From positions 800,001-864,000 of the forward strand of contig CBDCDS010000003.1 in NCBI GenBank assembly GCA_965215365.1: 64,000 nucleotides of DNA, written 5' to 3'. Positions 1-64,000 of the stretch are shown in pieces (the first letter of the stretch is position 1; every line of letters starts with the position of its first letter). The notes under the pieces were generated by a model. That model was not told where the DNA came from, did no database searches, and saw only the letters and a list, made by a program, of their open reading frames with translations. This DNA comes from Gammaproteobacteria bacterium. Lineage in GTDB: Bacteria; Pseudomonadota; Gammaproteobacteria; Eutrophobiales; Eutrophobiaceae. The position numbers and the translations under genes were made by a program.

Positions 1-206
1 ACCCGGTTTACGGCACGCTGGAAGAGGGCGGCCACGACCCGCGCCAGCCGGGCTTGCCGGTTAAGGTCATCAAGGGCGGCTCCTACCTGTGCGCGGAGAA
101 TTACTGCCGGCGTTACCGTCCTGCGGCCAGACATGCACAGGAAGCCACCTTAGGGGCTGCGCACATCGGCTTTCGAACTGTTAAAAACGCAGACAATTCC
201 CGATAA
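1..206 (+). CDS. C-terminal fragment of formylglycine-generating enzyme (FGE/SUMF1) family protein, partial at window edge
   Basis: Frame from nt 3 reads ...VKVIKGGSYLCAENYCRRYRPAARHAQEATLGAAHIGFRTVK..., matching the FGE-sulfatase C-terminal KGGS-x-LC-x3-C-x-RYR and HIGFR motifs; TAA at 204-206. Confidence 0.88.
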   Translation, partial: PVYGTLEEGGHDPRQPGLPVKVIKGGSYLCAENYCRRYRPAARHAQEATLGAAHIGFRTVKNADNSR

Positions 207-213
207 TCGCGGG

Positions 214-1524
214 TTAACCCGGCTCCAACTGTGGCGCGCGTAGCAGGTAAATGGCGACACAGGCCAGCAGCAGGGGCACTGCGAACACGATAAAATTGAC
301 GCTGGTGGAATAGCCCATATTGATCAATACGCCGCCCAGGTAGGGACCCATAATGGCGCCGGTGCGGCCGGCGCCGATGCTCCAGCCGACGCCGGTGGTG
401 CGGATTGCCGTGGGATACAGGCGCGCCGCCGAGATATAAAAACCCACAAACCCGCCCAATACACAAAAACCGAGCACGAACGCCAACGCCAGCAACAGGC
501 CCACCTGTGCCGGCGCAAACCCGAATGCCACCATGGAAATAATACCGCCGATAAAAAAGACGATGATCAACGGCCGCACTCCCAGTCGGTCGGACAAATA
601 CCCCAGGATGGCGCCGCCTAAGAAAGCTCCGAAATTCAACGCGGTACCGATGTAAATACCCTTGTCCACCGCCAGACCCGCATCAACGGTAATCTTGGGC
701 ACCCAACTGAACAGGAAATACAGAGTCAGGAACGCCATAAAAAAACCGCACCATAACAGCAGGGTCCAGTTTCTGTACTCGGGGGTCAACAGGCGCTTGA
801 CGGACGGTTTTGCGGCGGCGGCCAGGGTCTCCGGCAGCTCCCGCAACAGCGGCCAGCCCATACGGACCAGTATCCGGTTCATCTTATCCAGCGCCCCCGC
901 CGGGCGCCTGGAAGAAAGGAACTCCAGGGATTCCGGCAGGAACAACCAGGTGAGGATAACTCCGGCCAGCGACAGCAGGCCGCCACAATAAAATACCGCC
1001 GACCACCCATGAGACTGGATTAACCAGACCGCAACAAAGCCGCCGACCGTGGCGCCTAACGGGTAGCCCACCTGCATAAAGCCCACCGCTAAGTTGCGCT
1101 TCCTGGCCGGGGTGTATTCCGCCACCAGGCTGGTGAGGCTGGCCAGAATGCTGCCGATGCCAAGGCCGGTGATCATCCTCATAATAATCATCTGGGTGGC
1201 ATTGGTCGTCAGGCCGGTCAACGCCATGCTGAAGGCAATGGTAGTCAGCGACAACAGAATCATCGCCCGCCGCCCGATCACGTCCGTATAAGGGGCGATA
1301 AACGCTGCGCCCAAAGTCATGCCCACCAGTCCGGCGCTGAAAATGATGCCCAGCATGTACGGCGTCAGTTGCCATTCCTGAGAGATAGTGGGCGCGGTGA
1401 AAGCAATGGCCAGTACGTCAAAGCCGTCCAGCATGTTCAGGGCGAAGCATATCAGCACCACCCGCAGTTGCAGGCCACTGACGGGGCGCTCATCAATAAG
1501 CTGACCGATGGTTGTTGCAGACAT
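214..1524 (-). CDS. MFS transporter, aromatic acid:H+ symporter (PcaK/BenK-like)
   Basis: 436 aa, about 12 hydrophobic segments, LDGFD motif in TM1, D-x-IGRR loop motif, YPTAIRTTGVGW. Confidence 0.88.
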   Translation of the reverse strand: MSATTIGQLIDERPVSGLQLRVVLICFALNMLDGFDVLAIAFTAPTISQEWQLTPYMLGIIFSAGLVGMTLGAAFIAPYTDVIGRRAMILLSLTTIAFSMALTGLTTNATQMIIMRMITGLGIGSILASLTSLVAEYTPARKRNLAVGFMQVGYPLGATVGGFVAVWLIQSHGWSAVFYCGGLLSLAGVILTWLFLPESLEFLSSRRPAGALDKMNRILVRMGWPLLRELPETLAAAAKPSVKRLLTPEYRNWTLLLWCGFFMAFLTLYFLFSWVPKITVDAGLAVDKGIYIGTALNFGAFLGGAILGYLSDRLGVRPLIIVFFIGGIISMVAFGFAPAQVGLLLALAFVLGFCVLGGFVGFYISAARLYPTAIRTTGVGWSIGAGRTGAIMGPYLGGVLINMGYSTSVNFIVFAVPLLLACVAIYLLRAPQLEPG

Positions 1525-1529
1525 GGTAT

Positions 1530-1562
1530 TATGGTAACTCTAATTTTTAGAGGCACCCTTAT
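1530..1562. repeat. Short palindromic REP/MITE-end-like repeat (family A)
   Basis: tatggtaactctaatttttagaggcaccctta; similar copies at 12753-12782 and, inverted, at 29605-29636. Confidence 0.6.
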
Positions 1563-1574
1563 TACTTTATTTCT

Positions 1575-1601
1575 TCATTCCTGTGCAAGCAGGAATCCAG
1601 T
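1575..1601. repeat. dRS3/RPE-like palindromic repeat
   Basis: tcattcctgtgcaagcaggaatccagt; inverted relative at 7746-7773. Confidence 0.6.
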
Positions 1602-1636
1602 GGAAAAACGTCCCGAAGGGACTCCGTACAGGTAGA

Positions 1637-2173
1637 ATGTTGCGTATGATCAGAACGTTCGAGGGTATCACACCTGTTATAGCTGCATCCACTTATATTG
1701 ACGAGCTGGCCGTGGTGATCGGCAACGTCAGTATCGGCGAGGATTCCTCGGTCTGGCCGGCGGCCGTCATTCGCGGGGATGTCAACACCATCACCATCGG
1801 CAGCCGCACCAGCATTCAGGACGGCTCGGTGCTGCACGTCAATCATGACGATGCAGACAACCCCGGCGGCGACCCGCTGCATGTCGGCAGCAACGTTACC
1901 GTAGGCCATAAGGTTATGCTGCACGGCTGCACCATCCACGATCGCTGTCTGATCGGCATGTCTTCGACCATTCTGGACAAGGCCGTAATTGAATCCAATA
2001 CCATGCTCGGCGCCGGCAGTCTGGTGGCGCCGGGCAAGGTGCTGGCAAGCGGTTATCTCTATGTCGGCACGCCGGCGCGCCAGATACGCAAATTAACCGA
2101 CGCAGAACTGGCTTACCTGGACCTCTCTGCGGAACATTATGTCAGGATAAAAGCCAGACACATGGAAACCTGA
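1637..2173 (+). CDS. Gamma carbonic anhydrase family protein (YrdA-like)
   Basis: Hexapeptide repeats, IRGDVN-x-I-x-IG-x-RTSIQDGSVLH and VGH-x-VMLHGC motifs; start probably 1637 or 1646 rather than 1583. Confidence 0.9.
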   Translation: MLRMIRTFEGITPVIAASTYIDELAVVIGNVSIGEDSSVWPAAVIRGDVNTITIGSRTSIQDGSVLHVNHDDADNPGGDPLHVGSNVTVGHKVMLHGCTIHDRCLIGMSSTILDKAVIESNTMLGAGSLVAPGKVLASGYLYVGTPARQIRKLTDAELAYLDLSAEHYVRIKARHMET

Positions 2174-2213
2174 CCTACACTGACGCCCCACTGAGACACT
2201 CTTTGATATTGCC

Positions 2214-3581
2214 ATGAACCTTGCCGAACGTAAACTTATTGACTTGCAGTCTTATATCGCCTTGCTGGAACAGCACAACCACTTGGTACGTGTAAAAAGT
2301 GAGGTGGACCCCGTGTTCGAACTGGCCGGTATCGCCAAACAATTTGAGGGCGGCAAGGCGCTGCTGTTCGAAAATGTCAAGGGCAGTGACTTCCCGGCGC
2401 TGACCGGGTTGTACTGGAACCGTAATTTCATGGCGAAGTTTTTTCAGACTACCAGCGTCAGGCTGCCCTTCGTGCTGGCTGATGATATCCGGGCCTGGCG
2501 CAAGCACCCCATTGAACCCGTGATAGTACAACAAGGGCCGGCCAATGAGGTGGTTGAGACCGATCCTGACTTGCATACCCTGCCAATTCCCCACCACGCC
2601 GAAGGCGACGGCGGGCGCTACCTGACTTCTAGCGTGGTCATCGCCAAGGACCCGGACACGGGAGTGCGCAACCTGTCCATTCACCGCATGATGGTCACCG
2701 GCAAAAACCGCTGCACCCTGTTACTGGAAGAACTGGGCCACCTGATGGACTACTTCAAACGGGCCGAAGCCAGGGGGCAAGCGCTGGAGCTCACCGTCAA
2801 CAACGGCGCCGATTATGCCCTGACCATGGCCGCAGCATCACCCGCCTCCGCTGCGCCCATGGACTTGGATGAGATCGGCATCGCCTGTCAGATGCACGGC
2901 GCGCCGGTGCGCTTGATTGAAGCCCAAACCGTGGCCGTAGAGGCCTGGGCCGACGCGCAGTTCGTCATAGAAGGGAGAATACTCCCCAATGTAAGAGAGC
3001 CGGAAGGCCCCTACGCCGAGGTCACCGGCTACTACGCCGCCATGGCTCCACGCTGGGTGTTTGAGGTGACCGCCATCACCCGGCGGCGGGAACCGATCTT
3101 CCATTCCATCCTGTCCGGCAAGGAGGTGTATAACGCCTATGGCCTCAGCGCCGGCGCCGGCGCGTTCGACAAGATCCATAGTCTGGTGCCGGAGGTGACC
3201 GCGGTGCACTTCTCCGACGGCAGTGTGCCCTACCATCTGGTCGTGCAGATAGACAAGAAACACGAAGGCAGCCAGCGCAACGCCATCATGGCCGCGTTTG
3301 TCTCCCTGGCGTTCGTAAAAACTGTCACCGTGGTGGACACGGATGTGGATATCTACAGCCTCGCCGATGTGGACTGGGCCGTGCAGACTCGCTGCCGCTT
3401 CGATAAGGACCTGCTGCCGATACCCGACGGCATCGGCCATCGCCTCAACCCCATGGTGGAAGACGACAAATGGACGCGCCTGGGCATTGACGCCACTGTG
3501 CCGTTGCCGCGGCAGGACAAGTACCACCGAGCCACCATGTGCGCGGTGAACCTGGACGATTTTGATATGGAAGGGGCGTGA
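2214..3581 (+). CDS. UbiD family (prFMN-dependent) decarboxylase
   Basis: 455 aa; EGPYAEVTGYY, RNLSIHRM, VVDTDVDI and LGIDAT motifs. Confidence 0.9.
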   Translation: MNLAERKLIDLQSYIALLEQHNHLVRVKSEVDPVFELAGIAKQFEGGKALLFENVKGSDFPALTGLYWNRNFMAKFFQTTSVRLPFVLADDIRAWRKHPIEPVIVQQGPANEVVETDPDLHTLPIPHHAEGDGGRYLTSSVVIAKDPDTGVRNLSIHRMMVTGKNRCTLLLEELGHLMDYFKRAEARGQALELTVNNGADYALTMAAASPASAAPMDLDEIGIACQMHGAPVRLIEAQTVAVEAWADAQFVIEGRILPNVREPEGPYAEVTGYYAAMAPRWVFEVTAITRRREPIFHSILSGKEVYNAYGLSAGAGAFDKIHSLVPEVTAVHFSDGSVPYHLVVQIDKKHEGSQRNAIMAAFVSLAFVKTVTVVDTDVDIYSLADVDWAVQTRCRFDKDLLPIPDGIGHRLNPMVEDDKWTRLGIDATVPLPRQDKYHRATMCAVNLDDFDMEGA

Positions 3582-3707
3582 GATTTGAACTGCGATACGG
3601 TTGCAATACGTCGCGTAGGCCGCCATGTCATCTAGCTCCGGGAAGCTTCGCGAATTCATGCGAGTTGAGGAGCTCGAACTCGATAATTGGGTCAGTGAAT
3701 AAAAGAA

Positions 3708-4976
3708 ATGATTGCTAGGGGTGTTTTCGTTGTTGTTCTTTTGGTTGTCAATGGCGCTCAGGGTCATCCCGGGCGAACCGATGCGGACGGTTGTCACGCC
3801 GGCGCTGAGTCCTATCACTGTCATGATGAAATTATTGAATCCGGTGGTGGAAATATGAATATGTTTGCCGATGCTTTGGTCGATCCTGTTACACTGGTTG
3901 TTGCTTTTTTCATTGTAGTTTTGTTCGTTATCGGGTTGTTTTGGCAGCCGTTGCGAGAATCTGCGCCTGGGTTGCTGACCTCGTTGGGTATATTTGGCAC
4001 CTTCTTGGGAACGTTTATAGCCCTGTCTGGCTTTGATCCGTCCAGTGATATGAGCGATAGCGTCAATAATTTGCTTGGTGGGATGAAAATTGCTTTCGCT
4101 ACCAGTTTGCTCGGGATATTGGCCTCGATTGTTTTTAAGGTAATTGCTTCATTTCGGTTCAAGGAAGATGAACTGACTGAGAGTGAAGCGGTGTATCCGA
4201 TGGAAACGGTGCGTTTGCTCAACGAGATTAAGGAACATCTGGCGGTGACAAATTCAGGGCAACTGGAGTCGATTCGCAAGGCGTTGGTGGGGGATGAAAC
4301 CGAATACACCTTGTTGGGTCAGCATGCGCATGAACTTAAATGGCTTGAAAGCATAGAAGGGATGATGGCAAATACGCGGGATCTAATCGGTCAGGAAGGT
4401 GATCGGGGGGTACATAATCTGATTTTTGAATTGGCTGAGATGCGGTGGGCTTTAATTGGCGTTGAGCGAAGCAGTAAAAATTCGGATGAAGATGCTGGCT
4501 ACAATATTTATGACGTGTTGGAAAAGTTGGTTAAGAGTCAAAGTGAGTTGCTGGAAAAAACCGATACCCGGTTAGATAATCAAAGTAAGTTTATTGATAA
4601 TCAGGGTAAGTTGGTTGAGTCATTGACTGAACTCAGGCGGTGGCTTATTGAAAGCCAGCATCAATACACCGATGCGTTAGATAAAATTGCTTTGCAGTCT
4701 AATCAAGAGGATTCTGTTGACACCCGAGTTAAGTCCGTCGATCTTTTGAATGAAATCAGGCGGGTTAATTTGTTGTTGTCTAAATTTGACGCTAAAAAAA
4801 TTAATTCTTTAGTTGAGTCGGTTGATAAACTTATCCATCTTCAAAGTTCAGCTCATCAGCCGAAGAAAGGTGGTGCGACGTTAGAGGATATGCGGAATAT
4901 TATCAAAGAGCAATTGGCGCAAGTGGGTCAAACAACAGGTAATAAACAGAACGGCGGGAATGAAAAAAAAGACTGA
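3708..4976 (+). CDS. zorA: Zorya ZorA-like membrane protein (MotA/TolQ/ExbB channel with long helical tail) with N-terminal signal peptide and YHYH-like motif
   Basis: APGLLTSLGIFGTFLG...GMKIAFATSLLG TM core typical of ZorA, followed by about 270 aa of helical/coiled-coil tail; directly upstream of a ZorB-like gene; AT-richer than flanks. An alternative start lies near 3854 (MNMF). Confidence 0.78.
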   Translation: MIARGVFVVVLLVVNGAQGHPGRTDADGCHAGAESYHCHDEIIESGGGNMNMFADALVDPVTLVVAFFIVVLFVIGLFWQPLRESAPGLLTSLGIFGTFLGTFIALSGFDPSSDMSDSVNNLLGGMKIAFATSLLGILASIVFKVIASFRFKEDELTESEAVYPMETVRLLNEIKEHLAVTNSGQLESIRKALVGDETEYTLLGQHAHELKWLESIEGMMANTRDLIGQEGDRGVHNLIFELAEMRWALIGVERSSKNSDEDAGYNIYDVLEKLVKSQSELLEKTDTRLDNQSKFIDNQGKLVESLTELRRWLIESQHQYTDALDKIALQSNQEDSVDTRVKSVDLLNEIRRVNLLLSKFDAKKINSLVESVDKLIHLQSSAHQPKKGGATLEDMRNIIKEQLAQVGQTTGNKQNGGNEKKD

Positions 4977-5622
4977 TGAGCAATGGGCGCCGGTGTCGGA
5001 TTTAATGGCCGTCCTAATGTTAATTTTCATGTTTATATCGTTGTTGACAGTGCGGCATGTGATCGATGAGCGAGAAATCAATGAGTTGGAATGTAATAAG
5101 ATTTATGATTCTTTGGTGGCTGAATTCGATCAGGATTTTGAAAAATGGGATATTGCTTTGTTAGACGACCTGACGATTCGTTTTAATAACCCGGAATTGC
5201 TGTTCAAATCGAATGAAAGTCGTATCAGCCCCCGTTTTGCAATCATTCTACAGGACTTTTTCCCGCGTTATCTGGCGGTTATCCTGCAAGATAAATACCG
5301 CTCTGATATTCGTAAAATACGGATAGAGGGTCATACGTCGTCGGAATGGAAGGACGCAGTGAATGAAAAAGATGCTTATTTTTTGAATATGCAACTTTCA
5401 CAAGCTCGTACCTGGAATATCCTGCGCTACATTATGACATTGCCGACCAGTGTGTATTATTTTGATTGGGCTAAAAAATATGTCAGTGCAGACGGGATGT
5501 CATCGAGTGATCCGATTTTAACCAGTGATGGGATTGAAAATAAAGAACGTTCGCGGCGGGTTGATTTTCGTCTTATTACCACATCGTGCCGGAGGGCCGG
5601 AGTCTATGAGCAATCTATCTGA
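4960..5622 (+). CDS. zorB: Zorya ZorB-like OmpA/MotB family protein
   Basis: W-x-PVSDLMAVLMLIF TM with conserved Asp; FFPRYL, IRIEGHTSSEW, YFLNMQLSQAR and SRRVDF motifs as in type II ZorB; overlaps zorA by 17 nt. Confidence 0.85.
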   Translation: MKKKTDEQWAPVSDLMAVLMLIFMFISLLTVRHVIDEREINELECNKIYDSLVAEFDQDFEKWDIALLDDLTIRFNNPELLFKSNESRISPRFAIILQDFFPRYLAVILQDKYRSDIRKIRIEGHTSSEWKDAVNEKDAYFLNMQLSQARTWNILRYIMTLPTSVYYFDWAKKYVSADGMSSSDPILTSDGIENKERSRRVDFRLITTSCRRAGVYEQSI

Positions 5623-6226
5623 TAATTCTAATGAAGGGCTGTCTGTTATGCTGCCTTATCAGCTTATTATTGTGCCGGTCTTGCTTGTTGCTATCCTGCC
5701 AATGCCCTACGGTTATTACACGCTAGTCAGATTGATATGTTGCGCCCTGTTTGTCGATTTAACGGTTCGGCTTTTGGTTAATACTGATAATTCTAAATTG
5801 GGTGGTTGGAGTTTTCTTTGGTTTTTGACGGCGTTTTGTGCAATTTTATACAATCCCTTTATTCCGGTTCATTTGACCAAAGAAATCTGGACGGTGACCA
5901 ACCTTGTCTCTTTGGGTATTGGTGGGGGTGCGGTTTATCTGTTAAGTCGGTTGTCCAAGCCAAAGAAAAAAACCGGAAAAGGAAAAGAACAGTATGCCAC
6001 CGATAAGTTGAAAAAAGCCGATGGTAATTCAATGGCAAAGCAGAAATCAGAGTTAGTGAAAAAGGGGGCGGTTAAGGCACAGCCGGATGTTGAAAACGGC
6101 GAGAAACAGAGCAAAATTAAACAGTGGGCGGCGAGGGCTAATCCGGGGGCTAGATCGGATTACGGGCAATATAGAAAGGACGGGCCGAGGGCTAAGACCA
6201 AGCAGGCTAAGCAACGCCCTTTTTAG
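5606..6226 (+). CDS. DUF6804-like small membrane protein with Lys-rich C-terminal tail
   Basis: AILPMPYGYYTLVR and AILYNPFIPVHL-x-K-x-IW motifs; about 4 TM segments; start overlaps zorB 3' end. Confidence 0.7.
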   Translation: MSNLSDNSNEGLSVMLPYQLIIVPVLLVAILPMPYGYYTLVRLICCALFVDLTVRLLVNTDNSKLGGWSFLWFLTAFCAILYNPFIPVHLTKEIWTVTNLVSLGIGGGAVYLLSRLSKPKKKTGKGKEQYATDKLKKADGNSMAKQKSELVKKGAVKAQPDVENGEKQSKIKQWAARANPGARSDYGQYRKDGPRAKTKQAKQRPF

Positions 6227-6249
6227 CCAAAGACGCATGGCATTAGCTT

Positions 6250-6780
6250 TTGTTGAGAGAATCAGATTTGGACAAAAGTACTGATAATGAAACTTCGACC
6301 GATCGTCCCATTGTATATATGGAGACGACAGTGGTGAGCTACCTGACCGCCAGGCCGAGTCGCGATGTGGTCATAGCAGGACATCAGCAATCAACCCGGG
6401 AATGGTGGGAAGACAGACAAAGCGATTTCAGGGTTGTTGCATCACCACTTGTATTGCAAGAGGCAAGTAGAGGAGACAATCAGGCAGCGCAATCCAGGCT
6501 GGATATTTTAAGGATTGTGGAGTTATTGGAGATCAATGATGACGCAACGACCTTGGCGCGTGAGTTGATAGAAAGCGGAATAATTCCTGAAACTTCGCTT
6601 GATGACGCTTTACATGTCGCTATCGCTGCCGTTAATGGATGTAACTATCTGGCTACTTGGAACTACCGTCATCTGGTCAGCGCTGGGGTGCGGGCGCGAA
6701 TCGAGACATTTTGTCGAGACAAAGGCTATGAAGCGGTGATAATCTGCACACCAGAGGACCTTTTGGAGGAAGCAACATGA
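6250..6780 (+). CDS. PIN-domain (VapC-like) toxin/nuclease
   Basis: VYMETTVVSYL...DALHVAIA...YLATWNYRHL...ICTPEDL, the PIN acidic motif pattern. Confidence 0.85.
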   Translation: MLRESDLDKSTDNETSTDRPIVYMETTVVSYLTARPSRDVVIAGHQQSTREWWEDRQSDFRVVASPLVLQEASRGDNQAAQSRLDILRIVELLEINDDATTLARELIESGIIPETSLDDALHVAIAAVNGCNYLATWNYRHLVSAGVRARIETFCRDKGYEAVIICTPEDLLEEAT

Positions 6781-6944
6781 AGAACGACCCTATTGTGGAA
6801 GAAGTACGTAGAATCAGAGATGAACATGCGGCAAGATTCAAATACGATTTGGACTTGATAGTGAAAGACCTCAAAGAGCAGGAACGGGCAAGCGGCCGGA
6901 CGTATATCAGGCTGCCACCGCGTCGTATTAAACCGAAATCATGA
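6777..6944 (+). CDS. Small (55 aa) partner of the PIN protein, putative antitoxin
   Basis: Not in the ORF track; MKNDPIVEEVRRIRDEHAARFKYDLDLIVKDLKEQE..., ATGA overlap with the PIN stop and GGAGGA RBS. Confidence 0.75.
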   Translation: MKNDPIVEEVRRIRDEHAARFKYDLDLIVKDLKEQERASGRTYIRLPPRRIKPKS

Positions 6945-6995
6945 AGGAATAGGGCGTTTGTCAGATCGGGCGCCTTGAAAATCAATCATCGAAGT

Positions 6996-7709
6996 TTAGT
7001 CTGCGGATTTATCCTGCTCAATCTTTTTCTTCAACTCCTCCATTTCCTCGTCCACCTTGTGCAGGTGGTCGAGCAGGGCGTCGAGGGTGTTTTGTACCGG
7101 GTCGGGCATGTCTTTGCTGCCGCCGTAGGCGTCGAAGCCGATTTTTCTGGCCATGGCGGCGCGCTGGGCTTTTTTCAATTCCTCCTCGGCGCCGGACTCC
7201 CGAGCCATGATGCGGCCGGGGATGCCGACTACGGTGGCGTGGTCGGGGACATCCTTGATAACCACTGCGTTAGAGCCAATCCTGGCGTTGGCACCTAGGG
7301 TGATGGGGCCTAAGACCTTGGCGCCGGCGCCGATGATGACGCCGTTTTTCAGGGTCGGGTGGCGTTTGCCTTTCTGCCAGGTGGTGCCGCCTAAGGTGAC
7401 ACCGTGGTAGATGGAGCAGTCATCGCCGATCTCCGAAGTCTCACCGATGACGATGCCCATGCCGTGGTCGATAAACAGGCGGCGGCCGATGCCGGCGCCG
7501 GGGTGAATCTCCACACCGGTGAGAAAGCGCGACAGGTGCGAGCTGAGGCGCGCAAGCAGATAGAGTTTCTTGTTCCACAGCCAGTGGTTCACGCGATGCA
7601 GCAGGATCGCATGCAGGCCGGGGCAGGTGAGCAGGGTTTCCAGCGCGCTGCGGGCGGCGGGGTCGCGCTCGAACACTACTTGTATGTCTTCTTTGAGGGT
7701 GTTGAACAT
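6996..7709 (-). CDS. cysE: Serine O-acetyltransferase
   Basis: [15 protein letters not shown][13 protein letters not shown], KRHPTL and VVGIPGR motifs. Confidence 0.96.
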
Positions 7710-7745
7710 GGTGTTGCGGTCTTGTCCCTTCGGGACCTGTATTTC

Positions 7746-7773
7746 ACTGGATTCCCGCGTGCGCAGGAATGAC
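7746..7773. repeat. dRS3/RPE-like palindromic repeat between valS and cysE
   Basis: actggattcccgcgtgcgcaggaatgac, a hairpin-forming inverted relative of 1575-1601. Confidence 0.6.
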
Positions 7774-7789
7774 GGGGTTGCGCCTGGAC

Positions 7790-10708
7790 TTACCGTACCA
7801 ACTTGCTTATGCGCTCAACCTCTGCAACTAGTCTGGTAGTGGTAGCTTCCACCTCCGCAAGTTTATCACGTTCCTTCGCTACCACTTGGGCGGGTGCCTT
7901 GTCGATAAAGTTCCGGTTTTGCAGTTTGCCGCTCAGTCGTTGCCGTTCGGCCTCAAGCCGGGCCAGTTGTTTGCCCAGTTTTTCCAGCTCCTCGGCGGGG
8001 TCGATGAGGTCGGCCAAGGGCACCATGAGGGTCATGGAACCGGCTTCGGCGGTGATTGCATCGTCGGGCACCTTAGCCAAACGTTCAACACCGGTGACGC
8101 GGGTCAGCGACCGGATTGGTCTGAGATTGGCCCGCAGCCAGGCCTGTTCCTGTTCGCTGCCGCGGTTGACCTTCAGGTCCAGCGGCTTTCCCGGCGCGAT
8201 ATCACGTTCGGCGCGGATACGCCGCACCCCCAGGATGAATGACTTCAGCCATTCCACCTCAGCCAGCGTCTCAGCATGACTCTCGACCACCTGCTGCCAG
8301 TCCGCCGACGTGGAATAATCCGCCGTCACCGCCTGTGTCGAGTCCACCGCTATGGAAACATTTCCAACTACCCCGCTGGCATCATTTCCTTGCGCGTTAG
8401 AAACGGGGCCGATTATGCCGGCAATCTCCGCGGCAACAGGGTAAGACTGCAACATCACGGTCTCCCCGCCCCGCCCCAGCAACGGCACTACCTTTTGCCA
8501 CAACTCCTCGGTGATAAAAGGCATGAACGGGTGTAACAAGCGCAGCAACAGTTCCAGGTTATGCACCAGGGTGTGCAGCACGCCACGTTTCTGTGCCGCC
8601 GTTGCTTGCGGGTCGTTCAGCACGGGTTTCGACAGCTCCACATACCAATCGCAATACTCATCCCAGGTGAACTCGTATAAGGCCTGGGCTGCCAGATCGA
8701 AGCGATACCCGGCCAGGCTGTGTTCAACCTGTGCCAGGGCCTGCCCCAGGCGGATGCTGATCCAGCATTCGGCGCTACCGTACTGCACGGTACCGGTATT
8801 GACTTCCAAACCCTGCTGCTCGACACTTAGCAGCACATACCGGGTGGCGTTCCAGAGCTTGTTGCAGAAGTTGCGATAACCCTGGATGCGCCCCGTGTCA
8901 AAACGGATGTCGCGCCCTTGGGTGGCCAGCTGGGCGAAGGTAAAACGCAAGGCATCGGCACCGAACGCGGGAATGCCCTGCGGGAATTGCTTGCGCGTCG
9001 CTTGCTCAATGCCGGCCTGCAACTGCGGCTGCATCAGGTTGGCTGTCTGTTTGGATACCAGCGCCTCGAGCTCTATACCGTCGATCAGGTCCAGCGGGTC
9101 CAGGACATTGCCCTTGGACTTGGACATCTTGCGGCCTTGCGAGTCGCGCACCAGGCCGGTCACATAGACCTCCCGGAACGGTACGTCGCCCATGAACTTC
9201 AGTCCCATCATGATCATCCTGGCAACCCAGAAAAAGATGATGTCAAAACCGGTTACCAACACACTGGTGGGGTAAAAGCGTTCCAGCTCACTGGTCTGTT
9301 GCGGCCAGCCCAGGGTGGAAAAAGGCCATAACGCCGAGGAAAACCAGGTGTCCAGCACATCCGGGTCACGGGTCAGCGCCACGGCTTCGGGCAGCCGGTA
9401 TTTGCGGCGCGCCTGGGCTTCGTCCCTGGCTACGTAGATATTGCCGTCGGCATCGTACCAGGCCGGGATGCGGTGCCCCCACCAGAGCTGGCGCGAGATG
9501 CACCAGTCGTTGATGTTGCGCATCCACTCGAAGTAGGTTTTCGACCAGTTCTCCGGCACAAAACGGATGTCCCCGCGTGCCACTGCGGCAATAGCCGGGT
9601 CGGCCAGCGGCTGAATCCTTACGTACCACTGGTCGGTGAGATAAGGCTCGATGATGGCGCCGGAGCGATCACCGCGCGGTGCCATCAGGGTGTGCTCTTC
9701 GATTTTCTCCAGCAAGCCCAGCGCAGTCAGGTCTTCAATGATCCGGTGGCGCGCCTGATAGCGATCCAGGCCCTGGTAAGCGGCGGGAGCGTTGTCGTTG
9801 AGCGCCGCGTCAATAGTGAAGATGTTCAGCAACGGCAGGTTGTGACGCTGCCCCATGTCGTAATCATTGAAATCGTGCGCCGGCGTGATTTTGACGCAGC
9901 CGCTGCCGAAGGCCGGGTCCACATGGTCATCGGCAATCACCGGGATGCTGCGGCCGGTCAGGGGCAGCTCTACCGTTGCCCCTACCAGTTTGCGGTAGCG
10001 CGCGTCATCGGGATGCACCGCCACCGCAGCATCACCCAGCATCGTTTCAGGACGTGTCGTCGCCACCACCAGCGCGCCGTGACCATCCGTGCGCGGGTAG
10101 CGAATATGCCAGAGGTGGCTTTTTTCCTCCTCCGCCAGCACCTCTAAGTCGGAAACGGCCGTGTGCAGCACCGGGTCCCAGTTCACCAGGCGCTTGCCGC
10201 GATAGATCAACCCCTCGTCATAGAGGCGGATAAATACCTCCTGCACGGCTTGCGAGAGACCCTCGTCCATGGTAAAACGTTCCCGGCTCCAGTCCATGGA
10301 CGCGCCCAGGCGCCGCGACTGGCGGCTGATGGTATTGCCGGAATGGGCTTTCCAGTCCCACACCGCCTGCATGAACTGCTCCCGCCCCAGATCATGCCGG
10401 GATTGGCCCTTAGCCTCCAACTGCCGCTCCACCACCATCTGCGTGGCGATGCCGGCATGGTCGGTTCCGCACTGCCACAAGGTGTCATCGCCCCGCATGC
10501 GTCGGTAGCGGATCAATATGTCCATCAGCGTCTGCTGGAAGGCATGCCCCATGTGCAGGCTGCCGGTGACGTTGGGCGGCGGCAGGGCGATGCTGTAGGA
10601 GGCGCGCCCGTCTCGGGGCCCGCCGCGGGGATGAAAATACCCCTGTCGCTCCCACTGTTCATACCAGCGGGCTTCGATGGTTTGGGGATTGTAGGTTTTG
10701 TCCAACAT
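7790..10708 (-). CDS. valS: Valine--tRNA ligase
   Basis: [25 protein letters not shown] and KMSKS motifs, C-terminal coiled coil; start placed at MLDKTYNP (10708). Confidence 0.97.
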
Positions 10709-10736
10709 TACCGCAGCTCCCGGATCAGGCTCCGAA

Positions 10737-11201
10737 TCAGGCACGAGCAGCCCCGATATTGTGGCTGTGCAGTTCCAGCCCTCGGTCACGGTACTCCTGG
10801 TAGCGCGCCCGCGCCTGCCGGCGCGCAGCCGGGTCGGACGGCACGACTTCGACAATGCGTTCATAGCCGTTCACAGCCGCCGGCACCGCGTCGCACAGGT
10901 TAATGAACACCCGCCGCGCCGGGGGGGTCTGTCCGGCCCAGCCGATGACGACCGGATAGTTGTCCAGGTCCTCGGCGGCATCTATGGCGGCATGTGGCAG
11001 GAAGCTGATATCCCGGAAAGTCCAAAGCAAGGTATCCAAGGTTTCGGCCTCCTCCCGGGATGCGGCGTGGATATAGACATCATACCCTCCCTGTCTGGCC
11101 TTCTCCACCAGCTGGCAGACGAAACGATGAGGCATCGTCTGCTCAGCAACGATATAAAAGTCCGCTCTGCTCACGCTAGCCGGCGCGCTGCCTGACGGCA
11201 C
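10737..11201 (-). CDS. holC: DNA polymerase III chi subunit
   Basis: DFY...LD-x-LLWTF-x3-FLPH...ARARY motifs; conserved pepA-holC-valS order. Confidence 0.92.
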
Positions 11202-11225
11202 TCTTTCCAGCGGATTTTGACATGC

Positions 11226-12725
11226 TCAGGTGTTTTTCTCACATTGCTGAATCAGGTATTCCACCAGCAAGGGCACGGGACGTCCGGTCGCACACTTGTT
11301 TTTGCCGCTGACCCAGGCGGTGCCGGCGATATCCAGGTGCGCCCAGTGGAATTTTCTGGCAAACTTGGACAGGAAACAGGCGGCGGTGATAGTGCCGGCC
11401 TCGCGCCCGCCGATGTTGGCCATGTCCGCGAACGGGCTGTCCAGCTGTTTCTCGTATTCCTCCCACAACGGCAGCTGCCAGGCCCGGTCGCCGGCGTTCA
11501 GCCCGGCCTGCAACAACTCTGCCGCCAGCGGTTCGTGGTTACTCATCAGGCCCGAAGCATGTTTGCCCAGGGCGACTATGCAGGCGCCGGTGAGCGTGGC
11601 AATGTCAACCACTGCGACCGGAGCAAAGCGCTCGCTGTAAGTCAGAGCATCGCACAATATCAGGCGGCCCTCCGCATCCGTATTCAGCACTTCCACAGTC
11701 TGGCCAGACATGCTGGTAAAAATGTCGCCAGGCTTGGTTGCAGTGCTGCTGGGCATATTCTCCACCGCCGGCGTCAGTCCCACCAGATTGATCGGGAGTT
11801 CCATCCCGGCGACGGCAGCCACCGCGCCAAACACCGAGGCGGCACCACACATGTCGAATTTCATCTCATCCATCGCCGCCGCGGGCTTGATCGATATGCC
11901 GCCGGTGTCAAAGGTCACACCTTTCCCTATCAGCGCCACCGGCTTGCTGTCATCCCCCGCGCCCTGGTAACGGAAGACGATCAATTTCCCCGGTTGCGCG
12001 CTGCCTTGGGATACCGACAGCAGGGAATGCATGCCCAGCTCCTTCATTTCCGCCTCATCCAGTACCTTTACGTCCACTGCGGGATAGGTCTTGCCCAACG
12101 CCAGCGCTTGTTCGGCGAGATGAGTCGGCGTGCAGGCGTTGGCCGGGCGATTGGCCAAGTCACGGGTCAGTTTCACGCCTGCGGCCAAGGCCATGCCGCG
12201 CGTCAGCGCGGTATGGCATTGCGCCAGCTCCCGGCGCGTGGGCACCACCAGGGTAATTTTACGCAGGCTTTTTTTGGGTTCATTTTTCTTGCTCTTGAAT
12301 TCATTGAAGCGGTAGAGTTCATGGTCGGCCCATTGCACCGCGTTTTGTATCTTCCAGGGGTAATCCCGCTCCTTGACCTCCAGTTCCGGCAAAAAACTCA
12401 TGGCTTCGGTGGCGCCGGTCTGTTGCAGTTGTTTGACGCCAGCAGTGATAATTTTCCGGTATTGCCGGTCATCGAGGTCAGCCTGCTTGCCGCAGCCGAG
12501 CAGCAACAGGCGTTCGGCGGCGCAGCCGGGCACCTTGTGCAAGAGCAGTGACTGGCCGATTTTTCCGTCCATATCGCCGTTGCGTAACAAGCCGGAGAGG
12601 AAGCCGGCACCCGCGTCGTCCAAAGCCTGGGCGGCGGGGGTTAATTTGCGGGATTCGTACACGCCGGCCAGTACGCAGGCACTACGCTGTTTTACGGGAC
12701 TGCCGCTCTTAATATTGTATTCCAT
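11226..12725 (-). CDS. pepA: Leucyl aminopeptidase
   Basis: GKGVTFDTGG, MKFDM, NTDAEGRL and HLDIAG motifs. Confidence 0.97.
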   Translation of the reverse strand: MEYNIKSGSPVKQRSACVLAGVYESRKLTPAAQALDDAGAGFLSGLLRNGDMDGKIGQSLLLHKVPGCAAERLLLLGCGKQADLDDRQYRKIITAGVKQLQQTGATEAMSFLPELEVKERDYPWKIQNAVQWADHELYRFNEFKSKKNEPKKSLRKITLVVPTRRELAQCHTALTRGMALAAGVKLTRDLANRPANACTPTHLAEQALALGKTYPAVDVKVLDEAEMKELGMHSLLSVSQGSAQPGKLIVFRYQGAGDDSKPVALIGKGVTFDTGGISIKPAAAMDEMKFDMCGAASVFGAVAAVAGMELPINLVGLTPAVENMPSSTATKPGDIFTSMSGQTVEVLNTDAEGRLILCDALTYSERFAPVAVVDIATLTGACIVALGKHASGLMSNHEPLAAELLQAGLNAGDRAWQLPLWEEYEKQLDSPFADMANIGGREAGTITAACFLSKFARKFHWAHLDIAGTAWVSGKNKCATGRPVPLLVEYLIQQCEKNT

Positions 12726-12752
12726 GATATTCTTTCACTGGTTATGATGAGA

Positions 12753-12782
12753 ATAGTAACCTCTGATTTTTAGAGGCGCCTT
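12753..12782. repeat. Short palindromic repeat (family A) in the pepA/lptF divergent spacer
   Basis: atagtaacctctgatttttagaggcgcctt, similar to 1530-1562. Confidence 0.6.
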
Positions 12783-12840
12783 TGTCTCGGATTCTATCTG
12801 ATAACCGGCGTTAACACCAGCTATCCAATAATCCTATCTA

Positions 12841-13956
12841 ATGATCCTGCGCCGCTACATTCACAGAGAAATAGCTGAGAAACTCGGCTGGATCATCGGC
12901 CTGCTGGCGTTGATTATCATGAGTAATCGCTTTGTCAGGTATCTGGCAGATGCCGCCGCCGGGGTCTTTCCCGCCGACCTGGTGTTGCAGTCGCTGCTGA
13001 TGAAAATGCTGGCGACCTTGCCGAAGCTGATGCCCATTGCCATTTTTCTGGCGGTCCTGCTCGGCCTGTCCAGACTGGCGCGCGACCGGGAACTGACCGT
13101 GGTGTCGGCATCCGGCAGTGGCTATCGGGTACAACTGGTCGCGATCCTGCAGTTGTCCCTGCTGTTTTCCCTGATCGTGTTCGCTACCAGTTTTTATGTC
13201 GCGCCCTGGGCCGCGCAGAATACCGCGACCTTGCGCGCCCAGGCTGAAGTGGAAGCGGAGACCGCCGCTGTCGCGGCCGGCAAATTCAACGAAATGAGCA
13301 GGGGAGAGCAGGTCATATATATTGAACGTGCCTCAAGTGACAGGACGCGCATGGAGAACATTTTCCTGCAAGCCCGGCGCGACCAGCAAACCAGTGTGAT
13401 CAACTCACGTAGCGCCAGCTACCGAACTATTGATGACCTGGGCGGCAAGTTCCTGTTATTCGAACACGGACGGCGTTACACCAGCAGCCGCGACGCGCTG
13501 GACTACCAGATAACCCGCTACCGCACTTACGCGGTATTGGTTGAACAGAGCGATGCGCAACGCAACTATATCAAACTGGAGGCAGTGCCGACGGCAACTC
13601 TGCTCGGCTCAGACAACCCACAACACCAGGCTGAATTACAGTGGCGCCTGTCTTTTGTGATTGCCTCATTGTTGCTGCCCGTGCTGGCGTTGGCCCTGAG
13701 CCGTTATTCATTCAGCGAGCAGAAATACTTCGCGGCGTTCGTGGCCGTGCTGATCTACATTATCTACAGCAATCTACTGAGCATTGCGAAAACCATGTTA
13801 AAACGGGATGAGATACCGGCTTTCATCGGCCTCTGGTGGGTGCATCTGGCCTTGCTCGCATTGATTATCTGTGCCTTTGCGTGGCCGCGGCTGCGGCGGC
13901 GGCTGAAGCAGGGGACACCGCGGCCGCAGGCTGCCGGGCACGGCGCGACGGCATGA
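12841..13956 (+). CDS. lptF: LPS export ABC transporter permease LptF
   Basis: MILRRYI-x-RE, RL-x-RDREL and AELQWRLS motifs; divergent from pepA. Confidence 0.92.
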   Translation: MILRRYIHREIAEKLGWIIGLLALIIMSNRFVRYLADAAAGVFPADLVLQSLLMKMLATLPKLMPIAIFLAVLLGLSRLARDRELTVVSASGSGYRVQLVAILQLSLLFSLIVFATSFYVAPWAAQNTATLRAQAEVEAETAAVAAGKFNEMSRGEQVIYIERASSDRTRMENIFLQARRDQQTSVINSRSASYRTIDDLGGKFLLFEHGRRYTSSRDALDYQITRYRTYAVLVEQSDAQRNYIKLEAVPTATLLGSDNPQHQAELQWRLSFVIASLLLPVLALALSRYSFSEQKYFAAFVAVLIYIIYSNLLSIAKTMLKRDEIPAFIGLWWVHLALLALIICAFAWPRLRRRLKQGTPRPQAAGHGATA

Positions 13957-15131
13957 AGATCATACAACGCTATTTCATTGTCAACCTGGTCTGGCCGACC
14001 GCGCTGGCGCTGTTAGTGCTGGTTGGCATTTTTGCGTTTCTATCCTTAATCGACCAACTGGAAGACGCCGGGCAAGCAAATTTCGGCGCCTACGAAGCCG
14101 TTATTTACGTGCTGTTGACCTTGCCCCGGCTGGCTTATGAGATCATGCCTGTGGCAGCGATGATCGGGGGCATGGCCTGTCTGGCGCTGCTCACCCGCAA
14201 CCGCGAACTCGACATTATCAGGCTGGCCGGCGGCTCGGAATCTTCCGTCGCCTGGTTTCTTGGCAACGCAGCTCTGCTCATCATCGTATTTTATATCCTG
14301 CTCGGCGAGTTCGTGGTGCCCGCAACCGAAATAAAAGCCAGGTATCAACGTTCCATTGCCTTGCAGGAACAAATTGCCATGCAAACCCGGTACGGTTTCT
14401 GGGCCCGGGACGGCAACAGTTTCATCAATATCCGCAAGATACTGCCCGGCAACCGCGTCGAGGAAGTCTATATTTACGAATTCGATGAGGAGGCCCGGTT
14501 ACGCAGCAGTATCAGCGCCGAAAACGCCCGTTATAACGACGACCACTGGGTGCTGGAAGGTGTGGAAAGGACGATCATTGATAACGATGGAGTCAGCCTG
14601 GAACGACATGATCGCGCGGCCTGGGCATCCTGGATGGACGATGATTTAATCGACTTGATCATCATCAACCCCTTGTACATGTCGGTATGGAACCTCCGGG
14701 ACAGTATTCGGGCGCTGCAAGCCAATGCGCAGAGCACGGCTGTTTACGAACAGGCGCTCTATGGCAAGCTGACGCGCCCGTTTACCATCCTCGCCATGAT
14801 CCTGCTGTCTGCCCCGCTGGTTGCCGCACGCAGGCACGACGGCGGCCCCGGACAACAGGTCTTTACAGGCGCCCTGATCGGAGTGATCTTCTACTTTGTT
14901 AACTCCGCCGCCGGCCATATCGGCATCGTTTACGGGGCACACCCGCTTATCAGCGCGACCGCGCCCACCCTGCTGCTGTACCTGATATTGTTCAGGCTTT
15001 ACCGACGTAAACCAGCAGTGTCCCGGAGCCGCGGTCATGTAAGGCCCGACGCTCCTTATCGAACAAGCACCAAAGAAATCCGGCGCCCAATACAACCCAG
15101 GATACGCCGGCAAGAAAAAACCTTGCGCTGA
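13953..15131 (+). CDS. lptG: LPS export ABC transporter permease LptG
   Basis: MKIIQRY, GFWARDGNSFINI; ATGA overlap with lptF. Confidence 0.92.
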   Translation: MKIIQRYFIVNLVWPTALALLVLVGIFAFLSLIDQLEDAGQANFGAYEAVIYVLLTLPRLAYEIMPVAAMIGGMACLALLTRNRELDIIRLAGGSESSVAWFLGNAALLIIVFYILLGEFVVPATEIKARYQRSIALQEQIAMQTRYGFWARDGNSFINIRKILPGNRVEEVYIYEFDEEARLRSSISAENARYNDDHWVLEGVERTIIDNDGVSLERHDRAAWASWMDDDLIDLIIINPLYMSVWNLRDSIRALQANAQSTAVYEQALYGKLTRPFTILAMILLSAPLVAARRHDGGPGQQVFTGALIGVIFYFVNSAAGHIGIVYGAHPLISATAPTLLLYLILFRLYRRKPAVSRSRGHVRPDAPYRTSTKEIRRPIQPRIRRQEKTLR

Positions 15132-15423
15132 GGCTTTTCCAGTCCGGCACACGGCCATCCGCGCTGACCAGGTAGATACGCCAGGCGCGCATGCCCAGAG
15201 TTTGGCGCCCCGTTTTCCACTGCCAGACGAAATACAACCAGGCAATAACCAGCAGGTAGGCAGAATATAACGGGTGGCCGGCGCTGAAGGCTACACCGCC
15301 ACTCACGGTCAACGCGGCTAGGGTTGCAAAGAACAACACAGAAAACAACAGGCAGCAGTCATAAATAATAGCCGCCAGCCGGCGCGCCAAGCTGCAAGTG
15401 GCATGATGTTTGGAGTCAGACAT
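14992..15423 (-). CDS. RDD family membrane protein
   Basis: RRLAAIIYD, QTLGMRAW and LHDR-x-SGT motifs; usual neighbour of lptG. Confidence 0.88.
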   Translation of the reverse strand: MSDSKHHATCSLARRLAAIIYDCCLLFSVLFFATLAALTVSGGVAFSAGHPLYSAYLLVIAWLYFVWQWKTGRQTLGMRAWRIYLVSADGRVPDWKSLSARFFLAGVSWVVLGAGFLWCLFDKERRALHDRGSGTLLVYVGKA

Positions 15424-15487
15424 GCCAGGGAAAAGTATATTGACGACAAATATTGCCGACATTGCGCAGTGGAAGCACTGTCTGGTG

Positions 15488-18085
15488 CTACTCTCGGGTT
15501 AAGGCAGCCTCTCCCGACTCTAGGATGGTTCCGATAATGCGTTCTCCCTCTTGCAGCAGGTTCTCAATGGCTGTTATCAGCTTGGTTTCATCATCGCGTA
15601 CTCTGATTCTGTAATCCTGAAAGTTCTCGTCCTGATCATCAATTTCCGTATAAACCATGTTCTCTGCATCCCAGCGTTCCTGTTGCACCCGATAATACCG
15701 GTCCATGTATTTTCTGAGTATGGACACCACAATTTCCTGCAAGCGCATGACACCGCGGTAGTTGTGCGGATACAAAATGGCGTCATCCGCGGTCAGGGCA
15801 TACAGCCTGACCGGGTCGGCGTTGCTCATAATTTCACGGGCTGTCTGTGGCTTCAGCGCAAAATTATTCAAGCCTTTCTGTTCCTTGTACGCCAACAACT
15901 CCAGGTAAATCTGCTGCCAGTCCAGCAACGCCAGCGTGGCCTCGGCAACAGGCCGGTCCTGTCCGGATTGAAATTCCACCTCCTTGACTCCAGCGGCCTT
16001 GCTTTCCAGCAGGTGGATTTTTGTTGACAAATCCAGGCTCACCCGGGCCGCATGGTCAACCTGCAAAAACACATTTTCTTCCTCTGCAAAATGCCGCCCT
16101 GCCGGCGGGCGCGGGGCGATGAGTCCCTTGCCGATTAATTCGGCGTTGGGCCGAATGGGAAGGGCCCATTCACGAAAGCCGGCGCTGGCGACGCCTTCCC
16201 GCTCCAGGTAATTACGAAACTGCGCCATATAGTTGGCGCGCACTGCGAAAATGTTCAGCGTTTCCAGCAGCTTCAAATCATTCGGGTGGTTGCCGGTCAG
16301 GGCCGAGCTGCGTTTCAGTCCGTGTTCGTACCCCTGTAGCCGCACGCCGCGCCCAAATAACTGGATGATTTCCGAGCCTTCCTTGCGCCCGATATTCAGC
16401 AGTCCCATGTTCGATACGCGCCAGGAATTCCATCCCTCCATGAATTTTTTGGCACCGATGAGCACATCGATGCTGGTGTCGTGCGCGGCAATACTGTTGA
16501 ACAGAGAATCGGCCATCGCGTCTTCTTCCAGGGTAATCCCGGCGGCGTCTTGTGCTACCAGTTTTTTGAATTTGCCCACGTCGCCGATATAGATCAACCC
16601 GAAATAGGCTTCGGCAGAGCCCGCTTTCAGCCCGATTTCTCCTCTACAGTTGCGAATGCTGCAAAGGTGCAAACCGCCGCCGCCGGGCGCATGAAACACC
16701 TTGCTCAGAATGTCCTCGTATATTTGTCCGCAATCCATACCGCCACCGTGCAGGTTGTCAAATTTGCCCTTGAACACATCCTCACCATTGGGCGCCGTCA
16801 GGCCACTGCTTCCGTTCAGGATCTTTCCCAGTGCCGCAGTGGCCCAGTGACGCTCGGTCAGAACCCGGTGCAGGAAGCGGGCAACAACCAGCACGTCGCT
16901 GCGTGCCCGGCGGTCTTTGGTATAAACCGCGTTGACGGTGCTGCCGACAAACACCCACAGCGGCTTTTCCAGGTTATACGGGCGCAGGGTCGAGGTCTGT
17001 TCGACAAATATCCGTTTTTGCTGGTAAAACGACAGCAGGTTGCCCAACAGCAACAAGTCGGTTGTGGCTTCGGTGGTTTCATCAGTCAGATTGAGGATAC
17101 GGAAATCCTTGCCGTAGCCGTCGTCGTAAAAGTAACGGTAGGAATAGTCGAAGACGATGGCCTTGCCGTACTCCCTGGTCAGCGCATCCTTACGTGTCGC
17201 CGTCAGGGCCTGACCAAAGGTGGCGCTGTATTCAAAGGTAAAGCCACTCTCACCCAGCACGTTACGTAACTTCAACCAGGCCTTGCCTCCGGCCCCCTTG
17301 TGGCCTTCATCAACCAATACCAGATTGTTGCCGACGAAAGCCTCCACCGGCACGCGCTCGCCGGAACCGCGTTTTTTCTCCGCCAGCTTGGTAATCTCCA
17401 GCACGCGCACGGTGTTCTGTCGCGCCAGCGTCAGGCCGCTTTCATTCAAGGCAAAGCGTTTGGCCGGGATGCCGGATAATGAAAATTCCCTGAGGTGCTG
17501 TTCGCTTAAACCCTCATTCGGGGTGATCAGCAGGATATTATCCGGCGCGGCCTTGCTGTAGTGCAAAAACTGGTGGTAGTTAAGGTGCATGATCAAGGTC
17601 TTGCCACTACCGGTGGCCATCCAGAAAGCCAGCTTCTTCAAGTCACCCCGGGTGAAGCCCTCCTCGAACGAAACATAGCTCATGGAGCTGTGACTGCGCA
17701 GAAAATGGTTCAAATCCTCAAGCAACACTGCCGGACTGTTGAAATACCGGTCCAGGAAAACTTCGGCAAACAACAACGCCACCTGCTGGAAGTATTTCAG
17801 TTTAAGGCCGGGGCGGCGCGTGCTGATGGCGCGTAAATGGGCAAGGATATTGCCGTCATAACGCTCAAGGTCTGCAAACGGGATTTTTACCCGGTTGCCG
17901 CGCGAGGTCAGTCGGCGCAAAGCAAAGCTGTAGCCATCAGCATCAAACCCTTCCGCGGCGCCACTGGTGTCTTGCAACAACTCGCGGTTGTTCTGGTAGC
18001 CGAACTGGTGATACAACCAGGTAAGCAACACCAGTTGTTGCTCAAGTTTGAGGTAGTTGGGTTGTTCGCGCCCGTACAACTGCAT
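15488..18085 (-). CDS. res: Type III restriction-modification Res subunit (SF2 helicase), apparently lacking the C-terminal nuclease domain
   Basis: MATGSGKT Walker A, LVDEGH, EYSATFGQ, KKFMEGW and QLFGRGVRL; no PD-(D/E)xK-like segment seen before the stop. Confidence 0.85.
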   Translation of the reverse strand: MQLYGREQPNYLKLEQQLVLLTWLYHQFGYQNNRELLQDTSGAAEGFDADGYSFALRRLTSRGNRVKIPFADLERYDGNILAHLRAISTRRPGLKLKYFQQVALLFAEVFLDRYFNSPAVLLEDLNHFLRSHSSMSYVSFEEGFTRGDLKKLAFWMATGSGKTLIMHLNYHQFLHYSKAAPDNILLITPNEGLSEQHLREFSLSGIPAKRFALNESGLTLARQNTVRVLEITKLAEKKRGSGERVPVEAFVGNNLVLVDEGHKGAGGKAWLKLRNVLGESGFTFEYSATFGQALTATRKDALTREYGKAIVFDYSYRYFYDDGYGKDFRILNLTDETTEATTDLLLLGNLLSFYQQKRIFVEQTSTLRPYNLEKPLWVFVGSTVNAVYTKDRRARSDVLVVARFLHRVLTERHWATAALGKILNGSSGLTAPNGEDVFKGKFDNLHGGGMDCGQIYEDILSKVFHAPGGGGLHLCSIRNCRGEIGLKAGSAEAYFGLIYIGDVGKFKKLVAQDAAGITLEEDAMADSLFNSIAAHDTSIDVLIGAKKFMEGWNSWRVSNMGLLNIGRKEGSEIIQLFGRGVRLQGYEHGLKRSSALTGNHPNDLKLLETLNIFAVRANYMAQFRNYLEREGVASAGFREWALPIRPNAELIGKGLIAPRPPAGRHFAEEENVFLQVDHAARVSLDLSTKIHLLESKAAGVKEVEFQSGQDRPVAEATLALLDWQQIYLELLAYKEQKGLNNFALKPQTAREIMSNADPVRLYALTADDAILYPHNYRGVMRLQEIVVSILRKYMDRYYRVQQERWDAENMVYTEIDDQDENFQDYRIRVRDDETKLITAIENLLQEGERIIGTILESGEAALTRE

Positions 18086-21000
18086 TATTCTGCGTCAGCC
18101 GCAAACATGCGGGCCTTGAAGACCGGGTCTAAGGATTTGGCGCCGGGGATGAACGAATCGCCGTTGACATAGATCTCGTCTGCATCTGCGGTGAGTTTTT
18201 GTTCCAGGACGAACTGTTTGTCCCGTTCCAGTTCCGGCTTTTCCCAGCCTTCAGTGTCACGCCATAAGACTGTGGTTTGGCGTCCGCCGAGCAGGCCGCG
18301 CACGACCAGATAGCGGCGTTGCTCATCGTGGTAAGTTCGGCGGGTTTGTACTTGCAGCCCCAGCAGGTAGTTGAAGGTTTCCGGGAGGTCTATGCGCTGT
18401 TCCCGGGTCGCTCCGTTGTTGCGGATGGCGAGTTTGTAGTCGAAGGGTCGGGCCAGTTGTTCTACGTTCAGCAACGTCGCGCTGTGCCGGGTTTCCGTCC
18501 GCAGCATGTAGCTGAGCAGGTAGTCATCGAATTTCATGGCCTGCTGGCTGGCCGAGTCGTCTACTTCGATATTGTTCAGCGCGTCCTCGTAGCTTTCCAG
18601 GCGCAGGTACTTGATGATGCGCGGGCCGCGCGCGGCTTCTTCCTGAGTGGCCATGCGTTTGGGTTTGCCGTCCTTCCATTCCGGGGTGAAGGTGACTTTT
18701 TTGAGGCGTGGCAGGAGCACCGAGTCGAAGTAGTCGGCACTTTCAACGACAATGAATTTGTGTCTCTTCGCGTATTCTCGATTGATATTAATAACCGCAT
18801 GACCTGTTGTTCCAGAGCCCGCAAAGAAATCCAGAATGGTTCCCTGAGTGCCTGATAGCAGTAGTGCGCAACGCTCAACCAGCTCGGAAGGTTTGGGTTT
18901 CAGCTTATCGATCAAAGTACGGAAATAACCATTGCCAAACATGCGTAACAGCAATTTTGTAGCGTCAGTGGTAGTTTTAACGTCATCCCACAAGGTTGTA
19001 GGGGCCAGACCGCGCTCCTGTGCTTCGGCAAGATAGCGCTTGTATTGCGGCCGTCCGTTGCCACTCATTCCGAATAAAATGCGCCCCTCTGACATCAATT
19101 TGTCAACCACATCCTTTTCAAAACGCCAGCACCGACCTTCCGGCGGCCAAAACTCCCTGCCGTTTTTTGGGTTAACGATGGGATATGTCAGGTTCTCACG
19201 GATGTTGGGGGCATCCATGGGGTCCAAAGTCCAAGGTCCTTTGGGATCGTTATCAGGATTACTGAAATTTTGTATTGCCTGAGGTAGGCGAAATTTTGAT
19301 TTCTCGGTATCCAGTCGTACCTTGTCTGCGGCAAAAAAAGTAGTATGGTTGGTGGAGAGTGAAATCAGTGTATCGCTGGAAACGGATTTACGACTTTGCC
19401 AGATAATATCAGCAACAAAATTTGAAGTGCCCCAGGTCTGGTCCATGACAGGTTTGAGATTTGCGTACTCACCATCGTCGGTGCTGACAAAAATACCGGC
19501 AGTATCCTTGGCCAGAACCCTGCTTTGCCTCAACCTGTCCCACATCATCGACATCCAGGAACTATGCTGGTAATCGTCTTTATATGCAAAGTCATTCAAA
19601 CTGGTATTGTAGGGTGGGTCGATGTATATACAGTCAATCGACTGCGCGTAGCCTGCGCTCAGAAAAGACAATGCCTGCCAGTTCTCGCTATGCACCAACA
19701 ACCCATCACAAAGCTCGTCGATATTTTCCAAAGACGCCAGCAGCTCATCCTTGAATGTCTCTGAGAAGTGTCGGGTATCCAACACCAGCGTTGGGTGGTC
19801 GCGCATGAAGCCGGTGCGCCGTGCCGGCACCTCGCTACTGGAATTAAACAGGTCGGTCTCATTCTCATCAATGTGGAATAACTCCTGCCATTCCGTCCAT
19901 TGTGGTTCACAGGCGGCAATCTCCGGGTAGAAGCGTTCATGGACATGGGCAAGGGTGATGCAATACTGTGTGTCGGTAATGAACTTGCGTTTCTCCCACA
20001 GTAATCTTTGAAATCCTTCGATCTGCTCCAGCAAGTCGATGATGCGTTCACCCATCGTCCTGATTACCCTGGCCACCTGGAACCAGCCTTCCGCAAAGCC
20101 CTCGCCGGCAAGTTCGAAATCATCCAGGTTCAAAACCTCGCTCTTGATATAGAACTCCAGTTCCCGGGATAAGAACGCCTTAAGGTTCTTGTGGATAAAA
20201 AAGTCAGAAGTGTTGCGGCGGGTATATTGTCGCAGGTGGTGTTCCAGGTGTGTAACCGGTTCGTTTTCCGCACTGCGCCGGCGTTCGGCGGTTAGCGCAA
20301 GATGAATTTCGTTTGCCAGTCCGGGGCGACTGCCCAACTCCGCAACACCTTCATCAATAATAGCCTCCTGTTGATTGGCATTGCCGTAACGTTCCTGCTC
20401 CTGTTCATTCAAGGGACGGTACTCAAAAGGAAGTATCAGCTTTTTTGTGTTTTCATCGACGGCAATGTCATGAACAAGCGGCAGGAAAAACCGCTTGTCG
20501 CCCTTGATGTTGTTGTGCTCTACATCGGCGGCCCGTAGCTTGAAATATATGGTGGCACCGTGCGCCCGATAGGAGTAGTCGTGAAAGTGTTCGGCCGTCT
20601 TGATGTAGTACTGATCGGCATTCGCCCAGTGCAGGTAAACCTCTTCCCCGTTGTAGGGAATCGCGTAGCGTTGTTGCCTGGAGTAGCGTCGCTTGGAGAT
20701 GAAATCGCCATCCTGGTAGTAGCGGCTGAAAAAGGCAAACAAGTGGTTGAAGATGTCCCGCTCTAGGGTGGCCCGGCTGCGTGCGCCGCGCGTGCGCCGT
20801 TGCAACTTCAGATATTTTTCTCCTATGGGAATATCGTGGTAGCTGTCATTCAGAGTACCCGCAGCATCCAGCGCCTTGTTGCCCAGCGTTTCTCTGATAA
20901 GCCGGGTCGTGTCCTGCAACTCGCTGAGGGCCAGTTCCTGATCGTGCAGGATGCCTTGATCCAGTTCTTCATTGACAGCTTTAACCAGATCTTCAGAGAT

Positions 21001-21132
21001 GAATTTTTCGACTACATCCCGCTTGTGATTCATGATGCGGTAGATGCCGAAATCCAGGTCAGCACAATCGAACTGGAACAGTTCCCGCAGAAGTTGTTGG
21101 AATTTTTCCTGATTTTGGTTGGTAGTCGTCAT
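18085..21132 (-). CDS. mod: Type III restriction-modification Mod subunit (amino-methyltransferase, beta class)
   Basis: IYIDPPYNT catalytic motif followed by DFFAGSGTT SAM motif, with an AT-richer target-recognition region between; translationally coupled to res. Confidence 0.9.
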   Translation of the reverse strand: MTTTNQNQEKFQQLLRELFQFDCADLDFGIYRIMNHKRDVVEKFISEDLVKAVNEELDQGILHDQELALSELQDTTRLIRETLGNKALDAAGTLNDSYHDIPIGEKYLKLQRRTRGARSRATLERDIFNHLFAFFSRYYQDGDFISKRRYSRQQRYAIPYNGEEVYLHWANADQYYIKTAEHFHDYSYRAHGATIYFKLRAADVEHNNIKGDKRFFLPLVHDIAVDENTKKLILPFEYRPLNEQEQERYGNANQQEAIIDEGVAELGSRPGLANEIHLALTAERRRSAENEPVTHLEHHLRQYTRRNTSDFFIHKNLKAFLSRELEFYIKSEVLNLDDFELAGEGFAEGWFQVARVIRTMGERIIDLLEQIEGFQRLLWEKRKFITDTQYCITLAHVHERFYPEIAACEPQWTEWQELFHIDENETDLFNSSSEVPARRTGFMRDHPTLVLDTRHFSETFKDELLASLENIDELCDGLLVHSENWQALSFLSAGYAQSIDCIYIDPPYNTSLNDFAYKDDYQHSSWMSMMWDRLRQSRVLAKDTAGIFVSTDDGEYANLKPVMDQTWGTSNFVADIIWQSRKSVSSDTLISLSTNHTTFFAADKVRLDTEKSKFRLPQAIQNFSNPDNDPKGPWTLDPMDAPNIRENLTYPIVNPKNGREFWPPEGRCWRFEKDVVDKLMSEGRILFGMSGNGRPQYKRYLAEAQERGLAPTTLWDDVKTTTDATKLLLRMFGNGYFRTLIDKLKPKPSELVERCALLLSGTQGTILDFFAGSGTTGHAVININREYAKRHKFIVVESADYFDSVLLPRLKKVTFTPEWKDGKPKRMATQEEAARGPRIIKYLRLESYEDALNNIEVDDSASQQAMKFDDYLLSYMLRTETRHSATLLNVEQLARPFDYKLAIRNNGATREQRIDLPETFNYLLGLQVQTRRTYHDEQRRYLVVRGLLGGRQTTVLWRDTEGWEKPELERDKQFVLEQKLTADADEIYVNGDSFIPGAKSLDPVFKARMFAADAE

Positions 21133-21355
21133 TCCTTTAATTTCCGAACTTGCCGGCACTCCAAATGAATTTTTATATGAGGGTTTAGAGGTTCCTATGA
21201 GGCACTACGGATGGATAGTAAATGCTCTTGCAGCGATTGTCCAGAGAAATGTCCAGGTGTCCAGGTTCAATACAGTAAGAGTCTCACTTGTTTCTGAACC
21301 CGGACAGAGAAAGAGAGAATCTGGTCTGGCGCAGAAGAGCCAAATCGCAGGCAAC

Positions 21356-21380
21356 AAAAAAGGGGCTTACGCCCCTTTTT
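21356..21380 (-). terminator. Rho-independent terminator downstream of pqqA (bidirectional-type)
   Basis: aaaaaaggggc-ttac-gccccttttt GC stem with A/T tracts on both sides. Confidence 0.8.
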
Positions 21381-21400
21381 CGCAACTCGTAATAAAACTA

Positions 21401-21475
21401 TTACTTGTTGTTGATGTACATCGTAACTTCGAAACCGAAGCGGATGTCGCTGTATTCAGGAGTTTGCCAATTCAT
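21401..21475 (-). CDS. pqqA: Pyrroloquinoline quinone precursor peptide PqqA (24 aa)
   Basis: Hand translation MNWQTPEYSDIRFGFEVTMYINNK, with the W-x-TP and GFEVTMY (E-x3-Y) signature; GGAGA RBS; absent from the ORF track. Confidence 0.95.
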   Translation of the reverse strand: MNWQTPEYSDIRFGFEVTMYINNK

Positions 21476-21528
21476 TATGTCTCTCCGGTTGGGTTAATGG
21501 TAAGGGTTATCGTGCTTGCCCTGTATTT

Positions 21529-21544
21529 TGCAGGTTCCGTGCCA
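21529..21544 (-). promoter_or_regulatory. Putative sigma54 (-24/-12) promoter of pqqA
   Basis: Minus strand TGGCACGGAACCTGCA versus consensus TGGCACG-N4-TTGCW, 54 nt upstream of the start codon, with an AT-rich region further upstream. Confidence 0.65.
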
Positions 21545-21708
21545 AAATCGTGAATATTTCTTGAAATCTAATAAAAATTATTATAAATCAAACGGTTATT
21601 GAAAAACCATCCATTCGGTAAAAAATTCTGAAGCGGCTCATAGTACAAAAAAACTGGTTGTTATGCTTCACTTTTCTGGTTGCCTACAACCATTTAACTT
21701 GTCTTTGT

Positions 21709-21965
21709 TGCGCCAGGCGGCGTTGGGCGGCGTCATTCAGTCGGTCATGTACTTGATGTACACTCCCTCCTTCATTCCTTGCCCGCCTTGCCTGACACAA
21801 AAAATCCTGCGTTAAAACCCTTTGTTGTCTTTTTTCATTGCGCCCATCCCTGGGCGCAACCCTTCGGGCAGCCTGTGGCCGTGCAAATCGGCTATCCTGC
21901 CGATTGGTGCGCTAGGCGGCGTTGGGCGGCGTCATTCAGTCGGTCATGTGCTCATTGTACACTTC
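21709..21965. repeat. Composite MITE/REP-like repeat with a duplicated ~55-bp unit
   Basis: ggcggcgttgggcggcgtcattcagtcggtcatgt occurs at about 21716 and 21915; aatcggctatcctgccgattggt is shared, inverted, with about 29773-29796. Confidence 0.7.
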
Positions 21966-22841
21966 TGCGGCTTCGAATACCGGGCCGTCCACACAGACCC
22001 GCTGCATGGTGGTTTCCCCGTTGCGGTAAACGGGTATCGCACAGCCGGCGCAGCCGCCGGTTGCACAGGCCATGTACTCTTCCACCGAGACCTGACAGGG
22101 CAGGGAAAATTCCGCGGCCAGTGCGGCCACGGCCTGCAGCATGGGGGTGGGACCACAACTGAAGAGCTCCACCTGCTGCCGTTGCGAGGGGGCGAGGTGG
22201 CTCAGCCAGAGGCGCGCCAGATCGGTGACGAAACCATGGTAACAGCCGGGATAACCCTGTTTGCTGGTGAGGCGGCTGGGGATGCCCCAGTCTTCCAGCA
22301 AGGGCATGCAGGCCAGCGCCTCGGGGGGAACGCCGTCCACCATGATCTGCGACGGTCGGGGCTGGAACGGAAAGGGAATCTCCGAACCCATGATCACCAA
22401 AGGCCGCACATCTGTGGCTTGTGTTGCGATATGCTCGGCCAAAAATACCATGGGCGGGATACCCACGCCACCGCCGATGAGCAAGGGGAAACGCCGGTAG
22501 CCCTGCAGCTTGAACGGTGTGCCGACAGGTCCGAGCAGGTTGATATGATCGCCAGGCCGGGCGCCGGCCAGTTTTTGCGTGCCCTGCCCATGCACTTTGT
22601 AGAGAATGTCTATCCAGCCGGCGTTGCGGTCGGCGCGCATGATCGACATGGGCCGGCGCATGGGCAGAGCCTCATGGCAGCGCAGGTGCACGAAGCTGCC
22701 GGGCCGCGCCCGGGCCGCGCAGGCGCCGGCAGCCAGACGCAGCAGGTACTGCTCGGCAGCCAGCGGCTGCTGCAGCACTACCGCCGCATCTTCAACAAAA
22801 ATAGTGGCGCGGGTGGCCGGATGGCGTACCGACTCAGTCAT
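21936..22841 (-). CDS. Dihydroorotate dehydrogenase electron transfer subunit (PyrK-like)
   Basis: RRPMSI, GGGVGIPP, SCGP-x-PML and 2Fe-2S EEYMACATGGCAGC...RVCVDGPVF motifs. Confidence 0.88.
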   Translation of the reverse strand: MTESVRHPATRATIFVEDAAVVLQQPLAAEQYLLRLAAGACAARARPGSFVHLRCHEALPMRRPMSIMRADRNAGWIDILYKVHGQGTQKLAGARPGDHINLLGPVGTPFKLQGYRRFPLLIGGGVGIPPMVFLAEHIATQATDVRPLVIMGSEIPFPFQPRPSQIMVDGVPPEALACMPLLEDWGIPSRLTSKQGYPGCYHGFVTDLARLWLSHLAPSQRQQVELFSCGPTPMLQAVAALAAEFSLPCQVSVEEYMACATGGCAGCAIPVYRNGETTMQRVCVDGPVFEAAEVYNEHMTD

Positions 22842-24111
22842 GGCTAAAAGCCGGCTTGCCGTCAATGAGGGTATGCGTGACCCGGCCGCACATCTCCCAA
22901 CCATCGAAAGGCGTGTTCTTGCCGGCGCTGGTCAAGGCTGCGGCGCTGAGCGTCCACTGTTGCCGATCATCGAAGATAAACAGGTCGCCCGGCGCCCCCG
23001 GCGTCAGGCTGCCGGCGTTAATGCCGATAACCGCAGCCGGATGACAGGTCAGCGCTGCGACGATTTGCGTCGGGGTGAAGGCGCGGGTGGCAACCAGATT
23101 GAATGCCAGCGGCGCCAGTGCTTCCAGGGTGGAAGCGCCGGCTTCGGTGCTGCTGAACGGCGCCGCCTTGGCGTCTTCATCATGCGGCTGGTGGTCCGAG
23201 CAGACGGCGTCAATGACACCGTTGCGCAGCCCGTCCAGCAACGCCAGCCGGTCGCGGTCGGTGCGCAGCGGCGGCCACAGGTGGCACTGGGCATTGAAAC
23301 CGTCCACATCGGTCTCGGTCAGGTACAGGTGACAGATGCCCACATCAGCGCTCACCGGCAACCCCTGCTGCTTTGCGGCGCCGACCAGTTCCACACTGCG
23401 GGCGCAGGACAGACGGCAGAAATGCGCCCTGACCCCGGTCTGTTCGATCAGCAACAAGGCGCGGCTGATGGCGCTGGTCTCGGCGGTTGCCGGGATGCCG
23501 GGCAGGCCCAGGCGCGTGCTGATTTTGCCCTCGTGCATAACCCCTTGGTTTCTCAGGTAACTGTCTTCCGGGTGAATGAACACGGGCAGCTCAAAACTGG
23601 CGGCATATTCAAACGCACGGCGCAGCACTTCCGTGTCAACGATCGGGCTGTCGGCATTGGACAAGCCTATGCAACCGGCCTGCTTGAGCGCCGCCACGGC
23701 CGTTAACTGGCGTCCTTCTAGGCCCCGGGTCAACGCGCCCAAGGGGTGGATGCGCGTCTGTTTGGTACGCGCCTGACGCTGGTGCACCAGCTCCACTACC
23801 GCCGGGTTGTCTGTCACCGGCCGGGTGTTGGGCGGGCACACCATTGCAGTGACCCCGGCGCGTAACGCCGCCGCGCTTTCCGAGGCGATGCTGGCCTTGT
23901 GTTCAAAGCCCGGCTCGCGGGTATGTACGCTCAGATCCACAATGCCGGGGCAGACAAACTCACCCTCCAGCGTGATCTCCAGATCGGCGCGGAAGCCATC
24001 GGCAGGTGCGCCCACGGCAACGATCCGGCCGTCTGCAATGCACAAGTCACCGGCGTCATCAAGTTGTTGCAAGGGACAGATCAGGCGCCCGTTACGGATC
24101 AGGATACGCAT
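22834..24111 (-). CDS. pyrC: Dihydroorotase-like protein (PyrC', probably inactive ATCase-associated subunit)
   Basis: Follows pyrB; DLSVHTREPG instead of DxHxH, plus SDHQPH and GKNTPFDG. Confidence 0.85.
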   Translation of the reverse strand: MRILIRNGRLICPLQQLDDAGDLCIADGRIVAVGAPADGFRADLEITLEGEFVCPGIVDLSVHTREPGFEHKASIASESAAALRAGVTAMVCPPNTRPVTDNPAVVELVHQRQARTKQTRIHPLGALTRGLEGRQLTAVAALKQAGCIGLSNADSPIVDTEVLRRAFEYAASFELPVFIHPEDSYLRNQGVMHEGKISTRLGLPGIPATAETSAISRALLLIEQTGVRAHFCRLSCARSVELVGAAKQQGLPVSADVGICHLYLTETDVDGFNAQCHLWPPLRTDRDRLALLDGLRNGVIDAVCSDHQPHDEDAKAAPFSSTEAGASTLEALAPLAFNLVATRAFTPTQIVAALTCHPAAVIGINAGSLTPGAPGDLFIFDDRQQWTLSAAALTSAGKNTPFDGWEMCGRVTHTLIDGKPAFSHD

Positions 24112-25091
24112 CAGTCTGTGCCGGCTCTGGCGCCGGACGCAGCGCCCGTGACCATGGCCATGACCGCCATGCGTACCGCGATACCGTGGCTGACCTGTTG
24201 CAGGATGACCGAGCGCGCGCCGTCCGCCACCTGCGAATCAATTTCAATGCCGCGGTTGATCGGGCCCGGATGCATCACCATCACGTCCGGGCTGGCCACG
24301 CTGAGGCGCGCCTCGGTCAGGCCGAAACACTGGAAATACTCCTCTTCGCTGGGCAGCACCGCATTGCCGATGCGCTCCCGCTGCAAGCGCAACATGGTGA
24401 TGACATCCACCTCGCGCAGCCCCTCCTGCAAATCATGGAAGACCTGTACCCCCAGGCTTTCAATAGCTACTGGCAGCAGGGTTTTCGGCGCGATGACGCG
24501 AATATCGCTCACTCCCAGGGTACTCAGCGCGTGGATCTTGGAGCGGGCCACCCGCGAGTGCGCAATGTCGCCGACGATGGCTACCCGCAGCGCCTCGAAA
24601 TCCGGCTTGTGCCGGCGGATGGTAAAAACATCCAGCATGGCCTGGGTGGGGTGGGCATGGCGGCCATCCCCGGCGTTGATGACATGGACATCGTCCGCCA
24701 CCTGGCCGGCGATGAAATGCGCCGCGCCGCTGTTGCCGTGGCGCACCACAAACAGGTCGCAGTGCATGGCTTCTAAGGTGTGCAAGGTATCTCGTAGCGA
24801 TTCGCCCTTGCTGGTGGCCGAAGTGGCAATGTTGATATTGAGCACATCCGCGGACAGGCGTTTGGCTGCCAGCTCGAAAGTGGTGCGAGTGCGGGTGCTG
24901 GACTCAAAAAACAGGTTGGCCACGGTTTTACCGCGTAACAGGGGTACTTTCTTCACTGCGCGCCCGCTCACGCCGGCAAAGGATTCGGCATAGTCGAGGA
25001 TGCTGGTGAGGATATCACGGCTCAAACCCTCCGTCGTCAGGAAGTGTTTAAGACACCCGTGCCGGTCCAGTTGCATGGAGTGGGCGCTCAT
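24111..25091 (-). CDS. pyrB: Aspartate carbamoyltransferase catalytic subunit
   Basis: [18 protein letters not shown] and HPGPINRG motifs. Confidence 0.97.
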
Positions 25092-25600
25092 GTCACTGTG
25101 GAGATTTCCAGCGCCAGCGGCGCCGCGCCTGACAACTTGAGATGCTGGTTTGCCGCCAGCTCCAAGCGTGTGCCCGTCACGTCCGCCTGCACGGGTAGCT
25201 CCCTGCCGCCACGATCTACCAGCACCGCCAGACAGATGCTCGCGGCCCGTCCGTAGTCGAACAGTTCATTCATTGCCGCGCGCACGGTACGGCCGGTGTA
25301 AAGCACGTCATCGATCAGGATAACGTGGCGGTCGGTCACGTCAAAGGGCAAGCTCGATGGCGTGACCCGGGGATGCAGGCCAATGCGGCTGAAATCATCC
25401 CGGTAAAAGGCAATATTGAGTTTACCCAAAGGCTGGGTAGTTTGATACAGGCCAAGCAACTGTTGCGCCACCCGCACTCCGCCGGTATGAATGCCGACAA
25501 ACAAGGGGTTGGTTCTGTTATGTTCCCGTAAATATCGATCCAGGCCGGTTTTCATGCTCCGGATCAGGGATTCTACGTCTGGCACTTTTTCCACCGGCAT
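25088..25600 (-). CDS. pyrR: Bifunctional pyr regulator / uracil phosphoribosyltransferase
   Basis: [21 protein letters not shown] and DRGGRELP motifs. Confidence 0.93.
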
Positions 25601-25604
25601 ATCC

Positions 25605-25848
25605 TAGCCCGCAGATCTCACCCAGTCGCTTGTTGCCTTGTGAAACATCATTGCTCTCAATAAGTGATGATCATACTGCTGCTCTTTCCACCTAACCCAC
25701 TGCGCTTGATGCGCCCTCGCGGGTCTTGGTGCTGCCTGCGGGCACGTGCTTGTTCAACCAGAGAACCACTATGCTCATCGTCGCAGGCACCCGCAGGCAG
25801 CACCAATCCGGTGCGATCTTCGCATCACCCGGTGAGATCTGCGGGCTG
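25605..25848. mobile_element. ~244-bp MITE-like element (family B) between yqgF and pyrR
   Basis: Terminal inverted repeats agcccgcagatctcacc / ggtgagatctgcgggct, inner inverted pair ttggtgctgcctgcggg / cccgcaggcagcaccaa; a degenerate half-copy at 38227-38360 and one end at 39290-39307. Confidence 0.75.
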
Positions 25849-25863
25849 GCCATTATAGCATCA

Positions 25864-26268
25864 TCAGATGTTCCCGACATCCCGCAACCAGCCTTCTAGG
25901 ATCACCTGGGCGGCGATATGGTCTGTATGCACCCGGCGCTGTTGTCGGGACCTGGCTTCGATGGTAGTCAGTCGCTCGTCGGCGCGCAGCACCGGCAGCC
26001 GATAACGACCGCGGAGCTTGCGTGCGAAGGCGTCGGCGGCATCACCGAGGCGCTGCCGGCTGCCGTCCATATTCAGCGGCTCGCCCACCACCAGCGCCTG
26101 CGGTTGCCATTCGCCGAGCAGCGCGCCGATGCGGTTCCAGTCCGGACGGCCGTTGCGCGCCGGGATGATTTCCAGCGGCGTGGCCGTGGCAGTCAGCGTC
26201 TGCCCTACTGCCACGCCGATGCGTTTGATGCCGAAATCAAAGCACAACAAGGTAGTGGGGCGCGACAC
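25864..26268 (-). CDS. yqgF: YqgF/RuvX pre-16S rRNA nuclease (Holliday junction resolvase-like)
   Basis: FDFGIKRIGVAVG, VVG-x-PLNMDG and DERLTT motifs; GTG start inferred. Confidence 0.9.
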   Translation of the reverse strand: MSRPTTLLCFDFGIKRIGVAVGQTLTATATPLEIIPARNGRPDWNRIGALLGEWQPQALVVGEPLNMDGSRQRLGDAADAFARKLRGRYRLPVLRADERLTTIEARSRQQRRVHTDHIAAQVILEGWLRDVGNI

Positions 26269-26284
26269 CTGGTGTTGTTTCAGG

Positions 26285-26845
26285 TCAGGCGTGTCCGCAA
26301 CTGGCCGAAAGTTGATGGTGATGAATGCCCAGCAGCGCCGTGGCCGCAGACCAGCGCAACTCACACGGTGTATTGAAGATGATCTCCGGGTCTGCGGACA
26401 CATTCAGCCAGGAGTTTTCCTTGATTTCCTCTTCCAGTTGTCCGGCGGTCCAACCGGCGTAGCCCAGCGCAATGAGGAACTGCTGCGGCCCGGCGTTTTC
26501 GGCGATGGCATGCAATATGTCCCGGGATGTGGTAATGCCCAGCACATCGCTGACACGAATCGAGGAGTCCCACCCGCTATCGGGTTCATGCAGTACAAAT
26601 CCCCGGTCGGTGTGAACCGGCCCGCCCTGATACACAGGCAGCCTGGCAATGGCCTGATCGTCCGGCGTCAGCTCCATCTGCGTGAGAATTTCACCCAGCT
26701 CGCAATTCGCCGGACGGTTGAGCACCAGCCCCATGGCGCCCTCATCATTATGCGCGCAGATGTAGGTGACTGTCTGAGAAAAGTTGGGGTCTCTCAGACT
26801 GGGCATAGCAATGAGAAACTGGTTGGTCAGGTTATTGAACTGCAT
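26285..26845 (-). CDS. yqgE: YqgE/AlgH family protein
   Basis: FLIAMP, GAMGLVLNRP, GGPV and LGYAGW-x-AGQLE-x-EI motifs. Confidence 0.93.
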   Translation of the reverse strand: MQFNNLTNQFLIAMPSLRDPNFSQTVTYICAHNDEGAMGLVLNRPANCELGEILTQMELTPDDQAIARLPVYQGGPVHTDRGFVLHEPDSGWDSSIRVSDVLGITTSRDILHAIAENAGPQQFLIALGYAGWTAGQLEEEIKENSWLNVSADPEIIFNTPCELRWSAATALLGIHHHQLSASCGHA

Positions 26846-27054
26846 GAGCTACCTCGGTGCGTAGTCGCTGCACTACAAACAGCGTTTATGGCGGCGGGCC
26901 TGGTGAATCTGAACGACATAGCTGTAATAGTATCCCCATACGCAACAGAATGCCACCTGAAGCATAGGCTTGCTACAAAAAACTATGTCTTGAACCTGCC
27001 GTACGGTCCCGCTAACACAGCCGTCGGGGACCAGCGAGGCGCACCTGACAGCTC
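26846..27054 (-). ncRNA. Candidate ~210-nt rod-like structured RNA or leader directly upstream of yqgE
   Basis: Nested complementary blocks on the minus strand (gagct/agctc, ggtgcg/cgcacc, tcgctg/cagcga, gcggg/cccgc, gacatag/ctatgtc), extended by G-U pairs on that strand. Confidence 0.4.
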
Positions 27055-27112
27055 TACCGATGCGGACTGAATGCTTACCAAGACGACTTTCTGACCCCGC
27101 TTTTCAAGCTTT

Positions 27113-27182
27113 AGCGGATTTGGACGTCCGCAGGACGCCCGCAGGGGGCGTCCCAAGGATGGGACGCATCACCAAATACCAC
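27113..27182. repeat. 70-bp palindrome-rich repeat, direct copy of 29896-29965
   Basis: agcggatttggacgtccgcaggacgcccgcagggggcgtcccaaggatgggacgcatcac(c/a)aaataccac, with one mismatch between copies. Confidence 0.85.
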
Positions 27183-27203
27183 GCCGCCTGCCAACCAGCA
27201 ACA

Positions 27204-28664
27204 TCAGGTTTGCAAATTCGCTGTGAGTTGTTGCAGCAGTGCAGGTTTATCCAATTTGCCTGAGGATGTTTTCGGCAACTCAGCAAGCGCCACGTAACGG
27301 GTCGGGATTTTGTAGGGTGCCAGTTGTTTTCGGCAATGCTCATCTAAGACGTTTTGGGGGAGGTCGTCGCTCGTAGCGATGAACGCCGTGACGGACTCCC
27401 CGAATTTTTCCGAGGGTTCGCCGATGACGGCTGCTTCCCTGATGGCCGGTAGCTGCACCAGCACAGCCTCGATTTCTGCCGGGTAGATGTTGACGCCGCC
27501 GCGATTGATCACGTCCTTGTCGCGCCCGCGCAGGATGATGTGTCCGTGCTCCAGTTTTGCGGCCAGATCGCCGGGGTAGAACCAGCCTTGCGGACCGGTC
27601 GTCTGCTCGGTGCCGTCGGCGTCGATGAAGCGTGCGGCGACGCCCGGGCCGCGATAGCGCAGGCGCCCGGTTGCTCCGGTTGCCACGGGTCGGTCCCGGT
27701 CATCCACGACCTGGACTTCGGTTCTGAAAGTGGGGCGGCCGGCTGTGTGGGCGTAGTCATCGAACTCCGCCGCCGTCAAGACGGAGATGCCACCACCTTC
27801 GCTGGAGGCGTAGTAGCCGACCAGCCCGGGGCTGATTTTTTTGCATACAGCCGCCGCTTCCGGCGGGTGCAGTGCGGCACCGCTGACCAGCAACTTGTGC
27901 AGGCTCGGCAGCACTAACCCGTCCCGGTGCAGAGGCAGCAGCTCGCGTAATTGCGTTGGCACCAGAAAGGTCGCCGTGGCGCCGGCGGCGTTGATGGCAC
28001 TGACCAGTTGCTCAGGCTTGTGGGGGGGCGGGTCGAGTATGACTGTGGCGCCGGCAGCCAGAAAGGACATGGCAAACGCGCGCCCGGCGCCGAAATAGAG
28101 CGGCGTCAACCCGATAAACCGATCCTGTGAGTTAAAACCGATGCTCACCCACTGGCTGATAAAGCGCTGGTACAGCTGCTCGTGGGTCACCAGCGCGCCC
28201 TTGGGCCGACCCGTGGTGCCAGATGACAGCGAAATAAGCAGGGTCAGGTCGGGGCCCTCCGGCAGCGGCGGCAGCGGGCCGGGGTCGGCGTCATGGTGAA
28301 CCTGGTCCAGCGTCAGGCATTTTGCCCCCTCCGACCTGCTGGCGTGTTCCTCCAAAATGAGCAGCTTTGCCTTGAAAGTGGTTGCCGCGGCGGTCTTCTC
28401 AGCGGTCGTCCAGCGCTGATCGATGGGCAGGATGACCGCGCCCAGGCGCGCCAGGGCATAATGCAGGATCAGGTGCCCCGGATGCTCCTTCAGGGCCAGA
28501 CCCACCCGGTCACCCGGTCCGATGCCATGCTCATGCAGGCACGCGGCATAGCCCTGCAGGCGTTGCCACAGCGCCAGATAACTGAGCCGCTCCGGGCCAA
28601 ATTCCAGAGCCGTTTTATCGCCATGGCTATACGCGTGGCACTGCAGGATGGACGCCAGATTCAT
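27204..28664 (-). CDS. AMP-dependent acyl-CoA synthetase/ligase
   Basis: SSGTTGRPKG, Y-x-SSE, GDL, GR-x-KD-x-I-x-RGG-x-NIYPAEIE and LPKTSSGK motifs. Confidence 0.9.
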   Translation of the reverse strand: MNLASILQCHAYSHGDKTALEFGPERLSYLALWQRLQGYAACLHEHGIGPGDRVGLALKEHPGHLILHYALARLGAVILPIDQRWTTAEKTAAATTFKAKLLILEEHASRSEGAKCLTLDQVHHDADPGPLPPLPEGPDLTLLISLSSGTTGRPKGALVTHEQLYQRFISQWVSIGFNSQDRFIGLTPLYFGAGRAFAMSFLAAGATVILDPPPHKPEQLVSAINAAGATATFLVPTQLRELLPLHRDGLVLPSLHKLLVSGAALHPPEAAAVCKKISPGLVGYYASSEGGGISVLTAAEFDDYAHTAGRPTFRTEVQVVDDRDRPVATGATGRLRYRGPGVAARFIDADGTEQTTGPQGWFYPGDLAAKLEHGHIILRGRDKDVINRGGVNIYPAEIEAVLVQLPAIREAAVIGEPSEKFGESVTAFIATSDDLPQNVLDEHCRKQLAPYKIPTRYVALAELPKTSSGKLDKPALLQQLTANLQT

Positions 28665-28713
28665 AGCTCACCCGTTGCTGCGAAGATGGCGCCGGATTGC
28701 TCCCGCCTGCGGG

Positions 28714-29577
28714 TCAGTCGAGCCGGTAGATGCGACGCACATTGTCGCGCAGAAATTTTTGCAGCGCGGTCGGTTTTAATTCCAGCGCGTCAATCTCCTG
28801 CCGGGTGCGTTTGAAATTGAGCACCGGAAAGTCGGTACCGAAGATCACCTTGTCCTGACCGTAACTGTTGATATAGTTGACGAAGCTCGCCGGCCAGTAT
28901 TTCGGACTGTGGGCATCGGCGCCGATATAGACGTTCTCGTGCTTCCAGGCCATGGCGATCATCTCGTCCGCCCACGGGATGCCGACATGGATGCCAACCA
29001 GTCTGAGCTCCGGGAAGTCACAGGCCACCGGGTCCAGACTGATGGGTCGTCCCACGCTTTTGCAGGGAAACTCTTTCGAGTAGATCATGGATTGCCCGAC
29101 CTGTAACTGTATCGGGATATCCAGTTCGCAACACTTGGCATAGAAGGGATAGTATTTGGCATGGTCGGGCGCCAGTTCAAACCAGTGCGGGTACAGGTGC
29201 GCGCCGATAAAGCCCATGTTACGCACCGCGTCTTCCAGTTCCTGCACGCCAGCCATGCCCATGAACGGGTCGATACCCAGCAGTCCGGAGAAATGTTCGG
29301 GATATTTGTCCACGGCCTTAGCCACGATTGCCGGCGGCAGGTGGTAACACCCCGGCAACCCGGGCCGGCCGGACTTGGCGGCGACCAGAAAACCATGCCC
29401 GATGCCGGCCTCCTGCATCAGCTCGATCATCTGTTCCAGCGACAAACCCTGCATCAGGCCGCGCGGCGCCCTCATCTTGCCGGCGAAGAACTCATCGCGC
29501 CAGCCGGGACGGTGCGCCAGCGCTTCCTCCGTCCAGATATTGACCACGGCGTCGATGGCATTGATGTTATTCAACAT
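28714..29577 (-). CDS. Amidohydrolase family 2 (TIM-barrel metallo-hydrolase/decarboxylase-like)
   Basis: YPFYAKC-x-EL-x-IP, H-x-G-x-PW and KVIFGTDFP motifs. Confidence 0.85.
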   Translation of the reverse strand: MLNNINAIDAVVNIWTEEALAHRPGWRDEFFAGKMRAPRGLMQGLSLEQMIELMQEAGIGHGFLVAAKSGRPGLPGCYHLPPAIVAKAVDKYPEHFSGLLGIDPFMGMAGVQELEDAVRNMGFIGAHLYPHWFELAPDHAKYYPFYAKCCELDIPIQLQVGQSMIYSKEFPCKSVGRPISLDPVACDFPELRLVGIHVGIPWADEMIAMAWKHENVYIGADAHSPKYWPASFVNYINSYGQDKVIFGTDFPVLNFKRTRQEIDALELKPTALQKFLRDNVRRIYRLD

Positions 29578-29604
29578 GGAGCTTCCTCAGCATCTTTGCA
29601 TCAT

Positions 29605-29991
29605 AAGGGCGTCTCTGAAAATCAGAGGTTACCATAACCTGTTTATCGGCGCTTGTGGATAACATGGGCGCGTTCAAGGTGACTTTTATGGTCACCTCTC
29701 ACAAACACGAGGTGGCCGTGCAGTACAGGGATGTGCTGCCAGTAACTGCAAGCACGTAAGTGCTTGAAAATGACCAATCGGCAGGATAGCCGATTGGCAC
29801 AGCGATAGCGGCCCGTAGGGTTGCGTCCACGGAGGGACGCAATGAGGGAAATGAAAAATCGCATTTTTTCGTTTCCGTCTCACAAATCCGCCCGGAGCGG
29901 ATTTGGACGTCCGCAGGACGCCCGCAGGGGGCGTCCCAAGGATGGGACGCATCACAAAATACCACAGAGGGTATTTTTAGAGGTTACTATA
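29605..29991. mobile_element. Family A palindrome plus ~305-bp MITE-like element (29687-29991)
   Basis: Inverted ends tatggtcacctct ... agaggttactata; interior shares blocks with 21850-21908 and 27113-27182. Confidence 0.65.
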
Positions 29992-30033
29992 TGGCACAAT
30001 GCCGTAAGAAACGGCCAGACACAACAATGAGAA

Positions 30034-30906
30034 ATGCTGAATTTCGGCTCATCACCTGAACCTGTTCCCGGTCCGGACCGGGAGTTGCTGACAAAATGGA
30101 TCGGGTGTATGGAAAACTATGGACAAAGCTGGCTCGACGATATCGGCAAGGACTACTTCTCTCAGGAATATTGGTATCTGTTTACTATCACGCTGGTTTA
30201 CCACTGGCGTCAGACCCCTCTCAGCGTAAGCGAAGCATGTGACTCCATGAAAACCGGGTCCTCCAAAACTCGGGAAAATCGTCTCAAAAAACTCATCACA
30301 GAACACTTTTTCATCAAGATAAAAAACCAGACGGACTTACGCAGAACCTATCTTGAACCAACCACTGAAATGTTGTTGGGAGGACGCAAACATTTCAGTG
30401 GCAGCCTGGGAAGGGCTATTCAGTTTCTGGATGATGCACGATTGCTGGCATCCAATCCCCAACCCCTGCTGGATGGAATTCTAAGTGACGGTGAACACAT
30501 TGATAAAAATTACCTGTTGCCGTGGGCGGAGTTTCTGATTGGTTACACCAATGACTGGAATAACACCTTCAGCAAAAGATTTCATACTGAGGAATACTGG
30601 TATCCTTTTGTCTATTGCCTGCTGGCTTGTTGGAGAGGACAACGGCTGACTACCAGTGAAGTGTGTCAGTGTATGCGCACCGGTTCGGGCAGGACCAAGG
30701 AGAAACGAGTCTCTTTGGCAGTGAGTCGTGGCATGTTGGTAAAACAAAAAAGCAGTTGTGACCTCAGAACAACGTATATTTTGACGAGCAGCGTGTTGGA
30801 AGAATTACTTATCAGCCATTTCGGCAGAACGCTCAACAACCTGTTGAGCCTGACACGAGGTTTGCTGGAGCGACAACAGGCGTTAAGCGCTGGTTTGCCA
30901 GACTGA
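30034..30906 (+). CDS. Tandem-duplicated winged-helix (MarR-like) regulator
   Basis: Two homologous halves: EYWY...LSVSEAC-x2-MKTGS-x-KT...DLRRTY and EYWY...LTTSEVC-x2-MRTGS-x-RT...DLRTTY, each with a D-x-R wing motif. Confidence 0.6.
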   Translation: MLNFGSSPEPVPGPDRELLTKWIGCMENYGQSWLDDIGKDYFSQEYWYLFTITLVYHWRQTPLSVSEACDSMKTGSSKTRENRLKKLITEHFFIKIKNQTDLRRTYLEPTTEMLLGGRKHFSGSLGRAIQFLDDARLLASNPQPLLDGILSDGEHIDKNYLLPWAEFLIGYTNDWNNTFSKRFHTEEYWYPFVYCLLACWRGQRLTTSEVCQCMRTGSGRTKEKRVSLAVSRGMLVKQKSSCDLRTTYILTSSVLEELLISHFGRTLNNLLSLTRGLLERQQALSAGLPD

Positions 30907-31920
30907 TGACAAAAAATTCAGAAGCGCTTGATTGAATTCTGCGGGTTTCTCCAGAAAGGGCGTGTGTCCCGCGTCCTCAATGCCCCGCTCCTTAAAAACG
31001 CCGCCGTTGTTGCGGTAGCCTTCAAGGACATGGCGAATTTGTCTCAGCATGGGTTGTGGAGGACATGAATGACTTCCCCCCCCGCTTGTTTCCTCGGGGC
31101 AAGGGTGTTGCAGTTCGTCCCCATTACAAATTATCAGGTCATCAACACCGCGCATCCAGAGGAGAGGGGGCTTGGGTTGGATGTTTACTATCCCTGAGGC
31201 ATCAAAATAACGGGCGGAAAACGCATTGACGACGCCGCGTTCTCCCGGAGCTGAACCCTGCCAAAAAGGTGATGTGACCGCGTTTCCCGGGTACCAGTCA
31301 TTACCGACATGGGTGGCAAGCATTGCATCGACTAACTGATCAATATTGTCGGGAACAAAAGGGGGCTTGAAGTATAATCGCTCAAGAACGTTACGAGGCG
31401 ACAGAGCATGTTCCCTGCTACGGTCCCCTGCAGCCAAACGCCGAATAAATTCGGCATCGACATACCCGGCGCCTCCGGGGGAGCCATCCGGGTGACAAGG
31501 GGTTCCCCGCTCATCGACTGAGCCGGCGTAGCCATAGGGAGAAATAGTGTTTACCAGAGTTACACTGCCCAGAATATCGGGACGCAATAACATCATCTTC
31601 ATTGCCACGCCGCCGCCCATACTGTGTCCAACAAGGTGAAAACGAGATATTTTAAGTGCGGCGATCAGGGCAAGAATGTCTTCCACCATATCGTTGAGGC
31701 CCAAGGTGGCATCTATTTTCAAAGGTTCCGTTGCGCCGAACCCTCGAAGGTCGGGCGCAACGCAGAAAAAATCATCCTGCAACACCGCCATCGCCCGCTC
31801 CCAGAAAACGGATGAGGAGAGGTTGCCGTGAATAAACAGGATCACCTCGGCTGCCGGGTCGCCGCAAGTCAAGGCGTTGACGGTTATACGTGGCGTGCTA
31901 ATAATTCTCGCCGTTGGCAT
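30883..31920 (-). CDS. Alpha/beta hydrolase (possible 3-hydroxybutyrate-oligomer esterase)
   Basis: FIHGN, PDLRGFG, GHSMGG nucleophile elbow and GHTPFLE motifs. Confidence 0.85.
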   Translation of the reverse strand: MPTARIISTPRITVNALTCGDPAAEVILFIHGNLSSSVFWERAMAVLQDDFFCVAPDLRGFGATEPLKIDATLGLNDMVEDILALIAALKISRFHLVGHSMGGGVAMKMMLLRPDILGSVTLVNTISPYGYAGSVDERGTPCHPDGSPGGAGYVDAEFIRRLAAGDRSREHALSPRNVLERLYFKPPFVPDNIDQLVDAMLATHVGNDWYPGNAVTSPFWQGSAPGERGVVNAFSARYFDASGIVNIQPKPPLLWMRGVDDLIICNGDELQHPCPEETSGGGSHSCPPQPMLRQIRHVLEGYRNNGGVFKERGIEDAGHTPFLEKPAEFNQALLNFLSSVWQTSA

Positions 31921-33493
31921 CAGTTTGCATCTCCCGGAGCTTGCGTTTCAATTCCTGTTTCATGACTTTCCCCGCAGCAGACATGGGTAAATCCGGCAGA
32001 ACATGAATCTGCCTGGGTACTTTATAGTGCGCCAGCCGCTGCCGCAGCAAGTCTAACAGACCGTCAATGTTGAAATTCTTCGTGAGATTTTCCGGCACCA
32101 GCGCCAAATGACCTGCCTCGCCCCATTGTTTGTCAGGGAGGCCGATCACGGCACAGTATCGTACACCTTCATAACCCAGCGCGATGTCTTCAATTTCGTG
32201 CGGATAGACATTCTCGCCGCCGCTGATATACATATCTTTCTTGCGTCCCACAATATAATAAAATCCTTCTTCATCATGGACGGCTATATCACCTGTATGA
32301 AACCAGCCGTTCTCATCAACTGCTTCGGACCTTCCGCCCTCAGGAGTAAAGTAACCGCTGCAGCAGGATGGCCCTTGCAGAAATAACTCGCCTTCCTGGC
32401 CGGCCTTACATTCCCGGCCTTCATTATCTATCCGTACCTGGACGAAAAAATTTGGCCTGCCAATGGAACCTGCCTTACGTTGCGCGTCCTGAGGAGACAA
32501 AGCAAATACTCCGGGCCCAAATTCCGTCATGCCGAAACCTTGCTTGAAACAGACCCCTTTTTCTTCTTCGTAACGCCTTATCAGAGCCAGCGGCAGAGCA
32601 GCCCCTCCGGAAGTGCAAAACCGTAAGTGATTCAGCTTGGCCCGGTCCCAATCGGCACACTCCAAAAGCAAGCGATAAATTGTTGGCACCGACAGAAATA
32701 CTGTTATCTTTTCTTCATCTAATTTTTTCAAGGTTACGTCTGCATCAAAACTCCTCAACAATACGGTAGCGCCGCCCAGGATAAATAGCGGCACTGTATA
32801 AACCAGAAGCCCACCTGTATGAAACAGCGGCAACACATTCAAAAACCTGTCATCCTCCCCGAGGTCGTGAATAGTGGTATTCAGTGTATTCCAGGCAATG
32901 TTCTCATGGCTGATACACACCGCTTTCGGGCACCCCGTGGTGCCGCCAGTGAACAGGATGACGGCGGTATCCCTTGGGCTTGTTTTAACTGTAGCCGCCC
33001 TAGGGGGGGTTACCGGCGCACCGGCGATGATAGCGTCATACTCGCACTCTTTGCTGCCTCCGATTGTCAGGATTCGCATCTTTTGAGACGATTTCAAAGC
33101 CGTTGATGCCCCATACAGCAAGTCTTTGAATTTCTTCTGGATAATTATGACTTTCGGGGTAGTGATTTGCAGCAGGTGCAACAATTCAGAAGCGCTGCAT
33201 CGCCAATTAAGCGGAACGTGAATTGCGCCGATCTTCCAGCTTGCAAAACAACATTCCAGCTGCTCTATTCCATTATCTGCCAAAATCCCCACCCGGTCTC
33301 CCGGCCCAACACCCACCTCGTGCAGGAATCCCGCAAGCCTGCTGGCCCTTTCATTGAAATGCCGATAACTGTATTCAAAACGCTTGCCGTCCTGAAAGTC
33401 AACAAACGCAGTCCGCTGCGGCGAGTAAGTCGCCCGACGCGCAGCGAGGTCTGTCAGAGTGGCGCCGAAAACTTCCACCGGAGTACCGTGCAA
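31898..33493 (-). CDS. Acyl-CoA ligase (FadD/MenE-like)
   Basis: FTGGTTGCPK, GFGMTE, FHTGD and GRKKDMYISGGENVYP motifs. Confidence 0.9.
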   Translation of the reverse strand: MHGTPVEVFGATLTDLAARRATYSPQRTAFVDFQDGKRFEYSYRHFNERASRLAGFLHEVGVGPGDRVGILADNGIEQLECCFASWKIGAIHVPLNWRCSASELLHLLQITTPKVIIIQKKFKDLLYGASTALKSSQKMRILTIGGSKECEYDAIIAGAPVTPPRAATVKTSPRDTAVILFTGGTTGCPKAVCISHENIAWNTLNTTIHDLGEDDRFLNVLPLFHTGGLLVYTVPLFILGGATVLLRSFDADVTLKKLDEEKITVFLSVPTIYRLLLECADWDRAKLNHLRFCTSGGAALPLALIRRYEEEKGVCFKQGFGMTEFGPGVFALSPQDAQRKAGSIGRPNFFVQVRIDNEGRECKAGQEGELFLQGPSCCSGYFTPEGGRSEAVDENGWFHTGDIAVHDEEGFYYIVGRKKDMYISGGENVYPHEIEDIALGYEGVRYCAVIGLPDKQWGEAGHLALVPENLTKNFNIDGLLDLLRQRLAHYKVPRQIHVLPDLPMSAAGKVMKQELKRKLREMQTDANGENY

Positions 33494-33507
33494 TACAAAC
33501 GATCAAA

Positions 33508-34500
33508 TTACAGCCATTTCCACAAGGATGAGGCCATAGTGATGCCGCCACCGCTGGCAGTAAAGAGAAGCAGGTCTCCAGACTTGGGTCCAATACCTTG
33601 TTCTATGGCATCATCCAAAGTCATTGGCAGACAGGCAGACCCGGTGTAACCGTATTTGTCCATGATGTAATGAGCTTTGGCTAATGGTTGACGCATATCG
33701 CGCATTACATGTCTAATCGTATGCAGGTTTAATTGAGTGAAATAAAAATGGTCCACCTGTTCCAAGGAAACACCCGCTTGCTCACAAGTGCTATCTATTA
33801 AAGCCGGCCAGTGTAAGCGGTTAAATTCCGCGGGTATCTTTTTGGCAAATTTCACCGCGGGGGCGCCGAAATTTGCTATATTTTCACTGGTTGCCGGGCA
33901 GTTCGCGCCGCCATAAAATATCCCCAGCGCATCATAGTTCTCATTAAATGATTTGAAACTCGAACCCAGCCAATGTTGTTTGTCTGCCCTCGACAAAATA
34001 ACCGCGCCAGCGCCATCAGCAAATAAAGTCGCTGTATATTTGTCTCGCATATCCAAAAACCTAGACATGGCGTAGGCTCCAGCAACCACAATATACCGAA
34101 TCGAGTTATCAGTCACTATGCGGCGCGCTGCAAGGTCCAAGGCATTGACCCAACCAGAGCAAGCGCTGTTTATGTCGAATCCAGGTATGTTGTTGGCTCC
34201 GAGTTTTGACAGAGTTGCACAGGCCGTTGCCGGCGAGAACCAGTCGGGCGTGTCAGTCGAGCAAATCAATAAGTCCATTTGATTTGCAGAAAGTCCTGCC
34301 CGATCTAAAGCAATCTTCACTGCTTCTACCACAAGATCGGATGTCGTTTGATCCTCTTCGATAAAATAGCGTTGTTTGATGCCAACATTTCTTTGCAGCC
34401 ACTCATCAACGGGTTGACCAACCAATGTTTCTATCTCTTGATTGGTCACCAGTCGTTCGGGAACATATTTTCCCGTAGCGATGATGCATGGAAAGCCCAT
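33508..34500 (-). CDS. 3-oxoacyl-ACP synthase III (FabH-like) family protein
   Basis: DINSACSG catalytic Cys and LFADGAGA; the canonical HQAN and GNT positions read TQLN and GYT. Confidence 0.85.
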   Translation of the reverse strand: MGFPCIIATGKYVPERLVTNQEIETLVGQPVDEWLQRNVGIKQRYFIEEDQTTSDLVVEAVKIALDRAGLSANQMDLLICSTDTPDWFSPATACATLSKLGANNIPGFDINSACSGWVNALDLAARRIVTDNSIRYIVVAGAYAMSRFLDMRDKYTATLFADGAGAVILSRADKQHWLGSSFKSFNENYDALGIFYGGANCPATSENIANFGAPAVKFAKKIPAEFNRLHWPALIDSTCEQAGVSLEQVDHFYFTQLNLHTIRHVMRDMRQPLAKAHYIMDKYGYTGSACLPMTLDDAIEQGIGPKSGDLLLFTASGGGITMASSLWKWL

Positions 34501-34532
34501 GGACCGGAAGCTCCTTCTGCTGGTGTAATGTC

Positions 34533-36800
34533 CTAGAAAAACCGGTAGCGTACCTGAAACCGGTAGGTCAGGGGTTGACCATAATAAGCCAAGCCTACAC
34601 CTGGAAATGCCGTCAGGTCAAAACCGTGGGTAATGTATTCCTCATCCGTCAGGTTCTTCACACCGAAAGACGCATCCCACTTGCCATTTTCAGCTTCCAG
34701 GCCGATAGAGGCATTGACAAGGGTAAAATCGTCCTGCCACAGGGCTTCCAGATTGTTGATATCGACGAAATAATCCGATCTGTAACTGACATCGGCGCCC
34801 ACAAGTAAATATGCAAAGCCCAGAGAGTGTCGGTACTGAAAGCCTAGGTTGCCCGTTAGTTCGGGCGAGTTGATAGGAGTCAAAGCGCCACTCACGTCCT
34901 GATTGGCGCTGTTGATGAATTCTTTGTACTCAGCTTCGAGGTAACCGACGTTCAGACTTACCAGAAAATTCGGCGCCGGATTGGCGAGCAGCTCCGCTTC
35001 CAACCCCCAGTTTTCCGCCTTGCCGGCGTTCGTGAATACGGTTGCAAAACCTCCTGTTGAGGTCGCCGAAAAACTGCTTAGCTGTAAGTCCTGATAGTCA
35101 TTATAAAACGCAGCCGCGCTAAGGCGCAGTCTGCCATCCGCAAGGCTGGATTTCCAGCCAATTTCATAGGTATCGGCAATTTCAGGATCATACGGCAGCG
35201 CCTGAGTGTTGACCGCGCCGCCGTCACTGGCGCCGTTATACCCGATGCGGCCATCAAACCCGCCACTCTTGAAACCCCGCGCATAAGTGAAGTAGGCCAT
35301 GCTGACATCGTTAAACCTGTAGCTGATGCCGGCTTTCGGCGTAACCTTACTGAAATCCTCATTCAAATCGAGATTAAGCGCAAACGGATTGGTGGAGTTC
35401 AAGGGAGGGTTGCATTCGTCTATGCTGGACAAAGGCGCCCCGAGGGCCTGACACGCCCTGCGTTTCAGTTCCTTCGATTCATGCGTATAGCGCGCGCCGA
35501 CAGTAAGCTCCAGCGCGGCTGTGATAAACCAGGATGCCTCACCAAAAACGGCAACCGCTTCCACAGACTGGTCATTTTCGCTGACCGTTTCATAAGGTGA
35601 AAAGAACAGCCCCGCCCCTCCTGTGAAATCGACTGGTTCGGTATTGTTGATCCCATCCGGGGTTACATCATCCTCGGAAAAATAATAGGCGCCCGCCAAG
35701 GCCTTAAGAGCGCCCCCCGCGTCATAAGACAACTGCAACTCCTGGCTGAACTGTTCCTGATCCTGGTCAACGAAAACCCCGAAAATATTGAATCCAGTGC
35801 CATCAAGGTCAATATTCGTTTTATGTTCAAGCTGTCTGAACGAAGTAATGGATTTCAGGCTGATGGCATCTGCAGCCTGATAATCCACGGTGAGCCCTAT
35901 GCCTTCCACTTTCAGCCGCTCCACATCATTGAAATCCGCTTCGACCTCAAAGGGATCATCCGTGGCCTGATAACCCGCAGTATTCTGAACCAGCGTCGGC
36001 CCGGGAGTCACCCTTGCAGGAGTGATAGAGCGTTCAGGGTCATTAACCGACCGGTCGAGGGTCAAGTTGAAACTCAGGTTATCATTCGGGAAGTACTGCA
36101 GGTGCAGGCGCCCTGCGAACGTTCGTTTATCGCCGTCGGCGCCGTTCCCTGCTGCGGCTCCGGTAAAGGTGTTGTCGTTATAACCGTCGTGCGCCACGTG
36201 AGCAAGGGAGAGGCGCCCAAGCAGACTTCCGTCGGCACTGAGCGGGCCGCTCCAAGTCGCTCTTAGCATATATTCACTGTAATTCCCAATCGAGGCTTCG
36301 CCCTCAAGGAACGGGGTATCCGTCGGCCCTGCCGACACATATTTTATGGCCCCTCCGATGGTATTGCGTCCGTACAAAGTGCCCTGTGGCCCTCGCAATA
36401 CCTCGATTCGCTCGACATCGATCACATCCAGAAACGAACCCTGCGCCCGGCCCATATAGACATCGTCAAGATAGACTCCGACCCCCGGATCTGCAAAAGA
36501 CAAGGAATCTCTTTGCCCCACACCGCGGATATAAATGATAGCGTTTGCCGCGTCACCCATGTTCAGGCTCAGGTTGGGAACGATATTCTGTATATCACCC
36601 AAATCATCAACCTGAAAACGGGCCAGCTCCGATGCAGAGAGTGCACTGACGGAAAGCGGTGCATCCATGATGCTCTCCTCTCGCTTACGCGCCGTTACCA
36701 CTACCTCTTCCAGCAAGCCATCAGCCAGAGCTACTGATGTAACAGGCGGTGAGAAAAAACCAATAGACAAAAGGCAAACCAGTATTTTTTTCATGATCAA
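34533..36800 (-). CDS. TonB-dependent receptor
   Basis: Signal peptide, LEEVVVTARKREE TonB box region, ERIEVLRGPQGTLYGRN, C-terminal Phe. Confidence 0.93.
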   Translation of the reverse strand: MIMKKILVCLLSIGFFSPPVTSVALADGLLEEVVVTARKREESIMDAPLSVSALSASELARFQVDDLGDIQNIVPNLSLNMGDAANAIIYIRGVGQRDSLSFADPGVGVYLDDVYMGRAQGSFLDVIDVERIEVLRGPQGTLYGRNTIGGAIKYVSAGPTDTPFLEGEASIGNYSEYMLRATWSGPLSADGSLLGRLSLAHVAHDGYNDNTFTGAAAGNGADGDKRTFAGRLHLQYFPNDNLSFNLTLDRSVNDPERSITPARVTPGPTLVQNTAGYQATDDPFEVEADFNDVERLKVEGIGLTVDYQAADAISLKSITSFRQLEHKTNIDLDGTGFNIFGVFVDQDQEQFSQELQLSYDAGGALKALAGAYYFSEDDVTPDGINNTEPVDFTGGAGLFFSPYETVSENDQSVEAVAVFGEASWFITAALELTVGARYTHESKELKRRACQALGAPLSSIDECNPPLNSTNPFALNLDLNEDFSKVTPKAGISYRFNDVSMAYFTYARGFKSGGFDGRIGYNGASDGGAVNTQALPYDPEIADTYEIGWKSSLADGRLRLSAAAFYNDYQDLQLSSFSATSTGGFATVFTNAGKAENWGLEAELLANPAPNFLVSLNVGYLEAEYKEFINSANQDVSGALTPINSPELTGNLGFQYRHSLGFAYLLVGADVSYRSDYFVDINNLEALWQDDFTLVNASIGLEAENGKWDASFGVKNLTDEEYITHGFDLTAFPGVGLAYYGQPLTYRFQVRYRFF

Positions 36801-38023
36801 TCCTCGCTGCTAAAATGATCGACGATCGCTTTTATCATGCGCATTTCAGTCCCCTCCTGGGTGTAATAGTTTTCTTTATCTTCTTCGTAGAAGGGCCAGA
36901 ACTCCCAGCAGCCATACGGATTTATGTCATCTTGGCCAGTCCCAATGTTGTATGCTTGAGGGTATAAAACGACTATCCCATTAGCTTCTGCAACTCCATT
37001 AAAGGGTCCGTTATAAAACAGGTCATCGAACTGTATTTTTTTACCTGCCTTTGGGCTGCCGACTTTGCCTGTAAATGTCCATTCAGGGAATTGTTGGCAA
37101 CCGTGAAGCGCGACATGCAACTTGTCGCACTGTTCGGGGTTGCTCTTACAAACACTCGGTGTATAAACATAAAGCGTCTCACCTATGCCATGTTTGTGTA
37201 AATCATCGACCGTCTTTATTTCCGGATTATCTACGAATTGCAGTTGTTCATACGAAGTAATTTCCCCGGATGGTTCAACAGCATCTTTAATATTTCCATA
37301 TATGTGGCCCAAAATATCTTGCGCCATGGAGTATCCACCTTTAACGGGGGTATATTCATTGGGATAAGGGCAGTGATACAGCCATGGATCATTTCCACGG
37401 TACAGTTCATTGGGGAACCAAGGGTAGCTTTGAGAATTAGCAGGTGCACAAGGGGTTCCTTGATCGGCGTAATCTATATATGCATCATATTTCTCCAGTT
37501 TGGTTGGCAACCCATGTGCAATCGCGTAATCGAAGTATCCAGGAATCGCGTTCCAGGCAAGAACATTAGAGGCCGGATTGGCTGAAAAATATTGAAAAAA
37601 TAGAACCGACAGATAGCCTAATCCGGGATTTATAACTTGATCCGTAGCAGAGTTAAATATGAACACTTTGGTTTGTTTCAAATTGGAGACATTATCAATC
37701 TTGCCGTCTTTGGATAGCTCAATAGCCTTATCCTTGTATGGTTCGTAATTATCAGGCACGATAGCAGCGCCACCCATGCACTTCAGTTTAATCGCGTTAA
37801 TATCCGTCATATTCTCTGCACAAAAATAGGGACCTCCTGCGACGGAACCCACCCCCATAAAGGTTTCGGAATAAGCCACTTGCAACTGCACTGCCATATA
37901 TGCTCCGGAAGAAACACCTGAGACGGACACCTTCTTGCTTGAATTTACGTCCGCAATAACAGCGCCACTCAAAAATAACCCCATTGCTACCAACGAGAGC
38001 AGCGGACTCAATAACGCCTTCAT
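36797..38023 (-). CDS. Extracellular poly(3-hydroxybutyrate) depolymerase-like esterase
   Basis: Signal peptide, VSVSGVSSGAYMAVQ...AGGPYFCA, LHVALHGC, VLYPQ and NPYGCWEFW motifs. Confidence 0.8.
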   Translation of the reverse strand: MKALLSPLLSLVAMGLFLSGAVIADVNSSKKVSVSGVSSGAYMAVQLQVAYSETFMGVGSVAGGPYFCAENMTDINAIKLKCMGGAAIVPDNYEPYKDKAIELSKDGKIDNVSNLKQTKVFIFNSATDQVINPGLGYLSVLFFQYFSANPASNVLAWNAIPGYFDYAIAHGLPTKLEKYDAYIDYADQGTPCAPANSQSYPWFPNELYRGNDPWLYHCPYPNEYTPVKGGYSMAQDILGHIYGNIKDAVEPSGEITSYEQLQFVDNPEIKTVDDLHKHGIGETLYVYTPSVCKSNPEQCDKLHVALHGCQQFPEWTFTGKVGSPKAGKKIQFDDLFYNGPFNGVAEANGIVVLYPQAYNIGTGQDDINPYGCWEFWPFYEEDKENYYTQEGTEMRMIKAIVDHFSSED

Positions 38024-38226
38024 ATACAATCCCCCTGATGATAGTTTTTTGAAAAACTGAGGACCGGCTTCGATAGTTCAGCCTGAGGTTGACTCAATTC
38101 ATCGAAGCGCGAAAATTAATCTTTTAGACCCCATCTTCAATAAATTCTAGGAGCGATACTAGGCTAATCAATAGAAAATATTTCACGTAAAAACTACGGA
38201 AATTATTTTATCTATCAGTAAACTGA

Positions 38227-38360
38227 CAGGCAGAACCAAGACCAGCGAGAGCGCATCAAGCGCAGTGTGTTATGTGGAAAGAGTAGGAGTATTGTCATAA
38301 CTTATTGAGAGCAATCATGTTTCACAAGGCAACAAGCGACCTGGTGAGATATGCGGGTTA
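38227..38360. repeat. Degenerate half-copy of family B MITE
   Basis: Closely matches the reverse complement of about 25605-25738 (cttattgagagcaat.atgtttcacaaggcaacaagcgac...ggtgagat.tgcggg.ta). Confidence 0.75.
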
Positions 38361-38383
38361 GAGGTGGCCTTATCGGAGATACC

Positions 38384-39265
38384 GTGGTGAGTGCATTGGA
38401 CCGGATTGAGATGGTAACAGTAGCTTGCGCCGAACCGGGCGCGGTGGCGTACGCGTATCAGTGCTACTTGCATTACCGGCAGGTGGCGGCGGGTCAGGTT
38501 TCCACGCAACTGGCGCAGTTGTGGCAGCGAGATGCGCTGGCCGGCGCACCGTGCCTGCTGCTGGCGCCGGCTGCCGCTGGGCGGCACTTCGTGCGGTTGA
38601 TTCAAGTTGACGCCGACCCGGAATATCAGCCCTTCAGCGCAGCCGGGTGGAGCGCGGCCGAGATACTCGTCAACGATGTGGATCGTCTGGCGCGCGCGCT
38701 GGACGGTTCGCCGTTTACCCTTGTCGGCGCGCCTGCCGACCTGTCGTTTACCGATAAGATCCGCGCCTGCCAGGTGCTCGGGCCGGCGGCAGAAGCGCTC
38801 TACCTGACGCAGATCAAGGGTGATATTCCGGGTTTTGATTTGCCCCGCGCCCGTCAGGCCGTGGAGCACTGTTTTGTTACCATCCTGGCCACGGCTTCTC
38901 TGTCGACCAGCATGGCTTATTACCGGGCGCGCTTCGGTGTGGCCGAGGCGCCGGTTATTGAGGCGCGCATCACCTTGATGTCCGCAGCCTTTGACCTGCC
39001 GCGCGAGCGCCTGCACCGGCTCGCGGCGCTGACGCTGGGCGACCCCGCTTACCTGCTGGAAATGGATGAACTGCCGCCCGACTGCGCCCCCCGCCAGCGC
39101 CGCCCCGGGCTGTTGCCGTCTGGCATTGCCATGGTAAGTTTCAACTGTACCGGGCATCCGCACCATAACACCACCGTCACCCTGTCCGAACCTCCATACC
39201 ATGGCCGCCCGACAGGTTTCTGCACCGGTCCCTCCGGGGAACTGCTGGAATTGATCTATTCCTGA
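38384..39265 (+). CDS. VOC/glyoxalase-like two-domain protein
   Basis: GWSAAEILVNDVD, GPAAEALYLTQI and GPSGELLELI repeat pattern; start uncertain (38351 ATG lies inside the repeat). Confidence 0.6.
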   Translation: MVSALDRIEMVTVACAEPGAVAYAYQCYLHYRQVAAGQVSTQLAQLWQRDALAGAPCLLLAPAAAGRHFVRLIQVDADPEYQPFSAAGWSAAEILVNDVDRLARALDGSPFTLVGAPADLSFTDKIRACQVLGPAAEALYLTQIKGDIPGFDLPRARQAVEHCFVTILATASLSTSMAYYRARFGVAEAPVIEARITLMSAAFDLPRERLHRLAALTLGDPAYLLEMDELPPDCAPRQRRPGLLPSGIAMVSFNCTGHPHHNTTVTLSEPPYHGRPTGFCTGPSGELLELIYS

Positions 39266-39358
39266 CCGGACGACCCCTGCCCCCATCTTGGTGAGATCTG
39301 CGGGCTAAAATGTTATAGTCTCATAGCAACCTCTCAAAATGCCCTGAAAACTGTAACA

Positions 39359-40540
39359 ATGACGAATCAGGAACTGCCCCTCGCCGGGATCAAGGTAGTT
39401 GAATTTTCACACATGGTCATGGGGCCCAGCGCCGGATTGTTACTGGCTGATCTGGGCGCTGACGTCATCAAGGTAGAACCGTTGACGGGTGACAACACCC
39501 GCCGTTTGCGCGGGTCGGGCGCCGGCTACTTTTCCATGTACAACCGCAACAAGCGCAGTGTCTGTATCGACCTCAAATCTGCTCGCGGCCGGGATTTGGC
39601 TAAACGTTTGCTCAGCGCGGCGGATGTCTTTATCGAAAATTTCAGGCCCGGCGCCATGGACGCGGCCGGTTTTAGTTACGATGAACTGGCCGCGGATAAT
39701 CCCGGGTTACTGTATTACTCCGCTAGGGGCTTCCTGGCCGGGCCTTATGAGCACCGCACTGCGCTGGACGAGGTGGCGCAGATGATGGGTGGCCTGGCCT
39801 ACATGACCGGCCCGCCGGGGCAACCGCTCCGCGCCGGCACTTCGGTTATCGATGTGGTCGGTGGCATGTTTGGGGTGATCGGGCTGCTCTCGGCCCTGGA
39901 GCTGCGCCGCCGCACCGGGCGCGGTCAGCACGTCAACAGCGCCTTGTTTGAAAGCACGGCCTTCCTGGTCGGCCAGCACATGGCGCAACATGCCGTCACC
40001 GGGACGCCGGCCCCGCCCATGCCGGTGCGGGTGTCGGCCTGGGCAGTTTATGACATCTTCACCTGCAAGGACGAGCAGCAGGTGTTTGTGGCTGTGGTCA
40101 GCGATACCCAATGGCGCAAATTCTGCGCTGAGTTTGCCTTGGATGAGTTCGCCCGTGATGACACGCTGGCCGAAAACAACAGCCGCGTGCAACAGCGCGA
40201 CCTGATTCTGCCGCGGGTACGCGCATTGTTTCTTGAATTGAACTCAGCACAGCTCATGACGCAACTCAACCGGTGCGGCCTGCCCTATGCGCCGGTGTCT
40301 AGGCCGGAAGACCTGTCTGCAGACCCGCACCTGCTGGCCTCTGGCGGCCTGTTGGACGTGACTACGCCGGACGGCAAAGCCACCCGGCTGCCGGCACTGC
40401 CGGTGCAGCTGGACGGAAAACGTCCGGGCTTGCGGCGCGACGTGCCGAGACAGGGCGAGCACACCCGCGAGGTAATGCGGGAACTGGGGCTGACGGATGC
40501 CGCTATCGAGGCGCTGGTCAACGATGGGGTGTTAGCTTAA
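39359..40540 (+). CDS. CoA transferase family III (CaiB/BaiF)
   Basis: PLAGIKVVE, LADLGADVIKVE, NRNKRS, ENFRPG and GEHT motifs. Confidence 0.92.
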   Translation: MTNQELPLAGIKVVEFSHMVMGPSAGLLLADLGADVIKVEPLTGDNTRRLRGSGAGYFSMYNRNKRSVCIDLKSARGRDLAKRLLSAADVFIENFRPGAMDAAGFSYDELAADNPGLLYYSARGFLAGPYEHRTALDEVAQMMGGLAYMTGPPGQPLRAGTSVIDVVGGMFGVIGLLSALELRRRTGRGQHVNSALFESTAFLVGQHMAQHAVTGTPAPPMPVRVSAWAVYDIFTCKDEQQVFVAVVSDTQWRKFCAEFALDEFARDDTLAENNSRVQQRDLILPRVRALFLELNSAQLMTQLNRCGLPYAPVSRPEDLSADPHLLASGGLLDVTTPDGKATRLPALPVQLDGKRPGLRRDVPRQGEHTREVMRELGLTDAAIEALVNDGVLA

Positions 40541-40589
40541 GGTCACCTCTAAAAATACCACGGAGGGTATTTTTAGAGGTGACCTTAAG
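40536..40589. repeat. Near-perfect 54-bp palindrome (family A) between convergent genes, likely also a terminator
   Basis: cttaaggtcacctctaaaaatacc-acggag-ggtatttttagaggtgaccttaag. Confidence 0.8.
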
Positions 40590-41229
40590 GAAACCTTAAA
40601 TAAGCCCAGCTGCGCTGCTGTCGGTCTCTGGCCTGAAACTTCTCTATCGCATCTTGGCGTTGCAGGGTCAGGTCTATGGCGTCCATGCCCTGTAGCAGCA
40701 GCTCCCGGTAAAGCGGCTCGATCCGGAAGCGGTAACTCAAGCCGGTGGCAGTGGCAACCGTGGTGTTGTGCAAGTCGATAGTAATGCGCGCCGCGTCAGC
40801 ATGGCATAGGTTGAGGATGGTCGCCTCCGGCAGCCTTACCGGCAACAGGCCGTTGCGCATGGCGTTATGGTAAAAAATTGAGCCGAAGCCCGGGGCGATG
40901 ACCGCCCTGAAACCGTATTCCAGCAACGCCCACACCGCGTGCTCGCGGGAAGAACCGCAGCCGAAGTTGGCGCCAGCCAGCAAGATGCCGGCGTTGGCGT
41001 ACTGCGGTTGGTTGAGCACAAAATCAGGATTAAGGGCGCGCGCCTCGCGCGCCGTGTTCAGGTAACGCCAGCCGGCAAACAGACCGGCGCCCAAACCCCG
41101 TTTTGATACCAGGCGCATCTCCCGGGACGGGATAATGGCGTCGGTGTCGATATTATTGCGCAGTAACGGCACGGCGACGCCTTCATAGGTGCCGAAGGGT
41201 TTCATGAGCAGTTGCTCATGGGTTCTCAC
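40585..41229 (-). CDS. leuD: 3-isopropylmalate dehydratase small subunit-like (LeuD paralog)
   Basis: NIDTDAIIP, NFGCGSSREHAVWAL and FGSIFY-x-N motifs. Confidence 0.8.
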   Translation of the reverse strand: MRTHEQLLMKPFGTYEGVAVPLLRNNIDTDAIIPSREMRLVSKRGLGAGLFAGWRYLNTAREARALNPDFVLNQPQYANAGILLAGANFGCGSSREHAVWALLEYGFRAVIAPGFGSIFYHNAMRNGLLPVRLPEATILNLCHADAARITIDLHNTTVATATGLSYRFRIEPLYRELLLQGMDAIDLTLQRQDAIEKFQARDRQQRSWAYLRFP

Positions 41230-41249
41230 GCGCCGTGTTCGGCACCCGC

Positions 41250-42659
41250 TCAGCTGGCGGCAAAATCACGCGCATCCGCGATACGACCTTTAAGCGCCGA
41301 GGCCGCCACGGTCGCCGGACTCGCTAGGTGCGAGCGCACGCCGGGACCCTGGCGCCCTTCAAAGTTGCGATTGGTGCTGGTGATCACGCGGGCGCCGACC
41401 GGGAAGCCCTCACCACCGGCATAGAAACACAGCGAACAGCCCGCCTCGCGCCACTCAAAGCCAGCCTCCAAGAAGATCTCGTGCAGTCCCTCCTGTTCGG
41501 CCGCATGTTTGACCTGAGTGGAGCCGGGCACACAGATCGCCTTCACCCCCGCTGCAATTCTGTTGCCTTTGAGTACCGCGGCGGCCGCGCGCAGGTCACT
41601 GAGTCGGCTGTTGGTGCAGGAGCCGATAAACGCCGCGTCCACCGGCACCGAAGCAATGGCGCGCCCGGCCTGCAAGTCCATGTACTCCAGCGCCCGCTCC
41701 ATGCCGTTGCGGGTGAGCGCATCCGTCTCCGCGCCCGGGTCCGGTATCTGCTCACACACGCCTATCGTATGTTGCGGGCTGGTGCCCCAGGTAACACCAG
41801 GCGCAACCTGCGTCAGGTCCAGGCTCAGCGCCCTGTCATAGACGGCGCCGGCGTCAGTATGCAGTTTGCGCCAGTAATCCTGCGCCGCGTCCCAGGCGCG
41901 GCCGGTCGGTGTGTAGGGCCGTCCGGCAACATAGTTCAGCGTGGCCTGATCAGGTGCAATCAGCGCGCTGAATGCGGAAAACTCCACGGCCATGTTGCAC
42001 AAGGTCATACGGGCTTCCACGGAGAGTTGCCCGAGGCCCGGCCCATGGAACTCAAGCACGCAACCGCCGGCGCCGGCTGCCGTGTACTGTCCCGTCAGTT
42101 GCAGTATCACGTCCTTGGCCGTGACCCCCGGCAGCAGCTGGCCTTCCAGGCACACCCCCAACTGCCCCGGTTTGACGACCCTTAAGGTTTCGGTGACCAG
42201 CGCATGTTCGCAGTCGCCGGAACCGATGCCCCAAGCCAATGCGCCCAGCGCGCCCAGCGTGCAGGTATGGCTGTCGGGACAAACCAGGGTCAGGCCGGGC
42301 AGCGCGATCCCCTGTTCTGCGGCAATCACGTGGGAGATACCCTGGCGCCGGTCGTCGAGGTCGAACAGGGTAATGCCGGCGCGCCGGGCCTCCCCGCGCA
42401 GACGGGTGATGAACTCCTCACCGCCGGGCATGGTAGTACGGTCACCACGGCCGGGAAAGGTATCGACGATGTGGTCCATGGTGGCGAACACCTGTTGCGG
42501 ATTTTTTACCCGGCGGCCTTGTTCTGCCATGCAGCTCAGGGCAATGCTGCCGGTGCGCTCATGCAGGAAGACCCGGTCGATATGCAGCAGGCAGGAACCG
42601 TCTCCTAAGTCGGCGATCAGGTGGTCATCCCAGATTTTTTCAAATATTGTGTTTGGCAT
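41250..42659 (-). CDS. leuC: 3-isopropylmalate dehydratase large subunit-like aconitase-family hydratase (LeuC paralog)
   Basis: DSHT, FIGSCTN, GCSLC and STNRNFEGRQG motifs; divergent HERTG and CPDSHT; no leuB or leuA adjacent. Confidence 0.8.
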   Translation of the reverse strand: MPNTIFEKIWDDHLIADLGDGSCLLHIDRVFLHERTGSIALSCMAEQGRRVKNPQQVFATMDHIVDTFPGRGDRTTMPGGEEFITRLRGEARRAGITLFDLDDRRQGISHVIAAEQGIALPGLTLVCPDSHTCTLGALGALAWGIGSGDCEHALVTETLRVVKPGQLGVCLEGQLLPGVTAKDVILQLTGQYTAAGAGGCVLEFHGPGLGQLSVEARMTLCNMAVEFSAFSALIAPDQATLNYVAGRPYTPTGRAWDAAQDYWRKLHTDAGAVYDRALSLDLTQVAPGVTWGTSPQHTIGVCEQIPDPGAETDALTRNGMERALEYMDLQAGRAIASVPVDAAFIGSCTNSRLSDLRAAAAVLKGNRIAAGVKAICVPGSTQVKHAAEQEGLHEIFLEAGFEWREAGCSLCFYAGGEGFPVGARVITSTNRNFEGRQGPGVRSHLASPATVAASALKGRIADARDFAAS

Positions 42660-42714
42660 CGTATACCATAAAAGTATAGCATTAGAACTTTATCGATATT
42701 GCACGGGTAGCGCT

Positions 42715-44193
42715 ATGACAGTTGACTTGTTGATCAAGAACGCGAGAGTGGTCAGGCCGGGCGTCAGTCTGGTTGAGACCATGGACATTGCGATAGACCA
42801 GGGTAAATTCAGTCGTATTGCCCCGACCATCGACCCGACCGGCGCGCGCCAGGTGGTGGACGGCAAGCAATATCTGGCCTTCCCCGGCGTAGTCGATGCC
42901 CACATGCACACCGGCATTTACTCGCCGCTACCCGAAGATGCGGTTAGCGAAAGCCGGGCGGCGGCCATGGGCGGCGTGACTACCAGCCTGAATTACATGC
43001 GCACCGGCAAGTACTACCTGAACAAGAGCGGCCCTTACCGGGAGTTTTTTCCCGAAGTGCTGGAACAGTCCGCCGGGCGCTTCCATGTGGATTACGCCTA
43101 CCACCTGGCGCCGATGATGGCGGCCCACATCGATGAGATTGACGACCTAGTGGAACGCTTCGGCGTCACTTCGTTCAAAATTTTCATGTTCTACGGCTCC
43201 CACGGCCTGCATGGCAAATCCGAAGACCAGAGCGGCTTCCTTATGATCGACAGTGACGAGCATTATGATTTCGCCCACTTCGAGTTCATCATGCGCGGCA
43301 TCCGTCGAGCCATGGACCGCTTCCCTGACAAGGCGCAGCAAATCAGTCTGAGCATGCACTGTGAGACGGCGGAGATCATGCGCGCTTACACGCGCCTGGT
43401 CGAGGAGGAAGGCCGCCTCAGCGGCCTGCCCGCCTACCATGCCTCGCGCCCGCCACATTCGGAAGGGCTGGCGATATTCATTGCCTCTTATCTGGCCCAT
43501 GAAACGGATTGCGTGAATATCAACCTGTTGCATCTGACCTCGCGCAAGGCCGTGGAAGCGGCGCTGCTGATGGCCGAAGCGTTCCCCCATATCGATTTTC
43601 GCCGCGAGGTCACCATCGGCCACCTGGTGCTGGATATCGACGCGCCGACCGGGGCGCTGGCCAAGGTCAACCCGCCCATCCGCCCGCGCGCGGATGTGGA
43701 ATACCTGTGGGAAAAGCTGCTGGAAGGAAAAGTTGACTGGGTAGTCAGCGACCATGCCTGCTGCAAGCATGAACTCAAGGTCAACGCCGAGACGCCCGAA
43801 AACGTGTTCTTGGCCAAGTCCGGCTTTGGCGGCACCGAATACCTGCTGCCGGCATTGCTCACTGAAGGCACCCGGCGCGGCCTGAGTCTGAATCGCATTG
43901 CCGAGCTCACCAGCTACAACCCGGCCCGCCGCTACGGCCTCAACGGCAAGGGCGATATCGCCCCCGGCTGTGACGCCGACCTGGTACTGGTCGACCCCAA
44001 CGAAACCTGGGTCGTGCAGGCACAGAACTCTCCCTCCAACCAGGGTTACACCCCGTTTGAAGGCATCGAGCTAACCGCCCGGGTCAAACAAACCTGGCTG
44101 CGCGGTCGCCTCATCTATGACGGCAACGTCATCGGTGAACCTATGGGTAAATTCCTGAAACGGCCGTATCAGCACGGTTTGGCGCCAGCATGA
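42715..44193 (+). CDS. Cyclic amidohydrolase (allantoinase/dihydropyrimidinase/dihydroorotase family)
   Basis: DAHMH, FKIFM carbamylated-Lys position, MHCE, KVNPPIR and SDHA motifs; true start MTVDLLIKNA at 42715. Confidence 0.88.
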   Translation: MTVDLLIKNARVVRPGVSLVETMDIAIDQGKFSRIAPTIDPTGARQVVDGKQYLAFPGVVDAHMHTGIYSPLPEDAVSESRAAAMGGVTTSLNYMRTGKYYLNKSGPYREFFPEVLEQSAGRFHVDYAYHLAPMMAAHIDEIDDLVERFGVTSFKIFMFYGSHGLHGKSEDQSGFLMIDSDEHYDFAHFEFIMRGIRRAMDRFPDKAQQISLSMHCETAEIMRAYTRLVEEEGRLSGLPAYHASRPPHSEGLAIFIASYLAHETDCVNINLLHLTSRKAVEAALLMAEAFPHIDFRREVTIGHLVLDIDAPTGALAKVNPPIRPRADVEYLWEKLLEGKVDWVVSDHACCKHELKVNAETPENVFLAKSGFGGTEYLLPALLTEGTRRGLSLNRIAELTSYNPARRYGLNGKGDIAPGCDADLVLVDPNETWVVQAQNSPSNQGYTPFEGIELTARVKQTWLRGRLIYDGNVIGEPMGKFLKRPYQHGLAPA

Positions 44194-46823
44194 AAAACCC
44201 AGCAAAATCCTCGCTGCTAACCTCTGAAAATACCCTGCGCGGCGGTGCCCTGATATTTGTGGCCGGGCTGGCGTTAGCGCTGGCTGGTTGTGGCGGTGGC
44301 GGCGGCGGTGGCAATGTCAGGCCGGCGCCGCCGGTGGTGGCGCCGCAGCCATCGCTACCGACCGAGCCAGCGCCGTCGGAAAGCGAGCTGCGGGCGGAGT
44401 TTGCCGAGCATCCGCAGTTTCGGAACCAGCCGGCGCTGGAGCAGGTCAACGCGCATTATGCGTACGCGCGCGGTGCCACCGGTGCCGGCATTACCATCGG
44501 CATCATTGACGACGGCGTCGATGCGGAACACCCGGCGTTGACCGGAAAAATCCACCCGGATTCGTTTTATGCCGATGGCTACGACCCGGACTTCAGCGCT
44601 TGCAACATGCGCGCGGCAGATGGTGCCTGCCTCGACGGTGGCCTGTCACACGGCACTTATGTGGCCGGCATCATGGCCGCGCGCCGCAACGAAAATGCGG
44701 CTGCCGTCACCGGTGACTCCCAGGCTGTACACGGCGTTGCCTTCGACGCCGAACTGTTCTCGGTGGGTATTGCTCTGAGTGAAGCGTCGGAGGTATATGA
44801 ACCCGTGACGCTTACCGGTCTTGGCGTTTACGGCCCGGATCTGGCCGATCTTGTTGCGGGAGTCCCCAGCGCCGTGACTGTGCTCAATCTGAGCATAGGA
44901 TTTCCCGGCAATATTGAGGAGTATTCCGCCGCGGAACTGCGCGCGGCGTTGCCGCGCTTGATAAACACCATGGCGCAGGCAGACACGCCGGCCGCGGCGC
45001 GCACCGTCTACGTCTGGGCTGCCGGCAACGCCCGCGGTGAGCGGCGGTCTGACGGCACTATCGAACAGGCTGACTCGGTGGAGGTCTTGTCGGGGCTCGC
45101 CGCCCGCATCCCGGAACTGCGCGGCCACTCTCTGGCTGTGGTTGCCACCGGCCCGGGCGGTGACATCGCGGGCTTTTCCAACCGTTGCGGCATTGCCGCT
45201 GATTACTGTCTGGCCGCACCGGGAATAGAGGTGCATGGCCCGTCCCCCAACAACTATTGCCCGACCGGCACGGCAGAATGTTACACCAGTGCTTCGGGCA
45301 CCTCCGCGGCCGCCCCCATCGTCAGCGGCAGTGTCGCATTGCTGGCGCAGCACTACCGTGAGCAACTGGGTCATGACGAGCTCGTGGCGCGCCTGCTGCA
45401 CACGGCCAACAAGGAAGGCATCTACGCAGACGCAGACCTGTACGGCCAGGGCTTGCTTGACCTGGACGCCGCCACCCGGCCCGTAGGGGAAACCAGATTG
45501 CTTATGGGCCAATCCCTGGGCGGCCCCGCCGCCCCGGTTCAACTCAGCGCCCTGGCCGCAGCGCCGGCTTTCGGCGATGCACTGGCGCGCGCGCTGGACG
45601 GCTACGCAGTGGCCGCTTTTGATACCTTGAATGCGCCGTTCTTCCACGCACTGGGTGAGTATATCCAGCCAGCCGTGGTGCCGGCGCGCCTGGAGGAGCG
45701 TCTCCACACCCTGGGCAATGACCCGCGCGGTGCCTTGTGGGAGACTGGGGAGTACCAGTTACGTGCCCGCCTAGAGCATGGCCGCGCAAGGTTCAACGCG
45801 TTTCCGGTCTGGCGCCGGGCGGGGCAGTATGGTTGGCCCGCTGGTTTACCCGACGCCGCGCGCAGCGCTGCGCGCCTGTTCCCGGGGCAGGTTTTGGGCC
45901 AGCTTCCGGGCGGCCCGCAACTGGAGTCCTTGTCACTGACCCGCCGCGTTGCGGCTGGAGAGTTCTATTTCGGCGTACGCAGCCATCCTGGCTGGCAGTT
46001 TGGCTTGCATGGGTTGGCGCGCGCCGCCGGCACCGGCCATGCCGCGCTCACCCCCGGGCTGTTCTCCGATGATGCAGCCTTTGCCAACCCATATCTCAAC
46101 TTTGTGCGCGATGGTGTCAGCGCCGGGTTGTCCGTGGCTGGCGGTAACGGCGCGTTCAGCATCGCCGGGTTCCACGGCGCCACGCAATACGGCGAACGGC
46201 GCGATCCCGATTCCAGCCACGCCGCCGGGGCGCTGGCTGAATACCGCTTTGATAATGGCTTCCTTGCCGGCACTGCCGTACAGGCCGGCTGGTTGATGGA
46301 ACCGCGCCAACTGGCCGGCAGCCGTTCCCGCGGCGCTTTCGGTGAACTCGGCAGTGCCAGCGGTTTCATAGGTGTTGCCGGACGCTATCCGCTGAGTGAC
46401 CGTTGGACCGCCTTGGGCAGCGTCCATGCCGGGCTGAGCCGGCCGCGGCTGGCGCAACCGGGTATGCTGCAAGACCTGTCGGTATTGTGGAGCAGTGCCT
46501 TCAGCCTCGGCATCATCGGCACCGACCTTGCCCATAAACAGGACCGGCTGGCCCTGCGCCTGTCGCAACCCCTACGCGTGGAGCGGGGAGACGCCCGCTT
46601 GGTCTGGGTCTCAGGCCGCACTCGGCAACGGCACGCGCTGCTCGAATATACGGCCTTGAACCTAGAGCCCTCCGGTCGCCAGCTGGACCTGGAATTCGCC
46701 TACAGCCGCCCCTGGAAAGCGGGGCGCGCCCACCTCGGCGCACTTGCCACACATCAGCACGGACATACTCGCGGCGCCCACGACTTGGCCCTGTTCATGC
46801 GCTACCAGCGCAGCTTTTACTGA
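44190..46823 (+). CDS. Lipoprotein subtilisin-like (S8) serine protease with C-terminal beta-barrel-like region
   Basis: LALAGC-GGGG lipobox; triad motifs IIDDG, SHGTYVAG and SGTSAAAP; C-terminus SQPLRVE...GRQLDLE with terminal aromatic residue. Confidence 0.85.
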   Translation: MKNPAKSSLLTSENTLRGGALIFVAGLALALAGCGGGGGGGNVRPAPPVVAPQPSLPTEPAPSESELRAEFAEHPQFRNQPALEQVNAHYAYARGATGAGITIGIIDDGVDAEHPALTGKIHPDSFYADGYDPDFSACNMRAADGACLDGGLSHGTYVAGIMAARRNENAAAVTGDSQAVHGVAFDAELFSVGIALSEASEVYEPVTLTGLGVYGPDLADLVAGVPSAVTVLNLSIGFPGNIEEYSAAELRAALPRLINTMAQADTPAAARTVYVWAAGNARGERRSDGTIEQADSVEVLSGLAARIPELRGHSLAVVATGPGGDIAGFSNRCGIAADYCLAAPGIEVHGPSPNNYCPTGTAECYTSASGTSAAAPIVSGSVALLAQHYREQLGHDELVARLLHTANKEGIYADADLYGQGLLDLDAATRPVGETRLLMGQSLGGPAAPVQLSALAAAPAFGDALARALDGYAVAAFDTLNAPFFHALGEYIQPAVVPARLEERLHTLGNDPRGALWETGEYQLRARLEHGRARFNAFPVWRRAGQYGWPAGLPDAARSAARLFPGQVLGQLPGGPQLESLSLTRRVAAGEFYFGVRSHPGWQFGLHGLARAAGTGHAALTPGLFSDDAAFANPYLNFVRDGVSAGLSVAGGNGAFSIAGFHGATQYGERRDPDSSHAAGALAEYRFDNGFLAGTAVQAGWLMEPRQLAGSRSRGAFGELGSASGFIGVAGRYPLSDRWTALGSVHAGLSRPRLAQPGMLQDLSVLWSSAFSLGIIGTDLAHKQDRLALRLSQPLRVERGDARLVWVSGRTRQRHALLEYTALNLEPSGRQLDLEFAYSRPWKAGRAHLGALATHQHGHTRGAHDLALFMRYQRSFY

Positions 46824-46863
46824 ATCAAACGATGCTGATGGACGTAGCGCGCACTCGTTCACC

Positions 46864-48141
46864 ATGAACAGCCCCTTACTTCAGATCGACCGCGCGCTGC
46901 TATGGCATCCATATACCTCGATGGTGAACCCGCCGCCGGTATTCCCGGTGGTGTCCGCGCAGGGCGTGCGGCTCAGGCTTGCGGACGGGAGGGAACTGAT
47001 CGACGGTATGGCATCCTGGTGGTGCGCCATCCACGGCTACAACCATCCGGTGCTGAATGCAGCGGTCAGCGTACAGCTGCAGGATATGGCTCATGTCATG
47101 TTCGGCGGGCTTACCCACGAACCGGCGGTGCGGCTGGCGCAGAAGCTGGTGGACATGACCCCGAGCGCATTGCAGACGGTGTTCTTTGCCGACTCCGGTT
47201 CCGTCGCCGTGGAAGTTGCCCTCAAGATGGCCATCCAGTACTGGGCTGCGGCAGGACGCCCGGGCAAGCAGAAACTGCTCACCGTACGCGGCGGCTATCA
47301 TGGCGATACCTTTGGTGCCATGGCGGTGTGTGACCCGGTCACCGGAATGCACTCACTGTTCCGGGAGGTGCTGCCCGCCCATTATTTCGCCGACCAGCCC
47401 GCCACCCGTTTCGGCGCGGCCTGGCAGGAAAACGATATTGCCACCTTGGCAACACTGGCAGAAAATCACCACCAGGACCTCGCCGCAGTCATCATTGAGC
47501 CGGTGGTGCAGGGGGCCGGGGGCATGTGGTTTTACTCGCCCGAGTACCTCAACCGGTTGCGGGAAATCTGCGACCGCTATGACCTGCTGCTGATTTTCGA
47601 TGAGATCGCCACCGGCTTCGGCCGCAGCGGCAAATTGTTCGCCTGCGAACACAGCCGTGTCGCGCCCGACATTTTATGCCTGGGCAAGGCCTTGACCGGC
47701 GGCTACATGACCCTGGCGGCCACCCTGACGTCAATACCGGTCGCCGAGACCATCTCTGCCGGCGGCCAGGGCGTGTTCATGCACGGCCCCACCTTCATGG
47801 CCAACCCCCTGGCCTGTTCGGTGGCGTTGGCCAGTATCAAACTGCTGGAGCAGAGCGGCTGGCAGCAACGGGTGCAAAACATACAAAACCAGCTTCAGAC
47901 CGAACTGGCCCGCTGCCGCGACCTAGATAACGTGACAGAGGTGCGGGCGCTGGGCGCCATTGGCGTAGTGGAGGTTGACCGGCCCGTAGATATGCACACG
48001 GTTCCGCATTGGTTTGTGGAACAAGGGGTCTGGATCAGGCCCTTCGGCAGACTTATTTATGTTATGCCGCCTTACATCATAAACGCCGCAGATCTGACCC
48101 GATTGACGAGTGCGATTTATCATGTCGTGGGTAAATTGTAG
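46864..48141 (+). CDS. bioA: Adenosylmethionine-8-amino-7-oxononanoate aminotransferase
   Basis: WHPYT, DGMASWW, YHGDT, DEIATGFGR, GKALTGG, HGPTFMANP and YVMPPY motifs. Confidence 0.95.
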   Translation: MNSPLLQIDRALLWHPYTSMVNPPPVFPVVSAQGVRLRLADGRELIDGMASWWCAIHGYNHPVLNAAVSVQLQDMAHVMFGGLTHEPAVRLAQKLVDMTPSALQTVFFADSGSVAVEVALKMAIQYWAAAGRPGKQKLLTVRGGYHGDTFGAMAVCDPVTGMHSLFREVLPAHYFADQPATRFGAAWQENDIATLATLAENHHQDLAAVIIEPVVQGAGGMWFYSPEYLNRLREICDRYDLLLIFDEIATGFGRSGKLFACEHSRVAPDILCLGKALTGGYMTLAATLTSIPVAETISAGGQGVFMHGPTFMANPLACSVALASIKLLEQSGWQQRVQNIQNQLQTELARCRDLDNVTEVRALGAIGVVEVDRPVDMHTVPHWFVEQGVWIRPFGRLIYVMPPYIINAADLTRLTSAIYHVVGKL

Positions 48142-48203
48142 CCGCTGATAATTTGCTCTGCCTGAAAACGTAGCGTGTCGATAAGCGCAGCCCATTCAAA
48201 GTA

Positions 48204-49606
48204 AGTATTTTCCAATACTGGAATGAGCCTGAAGTAGAGAGAGTCTGCCCCGATCTCAAGCCCGTTTGTATTCCTGTTCATGGATGGTGGTAAAGAGGGC
48301 CCGGCGCGCCTGTTGTAGGGCGTCCGCGGCCGCGTTGTCGCTGACTCGGTAAGCGACCTTATCCAGTATCTCAAAGCTTAAGTCCGGTTTCAAACAGGTC
48401 TGGGCATCATCCAAGGATTTAAGTTTTTCATAGGGGGTCATGAGGTTCTTGTAGGGGTAACGCTTGCGTTGTTTCCCTTTGTTGTCGGTGATGGTTTGTG
48501 GAAACAGGCAGGGTCGGTGGTAGTTGACATAGGGGTTGAGGTGCTGGCGGTGGAAGTCGTTCAACGGGCCGGCCCAGCGGCGCGGGATGTGGGCGTGGCC
48601 TAAGAGCTTGCGCACCACGTGTCCGTTTTTGCATTCCACCAGGGCGTTGTCGTTGCTGTGCCGGGGGCGGGACTTGGTCAGTTCGATACGCAGCTTCTCT
48701 AACAGTTGGGCCACCTGTTTATTGATGTACTCCGAGCCGTTGTCGGCATGGAAGCCCAGGAGGACAAAGGGGAACGCATCAAGCAGGTATTCAAGTGCCG
48801 GGATGAGGTAGACCTCGGTGATGCGCTCGACGCTGACGACCACTTCAAACTGGGTCACCTCATCGACCGCATTGATGTGATAGACCCCTTTTTCACCGTC
48901 TAAATCGCCCTGATGCACGGTATCGATGCGGATATAACCGCAGCGCCCGTCCGGCTGCGGTTTGCGCCGTACACCGATCTCACGCACCACCGGGCGGGTC
49001 TTGTCTATCGTGTGGCGCTGACGTTGGTAGGTCTTCGAGCGCCGTAAGTTGTACAGGTGCGAGACCGAGATCCCGGCCAAGCGTTCATACTCGACCTGAC
49101 CGAACACCTGATAGGCTCGCTCACAGAGCTTCTTTAGGGTCAACCCATTCGGGGTATTGTGGCGCTCGTCCATGGCCGCTAGCAGGCGGATATCGGCCTT
49201 CGTGTAGCGTCGGACAAAGCCCCGCGCCGTACACTGGCGCACCGCTAACGTACCGGTCTCCCGGTAGCGCCCAATCAGCCGCTTGACCTGTGCCCGGGAA
49301 TACCCGCTCACCTTCATCAGGTACGCCGTGAGCGCCCCTTTGTCCGCCTTGCTGCAGCCCAGGTAATCAAACGTCACCAGGGTGCGCCGTATCCAGTCAT
49401 ACCGACTCTGCTTGTCGCTGGCAACCTCAAACATCACCCGCTGGGTCCCGGCCAGAAAATCGCGCACCTGCTCAATACGCGTTAAGTCATTCGCATTCAT
49501 GATCGTTTTCATCCTCGTATCATGAACGGGAATACCGGCTCGTTCAGGCTCATTTCATGTTGGAATCACACCCGCCCTTCAGGCTCATTTCATATTGGAA
49601 AATACT
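48204..49606 (-). mobile_element. Complete 1403-bp insertion sequence (ISNCY/ISLbi1-like) with ~30-bp TIRs and 5-bp TSD
   Basis: Ends agtattttccaata...atgagcctgaag in inverted orientation; AAGTA at 48199-48203 and 49607-49611; family assignment inferred from size, TSD and the rve-type transposase. Confidence 0.85.
48256..49512 (-). CDS. DDE transposase (integrase core domain)
   Basis: IDTVH (D), HADNGSEY (D) and DNALVECKN (E); N-terminal HTH-like region. Confidence 0.9.
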   Translation of the reverse strand: MKTIMNANDLTRIEQVRDFLAGTQRVMFEVASDKQSRYDWIRRTLVTFDYLGCSKADKGALTAYLMKVSGYSRAQVKRLIGRYRETGTLAVRQCTARGFVRRYTKADIRLLAAMDERHNTPNGLTLKKLCERAYQVFGQVEYERLAGISVSHLYNLRRSKTYQRQRHTIDKTRPVVREIGVRRKPQPDGRCGYIRIDTVHQGDLDGEKGVYHINAVDEVTQFEVVVSVERITEVYLIPALEYLLDAFPFVLLGFHADNGSEYINKQVAQLLEKLRIELTKSRPRHSNDNALVECKNGHVVRKLLGHAHIPRRWAGPLNDFHRQHLNPYVNYHRPCLFPQTITDNKGKQRKRYPYKNLMTPYEKLKSLDDAQTCLKPDLSFEILDKVAYRVSDNAAADALQQARRALFTTIHEQEYKRA

Positions 49607-49611
49607 AAGTA

Positions 49612-49640
49612 TTGACATCGTCGCCAACGACGAGTAGTAT
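49612..49640 (+). promoter_or_regulatory. Putative sigma70 promoter
   Basis: TTGACA-17 nt-TAGTAT immediately after the IS target duplication. Confidence 0.55.
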
Positions 49641-49679
49641 AGCCTCCTGACCTGCACTTAAAGTACTGAGGAAACCACC

Positions 49680-50039
49680 ATGGCCCCTGTTATCCATGCC
49701 CTGCTGACCCAATCGCCGCTGCTGCTGGCTATCGTTGTCTTGTACCTTCTGAATCGTAAGGACATCAAGCTCATCGAACAAAAAATCGACGGCATCAACA
49801 CTCGTTTTGATGATATCAACGCCCGTTTTCATGATTTGAAAGAAAGCATCAACAAACGCTTCGATGGCGTCAACAAGCGTATCGATGACGTCAACAAGCG
49901 TATCGATGACGTCAACAAGCGTATCGATGATCAGAAAGATGACATCAAAGCGCTGAGCCAAAAAGTGGATACTCTATCGGGTCAGGTGCATCGGATTGAA
50001 GGGCATTTGGGTTTGCCTGGTGTCGGTGCGGAGGCTTGA
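49680..50039 (+). CDS. Small membrane-anchored coiled-coil repeat protein (heptad DDVNKRI)
   Basis: N-terminal TM, three copies of a 21-bp unit gtcaacaagcgtatcgatga(c/t), C-terminal RIEG; GAGGA RBS. Confidence 0.75.
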   Translation: MAPVIHALLTQSPLLLAIVVLYLLNRKDIKLIEQKIDGINTRFDDINARFHDLKESINKRFDGVNKRIDDVNKRIDDVNKRIDDQKDDIKALSQKVDTLSGQVHRIEGHLGLPGVGAEA

Positions 50040-50117
50040 AACAGCAGGCAACGCTTGCTTCTTAAAAATGAAAAGAAAAACCAAAAACCGCAGAGTTCTC
50101 TGTGCTATACTGGTGCC

Positions 50118-50633
50118 ATGGAACCTCACGTTCAAATTCTGACTGCAATCATTGGCGTCGGTGTCGCCTTGGCCGGGCTGATTCTGAGATTAGCCACGCG
50201 TATCGACGGGCTGAGCGAAAAGATTGACAAATCAGTTGCCGCGCTGATCGAGAAGATTGACAAGACACGTGCCGAGCTGAACGAAAGGATTGACAAGACT
50301 AATGAAAAAATTGACAAGATACGTGCCGAGCTGAACGAAAAGATAGACAAATCAGTTGCCGCGCTGATCGAGAAGATTGACAAGACACGTGCCGAGCTGA
50401 ACGAAAAGATAGACAAGTCAGTTGCCGCGCTGAGCGAAAAAATTGACAAGACTAATGAGCGGGTTGGCAAGACCAATGGCCGGCTGGGGCGGGTCGAACA
50501 AGGTCTGGCGGCGCTCAAGGCCACGGTGGAGACTTTCTTCCGGGTGCGCGTCGACCCGTTGGTTCCCCCGCCGGATTCTTCCACGGATTCCTCGCCCCCG
50601 GTTGAGCAGCGCCGGACCGGCACGGATGGTTAA
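50118..50633 (+). CDS. Membrane-anchored coiled-coil protein with EKIDK (KID/Bdr-like) repeats
   Basis: N-terminal TM (AIIGVGVALAGLIL), 7/11-residue modules ending EKIDK; TGCTATACT lies 6 nt upstream of the ATG. Confidence 0.75.
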   Translation: MEPHVQILTAIIGVGVALAGLILRLATRIDGLSEKIDKSVAALIEKIDKTRAELNERIDKTNEKIDKIRAELNEKIDKSVAALIEKIDKTRAELNEKIDKSVAALSEKIDKTNERVGKTNGRLGRVEQGLAALKATVETFFRVRVDPLVPPPDSSTDSSPPVEQRRTGTDG

Positions 50634-50683
50634 AACAGCATTGCTATATCACTGAAAAAAGTACAAAAAAAGCCAAAAACTAC

Positions 50684-50712
50684 TTGACAATCTTGAGGGG
50701 GAATGCCATAAT
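50684..50712 (+). promoter_or_regulatory. Putative sigma70 promoter of the giant adhesin gene
   Basis: TTGACA-17 nt-CATAAT with extended TG and upstream A-tracts (UP-element-like). Confidence 0.65.
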
Positions 50713-50714
50713 GA

Positions 50715-50826
50715 ACAGCCGCACAGCCGCACAGCCGCACAGCCGCACAGCCGCACAGCCGCACAGCCGCACAGCCGCACAGCCGCACAGCCGCACAGCC
50801 GCACAGCCGCACAGCCGCACAGCCGC
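50715..50826 (+). repeat. Simple sequence repeat (ACAGCCGC)x14
   Basis: 112 nt of perfect 8-bp units ending exactly at the ATG of the adhesin. Confidence 0.97.
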
Positions 50827-53800
50827 ATGAGCTACGCGCGCGCAAGCCAGTCGGCGCAACGAGGCCGCCTCACCCCGCGTAAGCCCACTGCGCACCGCCG
50901 CGCCAGCGGCCGCCTACTCACCGCCGCATGGTTTGCCCTGCTCGCCTTACCCCTGCTGGTCCTGTCGCTGCTCTTCGCCCCCGCCGCCGAGGCGCAGACC
51001 GCACGGGTGCTGGTGAGCAACACCGGTGCTGGAAACGCAAGCAATATTCGAGTTTTCGGGAGTGAAAGGATCGCCCAGGCATTCACCACCGGCGCCAATA
51101 GTGCTGGCTACAACATCACCAGCCTTCAGGTCCGATACCATGACTCGCCCGCAGCCCAGCACCTGAGCGGCCTAACGGTCACCATCCGGAACGTCAGCGG
51201 CCAGAACCCGGGCAGCACGGTGCTCGGCACCTTCACCAATCCCAACTCCATCTCCGCCGGGCTGGTCACCTTCAACGCCCCGGCCGGCGGCATTGACCTC
51301 GCGGCCAGCACCACCTACTTCGTCCAGTTCGCTGTCGGGGGTGGAGCTAGTCGTCGTGGAACTTTTCGGACCAGGTCTGGCACAGGCAAAGGAGACGAGG
51401 ACAACGCTTCCCTGTCCGACTGGTCGATCGCCGACGACGCACGCGGCTTCACTGATGGTCTTTGGGAAGGTGCAGAGGATGAGAAGTTGCTCCAGATCGA
51501 CCTCCGCGGCACCGTCAAGACCGCCCCCACCGCCCCCGCCGCCCCCATGAACCTGCAGGCGGTGGTGAGCAGCGGCCAGGTGGAGTTGACGTGGGATGAC
51601 CCGTCGGACAACACGATCACGAAGTGGCAGTACCGTCGGCGGGACGGCGACCCCGGCACCTGGGGTGCGTGGACGGACCTGACGACCAGCAAGCTCGGCA
51701 GTACCTTGTTCGCCACGGTGACGGGGTTGACGGACGGCACGGAGTACGACTTCGAGGTGCGTGCGGTGGCGGGGAGCACGAACGGCACGGCGGCCACGGT
51801 GAGTGCCACACCCGTCCCCCGGCCGGCCGCCCCGACCGGCCTCACAGCCACGGCGGGCAGCCAGCAGGTGGTCCTGAGCTGGACCAACCCCGGCAACGCC
51901 ACCATCACCGGGTATGCGTACCAGCAGCGTACAGCGGGTTCGAGCACCTGGGGGAACGAGACGGCGATTCCCAACAGCACTGCCACCACCATCACCCACA
52001 CGGTAACGGGTCTGACGAACTACACAGAATATGAGTTCCGGCTGCGGGCCATCAACCCGGCCGGGGGCACGAATTCGGAGCCCGTGTCGGCGACGCCGCG
52101 CCCGGCCAATGCACCGGGGCCACCGACCGACTTCACGGCGGTAGCGGGCCCGGGCGGCGGGGAGGTGACGCTGAGCTGGACGCGTCCGAGCGGTACGATT
52201 ACGAGGTACGAGTACCGGGCCCGCAGACCGGGCCAGGACTGGTTCCCTTGGGCGAACATAAGGGGCGACACCCGCACCACCTTCGTCGCATCCGTGGGCA
52301 ACGAGCCGCTGGAATTTCAGATGCGCGCGAGGAACGGGAGCGTAAACGGCGTGTTGTCGGTCATCGTGCCGGCCACGGCGGTAGCGGCCCCGGCCGCCCC
52401 GACGGGCGTGACGGCGACGGCGGGCAACGCCCAGGTCACGCTGAGCTGGGGCGACCCGTCGAACAGCGACATCACCAAGTACCAGTACCGCCAGAAGTTG
52501 AGCAGCGCCAGTACCTGGGGAACCTGGACGGACTTCACGGGCGGCACCACCGCGACCTCGACCAGCGGCACGGTGACGGGGCTGACGAACGGCACGGCGT
52601 ACGACTTCGAGGTGCGCGCGACAGCCGCGACGGGCGGGACGGTGCTGGGCGCGACCTCGGCCACGGTGAGCGCCACGCCCACGGCCACCACCGCCCCGGC
52701 GGCCCCGATGGGTTTCACCATCGACACGGGCGATACTGAGATCACCCTGAAATGGACCGACCCGAATAACGATGCCATCACGAAGTACCAGTACCGGCAG
52801 GGCACGGGCTCGCTGGGCAGCATCTCCTGGGGAGAGTGGACGGACATTCCGGCGAGCGACGAGGACACCACCGAGCACACGGTGACCAGCCTGACCAACG
52901 GCACGCCCTATTACTTCCAGGTACGCGCCGTGGTCGGCACGACGCTCGGCACCGCCACGGCCCCCACCGCGATCACCCCCGTGGACAAACCCGCCGCCCC
53001 GACGAACCTCAAAGCCGCAGGGGGCGCCACCGCAGTGACCCTGAGCTGGAGCAACCCCGGCAACGCCACCATCACCGGCTATGAGTACCGCCAACGCGCA
53101 CTCAACCCCGACTCCACTCTCCTGGGGGATTGGGGGAACTGGATGGCCATCGCGAACAGCGATGACGACACCATCTCCCACGCAGTGACGGGTCTGACGA
53201 ACTACACGCGATACCAGTTCCAGCTGCGCGCGGTGGGCTTGTCGGGGAACGGCACCGCGTCGCAAAGTGTGGGCGCAACCCCGCGCCCGGCGGGCGCGCC
53301 CGACGCGCCGAGGAATTTCGCCAGCTCTTCGGGCGATACCGAGATAGATCTCGAATGGGCCGATCCGTCCAACAGCGCCATCACGAAGTACCAGTACCGG
53401 CAGGGGACGTCCAGCCTTCTTATGATCACCTGGGGGAACTGGACGGACATTCCGTCGAGCAACGCGAACACCACCGAATACACGGTGACCGGGCTGACCA
53501 ACGGTGCGCGGTACTTGTTCGAGGTGCGCGCGGTGGCGGGGACGGTGAACGGTGTGGCAACGAGCTATGTGCTCGGGACACCGGTCCCCGTTCCGGATCA
53601 GCCCGCCGGGCTGAGTGCCGCGCCGGGCGACGGGCAGGTCGCCCTGAGCTGGAACGACCCGTCCGACAGCACCATCGACTACTACTTCTACCAGGTCCGT
53701 ACGGGCAGCAGCTGGGGGGATATCCAGCTCTTCGGCTCCGACAGTACCACGACCCACACGGTGACGGGGCTGACGAACGGCACGGAGTACGGTTTCCGGA

Positions 53801-56800
53801 TCTCCGCCGCGAATGGCTCAGGTAACAGCCCGGCCTCGGCCGTCGTGACCGCGACGCCTTTGGACGCGAACGCCGCGGCGGCGCCGGCCGGTTTCAGCGC
53901 GGCCACAGGATCATCCAGTGGGGAGGTGGACTTGAGCTGGACGGATCCGTCCAACAGCGCCATTACCAAATGGCAGGTCCGTTACGGGCCGAGTCCGTCG
54001 GGGGGCAGCACCACCTGGGGGGCGTGGGCGGACATCTCGAGCAGCAGCGCGACCACCGCCTCCCACACGGTGACCGGCCTGACCGGCGCTACGCGTTACG
54101 CTTTTCAGGTGCGCGCGGTGACCGGGACTTCGGTGTTCGGCGCGGCCTCGGCCGCGATGACCGCGACGCCCACGTCCCCCCTCCCGGCCGCCCTGACCCT
54201 GTCCGTCACGCTGCGCTCTGAAGAGGTCAATGTCATGTGGACCGATCCGGGTGATCCCAGCATCACCAGGTACGAGCTCCAGCAACGCGCAGTCGGCGGT
54301 AACTGGGGCGCTACGGTGCCTATCCTCCGCACTTGGCTCTCTACCCTTCGCACCGGCCTGACCAACGGCACGGACTACGAGTTCCGGCTGCGCGCGGTCA
54401 ACGCGACGGGGGACGGCCCGTGGTCGTCTGTGACCGCCACCCCGCTGGCCACGAACGCCCCGGCCAAGCCCACCGCGCTGACGGCCACGGCGGGCGACAC
54501 CGAGGCCACCTTGAGCTGGACCGCCCCGTCCGGCACGATTACCGGCTATCAAATCCGCCGGGGCACCGGCGACGACCCGGTCACTTGGGGCACGTGGGGC
54601 GCCATGCCCGGCAGCACCTCGAGCACCGCCACCTACACCGTGACCAACCTGACCAACGCCACCACCTACAGCTTCCAAATCCGTGCCGTGAACAATGCGG
54701 TGCTCGGTGCCACCTCAGACACCGTCACTGCCACGCCGGCCACCCCCGCCGGTCTGACCTTCGACCCCACCGCGCTGACCGTCACCGAAGGGAACAACGC
54801 CACCTACACCGTCGTCCTCAACGCCGTGCCCACAGCCAGCGTCACGGTGACCATCGCCAGTGACAACAGCGATGTCACGGTCGATACCAACACTGGCATG
54901 AACGGCGACCAGAATACCCTGACCTTTACCACCACCAACTGGAGTACGGCCCAAACCGTCATCGTCACCGCCGGCCATGACAACGACACCACCAACGACA
55001 CCGCCACGCTCACGCACACGGCCAGTGGCGGCGGTTACGGCAGTGTCACCGGCAGTCTGACCGTTACCGTCACCGATGACGACAGCGCCGGTGTCACCAC
55101 CGCCGCCACCGACACCACCGCCACCGAGGGCAGCACCACGGCCACAGCCACCTTCACGGTGGTACTCGACACGCAGCCGTCGCACAACGTCACCGTCACC
55201 GTCACCGCGCCCACCGGTTTAACCCTCGACGGCCCGGACAGCGCCACCGCCTTCACCTCCAGCGAGGCGCTGACCTTCACCGACAGCACCTGGAGCACCG
55301 CCCAGACCGTCACCGTGCGCGCACCTGATGACAGCACCGACAGCCCCAGCGGTCGGGAACTGACCGTCACCTACGCCACCGCCTCGACCGACAGCGACTA
55401 CGGTAACCTGACCGGCATGGCCGCCACCGTCACCGTCACGGATAATGACGCCACCACAGTGACCTTGGCCGGTAGTGCCGGGGATGTGACCGAGGGCAAC
55501 ACGAAGACCTTCACGGTGACCTTAGGGCGCGGCCTGGTGAACGGCGAGACGCTGGCGGTACCGCTGGCTTTTACCGGCACCGCGACGCGGGGCACAGACT
55601 ACATGACGGCGTGTCCGACCACGCTGCCGACCGGGGTGACCTGCAACGACCTCGACGATACGAGCCTGACCCCCACGGTGACCTTCACCGGGGCGAGCGG
55701 GAGCACGACGGACGCCACGGTGACGCTGACCTTAACTGCGACCACCGACAGCACCGCCGAGACGGGCGGCGAGACAGTCGTCATTGGCTTAGGCACGCTG
55801 TCGGCCACCGGCTTAGAGGGCGGCACGAGCACCACCGACAGCCTGGCGGACTTTAAGATTACCGATCCGGACACCACCGCCCCGACCGTAACGATTGCCG
55901 GCGTACCTGAGAAAATTAACGACCGCGACCCGTTCACGGTGACGTTCACCTTCTCCGAAGACGTCACCGACTTCGTCACCGGCGATGTCAGCGTCACCAA
56001 CGCCGACAAAAGCAACTTCGCCGGCAGTGGCGATAGCTACACCCTCACCGTCACCCCCAACGCCAGCGATGATGTGACGGTCACGGTCGCCGCCAATGCC
56101 GCCACCGATGGCGTGAACACCGGCCCGGCCAGTGCCGAGGCTAAGACCGCCACCTGGGACACCACCGCCCCGACGGTTGAGATTACCGGCGTGCCGGAGA
56201 AGATTAAGACCCGCGCCGCCTTCACGGTGACGTTCACCTTCTCCGAAGACGTCACCGACTTCGTCACCGGCGATGTCAGCGTCACCAACGCCGACAAAAG
56301 CAACTTCGCCGGCAGTGGCGATAGCTACACCCTCACCGTCACCCCCAACGCCAGCGATGATGTGACGGTCACGGTCGCCGCCAATGCCGCCACCGATGGC
56401 GTGAACACCGGCCCGGCCAGTGCCGAGGCTAAGACCGCCACCTGGGACACCACCGCCCCGACGGTTGAGATTACCGGCGTGCCGGAGAAGATTAAGACCC
56501 GCGCCGCCTTCACGGTGACGTTCACCTTCTCCGAAGACGTCACCGACTTCGTCACCGGCGATGTCAGCGTCACCAACGCCGACAAAAGCAACTTCGCCGG
56601 CAGTGGCGATAGCTACACCCTCACCGTCACCCCCAACGCCAGCGATGATGTGACGGTCACGGTCGCCGCCAATGCCGCCACCGATGGCGTGAACACCGGC
56701 CCGGCCAGTGCCGAGGCTAAGACCGCCACCTGGGACACCACCGCCCCGACGGTTGAGATTACCGGCGTGCCGGAGAAGATTAAGACCCGCGCCGCCTTCA

Positions 56801-59800
56801 CGGTGACGTTCACCTTCTCCGAAGACGTCACCGACTTCGTCACCGGCGATGTCAGCGTCACCAACGCCGACAAAAGCAACTTCGCCGGCAGTGGCGATAG
56901 CTACACCCTCACCGTCACCCCCAACGCCAGCGATGATGTGACGGTCACGGTCGCCGCCAATGCCGCCACCGATGGCGTGAACACCGGCCCGGCCAGTGCC
57001 GAGGCTAAGACCGCCACCTGGGACACCACCGCCCCGACGGTTGAGATTACCGGCGTGCCGGAGAAGATTAAGACCCGCGCCGCCTTCACGGTGACGTTCA
57101 CCTTCTCCGAAGACGTCACCGACTTCGTCACCGGCGATGTCAGCGTCACCAACGCCGACAAAAGCAACTTCGCCGGCAGTGGCGATAGCTACACCCTCAC
57201 CGTCACCCCCAACGCCAGCGATGATGTGACGGTCACGGTCGCCGCCGATGCCGCCACCGATGGCGCGAACACCGGCCCGGCCAGTGATGAGGTTGCGACC
57301 GCCACTTGGGACTCCACCGCCCCGACGCTGGACATCACCGGCGTGCCCGCTGAGATTCTCACCCGCGACGCCTTCACGGTGACGTTTACCTTCTCCGAAG
57401 ACGTCACCGGCTTTGCTGCCGACGACATCACCGTCACCAACGCAGCTAAGAGCAACTTCGCCGGCAGTGGCAGCAGTTACACCCTCACCGTCACCCCCAA
57501 CGCCAACGCCGATGTGACCGTCACGGTCGCCGCCGATGCCGCCAGTGACGGTATTAACACCGGCCCGGCCAGTGCCGAGACTGAGACCGCGAGCTGGGAT
57601 GTGGATGTCGCCTTTGCCTCAGGGACCGCCAGCGTCACCGAAGCGGCCAATGCCGAGGTGTCCCTGACCGTCACGCTGACCTCGGCGCGCAGTGCGGCGA
57701 CGACGGTTTTTGTTCAATACCAGAACATCACCGCCACACGCGTCGGCAATGCCGACTACACCGGCAGCCCGAACTCGGTGACCGTCCCCGCCGGGGACAC
57801 TAGCGCCACGCTGACCATCCCCATTACCAACGATGATGCCACCGAGTCCACCGAGACCTTCTTAGTGCGCCTGCTCCCTGATCGACTGCCGACCGGCGTC
57901 ACCTTAGGCAGCCCGCGCGAGGTGACCGTGACCATCACCGATGATGACGACCCGCCGGCGGCACCGGGTGCGCCCGCCGGCTTGAGCGCCGCCGCCGGCG
58001 ATACGCAAGTGGTACTCACCTGGACGGATCCGTCCAACGCCGACATCACCGCTTGGGAAGTACGCCAGGGCAGTGGCAGCCCGCTGAGCTGGGGTAGCTG
58101 GACGGAAATTGCCGGCAGTACGGCCACGACCACGACGCACACCGTCACCGGCTTAACCAACGGCACGGCTTACAGCTTTGAGCTGCGCGCCAAAGCCGGC
58201 ACGGTCAATGGCACGGCCTCCGGTACTGTGACCGCCACGCCGGCGGCCACCCCCACGGTGGCGCTGTCGGCCTCGGCCACTACGGTCACCGAAGGCGGCA
58301 GTGCTGTGACTATTACCGCCACCCGCAGCGCAGCGAACACCTCGGGCAGCGCGCTGAGTATTCCCATTGCCGTGAAGACCGCCGACACCACCGCCGGGGC
58401 CGAGGATTATACGTTAGCCGCCACCACGATTAGTCTCCCCAATAACGCCACCACCGGCACGACCACCCTGACGGCCACGACCGACAGTACCGATGAGCCG
58501 TATAACACCGAGGCCGTAGTCATCGAATTAGGCACGCCGCCCGCCGGCACCAACAAGGGCAGTCCCGCCGAGGTGACCGTCACCCTCATTGACAACAACC
58601 CCACCACCGTGACGCTAGCCGCCACCGCCGGGGATATCACCGAAGGCGCCACGAAGACCTTCACCGTCACCTCAGCGCGCGCCCTAGTCGCCGGCGAGGT
58701 GCTGCCGGTGCCGCTGACCTTCACCGGTACGGCCACCCGCAACACCGACTACACCGTAGCTTGTCCGGACACCCTGCCCACCGGGGTGAGCTGTAACAAC
58801 CTCAATACTGCCGCCACCCCCACCGTGACCTTCACCGGCCCGGCCGCTATGGCCGTGACCGTCACGCTGACGAGCACCACGGACAGTACCACCGAGAGCG
58901 GCGGTGAGACCGTGGATATTGGTTTGGGCACACTTAATGCCAGCTCCGGCACGAACTTAGGCGGCGGTGCTGCCGGCACGGACAACTTAGACACCTTCAC
59001 TATCAATGACCCGCCCGCCGCCGGCGCGCTGGCATTGACCTTAGCCACCATCGCCACAGACAATACCATCAACCTCGCCGAGAAGGCCGCCGGCTTTACC
59101 ATTACCGGCACCACCGGCAGTGAGTCCGGCGCATCCGTCACGGTGGTTGTGGGGACACAGACCTTCACGGCTGTGACCTCCGACAGCACCGGTGCCTGGT
59201 CGGTGAGTGTGCCGCCCGCTGCCGACTACATCACCGAAACCTCGGTGACCGTCACCGTCAATGCCACCAAGAACGGCTTTACTGCTGCGACACAACAGAC
59301 CCGCACGCTGACCGTCGATCTCAGCGCCCCCACCGCACCGAGCTACACCGCGCCGGGCAGCTTGCAGGTGGGCGTAGCACTCACGGCCATTGCCCCCTCC
59401 GGCGGCAGTGATATTAAGTCCACGGACGGCTATAGCATCACCGGGCAGCCCGCCGGCCTGACGATAAACGCCAATACCGGTGCCATCAGCGGCACACCGA
59501 CCACGGCTAATACTGCCACTGCCGCCGCCACGGTGACCGTCCAAGACACCGCCGGTAACCCCGCCACCGTGGGGATTACCTTCCCGGCGGTGGCTAAGGG
59601 CACACAAACCTTAACGGGCTTTGCCTACAGCTCAGCCACGGCCACCGTGGGCGGCAGTGCGCCGACGCTGACCGCGCCCACCGGCAACCGGGGCGCACTG
59701 AGCTACAGAACCACCAGCGCCGGCACTATCTGCACCGTCGCCACCGATGGGACGCTGACCTTAGTCGGCGCCGGTACCTGTGTCATTACCGCCACGGCCG

Positions 59801-62466
59801 CGGCCAACGCCAACTACAACGAAGCCACTGCTACGTTTACGGTGACCATCAGCGCCGGCGGGGGTGGCGTCACCCCCCAGCAGCCCGAGCCGCAGCCCGA
59901 GCCGCAGCCTGAGCCGACACCGCCGACACCGCCGGCAACGCCGACAACGCCGACAACACCGGCAACACCGGCAACACCGACACCGCCGACAACACCGCCG
60001 CCGGCACCCACACCCGTGTCCACCCCGGCCACCGATGCCGCCTTAACGCTCACTGCCGGCGCGCCGCTCACCGCCCCCGGCACGACGGCCCCGACGCCCA
60101 ACTTGCTGTTGACCTTAGCCGCGCCGATGGAAGCAATAAAGACCCCGGACGACCCCGGCGAGGACGCGCCGGGTGAGGACACCGGCGATGATACCGGCGA
60201 TATGGACGATGCCGTCCCGGCACCGGCCCCGGTCCCGGCCATGGCCCCGCCGCAGCGCCGCTATGACGTGCGGTTAGCGACCCGCCCGAGCGGTCCGGTC
60301 ACCTTAGTGGCAACCAGCTCAGATCCGAACATTGCCACCGTCAGTGCTGCCGTGCAGTTCACGGTGGCCGACTGGACGGTGCCGCAGGGCATTACCGTTA
60401 CCGCCTTGTCCCCGGGCTGGGTGGGCATTACCCATCGCCTGCAAGGCGGCGGTTATGACGGGCAGACGCTCCCTGAGCTGATCGTGCGCGTCGGTGATGG
60501 CGGCACGGACCCGCGCAAAGACTCCCCGCGCAACGCCGACCCGGCCGCCGCGCTGGGCATTGTCAACGAGGAGTCCCCCGCAGCCCCCGCCGAGGGTACC
60601 GACCGCGACGATGCGCCGGCGGACGGTGACTCCGCCGATAGTGACTCCGCCGATGGCGATGGCGCCGAGGCACCTACCGACGGTGACTCCGCTGACGGTG
60701 ATGGCGACGATACGCCTAGCGACGATGACTCCGCCGACACCGACGCACCCGCCGCCCCCGCCACCCCGGTCACTGAGTCCGACACGCAACCCCCCGCCCC
60801 CGCCGCCGCCCCCACCCCAGCGTTGCTGCCGGCCGGGACTTTGGCCACCTTGGCGCGTGGGCAGCTCAGCGCCGCCCAGGCCGTACTGGGCGCCCGCCTG
60901 AGCGCCGCCCCCGGTGCCGAGCGCCTCACTGTAGCCGGGCGCACGCTGTCGTTAGCAGCACTGCTCGGGAGCGACACCGCCGGTCTTGACACCGCCGCGC
61001 CCCGTGATTTGACGACCTTAGCCGTCCCCGGTGTGCCGGGCTTGTCCTGGGCGCAGGCCACCGGGCAGTGCGCCTCCTGGACACAGACTGATTGCGCCAC
61101 CCCGACCGGGGAGGGTACCGAGTCGCCCCACACCGGCGCCCCGGCCGGGATGTGGGAGACGTTGGTCTATCAATTCTTAAGCGGCCAGTTACGCAGTGCG
61201 GGTCTCAGCGCGGCACTGTGGCAGGACAGTGGGTTTGCTTTGGACCTCAGTGCCGGCGGTGACGGCACCGATGGGACCCCGCCCGGGCGGCGTTGGACGC
61301 TGTGGGGACAAGGTCAGGTGCAGGGCTTAACGGATTTACCCGCAGAGTTAGGGGGTGCTGGTGCCCAGCGCACCGGCTATCTGGGGTTGGACACCGCCTT
61401 AGGCGAGCGGGGTCGGGTCGGGCTGGCACTCTCGCACAGCTTCGATGCCAGTGCCTTACGCACGGTACACCCGTATCTGTCTATCACCCACGGTGCTACC
61501 CGCATAGCCGTGCTGGGCGGGGTCGGGCACAGCACCGGGACGGCAACCCCTGCCCGCCGCCCGAGTGGGTCTGATACGGCCCGCCGGGCGGCCTCCCCGG
61601 CGTGGCATGAAACCTTGCGTGCCGCGCCGTTACGGCTGCACTTCGGGCGGGTGGATGTGGCTCACCCGTTAGCCACCGTTGCCGGTTTGACGGTCGATGC
61701 CCGCGTAGATGCTGCCTGGGCGCGCCTAGTGCGTCTTAATGAGGCCGGGCGCGCCTTTCAGGGTGAGACCGTGCGCACCGTGCGTGCCGGGCTCAGTGCC
61801 ACCGGGACGCAGGTGACACTGCCGGCCGTGTCGGGCTTAGCGCTCAGCCCGACGTTCGCCGTGCGCCTGCGCGAGGATGCCGGTGCGGATGTGTCCGGGC
61901 GCGCCTTGGCGCTCGATGGTGCCCTCGATGCCCGCTATGCGCCCTGGCGCCTCACGCTCGGTGGTCACTGGCTCACCCGGCGCAGTGTGCGTGGGGGGCG
62001 TGAGCAGGGCGCCCGTGCTACGGTTGCCCACGGTCAGGCCGGGCAGGTGGGACCCTTCGTCAGTGTCACGGCCCGTTGGGGCGACCATGCCGGGGGCGGT
62101 GAGTCCCTGTGGGGCGAGCGCTTTGACTATCGCGCCCACACCACCGCCACCGCCCGGGCTTGGACGTTCGAGGCGCGCGGCGGTTATGGCTGGGCGCTCA
62201 CGCCCACGCTGCGCTTAGACAGCGCCGTGCAGCTGCGCCACGATACCACTGGGGCCGGTGCCCTGTGGACGTTCGAGCTGCGCCCGGCCACCTCCGGCAG
62301 CACGCCGGCGGCCTCGGGCGCACCGAGCGCCCTGAGCCCGGGGCGCGCCAGCGTCCCGCCGGTCAGCGCCGCTGCGACCGCCGCCCGCCCGACACCGCCC
62401 ACAGCCCACCCGCCCGCCGGCGTCATGGCTCACCCGCCCGCCGCTACGGCCCACCCGGAGCACTGA
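50827..62466 (+). CDS. Giant (3879 aa) surface adhesin: signal peptide, N-terminal beta domain, ~12 fibronectin type III domains, Calx-beta-like and bacterial Ig-like repeats, Pro/Thr- and Asp-rich linkers, C-terminal autotransporter-like barrel
   Basis: AEA/Q signal cleavage site; repeated P-x-AP...LSW...Y-x-Y...VTGLTNGT-x-Y-x-F-x-VRA; 96-aa DTTAPTV repeats; WTLWGQG...GYLGLD barrel-type region. Confidence 0.88.
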   Translation: MSYARASQSAQRGRLTPRKPTAHRRASGRLLTAAWFALLALPLLVLSLLFAPAAEAQTARVLVSNTGAGNASNIRVFGSERIAQAFTTGANSAGYNITSLQVRYHDSPAAQHLSGLTVTIRNVSGQNPGSTVLGTFTNPNSISAGLVTFNAPAGGIDLAASTTYFVQFAVGGGASRRGTFRTRSGTGKGDEDNASLSDWSIADDARGFTDGLWEGAEDEKLLQIDLRGTVKTAPTAPAAPMNLQAVVSSGQVELTWDDPSDNTITKWQYRRRDGDPGTWGAWTDLTTSKLGSTLFATVTGLTDGTEYDFEVRAVAGSTNGTAATVSATPVPRPAAPTGLTATAGSQQVVLSWTNPGNATITGYAYQQRTAGSSTWGNETAIPNSTATTITHTVTGLTNYTEYEFRLRAINPAGGTNSEPVSATPRPANAPGPPTDFTAVAGPGGGEVTLSWTRPSGTITRYEYRARRPGQDWFPWANIRGDTRTTFVASVGNEPLEFQMRARNGSVNGVLSVIVPATAVAAPAAPTGVTATAGNAQVTLSWGDPSNSDITKYQYRQKLSSASTWGTWTDFTGGTTATSTSGTVTGLTNGTAYDFEVRATAATGGTVLGATSATVSATPTATTAPAAPMGFTIDTGDTEITLKWTDPNNDAITKYQYRQGTGSLGSISWGEWTDIPASDEDTTEHTVTSLTNGTPYYFQVRAVVGTTLGTATAPTAITPVDKPAAPTNLKAAGGATAVTLSWSNPGNATITGYEYRQRALNPDSTLLGDWGNWMAIANSDDDTISHAVTGLTNYTRYQFQLRAVGLSGNGTASQSVGATPRPAGAPDAPRNFASSSGDTEIDLEWADPSNSAITKYQYRQGTSSLLMITWGNWTDIPSSNANTTEYTVTGLTNGARYLFEVRAVAGTVNGVATSYVLGTPVPVPDQPAGLSAAPGDGQVALSWNDPSDSTIDYYFYQVRTGSSWGDIQLFGSDSTTTHTVTGLTNGTEYGFRISAANGSGNSPASAVVTATPLDANAAAAPAGFSAATGSSSGEVDLSWTDPSNSAITKWQVRYGPSPSGGSTTWGAWADISSSSATTASHTVTGLTGATRYAFQVRAVTGTSVFGAASAAMTATPTSPLPAALTLSVTLRSEEVNVMWTDPGDPSITRYELQQRAVGGNWGATVPILRTWLSTLRTGLTNGTDYEFRLRAVNATGDGPWSSVTATPLATNAPAKPTALTATAGDTEATLSWTAPSGTITGYQIRRGTGDDPVTWGTWGAMPGSTSSTATYTVTNLTNATTYSFQIRAVNNAVLGATSDTVTATPATPAGLTFDPTALTVTEGNNATYTVVLNAVPTASVTVTIASDNSDVTVDTNTGMNGDQNTLTFTTTNWSTAQTVIVTAGHDNDTTNDTATLTHTASGGGYGSVTGSLTVTVTDDDSAGVTTAATDTTATEGSTTATATFTVVLDTQPSHNVTVTVTAPTGLTLDGPDSATAFTSSEALTFTDSTWSTAQTVTVRAPDDSTDSPSGRELTVTYATASTDSDYGNLTGMAATVTVTDNDATTVTLAGSAGDVTEGNTKTFTVTLGRGLVNGETLAVPLAFTGTATRGTDYMTACPTTLPTGVTCNDLDDTSLTPTVTFTGASGSTTDATVTLTLTATTDSTAETGGETVVIGLGTLSATGLEGGTSTTDSLADFKITDPDTTAPTVTIAGVPEKINDRDPFTVTFTFSEDVTDFVTGDVSVTNADKSNFAGSGDSYTLTVTPNASDDVTVTVAANAATDGVNTGPASAEAKTATWDTTAPTVEITGVPEKIKTRAAFTVTFTFSEDVTDFVTGDVSVTNADKSNFAGSGDSYTLTVTPNASDDVTVTVAANAATDGVNTGPASAEAKTATWDTTAPTVEITGVPEKIKTRAAFTVTFTFSEDVTDFVTGDVSVTNADKSNFAGSGDSYTLTVTPNASDDVTVTVAANAATDGVNTGPASAEAKTATWDTTAPTVEITGVPEKIKTRAAFTVTFTFSEDVTDFVTGDVSVTNADKSNFAGSGDSYTLTVTPNASDDVTVTVAANAATDGVNTGPASAEAKTATWDTTAPTVEITGVPEKIKTRAAFTVTFTFSEDVTDFVTGDVSVTNADKSNFAGSGDSYTLTVTPNASDDVTVTVAADAATDGANTGPASDEVATATWDSTAPTLDITGVPAEILTRDAFTVTFTFSEDVTGFAADDITVTNAAKSNFAGSGSSYTLTVTPNANADVTVTVAADAASDGINTGPASAETETASWDVDVAFASGTASVTEAANAEVSLTVTLTSARSAATTVFVQYQNITATRVGNADYTGSPNSVTVPAGDTSATLTIPITNDDATESTETFLVRLLPDRLPTGVTLGSPREVTVTITDDDDPPAAPGAPAGLSAAAGDTQVVLTWTDPSNADITAWEVRQGSGSPLSWGSWTEIAGSTATTTTHTVTGLTNGTAYSFELRAKAGTVNGTASGTVTATPAATPTVALSASATTVTEGGSAVTITATRSAANTSGSALSIPIAVKTADTTAGAEDYTLAATTISLPNNATTGTTTLTATTDSTDEPYNTEAVVIELGTPPAGTNKGSPAEVTVTLIDNNPTTVTLAATAGDITEGATKTFTVTSARALVAGEVLPVPLTFTGTATRNTDYTVACPDTLPTGVSCNNLNTAATPTVTFTGPAAMAVTVTLTSTTDSTTESGGETVDIGLGTLNASSGTNLGGGAAGTDNLDTFTINDPPAAGALALTLATIATDNTINLAEKAAGFTITGTTGSESGASVTVVVGTQTFTAVTSDSTGAWSVSVPPAADYITETSVTVTVNATKNGFTAATQQTRTLTVDLSAPTAPSYTAPGSLQVGVALTAIAPSGGSDIKSTDGYSITGQPAGLTINANTGAISGTPTTANTATAAATVTVQDTAGNPATVGITFPAVAKGTQTLTGFAYSSATATVGGSAPTLTAPTGNRGALSYRTTSAGTICTVATDGTLTLVGAGTCVITATAAANANYNEATATFTVTISAGGGGVTPQQPEPQPEPQPEPTPPTPPATPTTPTTPATPATPTPPTTPPPAPTPVSTPATDAALTLTAGAPLTAPGTTAPTPNLLLTLAAPMEAIKTPDDPGEDAPGEDTGDDTGDMDDAVPAPAPVPAMAPPQRRYDVRLATRPSGPVTLVATSSDPNIATVSAAVQFTVADWTVPQGITVTALSPGWVGITHRLQGGGYDGQTLPELIVRVGDGGTDPRKDSPRNADPAAALGIVNEESPAAPAEGTDRDDAPADGDSADSDSADGDGAEAPTDGDSADGDGDDTPSDDDSADTDAPAAPATPVTESDTQPPAPAAAPTPALLPAGTLATLARGQLSAAQAVLGARLSAAPGAERLTVAGRTLSLAALLGSDTAGLDTAAPRDLTTLAVPGVPGLSWAQATGQCASWTQTDCATPTGEGTESPHTGAPAGMWETLVYQFLSGQLRSAGLSAALWQDSGFALDLSAGGDGTDGTPPGRRWTLWGQGQVQGLTDLPAELGGAGAQRTGYLGLDTALGERGRVGLALSHSFDASALRTVHPYLSITHGATRIAVLGGVGHSTGTATPARRPSGSDTARRAASPAWHETLRAAPLRLHFGRVDVAHPLATVAGLTVDARVDAAWARLVRLNEAGRAFQGETVRTVRAGLSATGTQVTLPAVSGLALSPTFAVRLREDAGADVSGRALALDGALDARYAPWRLTLGGHWLTRRSVRGGREQGARATVAHGQAGQVGPFVSVTARWGDHAGGGESLWGERFDYRAHTTATARAWTFEARGGYGWALTPTLRLDSAVQLRHDTTGAGALWTFELRPATSGSTPAASGAPSALSPGRASVPPVSAAATAARPTPPTAHPPAGVMAHPPAATAHPEH
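55870..57600 (+). repeat. Intragenic 288-bp tandem repeats (six Ig-like units, the central ones identical)
   Basis: ttcacggtgacgtt(c/t)accttctccgaagac recurs at 55933, 56221, 56509, 56797, 57085 and 57373. Confidence 0.93.
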
Positions 62467-62467
62467 C

Positions 62468-64000
62468 ATGGCGATACGCACCGAGACTCCCAACACTGAT
62501 GTCCCCACTGCGGTACAGACGCCCGACACTTTAGTGCCCGGCGGGCGCTTTCGCGGGCAGCTCAGCACCGCCGGCGAGACCGACCGTGTGCACGTGGAAC
62601 TCAGCGCCGGGCAGCCCTATACCTTCACCTTGCACGGCATCGGGCCGGACCCGGTCACAGACCCGGTGTTGCGCATCTATGATGCCACCGGCACTCAGCT
62701 GGCCGTGTATGACGATGTCGATGTGAGCACCCGGCAGTTGTATGCACACGGTGTGTTTATCCCGCCCGCCGATGGGCTCTATACCCTCAGTGCCGGTGCT
62801 TATGCCGGGGCGCAACGAGACCAAGCCACCGGCCACTATGAGCTGCGCATCTATGAGGCGACCGAGGCTGCCGGGCGCACTGTCACCGGCACGCCCGGTG
62901 CGGATGCTTATCTGGCCGGCGGGCCGGGGGACGATACGCTGGTGGGCGGGGCGGGCGATGACGTCTTAGACGGCGGGCCGGGGGGCGATACTCTGTCGGG
63001 CGGGCCGGGCCGTGATACCGCCTGGTACGGCTATGGTGGTGCTGGCGTGGTGGTGAACCTGACCACCGGGCAGACCGGCGGGGCGGCCGGCGGGGATACC
63101 TTCACCCCCGGTCCGCATACGCAGACCGATGGAGCAGGGCGCATCCGGGTGCTGCCCGACATTGAAAACCTGCACGGCTCGGCGCATGCCGATAGCTTAA
63201 CCGGCAATGCCTTGCCCAATACCCTTAACGGCGATGCCGGGGATGATACCTTGCGCGGGCAGGGCGGTAATGACTGGCTGGTGGGCGGGGCGGGTGGCGA
63301 TGTGCTCGTGGGCGGGGCGGGGGTCGATGCGGTGAGTTATGCCGACTCCCCGGCCGGGGTAGTGGTCAATCTGAGCACCGGGCAGGGTCACGGCGGGGAT
63401 GCCGCCGGTGACACCTTCCCCGGGCGTAAGGTCGTGGTGGTGCTCGATGCTGCCGGGCGTACCCAACGGGCGGTGGCCGCTGACATTGAATACTTAGACG
63501 GCTCAGCCTATGCCGATACCCTCAGTGGCGATAGTGGGGCGAACCGTCTGGCCGGGCGGGACGGGGACGATACCCTGAGCGGTGGCGAGGGCGACGACTG
63601 GCTCGAAGGTGAAGGCGGCGGCGATGTCCTCATGGGCGGTGCCGGTCAGGATGCCGCCTCGTATCGCACCTCCCCGACCGGGGTGGTGGTGCGCCTGCAC
63701 AGCGGGCAAGCCGCCGGCGGGGATGCTCAGGGCGATAGCTTCGCCTTTACCGACACCCTCACCGTGCCCGGCCCCGACGGGGACATGACCGTGGCTGTGA
63801 CCGACATTGAGCATCTGTACGGCTCGGACCATAATGACATCTTAGCCGGCGATGGGCGCAATAATGTATTAGACGGCGGGGCCGGGAACGACACCCTCTA
63901 CGGCGGCCCCGACGGCGGCGATGATACCCTCAACGGCGGGGACGGCAATGACCGGATATTCGGCGGCAAGGGGGACGATACGCTCAACGGCGGGGACGGC
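62468..64000 (+). CDS. RTX (hemolysin-type Ca-binding repeat) secreted protein with N-terminal PPC-like domain, partial at window edge
   Basis: Hand translation MAIRTETPNTDVP...DPVLRIYDATGTQLAVYDD... then many GG-x-G-x-D-x-L nonapeptides and DIE-x-L-x-GS-x2-(A/N)D blocks; open to the end of the window. Confidence 0.88.
   Translation, partial: MAIRTETPNTDVPTAVQTPDTLVPGGRFRGQLSTAGETDRVHVELSAGQPYTFTLHGIGPDPVTDPVLRIYDATGTQLAVYDDVDVSTRQLYAHGVFIPPADGLYTLSAGAYAGAQRDQATGHYELRIYEATEAAGRTVTGTPGADAYLAGGPGDDTLVGGAGDDVLDGGPGGDTLSGGPGRDTAWYGYGGAGVVVNLTTGQTGGAAGGDTFTPGPHTQTDGAGRIRVLPDIENLHGSAHADSLTGNALPNTLNGDAGDDTLRGQGGNDWLVGGAGGDVLVGGAGVDAVSYADSPAGVVVNLSTGQGHGGDAAGDTFPGRKVVVVLDAAGRTQRAVAADIEYLDGSAYADTLSGDSGANRLAGRDGDDTLSGGEGDDWLEGEGGGDVLMGGAGQDAASYRTSPTGVVVRLHSGQAAGGDAQGDSFAFTDTLTVPGPDGDMTVAVTDIEHLYGSDHNDILAGDGRNNVLDGGAGNDTLYGGPDGGDDTLNGGDGNDRIFGGKGDDTLNGGDG

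Follow-up and report, generated by a model that had tools for sequence, protein, structure and literature searches.

A ZorAB pair probably derived from type II Zorya, without ZorE and followed by a DUF6804 membrane protein gene, in an AT-rich island of a gammaproteobacterium

We analysed a 64,000-nt stretch of gammaproteobacterial DNA (the window) in which five open reading frames (ORFs), all on the + strand, encode a ZorA-like protein, ZorB, a DUF6804 membrane protein, a PIN-domain protein and a 55-aa partner. The preliminary description presented them as an AT-richer, co-oriented and tightly packed run, and the ORFs were indeed found where it had placed them. The GC content is 0.39-0.50 over 3.5-7.0 kb, compared with 0.58-0.64 on either side. 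The five island genes have a GC3 of 0.45-0.49, whereas the ubiD-like gene, the cysE-like gene and valS reach 0.75-0.80; the genome GC is 0.579. The features are as follows.

3582..6975, no strand: AT-rich, horizontally acquired island between ubiD-like and cysE-like genes (GC profile, GC3, Pfam matches of the flanks)
2214-3581, +: ubiD-like gene, left flank of the island (Pfam)
3584..3707, +: relics of a vapB/vapC (PIN) pair (blastn against relative L001 and translations of its ORFs)
3708..3854, +: in-frame extension of 49 codons ahead of the likely zorA start; contains a YHYH-like Cys/His motif
3855..4976, +: zorA-like gene, MotA/ExbB-type three-helix core and 224-aa divergent tail (PF01618, ZorA2 models)
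4960..5622, +: zorB, 220 aa, type II ZorB, overlapping zorA by 17 nt (PDLC00641, 8vvi_A)
5606..6226, +: DUF6804 protein, 206 aa, four membrane helices and a basic tail (PF20619)
6250..6780, +: PIN-domain (VapC-like) protein (PF01850), start TTG 6250 (176 aa) or ATG 6319 (153 aa)
6777..6944, +: 55-aa partner of PIN, ATGA overlap with the PIN gene, candidate antitoxin in reversed gene order
6996-7709, -: cysE-like gene, right flank of the island (Pfam)

The valS-cysE order is kept in two genomes of the same family (G161 and G326), but different genes follow cysE there and neither genome has a ZorB match. We found no tRNA at the island borders in a search of positions 1-16000, no Rfam family in positions 1-12000 and no informative flanking repeats at the borders. 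A promoter and terminator scan revealed no terminator-like site from zorA codon 90 to cysE, and its 10 promoter-like sites (5.4 expected) were not distinctive. At the left edge, blastn aligned 3584-3632 with part of vapB and 3651-3707 with the 3' end of vapC of L001, a near-identical metagenome-assembled genome (MAG) in which both genes are intact (L001 3674-4368). The island junctions at 6196-6266 and at 6221 differ between sequencing runs. We consider it likely that at least three modules make up the gene run, as a mosaic within one small foreign AT-rich island.

The ZorB protein matches the ZorB2 profile PDLC00641 at 248 bits (E 1.8e-74, model positions 10-226 of 238) and PDB chain 8vvi_A at E 6e-39 over residues 6-212. 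It combines an N-terminal membrane helix carrying Asp14 with an OmpA-like peptidoglycan-binding domain, and residues D14, N143, L146, R150, C45 and C210 do not vary across 44 homologs. ZorB thus retains every conserved feature of what is predicted to be a peptidoglycan-anchored, Asp-dependent stator subunit, and it shares its architecture and conserved residues, as well as the zorA/zorB gene overlap, with type II Zorya (ZorA2-ZorB2-ZorE; PDB 8VVI). Identity is 39.8% to the ZorB of E. coli plasmid systems annotated zorB2, and 58% and 54% to its two closest relatives of known context, G404 and L028, both of which are ZorA-ZorB-ZorE loci. A quick tree of 120 ZorBs places the window protein with L028 and seven database homologs (SH-aLRT 85) inside a ZorE-rich clade; L028 is ZorE-linked, and the seven database ZorBs (P0002-P0031, 54-60% identity) are of unknown context. 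Its end branch is long (0.96 vs 0.2-0.37 for its neighbours), which fits relaxed constraint as well as adaptation. Unlike type II systems, the window proteins fall below the NCBIfam equivalog cut-offs, ZorB scoring 159 bits against a cut-off of 400 (NF041787) and ZorA 56 bits against 700. Taken with the rest of our preferred reading, these comparisons suggest that the zorA-zorB pair probably descended from type II Zorya.

Type II defence requires ZorE, which is recruited by ZorAB, and type II ZorAB alone gave no defence in the experiments described in PMC11890865. Of the loci surveyed, 61 of 80 metagenome and viral loci carry ZorE after zorB (50 identified by ORF and 11 more by six-frame search), and nine of the ten tight third genes that were scanned match ZorE models. 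The window differs from type II Zorya in that the locus carries no ZorE, nor did we find one elsewhere in the genome. A PADLOC scan of the five island proteins returned ZorA and ZorB matches only, with no ZorC/ZorD or ZorF/ZorG beside zorAB, and ZorE models, N-terminal models included for the DUF6804 protein, matched none of the five. These results bear out the earlier observations that a type II-like ZorB is followed by no HNH gene and that zorAB has no ZorC/ZorD alongside. Across the whole genome (97.56% complete), the ZorE profile PDLC00642 gave nothing, and at E <= 1 only short chance matches came from six-frame searches by tblastn with 11 third-gene proteins and by a local ZorE profile built from 11 third genes, one of which had no PADLOC match (L034) and another of which was unscanned (L044). 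The proposed check for a zorE elsewhere in the genome accordingly turned up none. The ZorD model NF041790 produced four generic matches genome-wide, the best at 105.6 bits against a cut-off of 1500 and none near the locus.

The long zorA ORF (3708-4976) encodes 422 aa, but its likely true start is ATG 3855, giving a 373-aa protein (378 aa in chain 8vvi_F); a better Shine-Dalgarno sequence (GGTGGTGGA) precedes this ATG, and the upstream extension is absent from all 16 aligned ZorA homologs. The 49 codons at 3708-3854 are probably not part of ZorA. We also considered and rejected the YHYH-like stretch within them as a periplasmic ZorA domain: it scores 26.3 bits with NF033223, under the cut-off of 30, is missing from the aligned homologs, and owes its hydrophobic part to a 33-nt insert (3712-3744) present in the window and missing in its relatives. 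The core passes PF01618 at 23.9 bits (cut-off 22.9) and has the MotA/ExbB-like three-helix layout of type II ZorA. The ZorA2 profile PDLC00640 matches residues 59-205 of the long ORF, the membrane part only (E 5e-26, 89 bits), six ZorA2 models together match residues 58-205 (E 5e-26 to 1e-15), and the PDB ZorA chains 8qyh/8vvi cover ZorA residues 17-115 only (E 4e-9). In the structural model the core reaches pLDDT 79-90 and the tail is helical at low confidence (pLDDT 29-53). As judged from these matches, the ZorA membrane core is intact. PF28082 is the family precomputed on ZorA homologs.

The remaining 224 aa differ from type II ZorA in lacking the conserved tail sequence and having no detectable relatives. 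No ZorA2 tail profile matched them, whereas the five ZorAs used for comparison, each from a locus with a tight third gene, all match ZorA2 models over nearly their full length at 177-531 bits (four of those third genes match ZorE models; that of L044 was left unscanned). The conserved ZorA2 motifs EQFGENFK and C-terminal LSxKFxxDY are absent, and a search against 1.84 billion representatives at E <= 1e-10 recovered the tail's own cluster and no other relative. ZorA alignment coverage to the two closest ZorB relatives is 0.49 and 0.31, compared with a median of 0.91 (5th percentile 0.62) across 1,987 other locus pairs with comparable ZorB identity, which are not independent of one another. The reading frame nonetheless stays open for 224 codons, with a chance of about 4e-8 given the 7% stops expected per codon and in none of 20,000 shuffles. 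The tail has a net charge of -8. In type I, every ZorA tail truncation reported in PMC11946911 abolishes defence.

As in type II Zorya, the third gene overlaps the end of zorB, but here it encodes an integral membrane DUF6804 protein instead of a soluble HNH nickase. Its ATG lies 17 nt inside zorB behind a ribosome-binding site of its own (GGAG), and the gene is predicted to be translationally coupled to zorB, in the slot of ZorE. The preliminary description of a roughly four-TM MPYGYY protein with a basic tail agrees with what we see: PF20619 scores 61.5 bits over residues 20-102 (gathering cut-off 27), the model shows four helices at residues about 5-117 (pLDDT 67-85), and the tail of about 100 aa contains 27 K+R against 9 D+E (net +18). 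The nearest Atlas clusters are all DUF6804, and the MPYGYY and NP(F/I)IPV motifs and four membrane helices are common to the family. Other members seen are 104-129 aa, have no basic tail and stand alone in varied accessory contexts; the long tail belongs to the window copy alone among 10 aligned homologs, and its end is unlike even that of an 88%-identical relative. A fold search of the model against the PDB gave no match at E <= 0.001 and generic helical ones only. We found no published function for DUF6804 and no paper naming 'DUF6804'. A ZorA, ZorB and DUF6804 complex prediction, with DUF6804 as the scored partner, returned 0.00 against a mark of 0.32, a result that bears on neither reading of the locus.

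A ZorB search of genome contigs found only L001. One lineage takes in the window, L001, database entries P0128/P0122 and runs X6, X10 and X12, with identities of about 91-96% throughout, and it is the source of all our evidence for retained function. The zorA-zorB-DUF6804 block is contiguous in L001, X6 and X12, and X6 carries all five genes intact (zorA-zorB-DUF6804-PIN-p55) on one 5,992-nt contig. In L001 an IS256/Mutator-type transposase splits zorA, and the X10 contigs break at the same place, which suggests that part of the population can do without the motor; an intact 411-aa ZorA (P0128) is present on 10 contigs. In run X13 positions 3805-6219 are uncovered and no contig bridges them, and we count this run neither for nor against the presence of zorAB-DUF6804. 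From one pair (the window against L001) and small counts, zorB has a dN/dS of 0.07 (31 synonymous and 9 non-synonymous differences), which indicates strong purifying selection; DUF6804 has 0.22-0.25, with indels in relatives that are in-frame or compensated, and zorA is less constrained at 0.56 and 0.32.

Both families are rare in a sample of 401 genomes of the class, with ZorB-like proteins in 19 and DUF6804 in four, and they occur together only here; the three other DUF6804 genomes have no ZorB match. The preliminary description had looked to recurring DUF6804 or PIN partners of ZorB homologs, and this survey went against it: DUF6804 follows zorB in 0/90 metagenome and viral loci and 0/20 genome loci, and tblastn with the PIN and 55-aa proteins matched 0/90 metagenome and viral loci. 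Neither of two plasmid contexts of DUF6804 has an OmpA or MotA neighbour. A separate ZorE-less ZorB clade of nine metagenome loci (L073, L089, L093, L098, L099, L103, L107, L109 and L120) likewise combines type II-like ZorA and ZorB, no HNH partner and a lineage-specific small gene after zorB; in four of the nine this gene lies 130-220 nt downstream and encodes a protein of about 115 aa whose start resembles a signal peptide. The third genes of this clade are unrelated to DUF6804, however, and its ZorBs are not close to the window ZorB.

Together our results suggest, with a probability of about 0.6, that the locus holds a ZorE-less, remodelled type II ZorAB pair that has been kept by selection in a mosaic island. 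The motor half of Zorya stands here without its DNA-cutting partner, beside an unrelated membrane protein and a separate gene pair, which points to a reworked remnant and not a proven five-gene system. It had been proposed that a decayed type II system would be indicated if the closest homologs carried zorE in third position and the arrangement never recurred. The closest ZorBs of known context, G404 and L028, do have zorE third, and the DUF6804 layout appears in none of 110 other loci, as that proposal envisaged; 'decayed' is nonetheless too simple a term because zorB is conserved at dN/dS 0.07 and the orphan ZorA tail has been kept open.

In the strict form of decay, zorE would have been lost by deletion or replacement, zorAB would be non-functional and drifting to loss, the DUF6804 gene and the PIN pair would be passengers, and the overlap with zorB would be accidental. 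Such a relic would explain why the arrangement exists in one lineage only, why an IS element disrupts zorA in L001 at the point where the X10 contigs end, and why the upstream vapBC is itself a relic among variable junctions; the relaxed zorA ratio, the long ZorB branch, the vanished ZorA2 tail motifs and the reported failure of type II ZorAB alone to defend (PMC11890865) fit it as well. It accounts poorly for 31 synonymous changes in a zorB at dN/dS 0.07, for a tail that lost all detectable similarity while keeping 224 open codons, and for the retention of all invariant ZorB residues, compensated DUF6804 indels and intact copies on several contigs; the nine-locus clade shows, moreover, that ZorE-less pairs can persist. 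On balance we think such decay unlikely, while giving it a real share of the probability.

Under the preferred reading of a retained, remodelled pair, a type II-derived zorA-zorB would have lost the ZorE nickase, and a DUF6804 gene with a unique basic tail would now occupy its slot. ZorA and ZorB may still form a ZorA5B2-type, proton-driven, cell-wall-anchored complex. It would have to work otherwise than published for type II, where ZorE, drawn in by the ZorA tail, nicks DNA. The tail could then have been remodelled after ZorE loss under selection for another output. Foremost among the candidates is the co-translated DUF6804 protein, a four-helix membrane partner with a +18 cytoplasmic tail that could touch the -8 ZorA tail or nucleic acid. 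The conserved zorB and the open ZorA tail leave room for a ZorAB-DUF6804 partnership, on a single lineage, and we put the protein forward as a tentative partner of ZorAB. That ZorAB rebuilt its cytoplasmic tail after ZorE loss and adopted this polybasic-tailed membrane protein as its output is a more specific proposal, and a somewhat more doubtful one.

The boldest form of the preferred reading, nested within it, is a new Zorya subtype in which ZorAB and DUF6804 make up one defence machine and the polybasic-tailed membrane protein replaces ZorE as effector. Translational coupling with a private Shine-Dalgarno, the meeting of two rare families only here, a tail confined to this DUF6804 copy, a ZorA tail remodelled in the same lineage and the contiguous three-gene block in L001, X6 and X12 all speak for it. 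Independent recurrence is lacking (0/110 other ZorB loci, 0/5 other DUF6804 contexts), however, DUF6804 has no similarity to ZorE, and the tail end differs in the 88%-identical relative; we regard this subtype as unlikely. Of the new subtype as first suggested, the membrane protein in the ZorE slot stands, though it recurs nowhere else, and the PIN RNase effector falls away.

The PIN protein passes PF01850 marginally (24.6 bits, cut-off 23.6), is 46% identical to an annotated VapC-family toxin on plasmid NZ_CP020372 and matches no PDB sequence at E <= 1. It differs from its L001 counterpart by 10 synonymous and no non-synonymous changes (dN/dS 0, and 0.05 for the 55-aa protein, from the same single pair with small counts). 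The 55-aa protein matches no Pfam or NCBIfam family. On a Thiodictyon plasmid the PIN homolog is followed by a homologous overlapping ORF (53% over 34 aa, E 1e-9), and a Leptospira plasmid has an overlapping 63-aa ORF in the same layout, with no ZorAB near either pair. The window thus resembles VapC-family PIN modules (NZ_CP020372, NZ_CP092989), in which a PIN of about 153-160 aa is followed by an overlapping 55-68-aa ORF, and differs from classical vapBC in its reversed gene order and a partner in no family. At the DUF6804-PIN junction relatives have 345 other letters, and a contig from another run that matches 6221-7797 departs from the window sequence immediately upstream of PIN. The claimed coupling of the PIN pair to ZorAB does not survive these comparisons, which identify the two genes as an independent toxin-antitoxin-like module, separate from ZorAB; it may act on its own, serving the island in addiction or abortive infection. 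A five-gene system, with the PIN RNase as ZorAB-controlled effector and the 55-aa protein as its inhibitor, would suit the shared strand, short gaps and lack of terminator-like sites between the genes, but is very improbable given the conserved stand-alone pairs on two unrelated plasmids, the swapped junction and the 0/90 matches beside other ZorBs.

If the pair is only a relic, it warns that tight packing in defence islands need not mean a system, as the separate PIN pair illustrates. In the published view ZorAB is useless without a soluble effector, whereas here a ZorE-less pair appears to be kept by selection with a tail unlike any known. If this is true, a ZorAB core can survive the loss of its nuclease and be re-wired, with implications for the modularity of the motor and for what the tail recognises. 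As three clonable genes, zorA, zorB and DUF6804 also offer a concrete test case for a family with no assigned function. Were DUF6804 the output, no Zorya-type system before this one would have had its effector in the membrane, and DUF6804 would gain its first function. Seen with the other ZorE-less clades, such a case would make the ZorAB core a reusable envelope sensor to which different lineages attach third genes of their own.

The AT-rich, co-oriented run of five ORFs reported in the preliminary description was borne out by ORF calls, GC content and third-codon-position GC (GC3). The source genome (2.73 Mb in 3 contigs, 97.56% complete; window at G000:C3:800001-864000) has a GC content of 0.579, and the island falls to 0.39-0.50 compared with 0.58-0.64 in its flanks. 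GC3 of all five genes is 0.45-0.49, versus 0.75-0.80 in the adjoining ubiD-like, cysE-like and valS genes.

Genes of the island, in window coordinates
3708-4976, + strand, zorA-like ORF, likelier start ATG 3855 (ORF call)
4960-5622, + strand, zorB (ORF call; ZorB2 model)
5606-6226, + strand, DUF6804 gene (ORF call; family match)
6250 (TTG) or 6319 (ATG) to 6780, + strand, PIN gene (ORF call; family match)
6777-6944, + strand, p55 (ORF call)

Overlaps measure 17 nt (zorA/zorB and zorB/DUF6804) and 4 nt (PIN/p55). The PADLOC ZorB2 model PDLC00641 matched ZorB over its full length (E 1.8e-74, 248 bits), and the ZorA2 model PDLC00640 matched the membrane part of ZorA alone (E 5e-26, residues 59-205 of the long ORF). 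DUF6804 and PIN matches reached 61.5 bits (cut-off 27) and 24.6 bits (cut-off 23.6), and family scans returned no match for the 55-aa p55. Upstream of the likely zorA start, 3708-3854 forms a 49-codon in-frame extension whose Cys/His motif is YHYH-like (NF033223, 26.3 bits against a cut-off of 30); it could be what is left of a small YHYH gene. A 33-nt insert present in the window alone (3712-3744) adds a hydrophobic, signal-peptide-like stretch to this extension.

In a 44-sequence alignment, ZorB retains the membrane aspartate D14, the N-x2-L-x3-R peptidoglycan motif (N143, L146, R150) and two invariant cysteines, and its residues 6-212 align with the solved ZorB 8vvi_A. Passages of PMC11946911 list Asp26 and Tyr151, Asn152, Leu155 and Arg159 as mutated residues of E. 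coli ZorB; judged by position, D14 and N143/L146/R150 would be counterparts of these.

We identified 2,689 ZorB relatives at E <= 1e-10, the best outside the window's own lineage at 54-60% identity, and ZorB-like matches in 19 of 401 genomes of a class-level sample. At 12 of the 20 ZorB places fetched from this sample outside the window's genome, a co-oriented ORF starts within 50 nt of the zorB stop. PADLOC was run on 10 of these 12 tight third genes (L044 and L046 left out), and nine matched ZorE models, including that of the closest locus, L028 (ZorB 54% identity). A search centred on the order of the L028 genome (56 genomes) yielded G404, with ZorB at 58% identity and a locus encoding a 421-aa ZorA, a 230-aa ZorB and a 278-aa ZorE (local profile E 3e-64). 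We also collected 80 metagenome and 10 viral loci with the 44-sequence ZorB alignment and judged 80, the other 10 being too short downstream. ZorE is the next ORF in 50 of these and was recovered in 11 more by six-frame search where ORF picking had failed in GC-rich DNA; in six, the short third gene corresponds to the N-terminal half of ZorE alone (four by PADLOC, two by eye), and 13 have no ZorE-like gene.

Several of the collected loci depart from the usual layout. The six with the ZorE N-terminal half (L057, L063, L065, L092, L126, L128) carry third genes of 127-185 aa without the HNH part and cluster in the ZorB tree; two of the six genes are cut by a contig end. Locus L070 has a 373-aa third gene (1514-2635) that overlaps zorB by 4 nt. 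Its first residues resemble the ZorE N-terminus by eye, but neither PADLOC models nor, above cut-off, Pfam families match it. On viral contig L143, a ZorA2-like gene (6705-7448; PDLC00637, E 1.7e-26) follows zorB rather than preceding it, an inverted order.

ZorE had been described as missing beside zorAB; this was upheld, and none was found genome-wide either. None of the five proteins matched ZorE models, and ZorE model PDLC00642 had no match in the source genome. A tblastn search of the genome, for which 11 proteins encoded by third genes of related loci served as queries, gave short chance matches alone (best E 0.12), and a profile of those 11, which include L034 (no PADLOC match) and L044 (not PADLOC-scanned), matched none of 38,260 six-frame genome segments. 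The ZorD family gave four generic matches, all scoring far under cut-off and lying away from the locus. In a quick maximum-likelihood tree built from 120 ZorBs, the window's ZorB joins L028 and seven database homologs whose context is unknown, a group with nine members in all (SH-aLRT 85, under the starred level). Because this group sits inside a ZorE-rich clade, loss of ZorE is the derived state. The window's end branch is 0.96 long, compared with 0.2-0.37 in its neighbors.

The membrane core of ZorA is intact, as judged by homolog alignments, PDB chain matches and a structure model. On ZorA2 models, the five ZorAs examined from loci that have a tight third gene all reach 177-531 bits, over almost their full length (four of these third genes match ZorE models; that of L044 was not scanned), and the window's ZorA scores 89 bits over the core alone. 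Its tail is without the EQFGENFK and C-terminal LSxKFxxDY motifs, and the invariant tryptophan (W263) does align. In a word-based search with ZorA, P0128 was the sole close relative (91% identity, 411 aa, intact, 10 contigs), and the next match (E 5e-12) covered 37% of the query. Using the tail alone, a HMMER search of 1.84 billion representatives returned P0128 as the sole match at E <= 1e-10, plus two weak ones. ZorA alignment coverage against the two closest ZorB relatives is 0.49 and 0.31, compared with a median of 0.91 and a 5th percentile of 0.62 at other loci with like ZorB identity (1,987 ordered pairs, non-independent). All 224 tail codons are open, with composition predicting 7.3% stops per codon (P ~4e-8; 0 of 20,000 shuffles), and 8-37 stops occur in the remaining five frames. 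A frame kept open despite the loss of all similarity argues for selection on a changed tail.

The makeup of the island is fluid. We compared it with that of L001, a gammaproteobacterial MAG locus that is 92-98% identical across it and has the same zorA-zorB-DUF6804-PIN-p55 order. The L001 zorA is interrupted by an IS256/Mutator-type transposase gene (417 aa, PF00872, E 9e-70; L001 5193-6594), with an 8-nt flank overlap at 4553-4560 that looks like a target duplication, and contigs of sequencing run X10 break at the same 4553/4560. In two runs labelled sponge metagenome, one 5,992-nt contig of X6 holds all five genes intact, and X12 contigs tile the same stretch. Upstream of zorA, L001 carries an intact vapBC pair (3674-4368) and an IS21-like pair; the window retains relics alone of this vapBC at 3584-3707, with ~480 nt gone. 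Two same-family genomes keep valS-cysE, have other genes after cysE, and have no ZorB.

Selection was estimated from one pair, the window and L001, with small counts (NG86, custom script). By this measure dN/dS is 0.07 for zorB (31 synonymous, 9 non-synonymous differences), 0.22 and 0.25 for the DUF6804 domain and tail, 0.56 and 0.32 for the 5' and 3' parts of zorA (one of two copies IS-split), and 0.10 for cysE as a comparison. Plain decay of the ZorAB pair, which the zorB value and the open tail frame speak against and the zorA values for, is in our estimate the less likely reading though a serious contender. Synonymous divergence is uneven over 3855-6944 and cysE (zorB 0.27, zorA 0.07-0.09, DUF6804 0.13-0.16, PIN 0.10, cysE 0.36), which may point to strains having recombined within the island.

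The DUF6804 gene starts at ATG 5606, 17 nt inside zorB and after GGAGGGCCGGAG, and the same start was called independently in an 88%-identical relative (P0122). Its structure model has four membrane helices (residues 5-30, 35-59, 66-81 and 92-117; pLDDT 67-85) and a low-confidence tail with 27 K+R versus 9 D+E. The long tail is restricted to the window's lineage, and even there its end lacks conservation, since relatives have 345 other letters replacing 6197-6265. The family is rare (4 of 401 class-sample genomes); the other three holders (G227, G301, G330) have no ZorB match, and their genes, of 104-113 aa, sit in contexts unrelated to this one. DUF6804 also stands alone (~105-115 aa) on Agrobacterium pAT and a Loktanella plasmid, with no OmpA or MotA neighbor within 4 kb. 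Both plasmids have a Fic-family gene ~2.4 kb downstream (L151 6618-7799; L152 6588-8096). The name DUF6804 is absent from the papers in our literature search. No recurrence of DUF6804 or PIN partners beside ZorB homologs was seen: tblastn queries with DUF6804, PIN and p55 had no match at the 20 genome loci, and a DUF6804 profile had zero matches anywhere in the 90 metagenome and viral loci.

The PIN protein has a 46%-identical homolog on a Thiodictyon plasmid, annotated as a VapC-family toxin, and the unannotated ORF that overlaps this gene downstream shares 53% identity over 34 residues with p55 (E 1e-9). On a Leptospira plasmid, a PIN homolog is likewise followed by an overlapping 63-aa ORF, and neither plasmid has ZorAB near the homolog. 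A 4,644-nt contig from run X13 matches 6221-7797 with 20 differences, and its 335 letters upstream of 6221 are unlike the window. Between the window and L001, the 10 differences in PIN are all synonymous, and dN/dS of p55 is 0.05. PIN and p55 form a module complete in itself, in which the small partner comes second, opposite to the classical order. A five-gene system including the PIN pair, of the kind the preliminary description raised, is not supported, given the recurrence on plasmids without ZorAB and the divergence of the X13 contig before 6221. Inspected by eye, two of the three members of this PIN subfamily (6319-6780 and the homolog loci L145 and L146) show Glu in place of Asp at the first acidic position (METT, LETS), and the subfamily has Trp-Asn at the site of the last acidic residue in many VapCs.

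In type II, according to passages of PMC11890865, defense requires ZorE, which ZorAB directs to the membrane upon infection. Passages of PMC11946911 report that every ZorA tail truncation abolishes type I defense, and those of PMC8565338 that ZorAB by itself is insufficient. We put the probability that the ZorAB pair has been kept for some function at roughly 0.6. In that case ZorA and ZorB would continue to assemble as a 5:2 complex, anchored in the wall and driven by protons, that has lost its canonical output. Nested within this reading, we tentatively propose the DUF6804 protein as a new ZorAB partner: a membrane protein whose +18 tail would be cytoplasmic (positive-inside), beside the net -8 ZorA tail. 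As for the PIN pair, its most likely role is to stabilize the island or to serve as an abortive-infection module of its own.

In sum, the sequence shows a ZorAB pair of type II descent whose core and ZorB are intact and whose tail has been remodelled. ZorE was not found, a DUF6804 gene is coupled to the pair, and the PIN module is independent. The literature searched names three Zorya subtypes, and no passage on an orphan or standalone pair came up in the main text of PMC11890865. The locus descends from type II Zorya and would work like it but fails the two defining features tested, ZorE and tail homology, and is therefore not classed with it. Type II pairs without ZorE also occur elsewhere. 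Nine of the 13 ZorE-less loci form one ZorB clade (SH-aLRT 97; L073, L089, L093, L098, L099, L103, L107, L109, L120), and four of these nine have a conserved ~115-aa protein with a signal-peptide-like start 130-220 nt after zorB. What is particular to the window's locus is the pairing with DUF6804 together with the orphan ZorA tail.

Follow-up and report, generated by a model that had tools for sequence, protein, structure and literature searches.

An in-frame YHYH_alt leader and motif before a ZorA-like stator subunit suggests recent gene capture rather than a conserved new sensor

In the window, the 64,000-nucleotide stretch of gammaproteobacterial DNA analysed here, one uninterrupted forward frame (3708..4976, 422 codons, 422 aa) joins a Sec-type leader and a YHYH_alt-type His/Cys motif to a ZorA-like membrane motor subunit. 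Compared with its relatives, this arrangement looks more like a recent accident of gene capture than a new sensor that has been conserved. We put the probability at roughly 55% that the gene encodes a ZorAB-like stator subunit with its canonical start at 3855 or 3861, and that the 5' end of a YHYH_alt gene has been captured in frame upstream of it. The locus would then be a type-II-like ZorA-ZorB stator pair whose working ZorA is made from ATG 3855 or 3861, and the preceding 147 nt would represent the captured start codon, Sec leader and 20-residue motif from a gene encoding a small secreted His/Cys protein. A rearrangement would have fused this 5' end to the old zorA 5' untranslated region, which would have happened to be stop-free and in frame. 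The weak start at 3708 may yield some long form, whose export would then leave the N-terminus outside, with cleavage after AQG; the extension would be neither conserved nor required in the motor. Operation would be as in ZorAB, with five ZorA around two peptidoglycan-anchored ZorB, driven by ions and signalling via the cytoplasmic ZorA tail, here without ZorE. The features of the locus are as follows.

3584..3703, forward strand: leftover vapB-vapC pieces (AbrB/MazE-like antitoxin and PIN toxin), identified by blastn and alignment against the relative G006, where vapBC is intact
about 3584-3632, forward strand: vapB-internal piece, from the alignment to G006
about 3633-3648, forward strand: vapC piece of 16 nt, from the alignment to G006
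3651-3703, forward strand: last ~17 vapC codons and TAA stop, from the alignment to G006
3708..3764, forward strand: start codon and Sec-type leader, codons 1-19
3765..3824, forward strand: YHYH_alt-type His/Cys motif HPGRTDADGCHAGAESYHCH, 20 residues, codons 20-39 (NF033223)
3825..3854, forward strand: AT-rich linker DEIIESGGGN, 10 codons, GC 0.37, GC3 0.10
3855..4976, forward strand: ZorA-like subunit in its canonical extent, from M50 (alternative M52 at 3861), with three TM segments and a C-terminal tail predicted as helical
4960..5622, forward strand: ZorB2-like subunit, TM helix and OmpA-like peptidoglycan-binding domain (PADLOC ZorB2, Pfam OmpA)
5525..6226, forward strand: DUF6804 membrane protein ORF (Pfam PF20619, E 1.1e-16; no PADLOC match)
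6250..6780, forward strand: PIN-domain protein of 176 aa, last gene of the island (Pfam PIN, E 5.2e-5; no PADLOC match)

Translation of the ORF gives an N-terminus in the order MIARGVFVVVLLVVNGAQG, HPGRTDADGCHAGAESYHCH, DEIIESGGGN, followed by M50-N51-M52. The leader has an n-region (MIAR), an h-region (GVFVVVLLVV) and a c-region (NGAQG) in which positions -3 and -1 are A and G. Hydropathy reveals four hydrophobic segments, the leader (1-20) and residues ~61-79, 89-109 and 125-148. A leader and YHYH-type motif in frame before a ZorA-type core, as originally predicted, are present according to the ORF translation, NF033223, MotA_ExbB and PADLOC ZorA2. The proposed N-out topology with the motif in the periplasm also found support in the sequence: the core with its three TM segments, the cytoplasmic tail and the acidic extension (net charge -7 over residues 20-60) make a coherent N-out layout, an orientation that we also infer from the ZorA layers as given in the available part of PMC11946911.

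The core is ZorA-like. Pfam MotA_ExbB (PF01618) matches residues 91-148 with 23.9 bits (cut-off 22.9), the best PADLOC match is ZorA2 PDLC00640 (E 5.2e-26, residues 59-205), and PDB ZorA chains match at E 5e-9 to 2e-8. The NCBIfam ZorA2 equivalog NF041792 scores 56.3 bits against a cut-off of 700 and covers residues 82-185 only; by its sequence, the tail appears too diverged for this curated model. An AlphaFold2 model of the long form reaches pLDDT 73-92 only for residues ~51-150. In Foldseek, ranks 1-6 are ZorA chains with E 7.4e-3 to 9.0e-2, none reaching 1e-3; the top one is 8vvi_C (TMt 0.71, 30% identity over 101 columns, E 7.4e-3). ESM Atlas searches with residues 1-150 gave best scores of 0.76 and 0.75 to MotA_ExbB clusters, below the meaningful level. 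The C-terminal tail lies outside the PADLOC profile coverage. Helices are predicted through 165-413, for the most part at pLDDT under 60, and a 36-sequence alignment shows no variation at W312 or Q317.

Compared with the type II Zorya complex of Sulfuricurvum kujiense (PDB 8vvi), as far as described in the accessible part of PMC11890865, the locus shares the three-TM MotA/ExbB-type core, ZorA2 and ZorB2 as best PADLOC matches, the OmpA-like domain in ZorB, a predicted helical ZorA tail and, in the short form, a similar ZorA length (371 aa versus 378 aa for the solved chain). It differs in the in-frame N-terminal leader and motif and in the reach of the ZorA2 profiles, which match just residues ~58-205 here but nearly the full length at the type II loci read in relatives.

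Where ZorA homology begins bears on our reading. PADLOC ZorA2 profiles match from query residue 58-66, at profile positions 8-38. In the alignment with the type II chain 8vvi_F (378 aa), query residues 66-163 pair with chain residues 15-107, so that chain residue 1 falls at query residue 52, and a protein starting there has 371 aa. A phmmer search of 1.84 billion representatives returned 2221 ZorA-like matches at E <= 1e-3. Among the best 150 of these, the motif is covered only in P0005, a protein 91% identical to that of ORF 3708-4976, and the other 149 match from query residue 38-87. More than 50 residues precede the match in 10 of these 150; all ten were read and none has the motif. Because ZorA homology, P0005 excepted, begins no earlier than residue 38 in these 150, and because the first residue of the solved chain falls at M52, we favour capture of the upstream segment; by its sequence, the canonical ZorA N-terminus maps to M50-M52.

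The linker fits the same reading. It contains the SD-like run GGTGGTGGA at 3843-3851, followed by in-frame ATGs at 3855-3857 (M50) and 3861-3863 (M52), which agrees with the second start originally proposed near 3854. The short form would have 373 aa from ATG 3855 or 371 aa from ATG 3861. Calculated SD duplex energies are -6.4 kcal/mol for each of these two ATGs, a value reached by 9% of random ATGs, and -3.1 kcal/mol for ATG 3708, which is equalled or bettered by 41% of them. The better SD at 3855/3861 argues for a captured upstream start, although the weight of this comparison is limited by the weak overall SD use of the genome and a crude calibration set of starts. Public gene calls disagree, with three short calls from M52 (P0015, P0017, P0019) against three long ones; the call in the window's own assembly (P0015, 371 aa) starts at M52, and we count this split, too, in favour of capture. 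The conflicting annotations of the same gene call for caution with start-codon calls. Among 10 sigma-70-like sites found in 3300-7100 (shuffles 5.6 +/- 2.8), none lies upstream of 3708. The same scan gave a single terminator-like site, within zorA. RNA folding of 3800-3900 showed no structure (z = +1.18), and Rfam had no match at E <= 0.1 within 3000-7200.

The motif resembles that of a known family. NF033223 (NCBIfam YHYH_alt, 25 positions) matches residues 17-39 with 26.3 bits (E 7.1e-6) against a curated cut-off of 30 bits; in a six-frame scan of the whole 2.73-Mb genome the motif scores 30.6 bits and is the sole match above the cut-off among three at E <= 10, the two weak ones scoring 18.1 bits (within an opposite-strand 475-aa ORF) and 13.9 bits. 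The HMM search suggested in the original prediction returned NF033223 at about its cut-off; the larger Pfam YHYH domain (PF14240) gave no match to the ORF protein at E <= 1. The zinc-site prediction in print concerns that larger, here unmatched domain, in the available parts of PMC7824862 and bioRxiv 10.64898/2026.10.18.759936. Across 201 genomes sampled from the class, NF033223 is found at E <= 1e-4 in 6. The claim that such motifs stand right after a signal peptide held for four of the five other-genome loci (L016, L017, L019, L021) and for 21 of 21 YHYH_alt-family proteins listed from same-genus genomes; L020 has the motif at its C-terminal end, and L018 went unmatched by the search pattern. 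The proteins with the motif behind a leader are EEP-type nuclease-like (L016), low-complexity (L017, L019, L021) or members of a multi-copy ~185-aa genus family. They share with ORF 3708-4976 a leader followed immediately by H-x-G-x-T/V-D/N-x2-3-G-C/G-H ... Y/R-H-C-H, and in all of them, as after the predicted cleavage AQG/HPG here, His would be the first mature residue, a layout read from these examples rather than a curated family rule. The present case differs in having a membrane motor subunit instead of a soluble domain behind the motif, in a leader dissimilar to that of the genus family, and in a score at the cut-off (26.3 and 30.6 versus 30 bits). A structure model of the genus family protein was unusable (mean pLDDT 49.1); a predicted alpha-beta-beta-beta-alpha-beta pattern with D/E/K residues hints at a restriction-endonuclease-like fold.

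How far the family homology extends also bears on the junction. By tblastn, a standalone same-genus YHYH protein matches only 3759-3824 (22 aa, 77% identity), and the homology ends exactly at codon 39 (nt 3824). Because it stops there, and the next 30 nt combine a GC3 of 0.10 with the SD-like run, the linker would be a one-time zorA untranslated leader and the segment before it a captured 5' end. GC3 is 0.37 in the leader and 0.55 in the motif, closer to the island around zorA (0.46) than to the host gene ubiD (0.76), but segments of 19-20 codons are too short to point to a donor. A tblastn search for leftovers of the 3' end of a YHYH gene, covering the window's first 16 kb, the G006 locus and the own genome, found nothing convincing beyond the motif, all other matches having E >= 0.39 over 11-87 aa. 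Relatives were also examined for a native YHYH gene beside cysE, and none turned up: in 5 of 5 genomes the YHYH copies are far from cysE, and the two cysE neighbourhoods read contain other genes.

The distribution of the architecture is narrow. With residues 1-58 as query, a word-based search of proteins 232-739 aa long returned P0005 only, and the ZorA-like ORFs read in five relatives (G007, G005, G010, G028, G057; ZorA2 assignment confirmed by PADLOC for G005, G010 and G028) have neither leader (0/5) nor motif (0/5); both results argue for capture. The same search among proteins of 30-231 aa gave no candidate, a blank of little weight because it also missed known same-genus YHYH proteins. 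Metagenome scans with P0001 and P0018 revealed no further alleles, and a scan of the genome collection returned only the record of G006. No paper on a YHYH-ZorA fusion stood among those listed in literature searches; supplements of Zorya papers may list relevant ZorA architectures. By these searches, only two alleles, closely related to each other, have the YHYH_alt-ZorA architecture. A remnant YHYH gene read through into zorA by chance, named at the outset as what would speak against a sensor, has become the likelier reading, though not proven. Probably a young, unconserved product of gene capture, the extension alone teaches little about Zorya.

The second allele of the pair (G006; cluster members P0005, P0016, P0018) begins with the same ATG. 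Codons 3-13 are deleted, an in-frame loss of 33 nt or 11 leader codons that removes the whole hydrophobic core; the motif reads YHCP instead of YHCH, without its last His, and scores 23.9 bits with NF033223. Since this sister lacks the leader core and has YHCP, we again favour capture. Together with the restriction of the architecture to the one pair, the ZorA N-terminus at M50-M52, the better internal SD and the own-assembly call at M52, this did not bear out the idea of a conserved new input module.

Several observations speak against capture and for a genuine fusion. In that case translation would start at ATG 3708, the leader would be cleaved after AQG, and each ZorA would display a 30-residue periplasmic module, His first (4 His, 2 Cys, several Asp), beside the peptidoglycan-binding ZorB dimer, where it would bind a metal ion or ligand and tune or trigger the motor. 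We regard this as possible, though clearly the less probable reading. An intact open frame starts with a good leader, takes in a complete motif and runs on into ZorA; an in-frame, stop-free junction would, by our estimate, arise by chance alone in about 1 of 6 cases. The sister deletion is in frame and neither allele has a frameshift or stop. Substitutions are few and mostly synonymous: codons 14-49 differ between window and G006 by two synonymous and one nonsynonymous change, giving a pN/pS of ~0.15, which with three changes proves nothing but is no worse than that of the TM core (0.30). (The difference at codon 13 was left out as an alignment-junction artefact, MAFFT having misplaced the first 13 codons.) The 57 nt upstream and the extension diverge less than the synonymous sites of neighbouring genes. 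The net -7 extension and the three-TM, tail-in layout would fit export, and the motif seems to act as a portable N-terminal unit behind the leaders of differing proteins, as in the four class-sample loci and the genus family. Against a genuine fusion stand its occurrence in one lineage only, the weak SD at 3708, and the sister, which lacks the leader core and one conserved His yet keeps ZorA and ZorB. Residues 1-47 of the AlphaFold2 model have pLDDT 33-45 and no confident fold, which is uninformative rather than negative. According to the published model, in the available parts of PMC11946911 and PMC11890865, ZorAB detects envelope perturbation via peptidoglycan-bound ZorB and signals down the ZorA tail. 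If true, an exported sensor module on ZorA would be a directly testable second input; with capture, the locus offers a snapshot of the in-frame grafting of an N-terminal module onto a membrane motor.

Motor subunits with N-terminal leaders provide precedents for a fusion. The available part of PMC9008036 describes a long ExbB of Serratia marcescens that likewise has three TM segments and works in an ion-driven 5:2 motor. Mass spectrometry showed its signal sequence to be cleaved, and its ~50-residue periplasmic N-terminal extension contributes to partner interaction. This ExbB comes from another branch of the superfamily, the Ton system; instead of a His/Cys motif it has an unstructured extension rich in Ala and Pro, and its architecture, unlike that of ORF 3708-4976, is conserved across many species. 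Closer to ZorA, P0084 (201 aa) and P0088 (157 aa, partial, from a Campylobacterales MAG) carry a leader and a ComEA-like helix-hairpin-helix (HhH) N-terminus, followed by the first TM segment of their ZorA2-like core (Pfam HHH_3, E 2.8e-14, and MotA_ExbB; PADLOC ZorA2, E 4e-18). Their module is a DNA-binding HhH and their lineage unrelated, with 35% core identity to the ORF 3708-4976 protein. P0131 has an N-terminal extension of ~270 residues. By analogy, these cases may count against capture. Taken further, they could mean that ZorA-family stators repeatedly gain leader-dependent periplasmic N-terminal input modules, YHYH_alt here, ComEA-like HhH in P0084/P0088 and the long extension in P0131; the long form would then be made and cleaved at AQG/H, and the ZorB dimer would be ringed by five peptides that bind a metal or a ligand. 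We consider this broader proposal doubtful, somewhat more so than the fusion itself. As a lead, the ZorA-like proteins with a periplasmic ComEA-like DNA-binding domain appear better than the extension described here.

A false YHYH-zorA junction from sequencing or assembly is highly improbable, and nothing was found in its favour. Over 3400-5000 (1601 nt), the window allele shows zero differences in contigs of four runs, which represent at most three samples from two studies, possibly including the source of the window, and as contigs are silent on transcription and starts. The junction recurs, at about 92-97% identity, in a second genome and in other assemblies. The identity among runs also speaks for a genuine fusion.

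The sequence upstream of 3708 bears on a further alternative, in which both ATG 3708 and ATG 3855/3861 are used and a minority long form enters mixed pentamers with neutral or mildly modulatory effect. Both starts are intact and in frame, and the internal SD is kept. In G006, vapBC is intact (L014, 6342-6641 and 6641-7036; Pfam PIN E 2.4e-15, MazE_antitoxin E 6.8e-4), and the long-form ATG lies 5 nt past the vapC stop, a spacing allowing translational coupling. There is no such coupling in the window, because its upstream vapC is reduced to fragments, and we consider dual starts unlikely.

Whatever its N-terminus, the zorA-zorB pair sits in a ~3.3-kb low-GC island, not bounded by repeats, with the zorB start overlapping the zorA end (4960 versus 4976). 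ZorB, the only ZorB2 match of the genome, is recognised by PADLOC ZorB2 (E 1.8e-74) and Pfam OmpA (E 1.4e-7) and scores 159 bits with NCBIfam ZorB2 against a cut-off of 400; its pN/pS versus G006 is 0.08. ZorE, the HNH nickase/effector, was found neither in the island nor in the 97.6%-complete genome (searched genome-wide with one ZorE profile, PDLC00645), whereas zorA-zorB-zorE is the order in 3 of 3 type II loci read in relatives. The locus matches the expected Zorya motor in ZorA2 and ZorB2 but, with no ZorE found, does not amount to a complete type II Zorya. In place of ZorE, the DUF6804 and PIN genes follow zorB. Translation of the DUF6804 ORF probably starts within it, at an ATG near 5606; this ORF has a pN/pS of 0.40 versus G006, and the PIN gene differs by 0 nonsynonymous and 10 synonymous changes. 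This ZorAB cassette, which lacks ZorE but has conserved DUF6804 and PIN genes, is the second lead that we regard as better than the extension.

The zorA frame and its partner in the window comprise the following features.

3708-4976, forward strand: long zorA ORF of 422 codons, a single open frame in four parts
codons 1-19, forward strand: Sec-type leader MIARGVFVVVLLVVNGAQG with n-, h- and c-regions, A at -3 and G at -1
codons 20-39, forward strand: YHYH_alt-type motif HPGRTDADGCHAGAESYHCH, matching the 25-position NCBIfam model NF033223
codons 40-49, forward strand: AT-rich linker DEIIESGGGN
ATG 3855 and ATG 3861, forward strand: internal starts M50 and M52, followed by the ZorA-type core
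4960-5622, forward strand: ZorB2, a clear PADLOC match (E 1.8e-74)

HMM search of the N-terminus, one of the checks proposed beforehand, placed NF033223 at codons 20-39 with 26.3 bits on the ORF protein (E 7.1e-6, cut-off 30); when the whole genome was scanned in all six frames, the score there was 30.6 bits. The zorA leader match is the only one of three in the genome above the cut-off; one of the two weak matches lies within a transporter-like ORF on the opposite strand. A Pfam search of the ORF gave no match to the larger YHYH domain. Three segments of the core are hydrophobic, its tail is cytoplasmic, and it is recognised by Pfam MotA_ExbB (residues 91-148), by PADLOC ZorA2 profiles beginning at residue 58-66 (best E 5.2e-26) and by PDB ZorA chains (E 5e-9 to 2e-8). 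The top six Foldseek hits of the predicted AlphaFold2 structure are ZorA chains, type II complex 8vvi first, none of them at E 1e-3. The parts of the ORF, the motif match and the ZorA core with its adjoining ZorB2 therefore confirm the original prediction of an in-frame leader and YHYH-type motif ahead of ZorA. The second ATG it expected near 3854 is present as two internal ATGs, at 3855 and 3861. An artefact can all but be dismissed. In the literature texts covered, supplements aside, no YHYH-ZorA fusion was found described.

The fusion of leader, motif and ZorA is plausible as a protein, and the architecture is physically sensible. By analogy with the layers of E. coli ZorA, described as a cytoplasmic domain at 48-127, periplasmic contacts made by 163-164 and a tail that begins at 223 (PMC11946911), the ZorA N-terminus would face the periplasm. 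In Serratia, the long ExbB has been proven to carry a cleaved signal sequence and a periplasmic extension of ~50 residues (PMC9008036). Other ZorA-like proteins also carry N-terminal additions. In the public records P0084 and P0088 (Pfam HHH_3 E 2.8e-14, PADLOC ZorA2 E 4e-18), the core is preceded by a leader and an HhH domain of the ComEA type; both records are short, and P0088, which stems from a Campylobacterales MAG, is partial. With a DNA-binding domain in the periplasm, a Zorya-type stator would be able to sense incoming DNA directly. In P0131 (844 aa), an N-terminal extension of ~270 residues, with a hydrophobic segment and then ~130 residues, precedes the first core TM and matched no Pfam family in a Pfam search. 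The extension in the window has a net charge of -7 and is probably metal-dependent; the AlphaFold2 model has low confidence throughout residues 1-47 (pLDDT 33-45), which is uninformative for so short a peptide. A genuine exported long form translated from ATG 3708 would have this architecture, and we regard it as a tentative alternative, on the unlikely side.

We favour, at a probability of about 55%, the reading that the 5' end of another gene was captured here as a young and unconserved extension. Four points argue for it: the extension is confined to one lineage; in the sister allele, both the leader and a conserved His have degenerated; the canonical start, which has the better Shine-Dalgarno (SD) sequence, has been kept intact; and all other family members agree with M50-M52. 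An exhaustive phmmer scan of the ORF returned 2221 ZorA-like representatives at E <= 1e-3. Among the best 150, P0005 alone covered the motif, and in the other 149 the match started between query residues 38 and 87 and, in most, within residues 1-40 of the hit; the motif was absent from all 10 of the 150 with more than 50 residues before the aligned part. The alignment offset of the type II ZorA chain 8vvi_F (378 aa) places its residue 1 at query residue 52, and the short form is 371 aa long. Neither leader nor motif occurs in any of five relatives' ZorA-like ORFs, three of them PADLOC-confirmed as ZorA2. A word-based search with residues 1-58 found P0005 alone among proteins of 232-739 aa and none among shorter proteins, a weak blank because known YHYH proteins of the genus were missed as well. 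At ATG 3708 the SD duplex has an energy of -3.1 kcal/mol, a value reached by 41% of random ATGs of the genome, and -6.4 at ATG 3855 and 3861, reached by 9%; the calibration is crude and SD use in this genome modest. Public gene calls are split, with three records starting at M52 (including P0015 of this assembly) and three at the upstream ATG. Use of both starts, yielding long and short forms, appears improbable.

The same architecture was sought elsewhere and is known from only one other allele, restricted to one lineage: G006, a genome of the same genus, and the assemblies of P0005, P0016 and P0018, which hold it intact at 91-92% identity. The zorA of G006 is split past ~codon 283 by an IS256-family transposase gene (L005 2356-3609, 417 aa, NCBIfam E 7.4e-95). 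The sister allele shares its upstream sequence and its ATG with the window. It lacks 33 nt, codons 3-13, which form the entire hydrophobic core of the leader; for such a deletion the chance expectation of staying in frame is 1/3. It reads YHCP against YHCH in the window, and its YHYH_alt score is down to 23.9 bits. Counting from codon 14, since the apparent change at codon 13 is a deletion-junction artefact, codons 14-49 show two synonymous differences (R23, A31) and a single nonsynonymous one (H39P), three changes that fit selection and drift alike. Against G006, pN/pS is 0.30 in the TM core, 0.41 in zorA codons 284-422 and 0.08 in zorB, and none of 10 changes in the PIN gene is nonsynonymous. 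The tail patch at codons 161-283 (window 4188-4556) has a pN/pS of 3.25 (12 nonsynonymous, one synonymous), against 0.30-0.41 in the flanking gene parts, and could reflect selection that is relaxed or diversifying, or else a patch acquired by recombination.

As to a possible donor of the extension, a secreted YHYH_alt protein of ~180-190 aa occurs in genomes of the genus in as many as six copies, built from a leader, QG/HPGRTD(A/S)EGCHAG..HCH, a Pro/Ala/Gly/Ser-rich linker and a conserved C-terminal domain; the window's own genome has none. By tblastn this protein matched the window at 3759-3824 only (22 residues, 77%), with 83-84% DNA identity over 45-48 nt; no likeness was found in the leader or past codon 39, nor any remnant of the C-terminal domain. 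The 30 nt past the motif (GC3 0.10, with GGTGGTGGA) look like a former untranslated zorA leader. Across the class, YHYH_alt occurs in 6 of 201 sampled genomes, immediately after a leader in four of five other-genome loci and ahead of unrelated parts, one an EEP-type nuclease-like protein; judged by this placement, the motif is a portable N-terminal unit.

In the multi-copy family of the genus (L012, L013, L028-L047), the copies of one genome, up to six, share ~90% DNA identity, ~100-130 nt of upstream sequence included. Its C-terminal domain has no Pfam family; the secondary structure, predicted as alpha-beta-beta-beta-alpha-beta, hints at a nuclease-like fold, but from a poor model (pLDDT 49). 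At L016 553-1728 (genome G054), YHYH_alt (45.9 bits) immediately follows the leader of a 391-aa protein that weakly matches the EEP family and extracellular nucleases (MnuA, ExeM/NucH), and the motif may accompany secreted nucleases.

The genes from zorA to PIN lie in a low-GC island (~3600-6900, GC 0.39-0.49 vs ~0.60 outside) with these neighbours.

2214-3581: ubiD, one flank
3584-3703: vapB-vapC leftovers in three pieces, between ubiD and the zorA ORF
minus strand: cysE and valS, the other flank

Downstream of zorB lie the genes for a membrane protein of the DUF6804 family and for a PIN-domain protein of 176 aa, neither with a PADLOC match. ZorE is absent from the island, and one ZorE profile found no match in the 97.6%-complete genome. 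The type II loci of three relatives (G005, G010, G028), unlike the window, all read zorA-zorB-zorE, and ZorA2 profiles cover almost the full length of their ZorA proteins, in contrast to the window's. The window's pair therefore resembles ZorAB but has a diverged tail and lacks a known effector, and it is not a complete type II Zorya. The cassette at 4960-6780 sets ZorAB without ZorE before the DUF6804 and PIN proteins. Since zorB and the PIN gene show so few nonsynonymous changes against the sister allele, the four genes may together be a functional variant of the Zorya kind in which a PIN nuclease takes the effector's place. The vapB-vapC pair is intact in G006 (L014 6342-7036), where the vapC stop lies 5 nt upstream of the same long-form ATG, and in G020, another relative, a vapB-like piece also lies near cysE.
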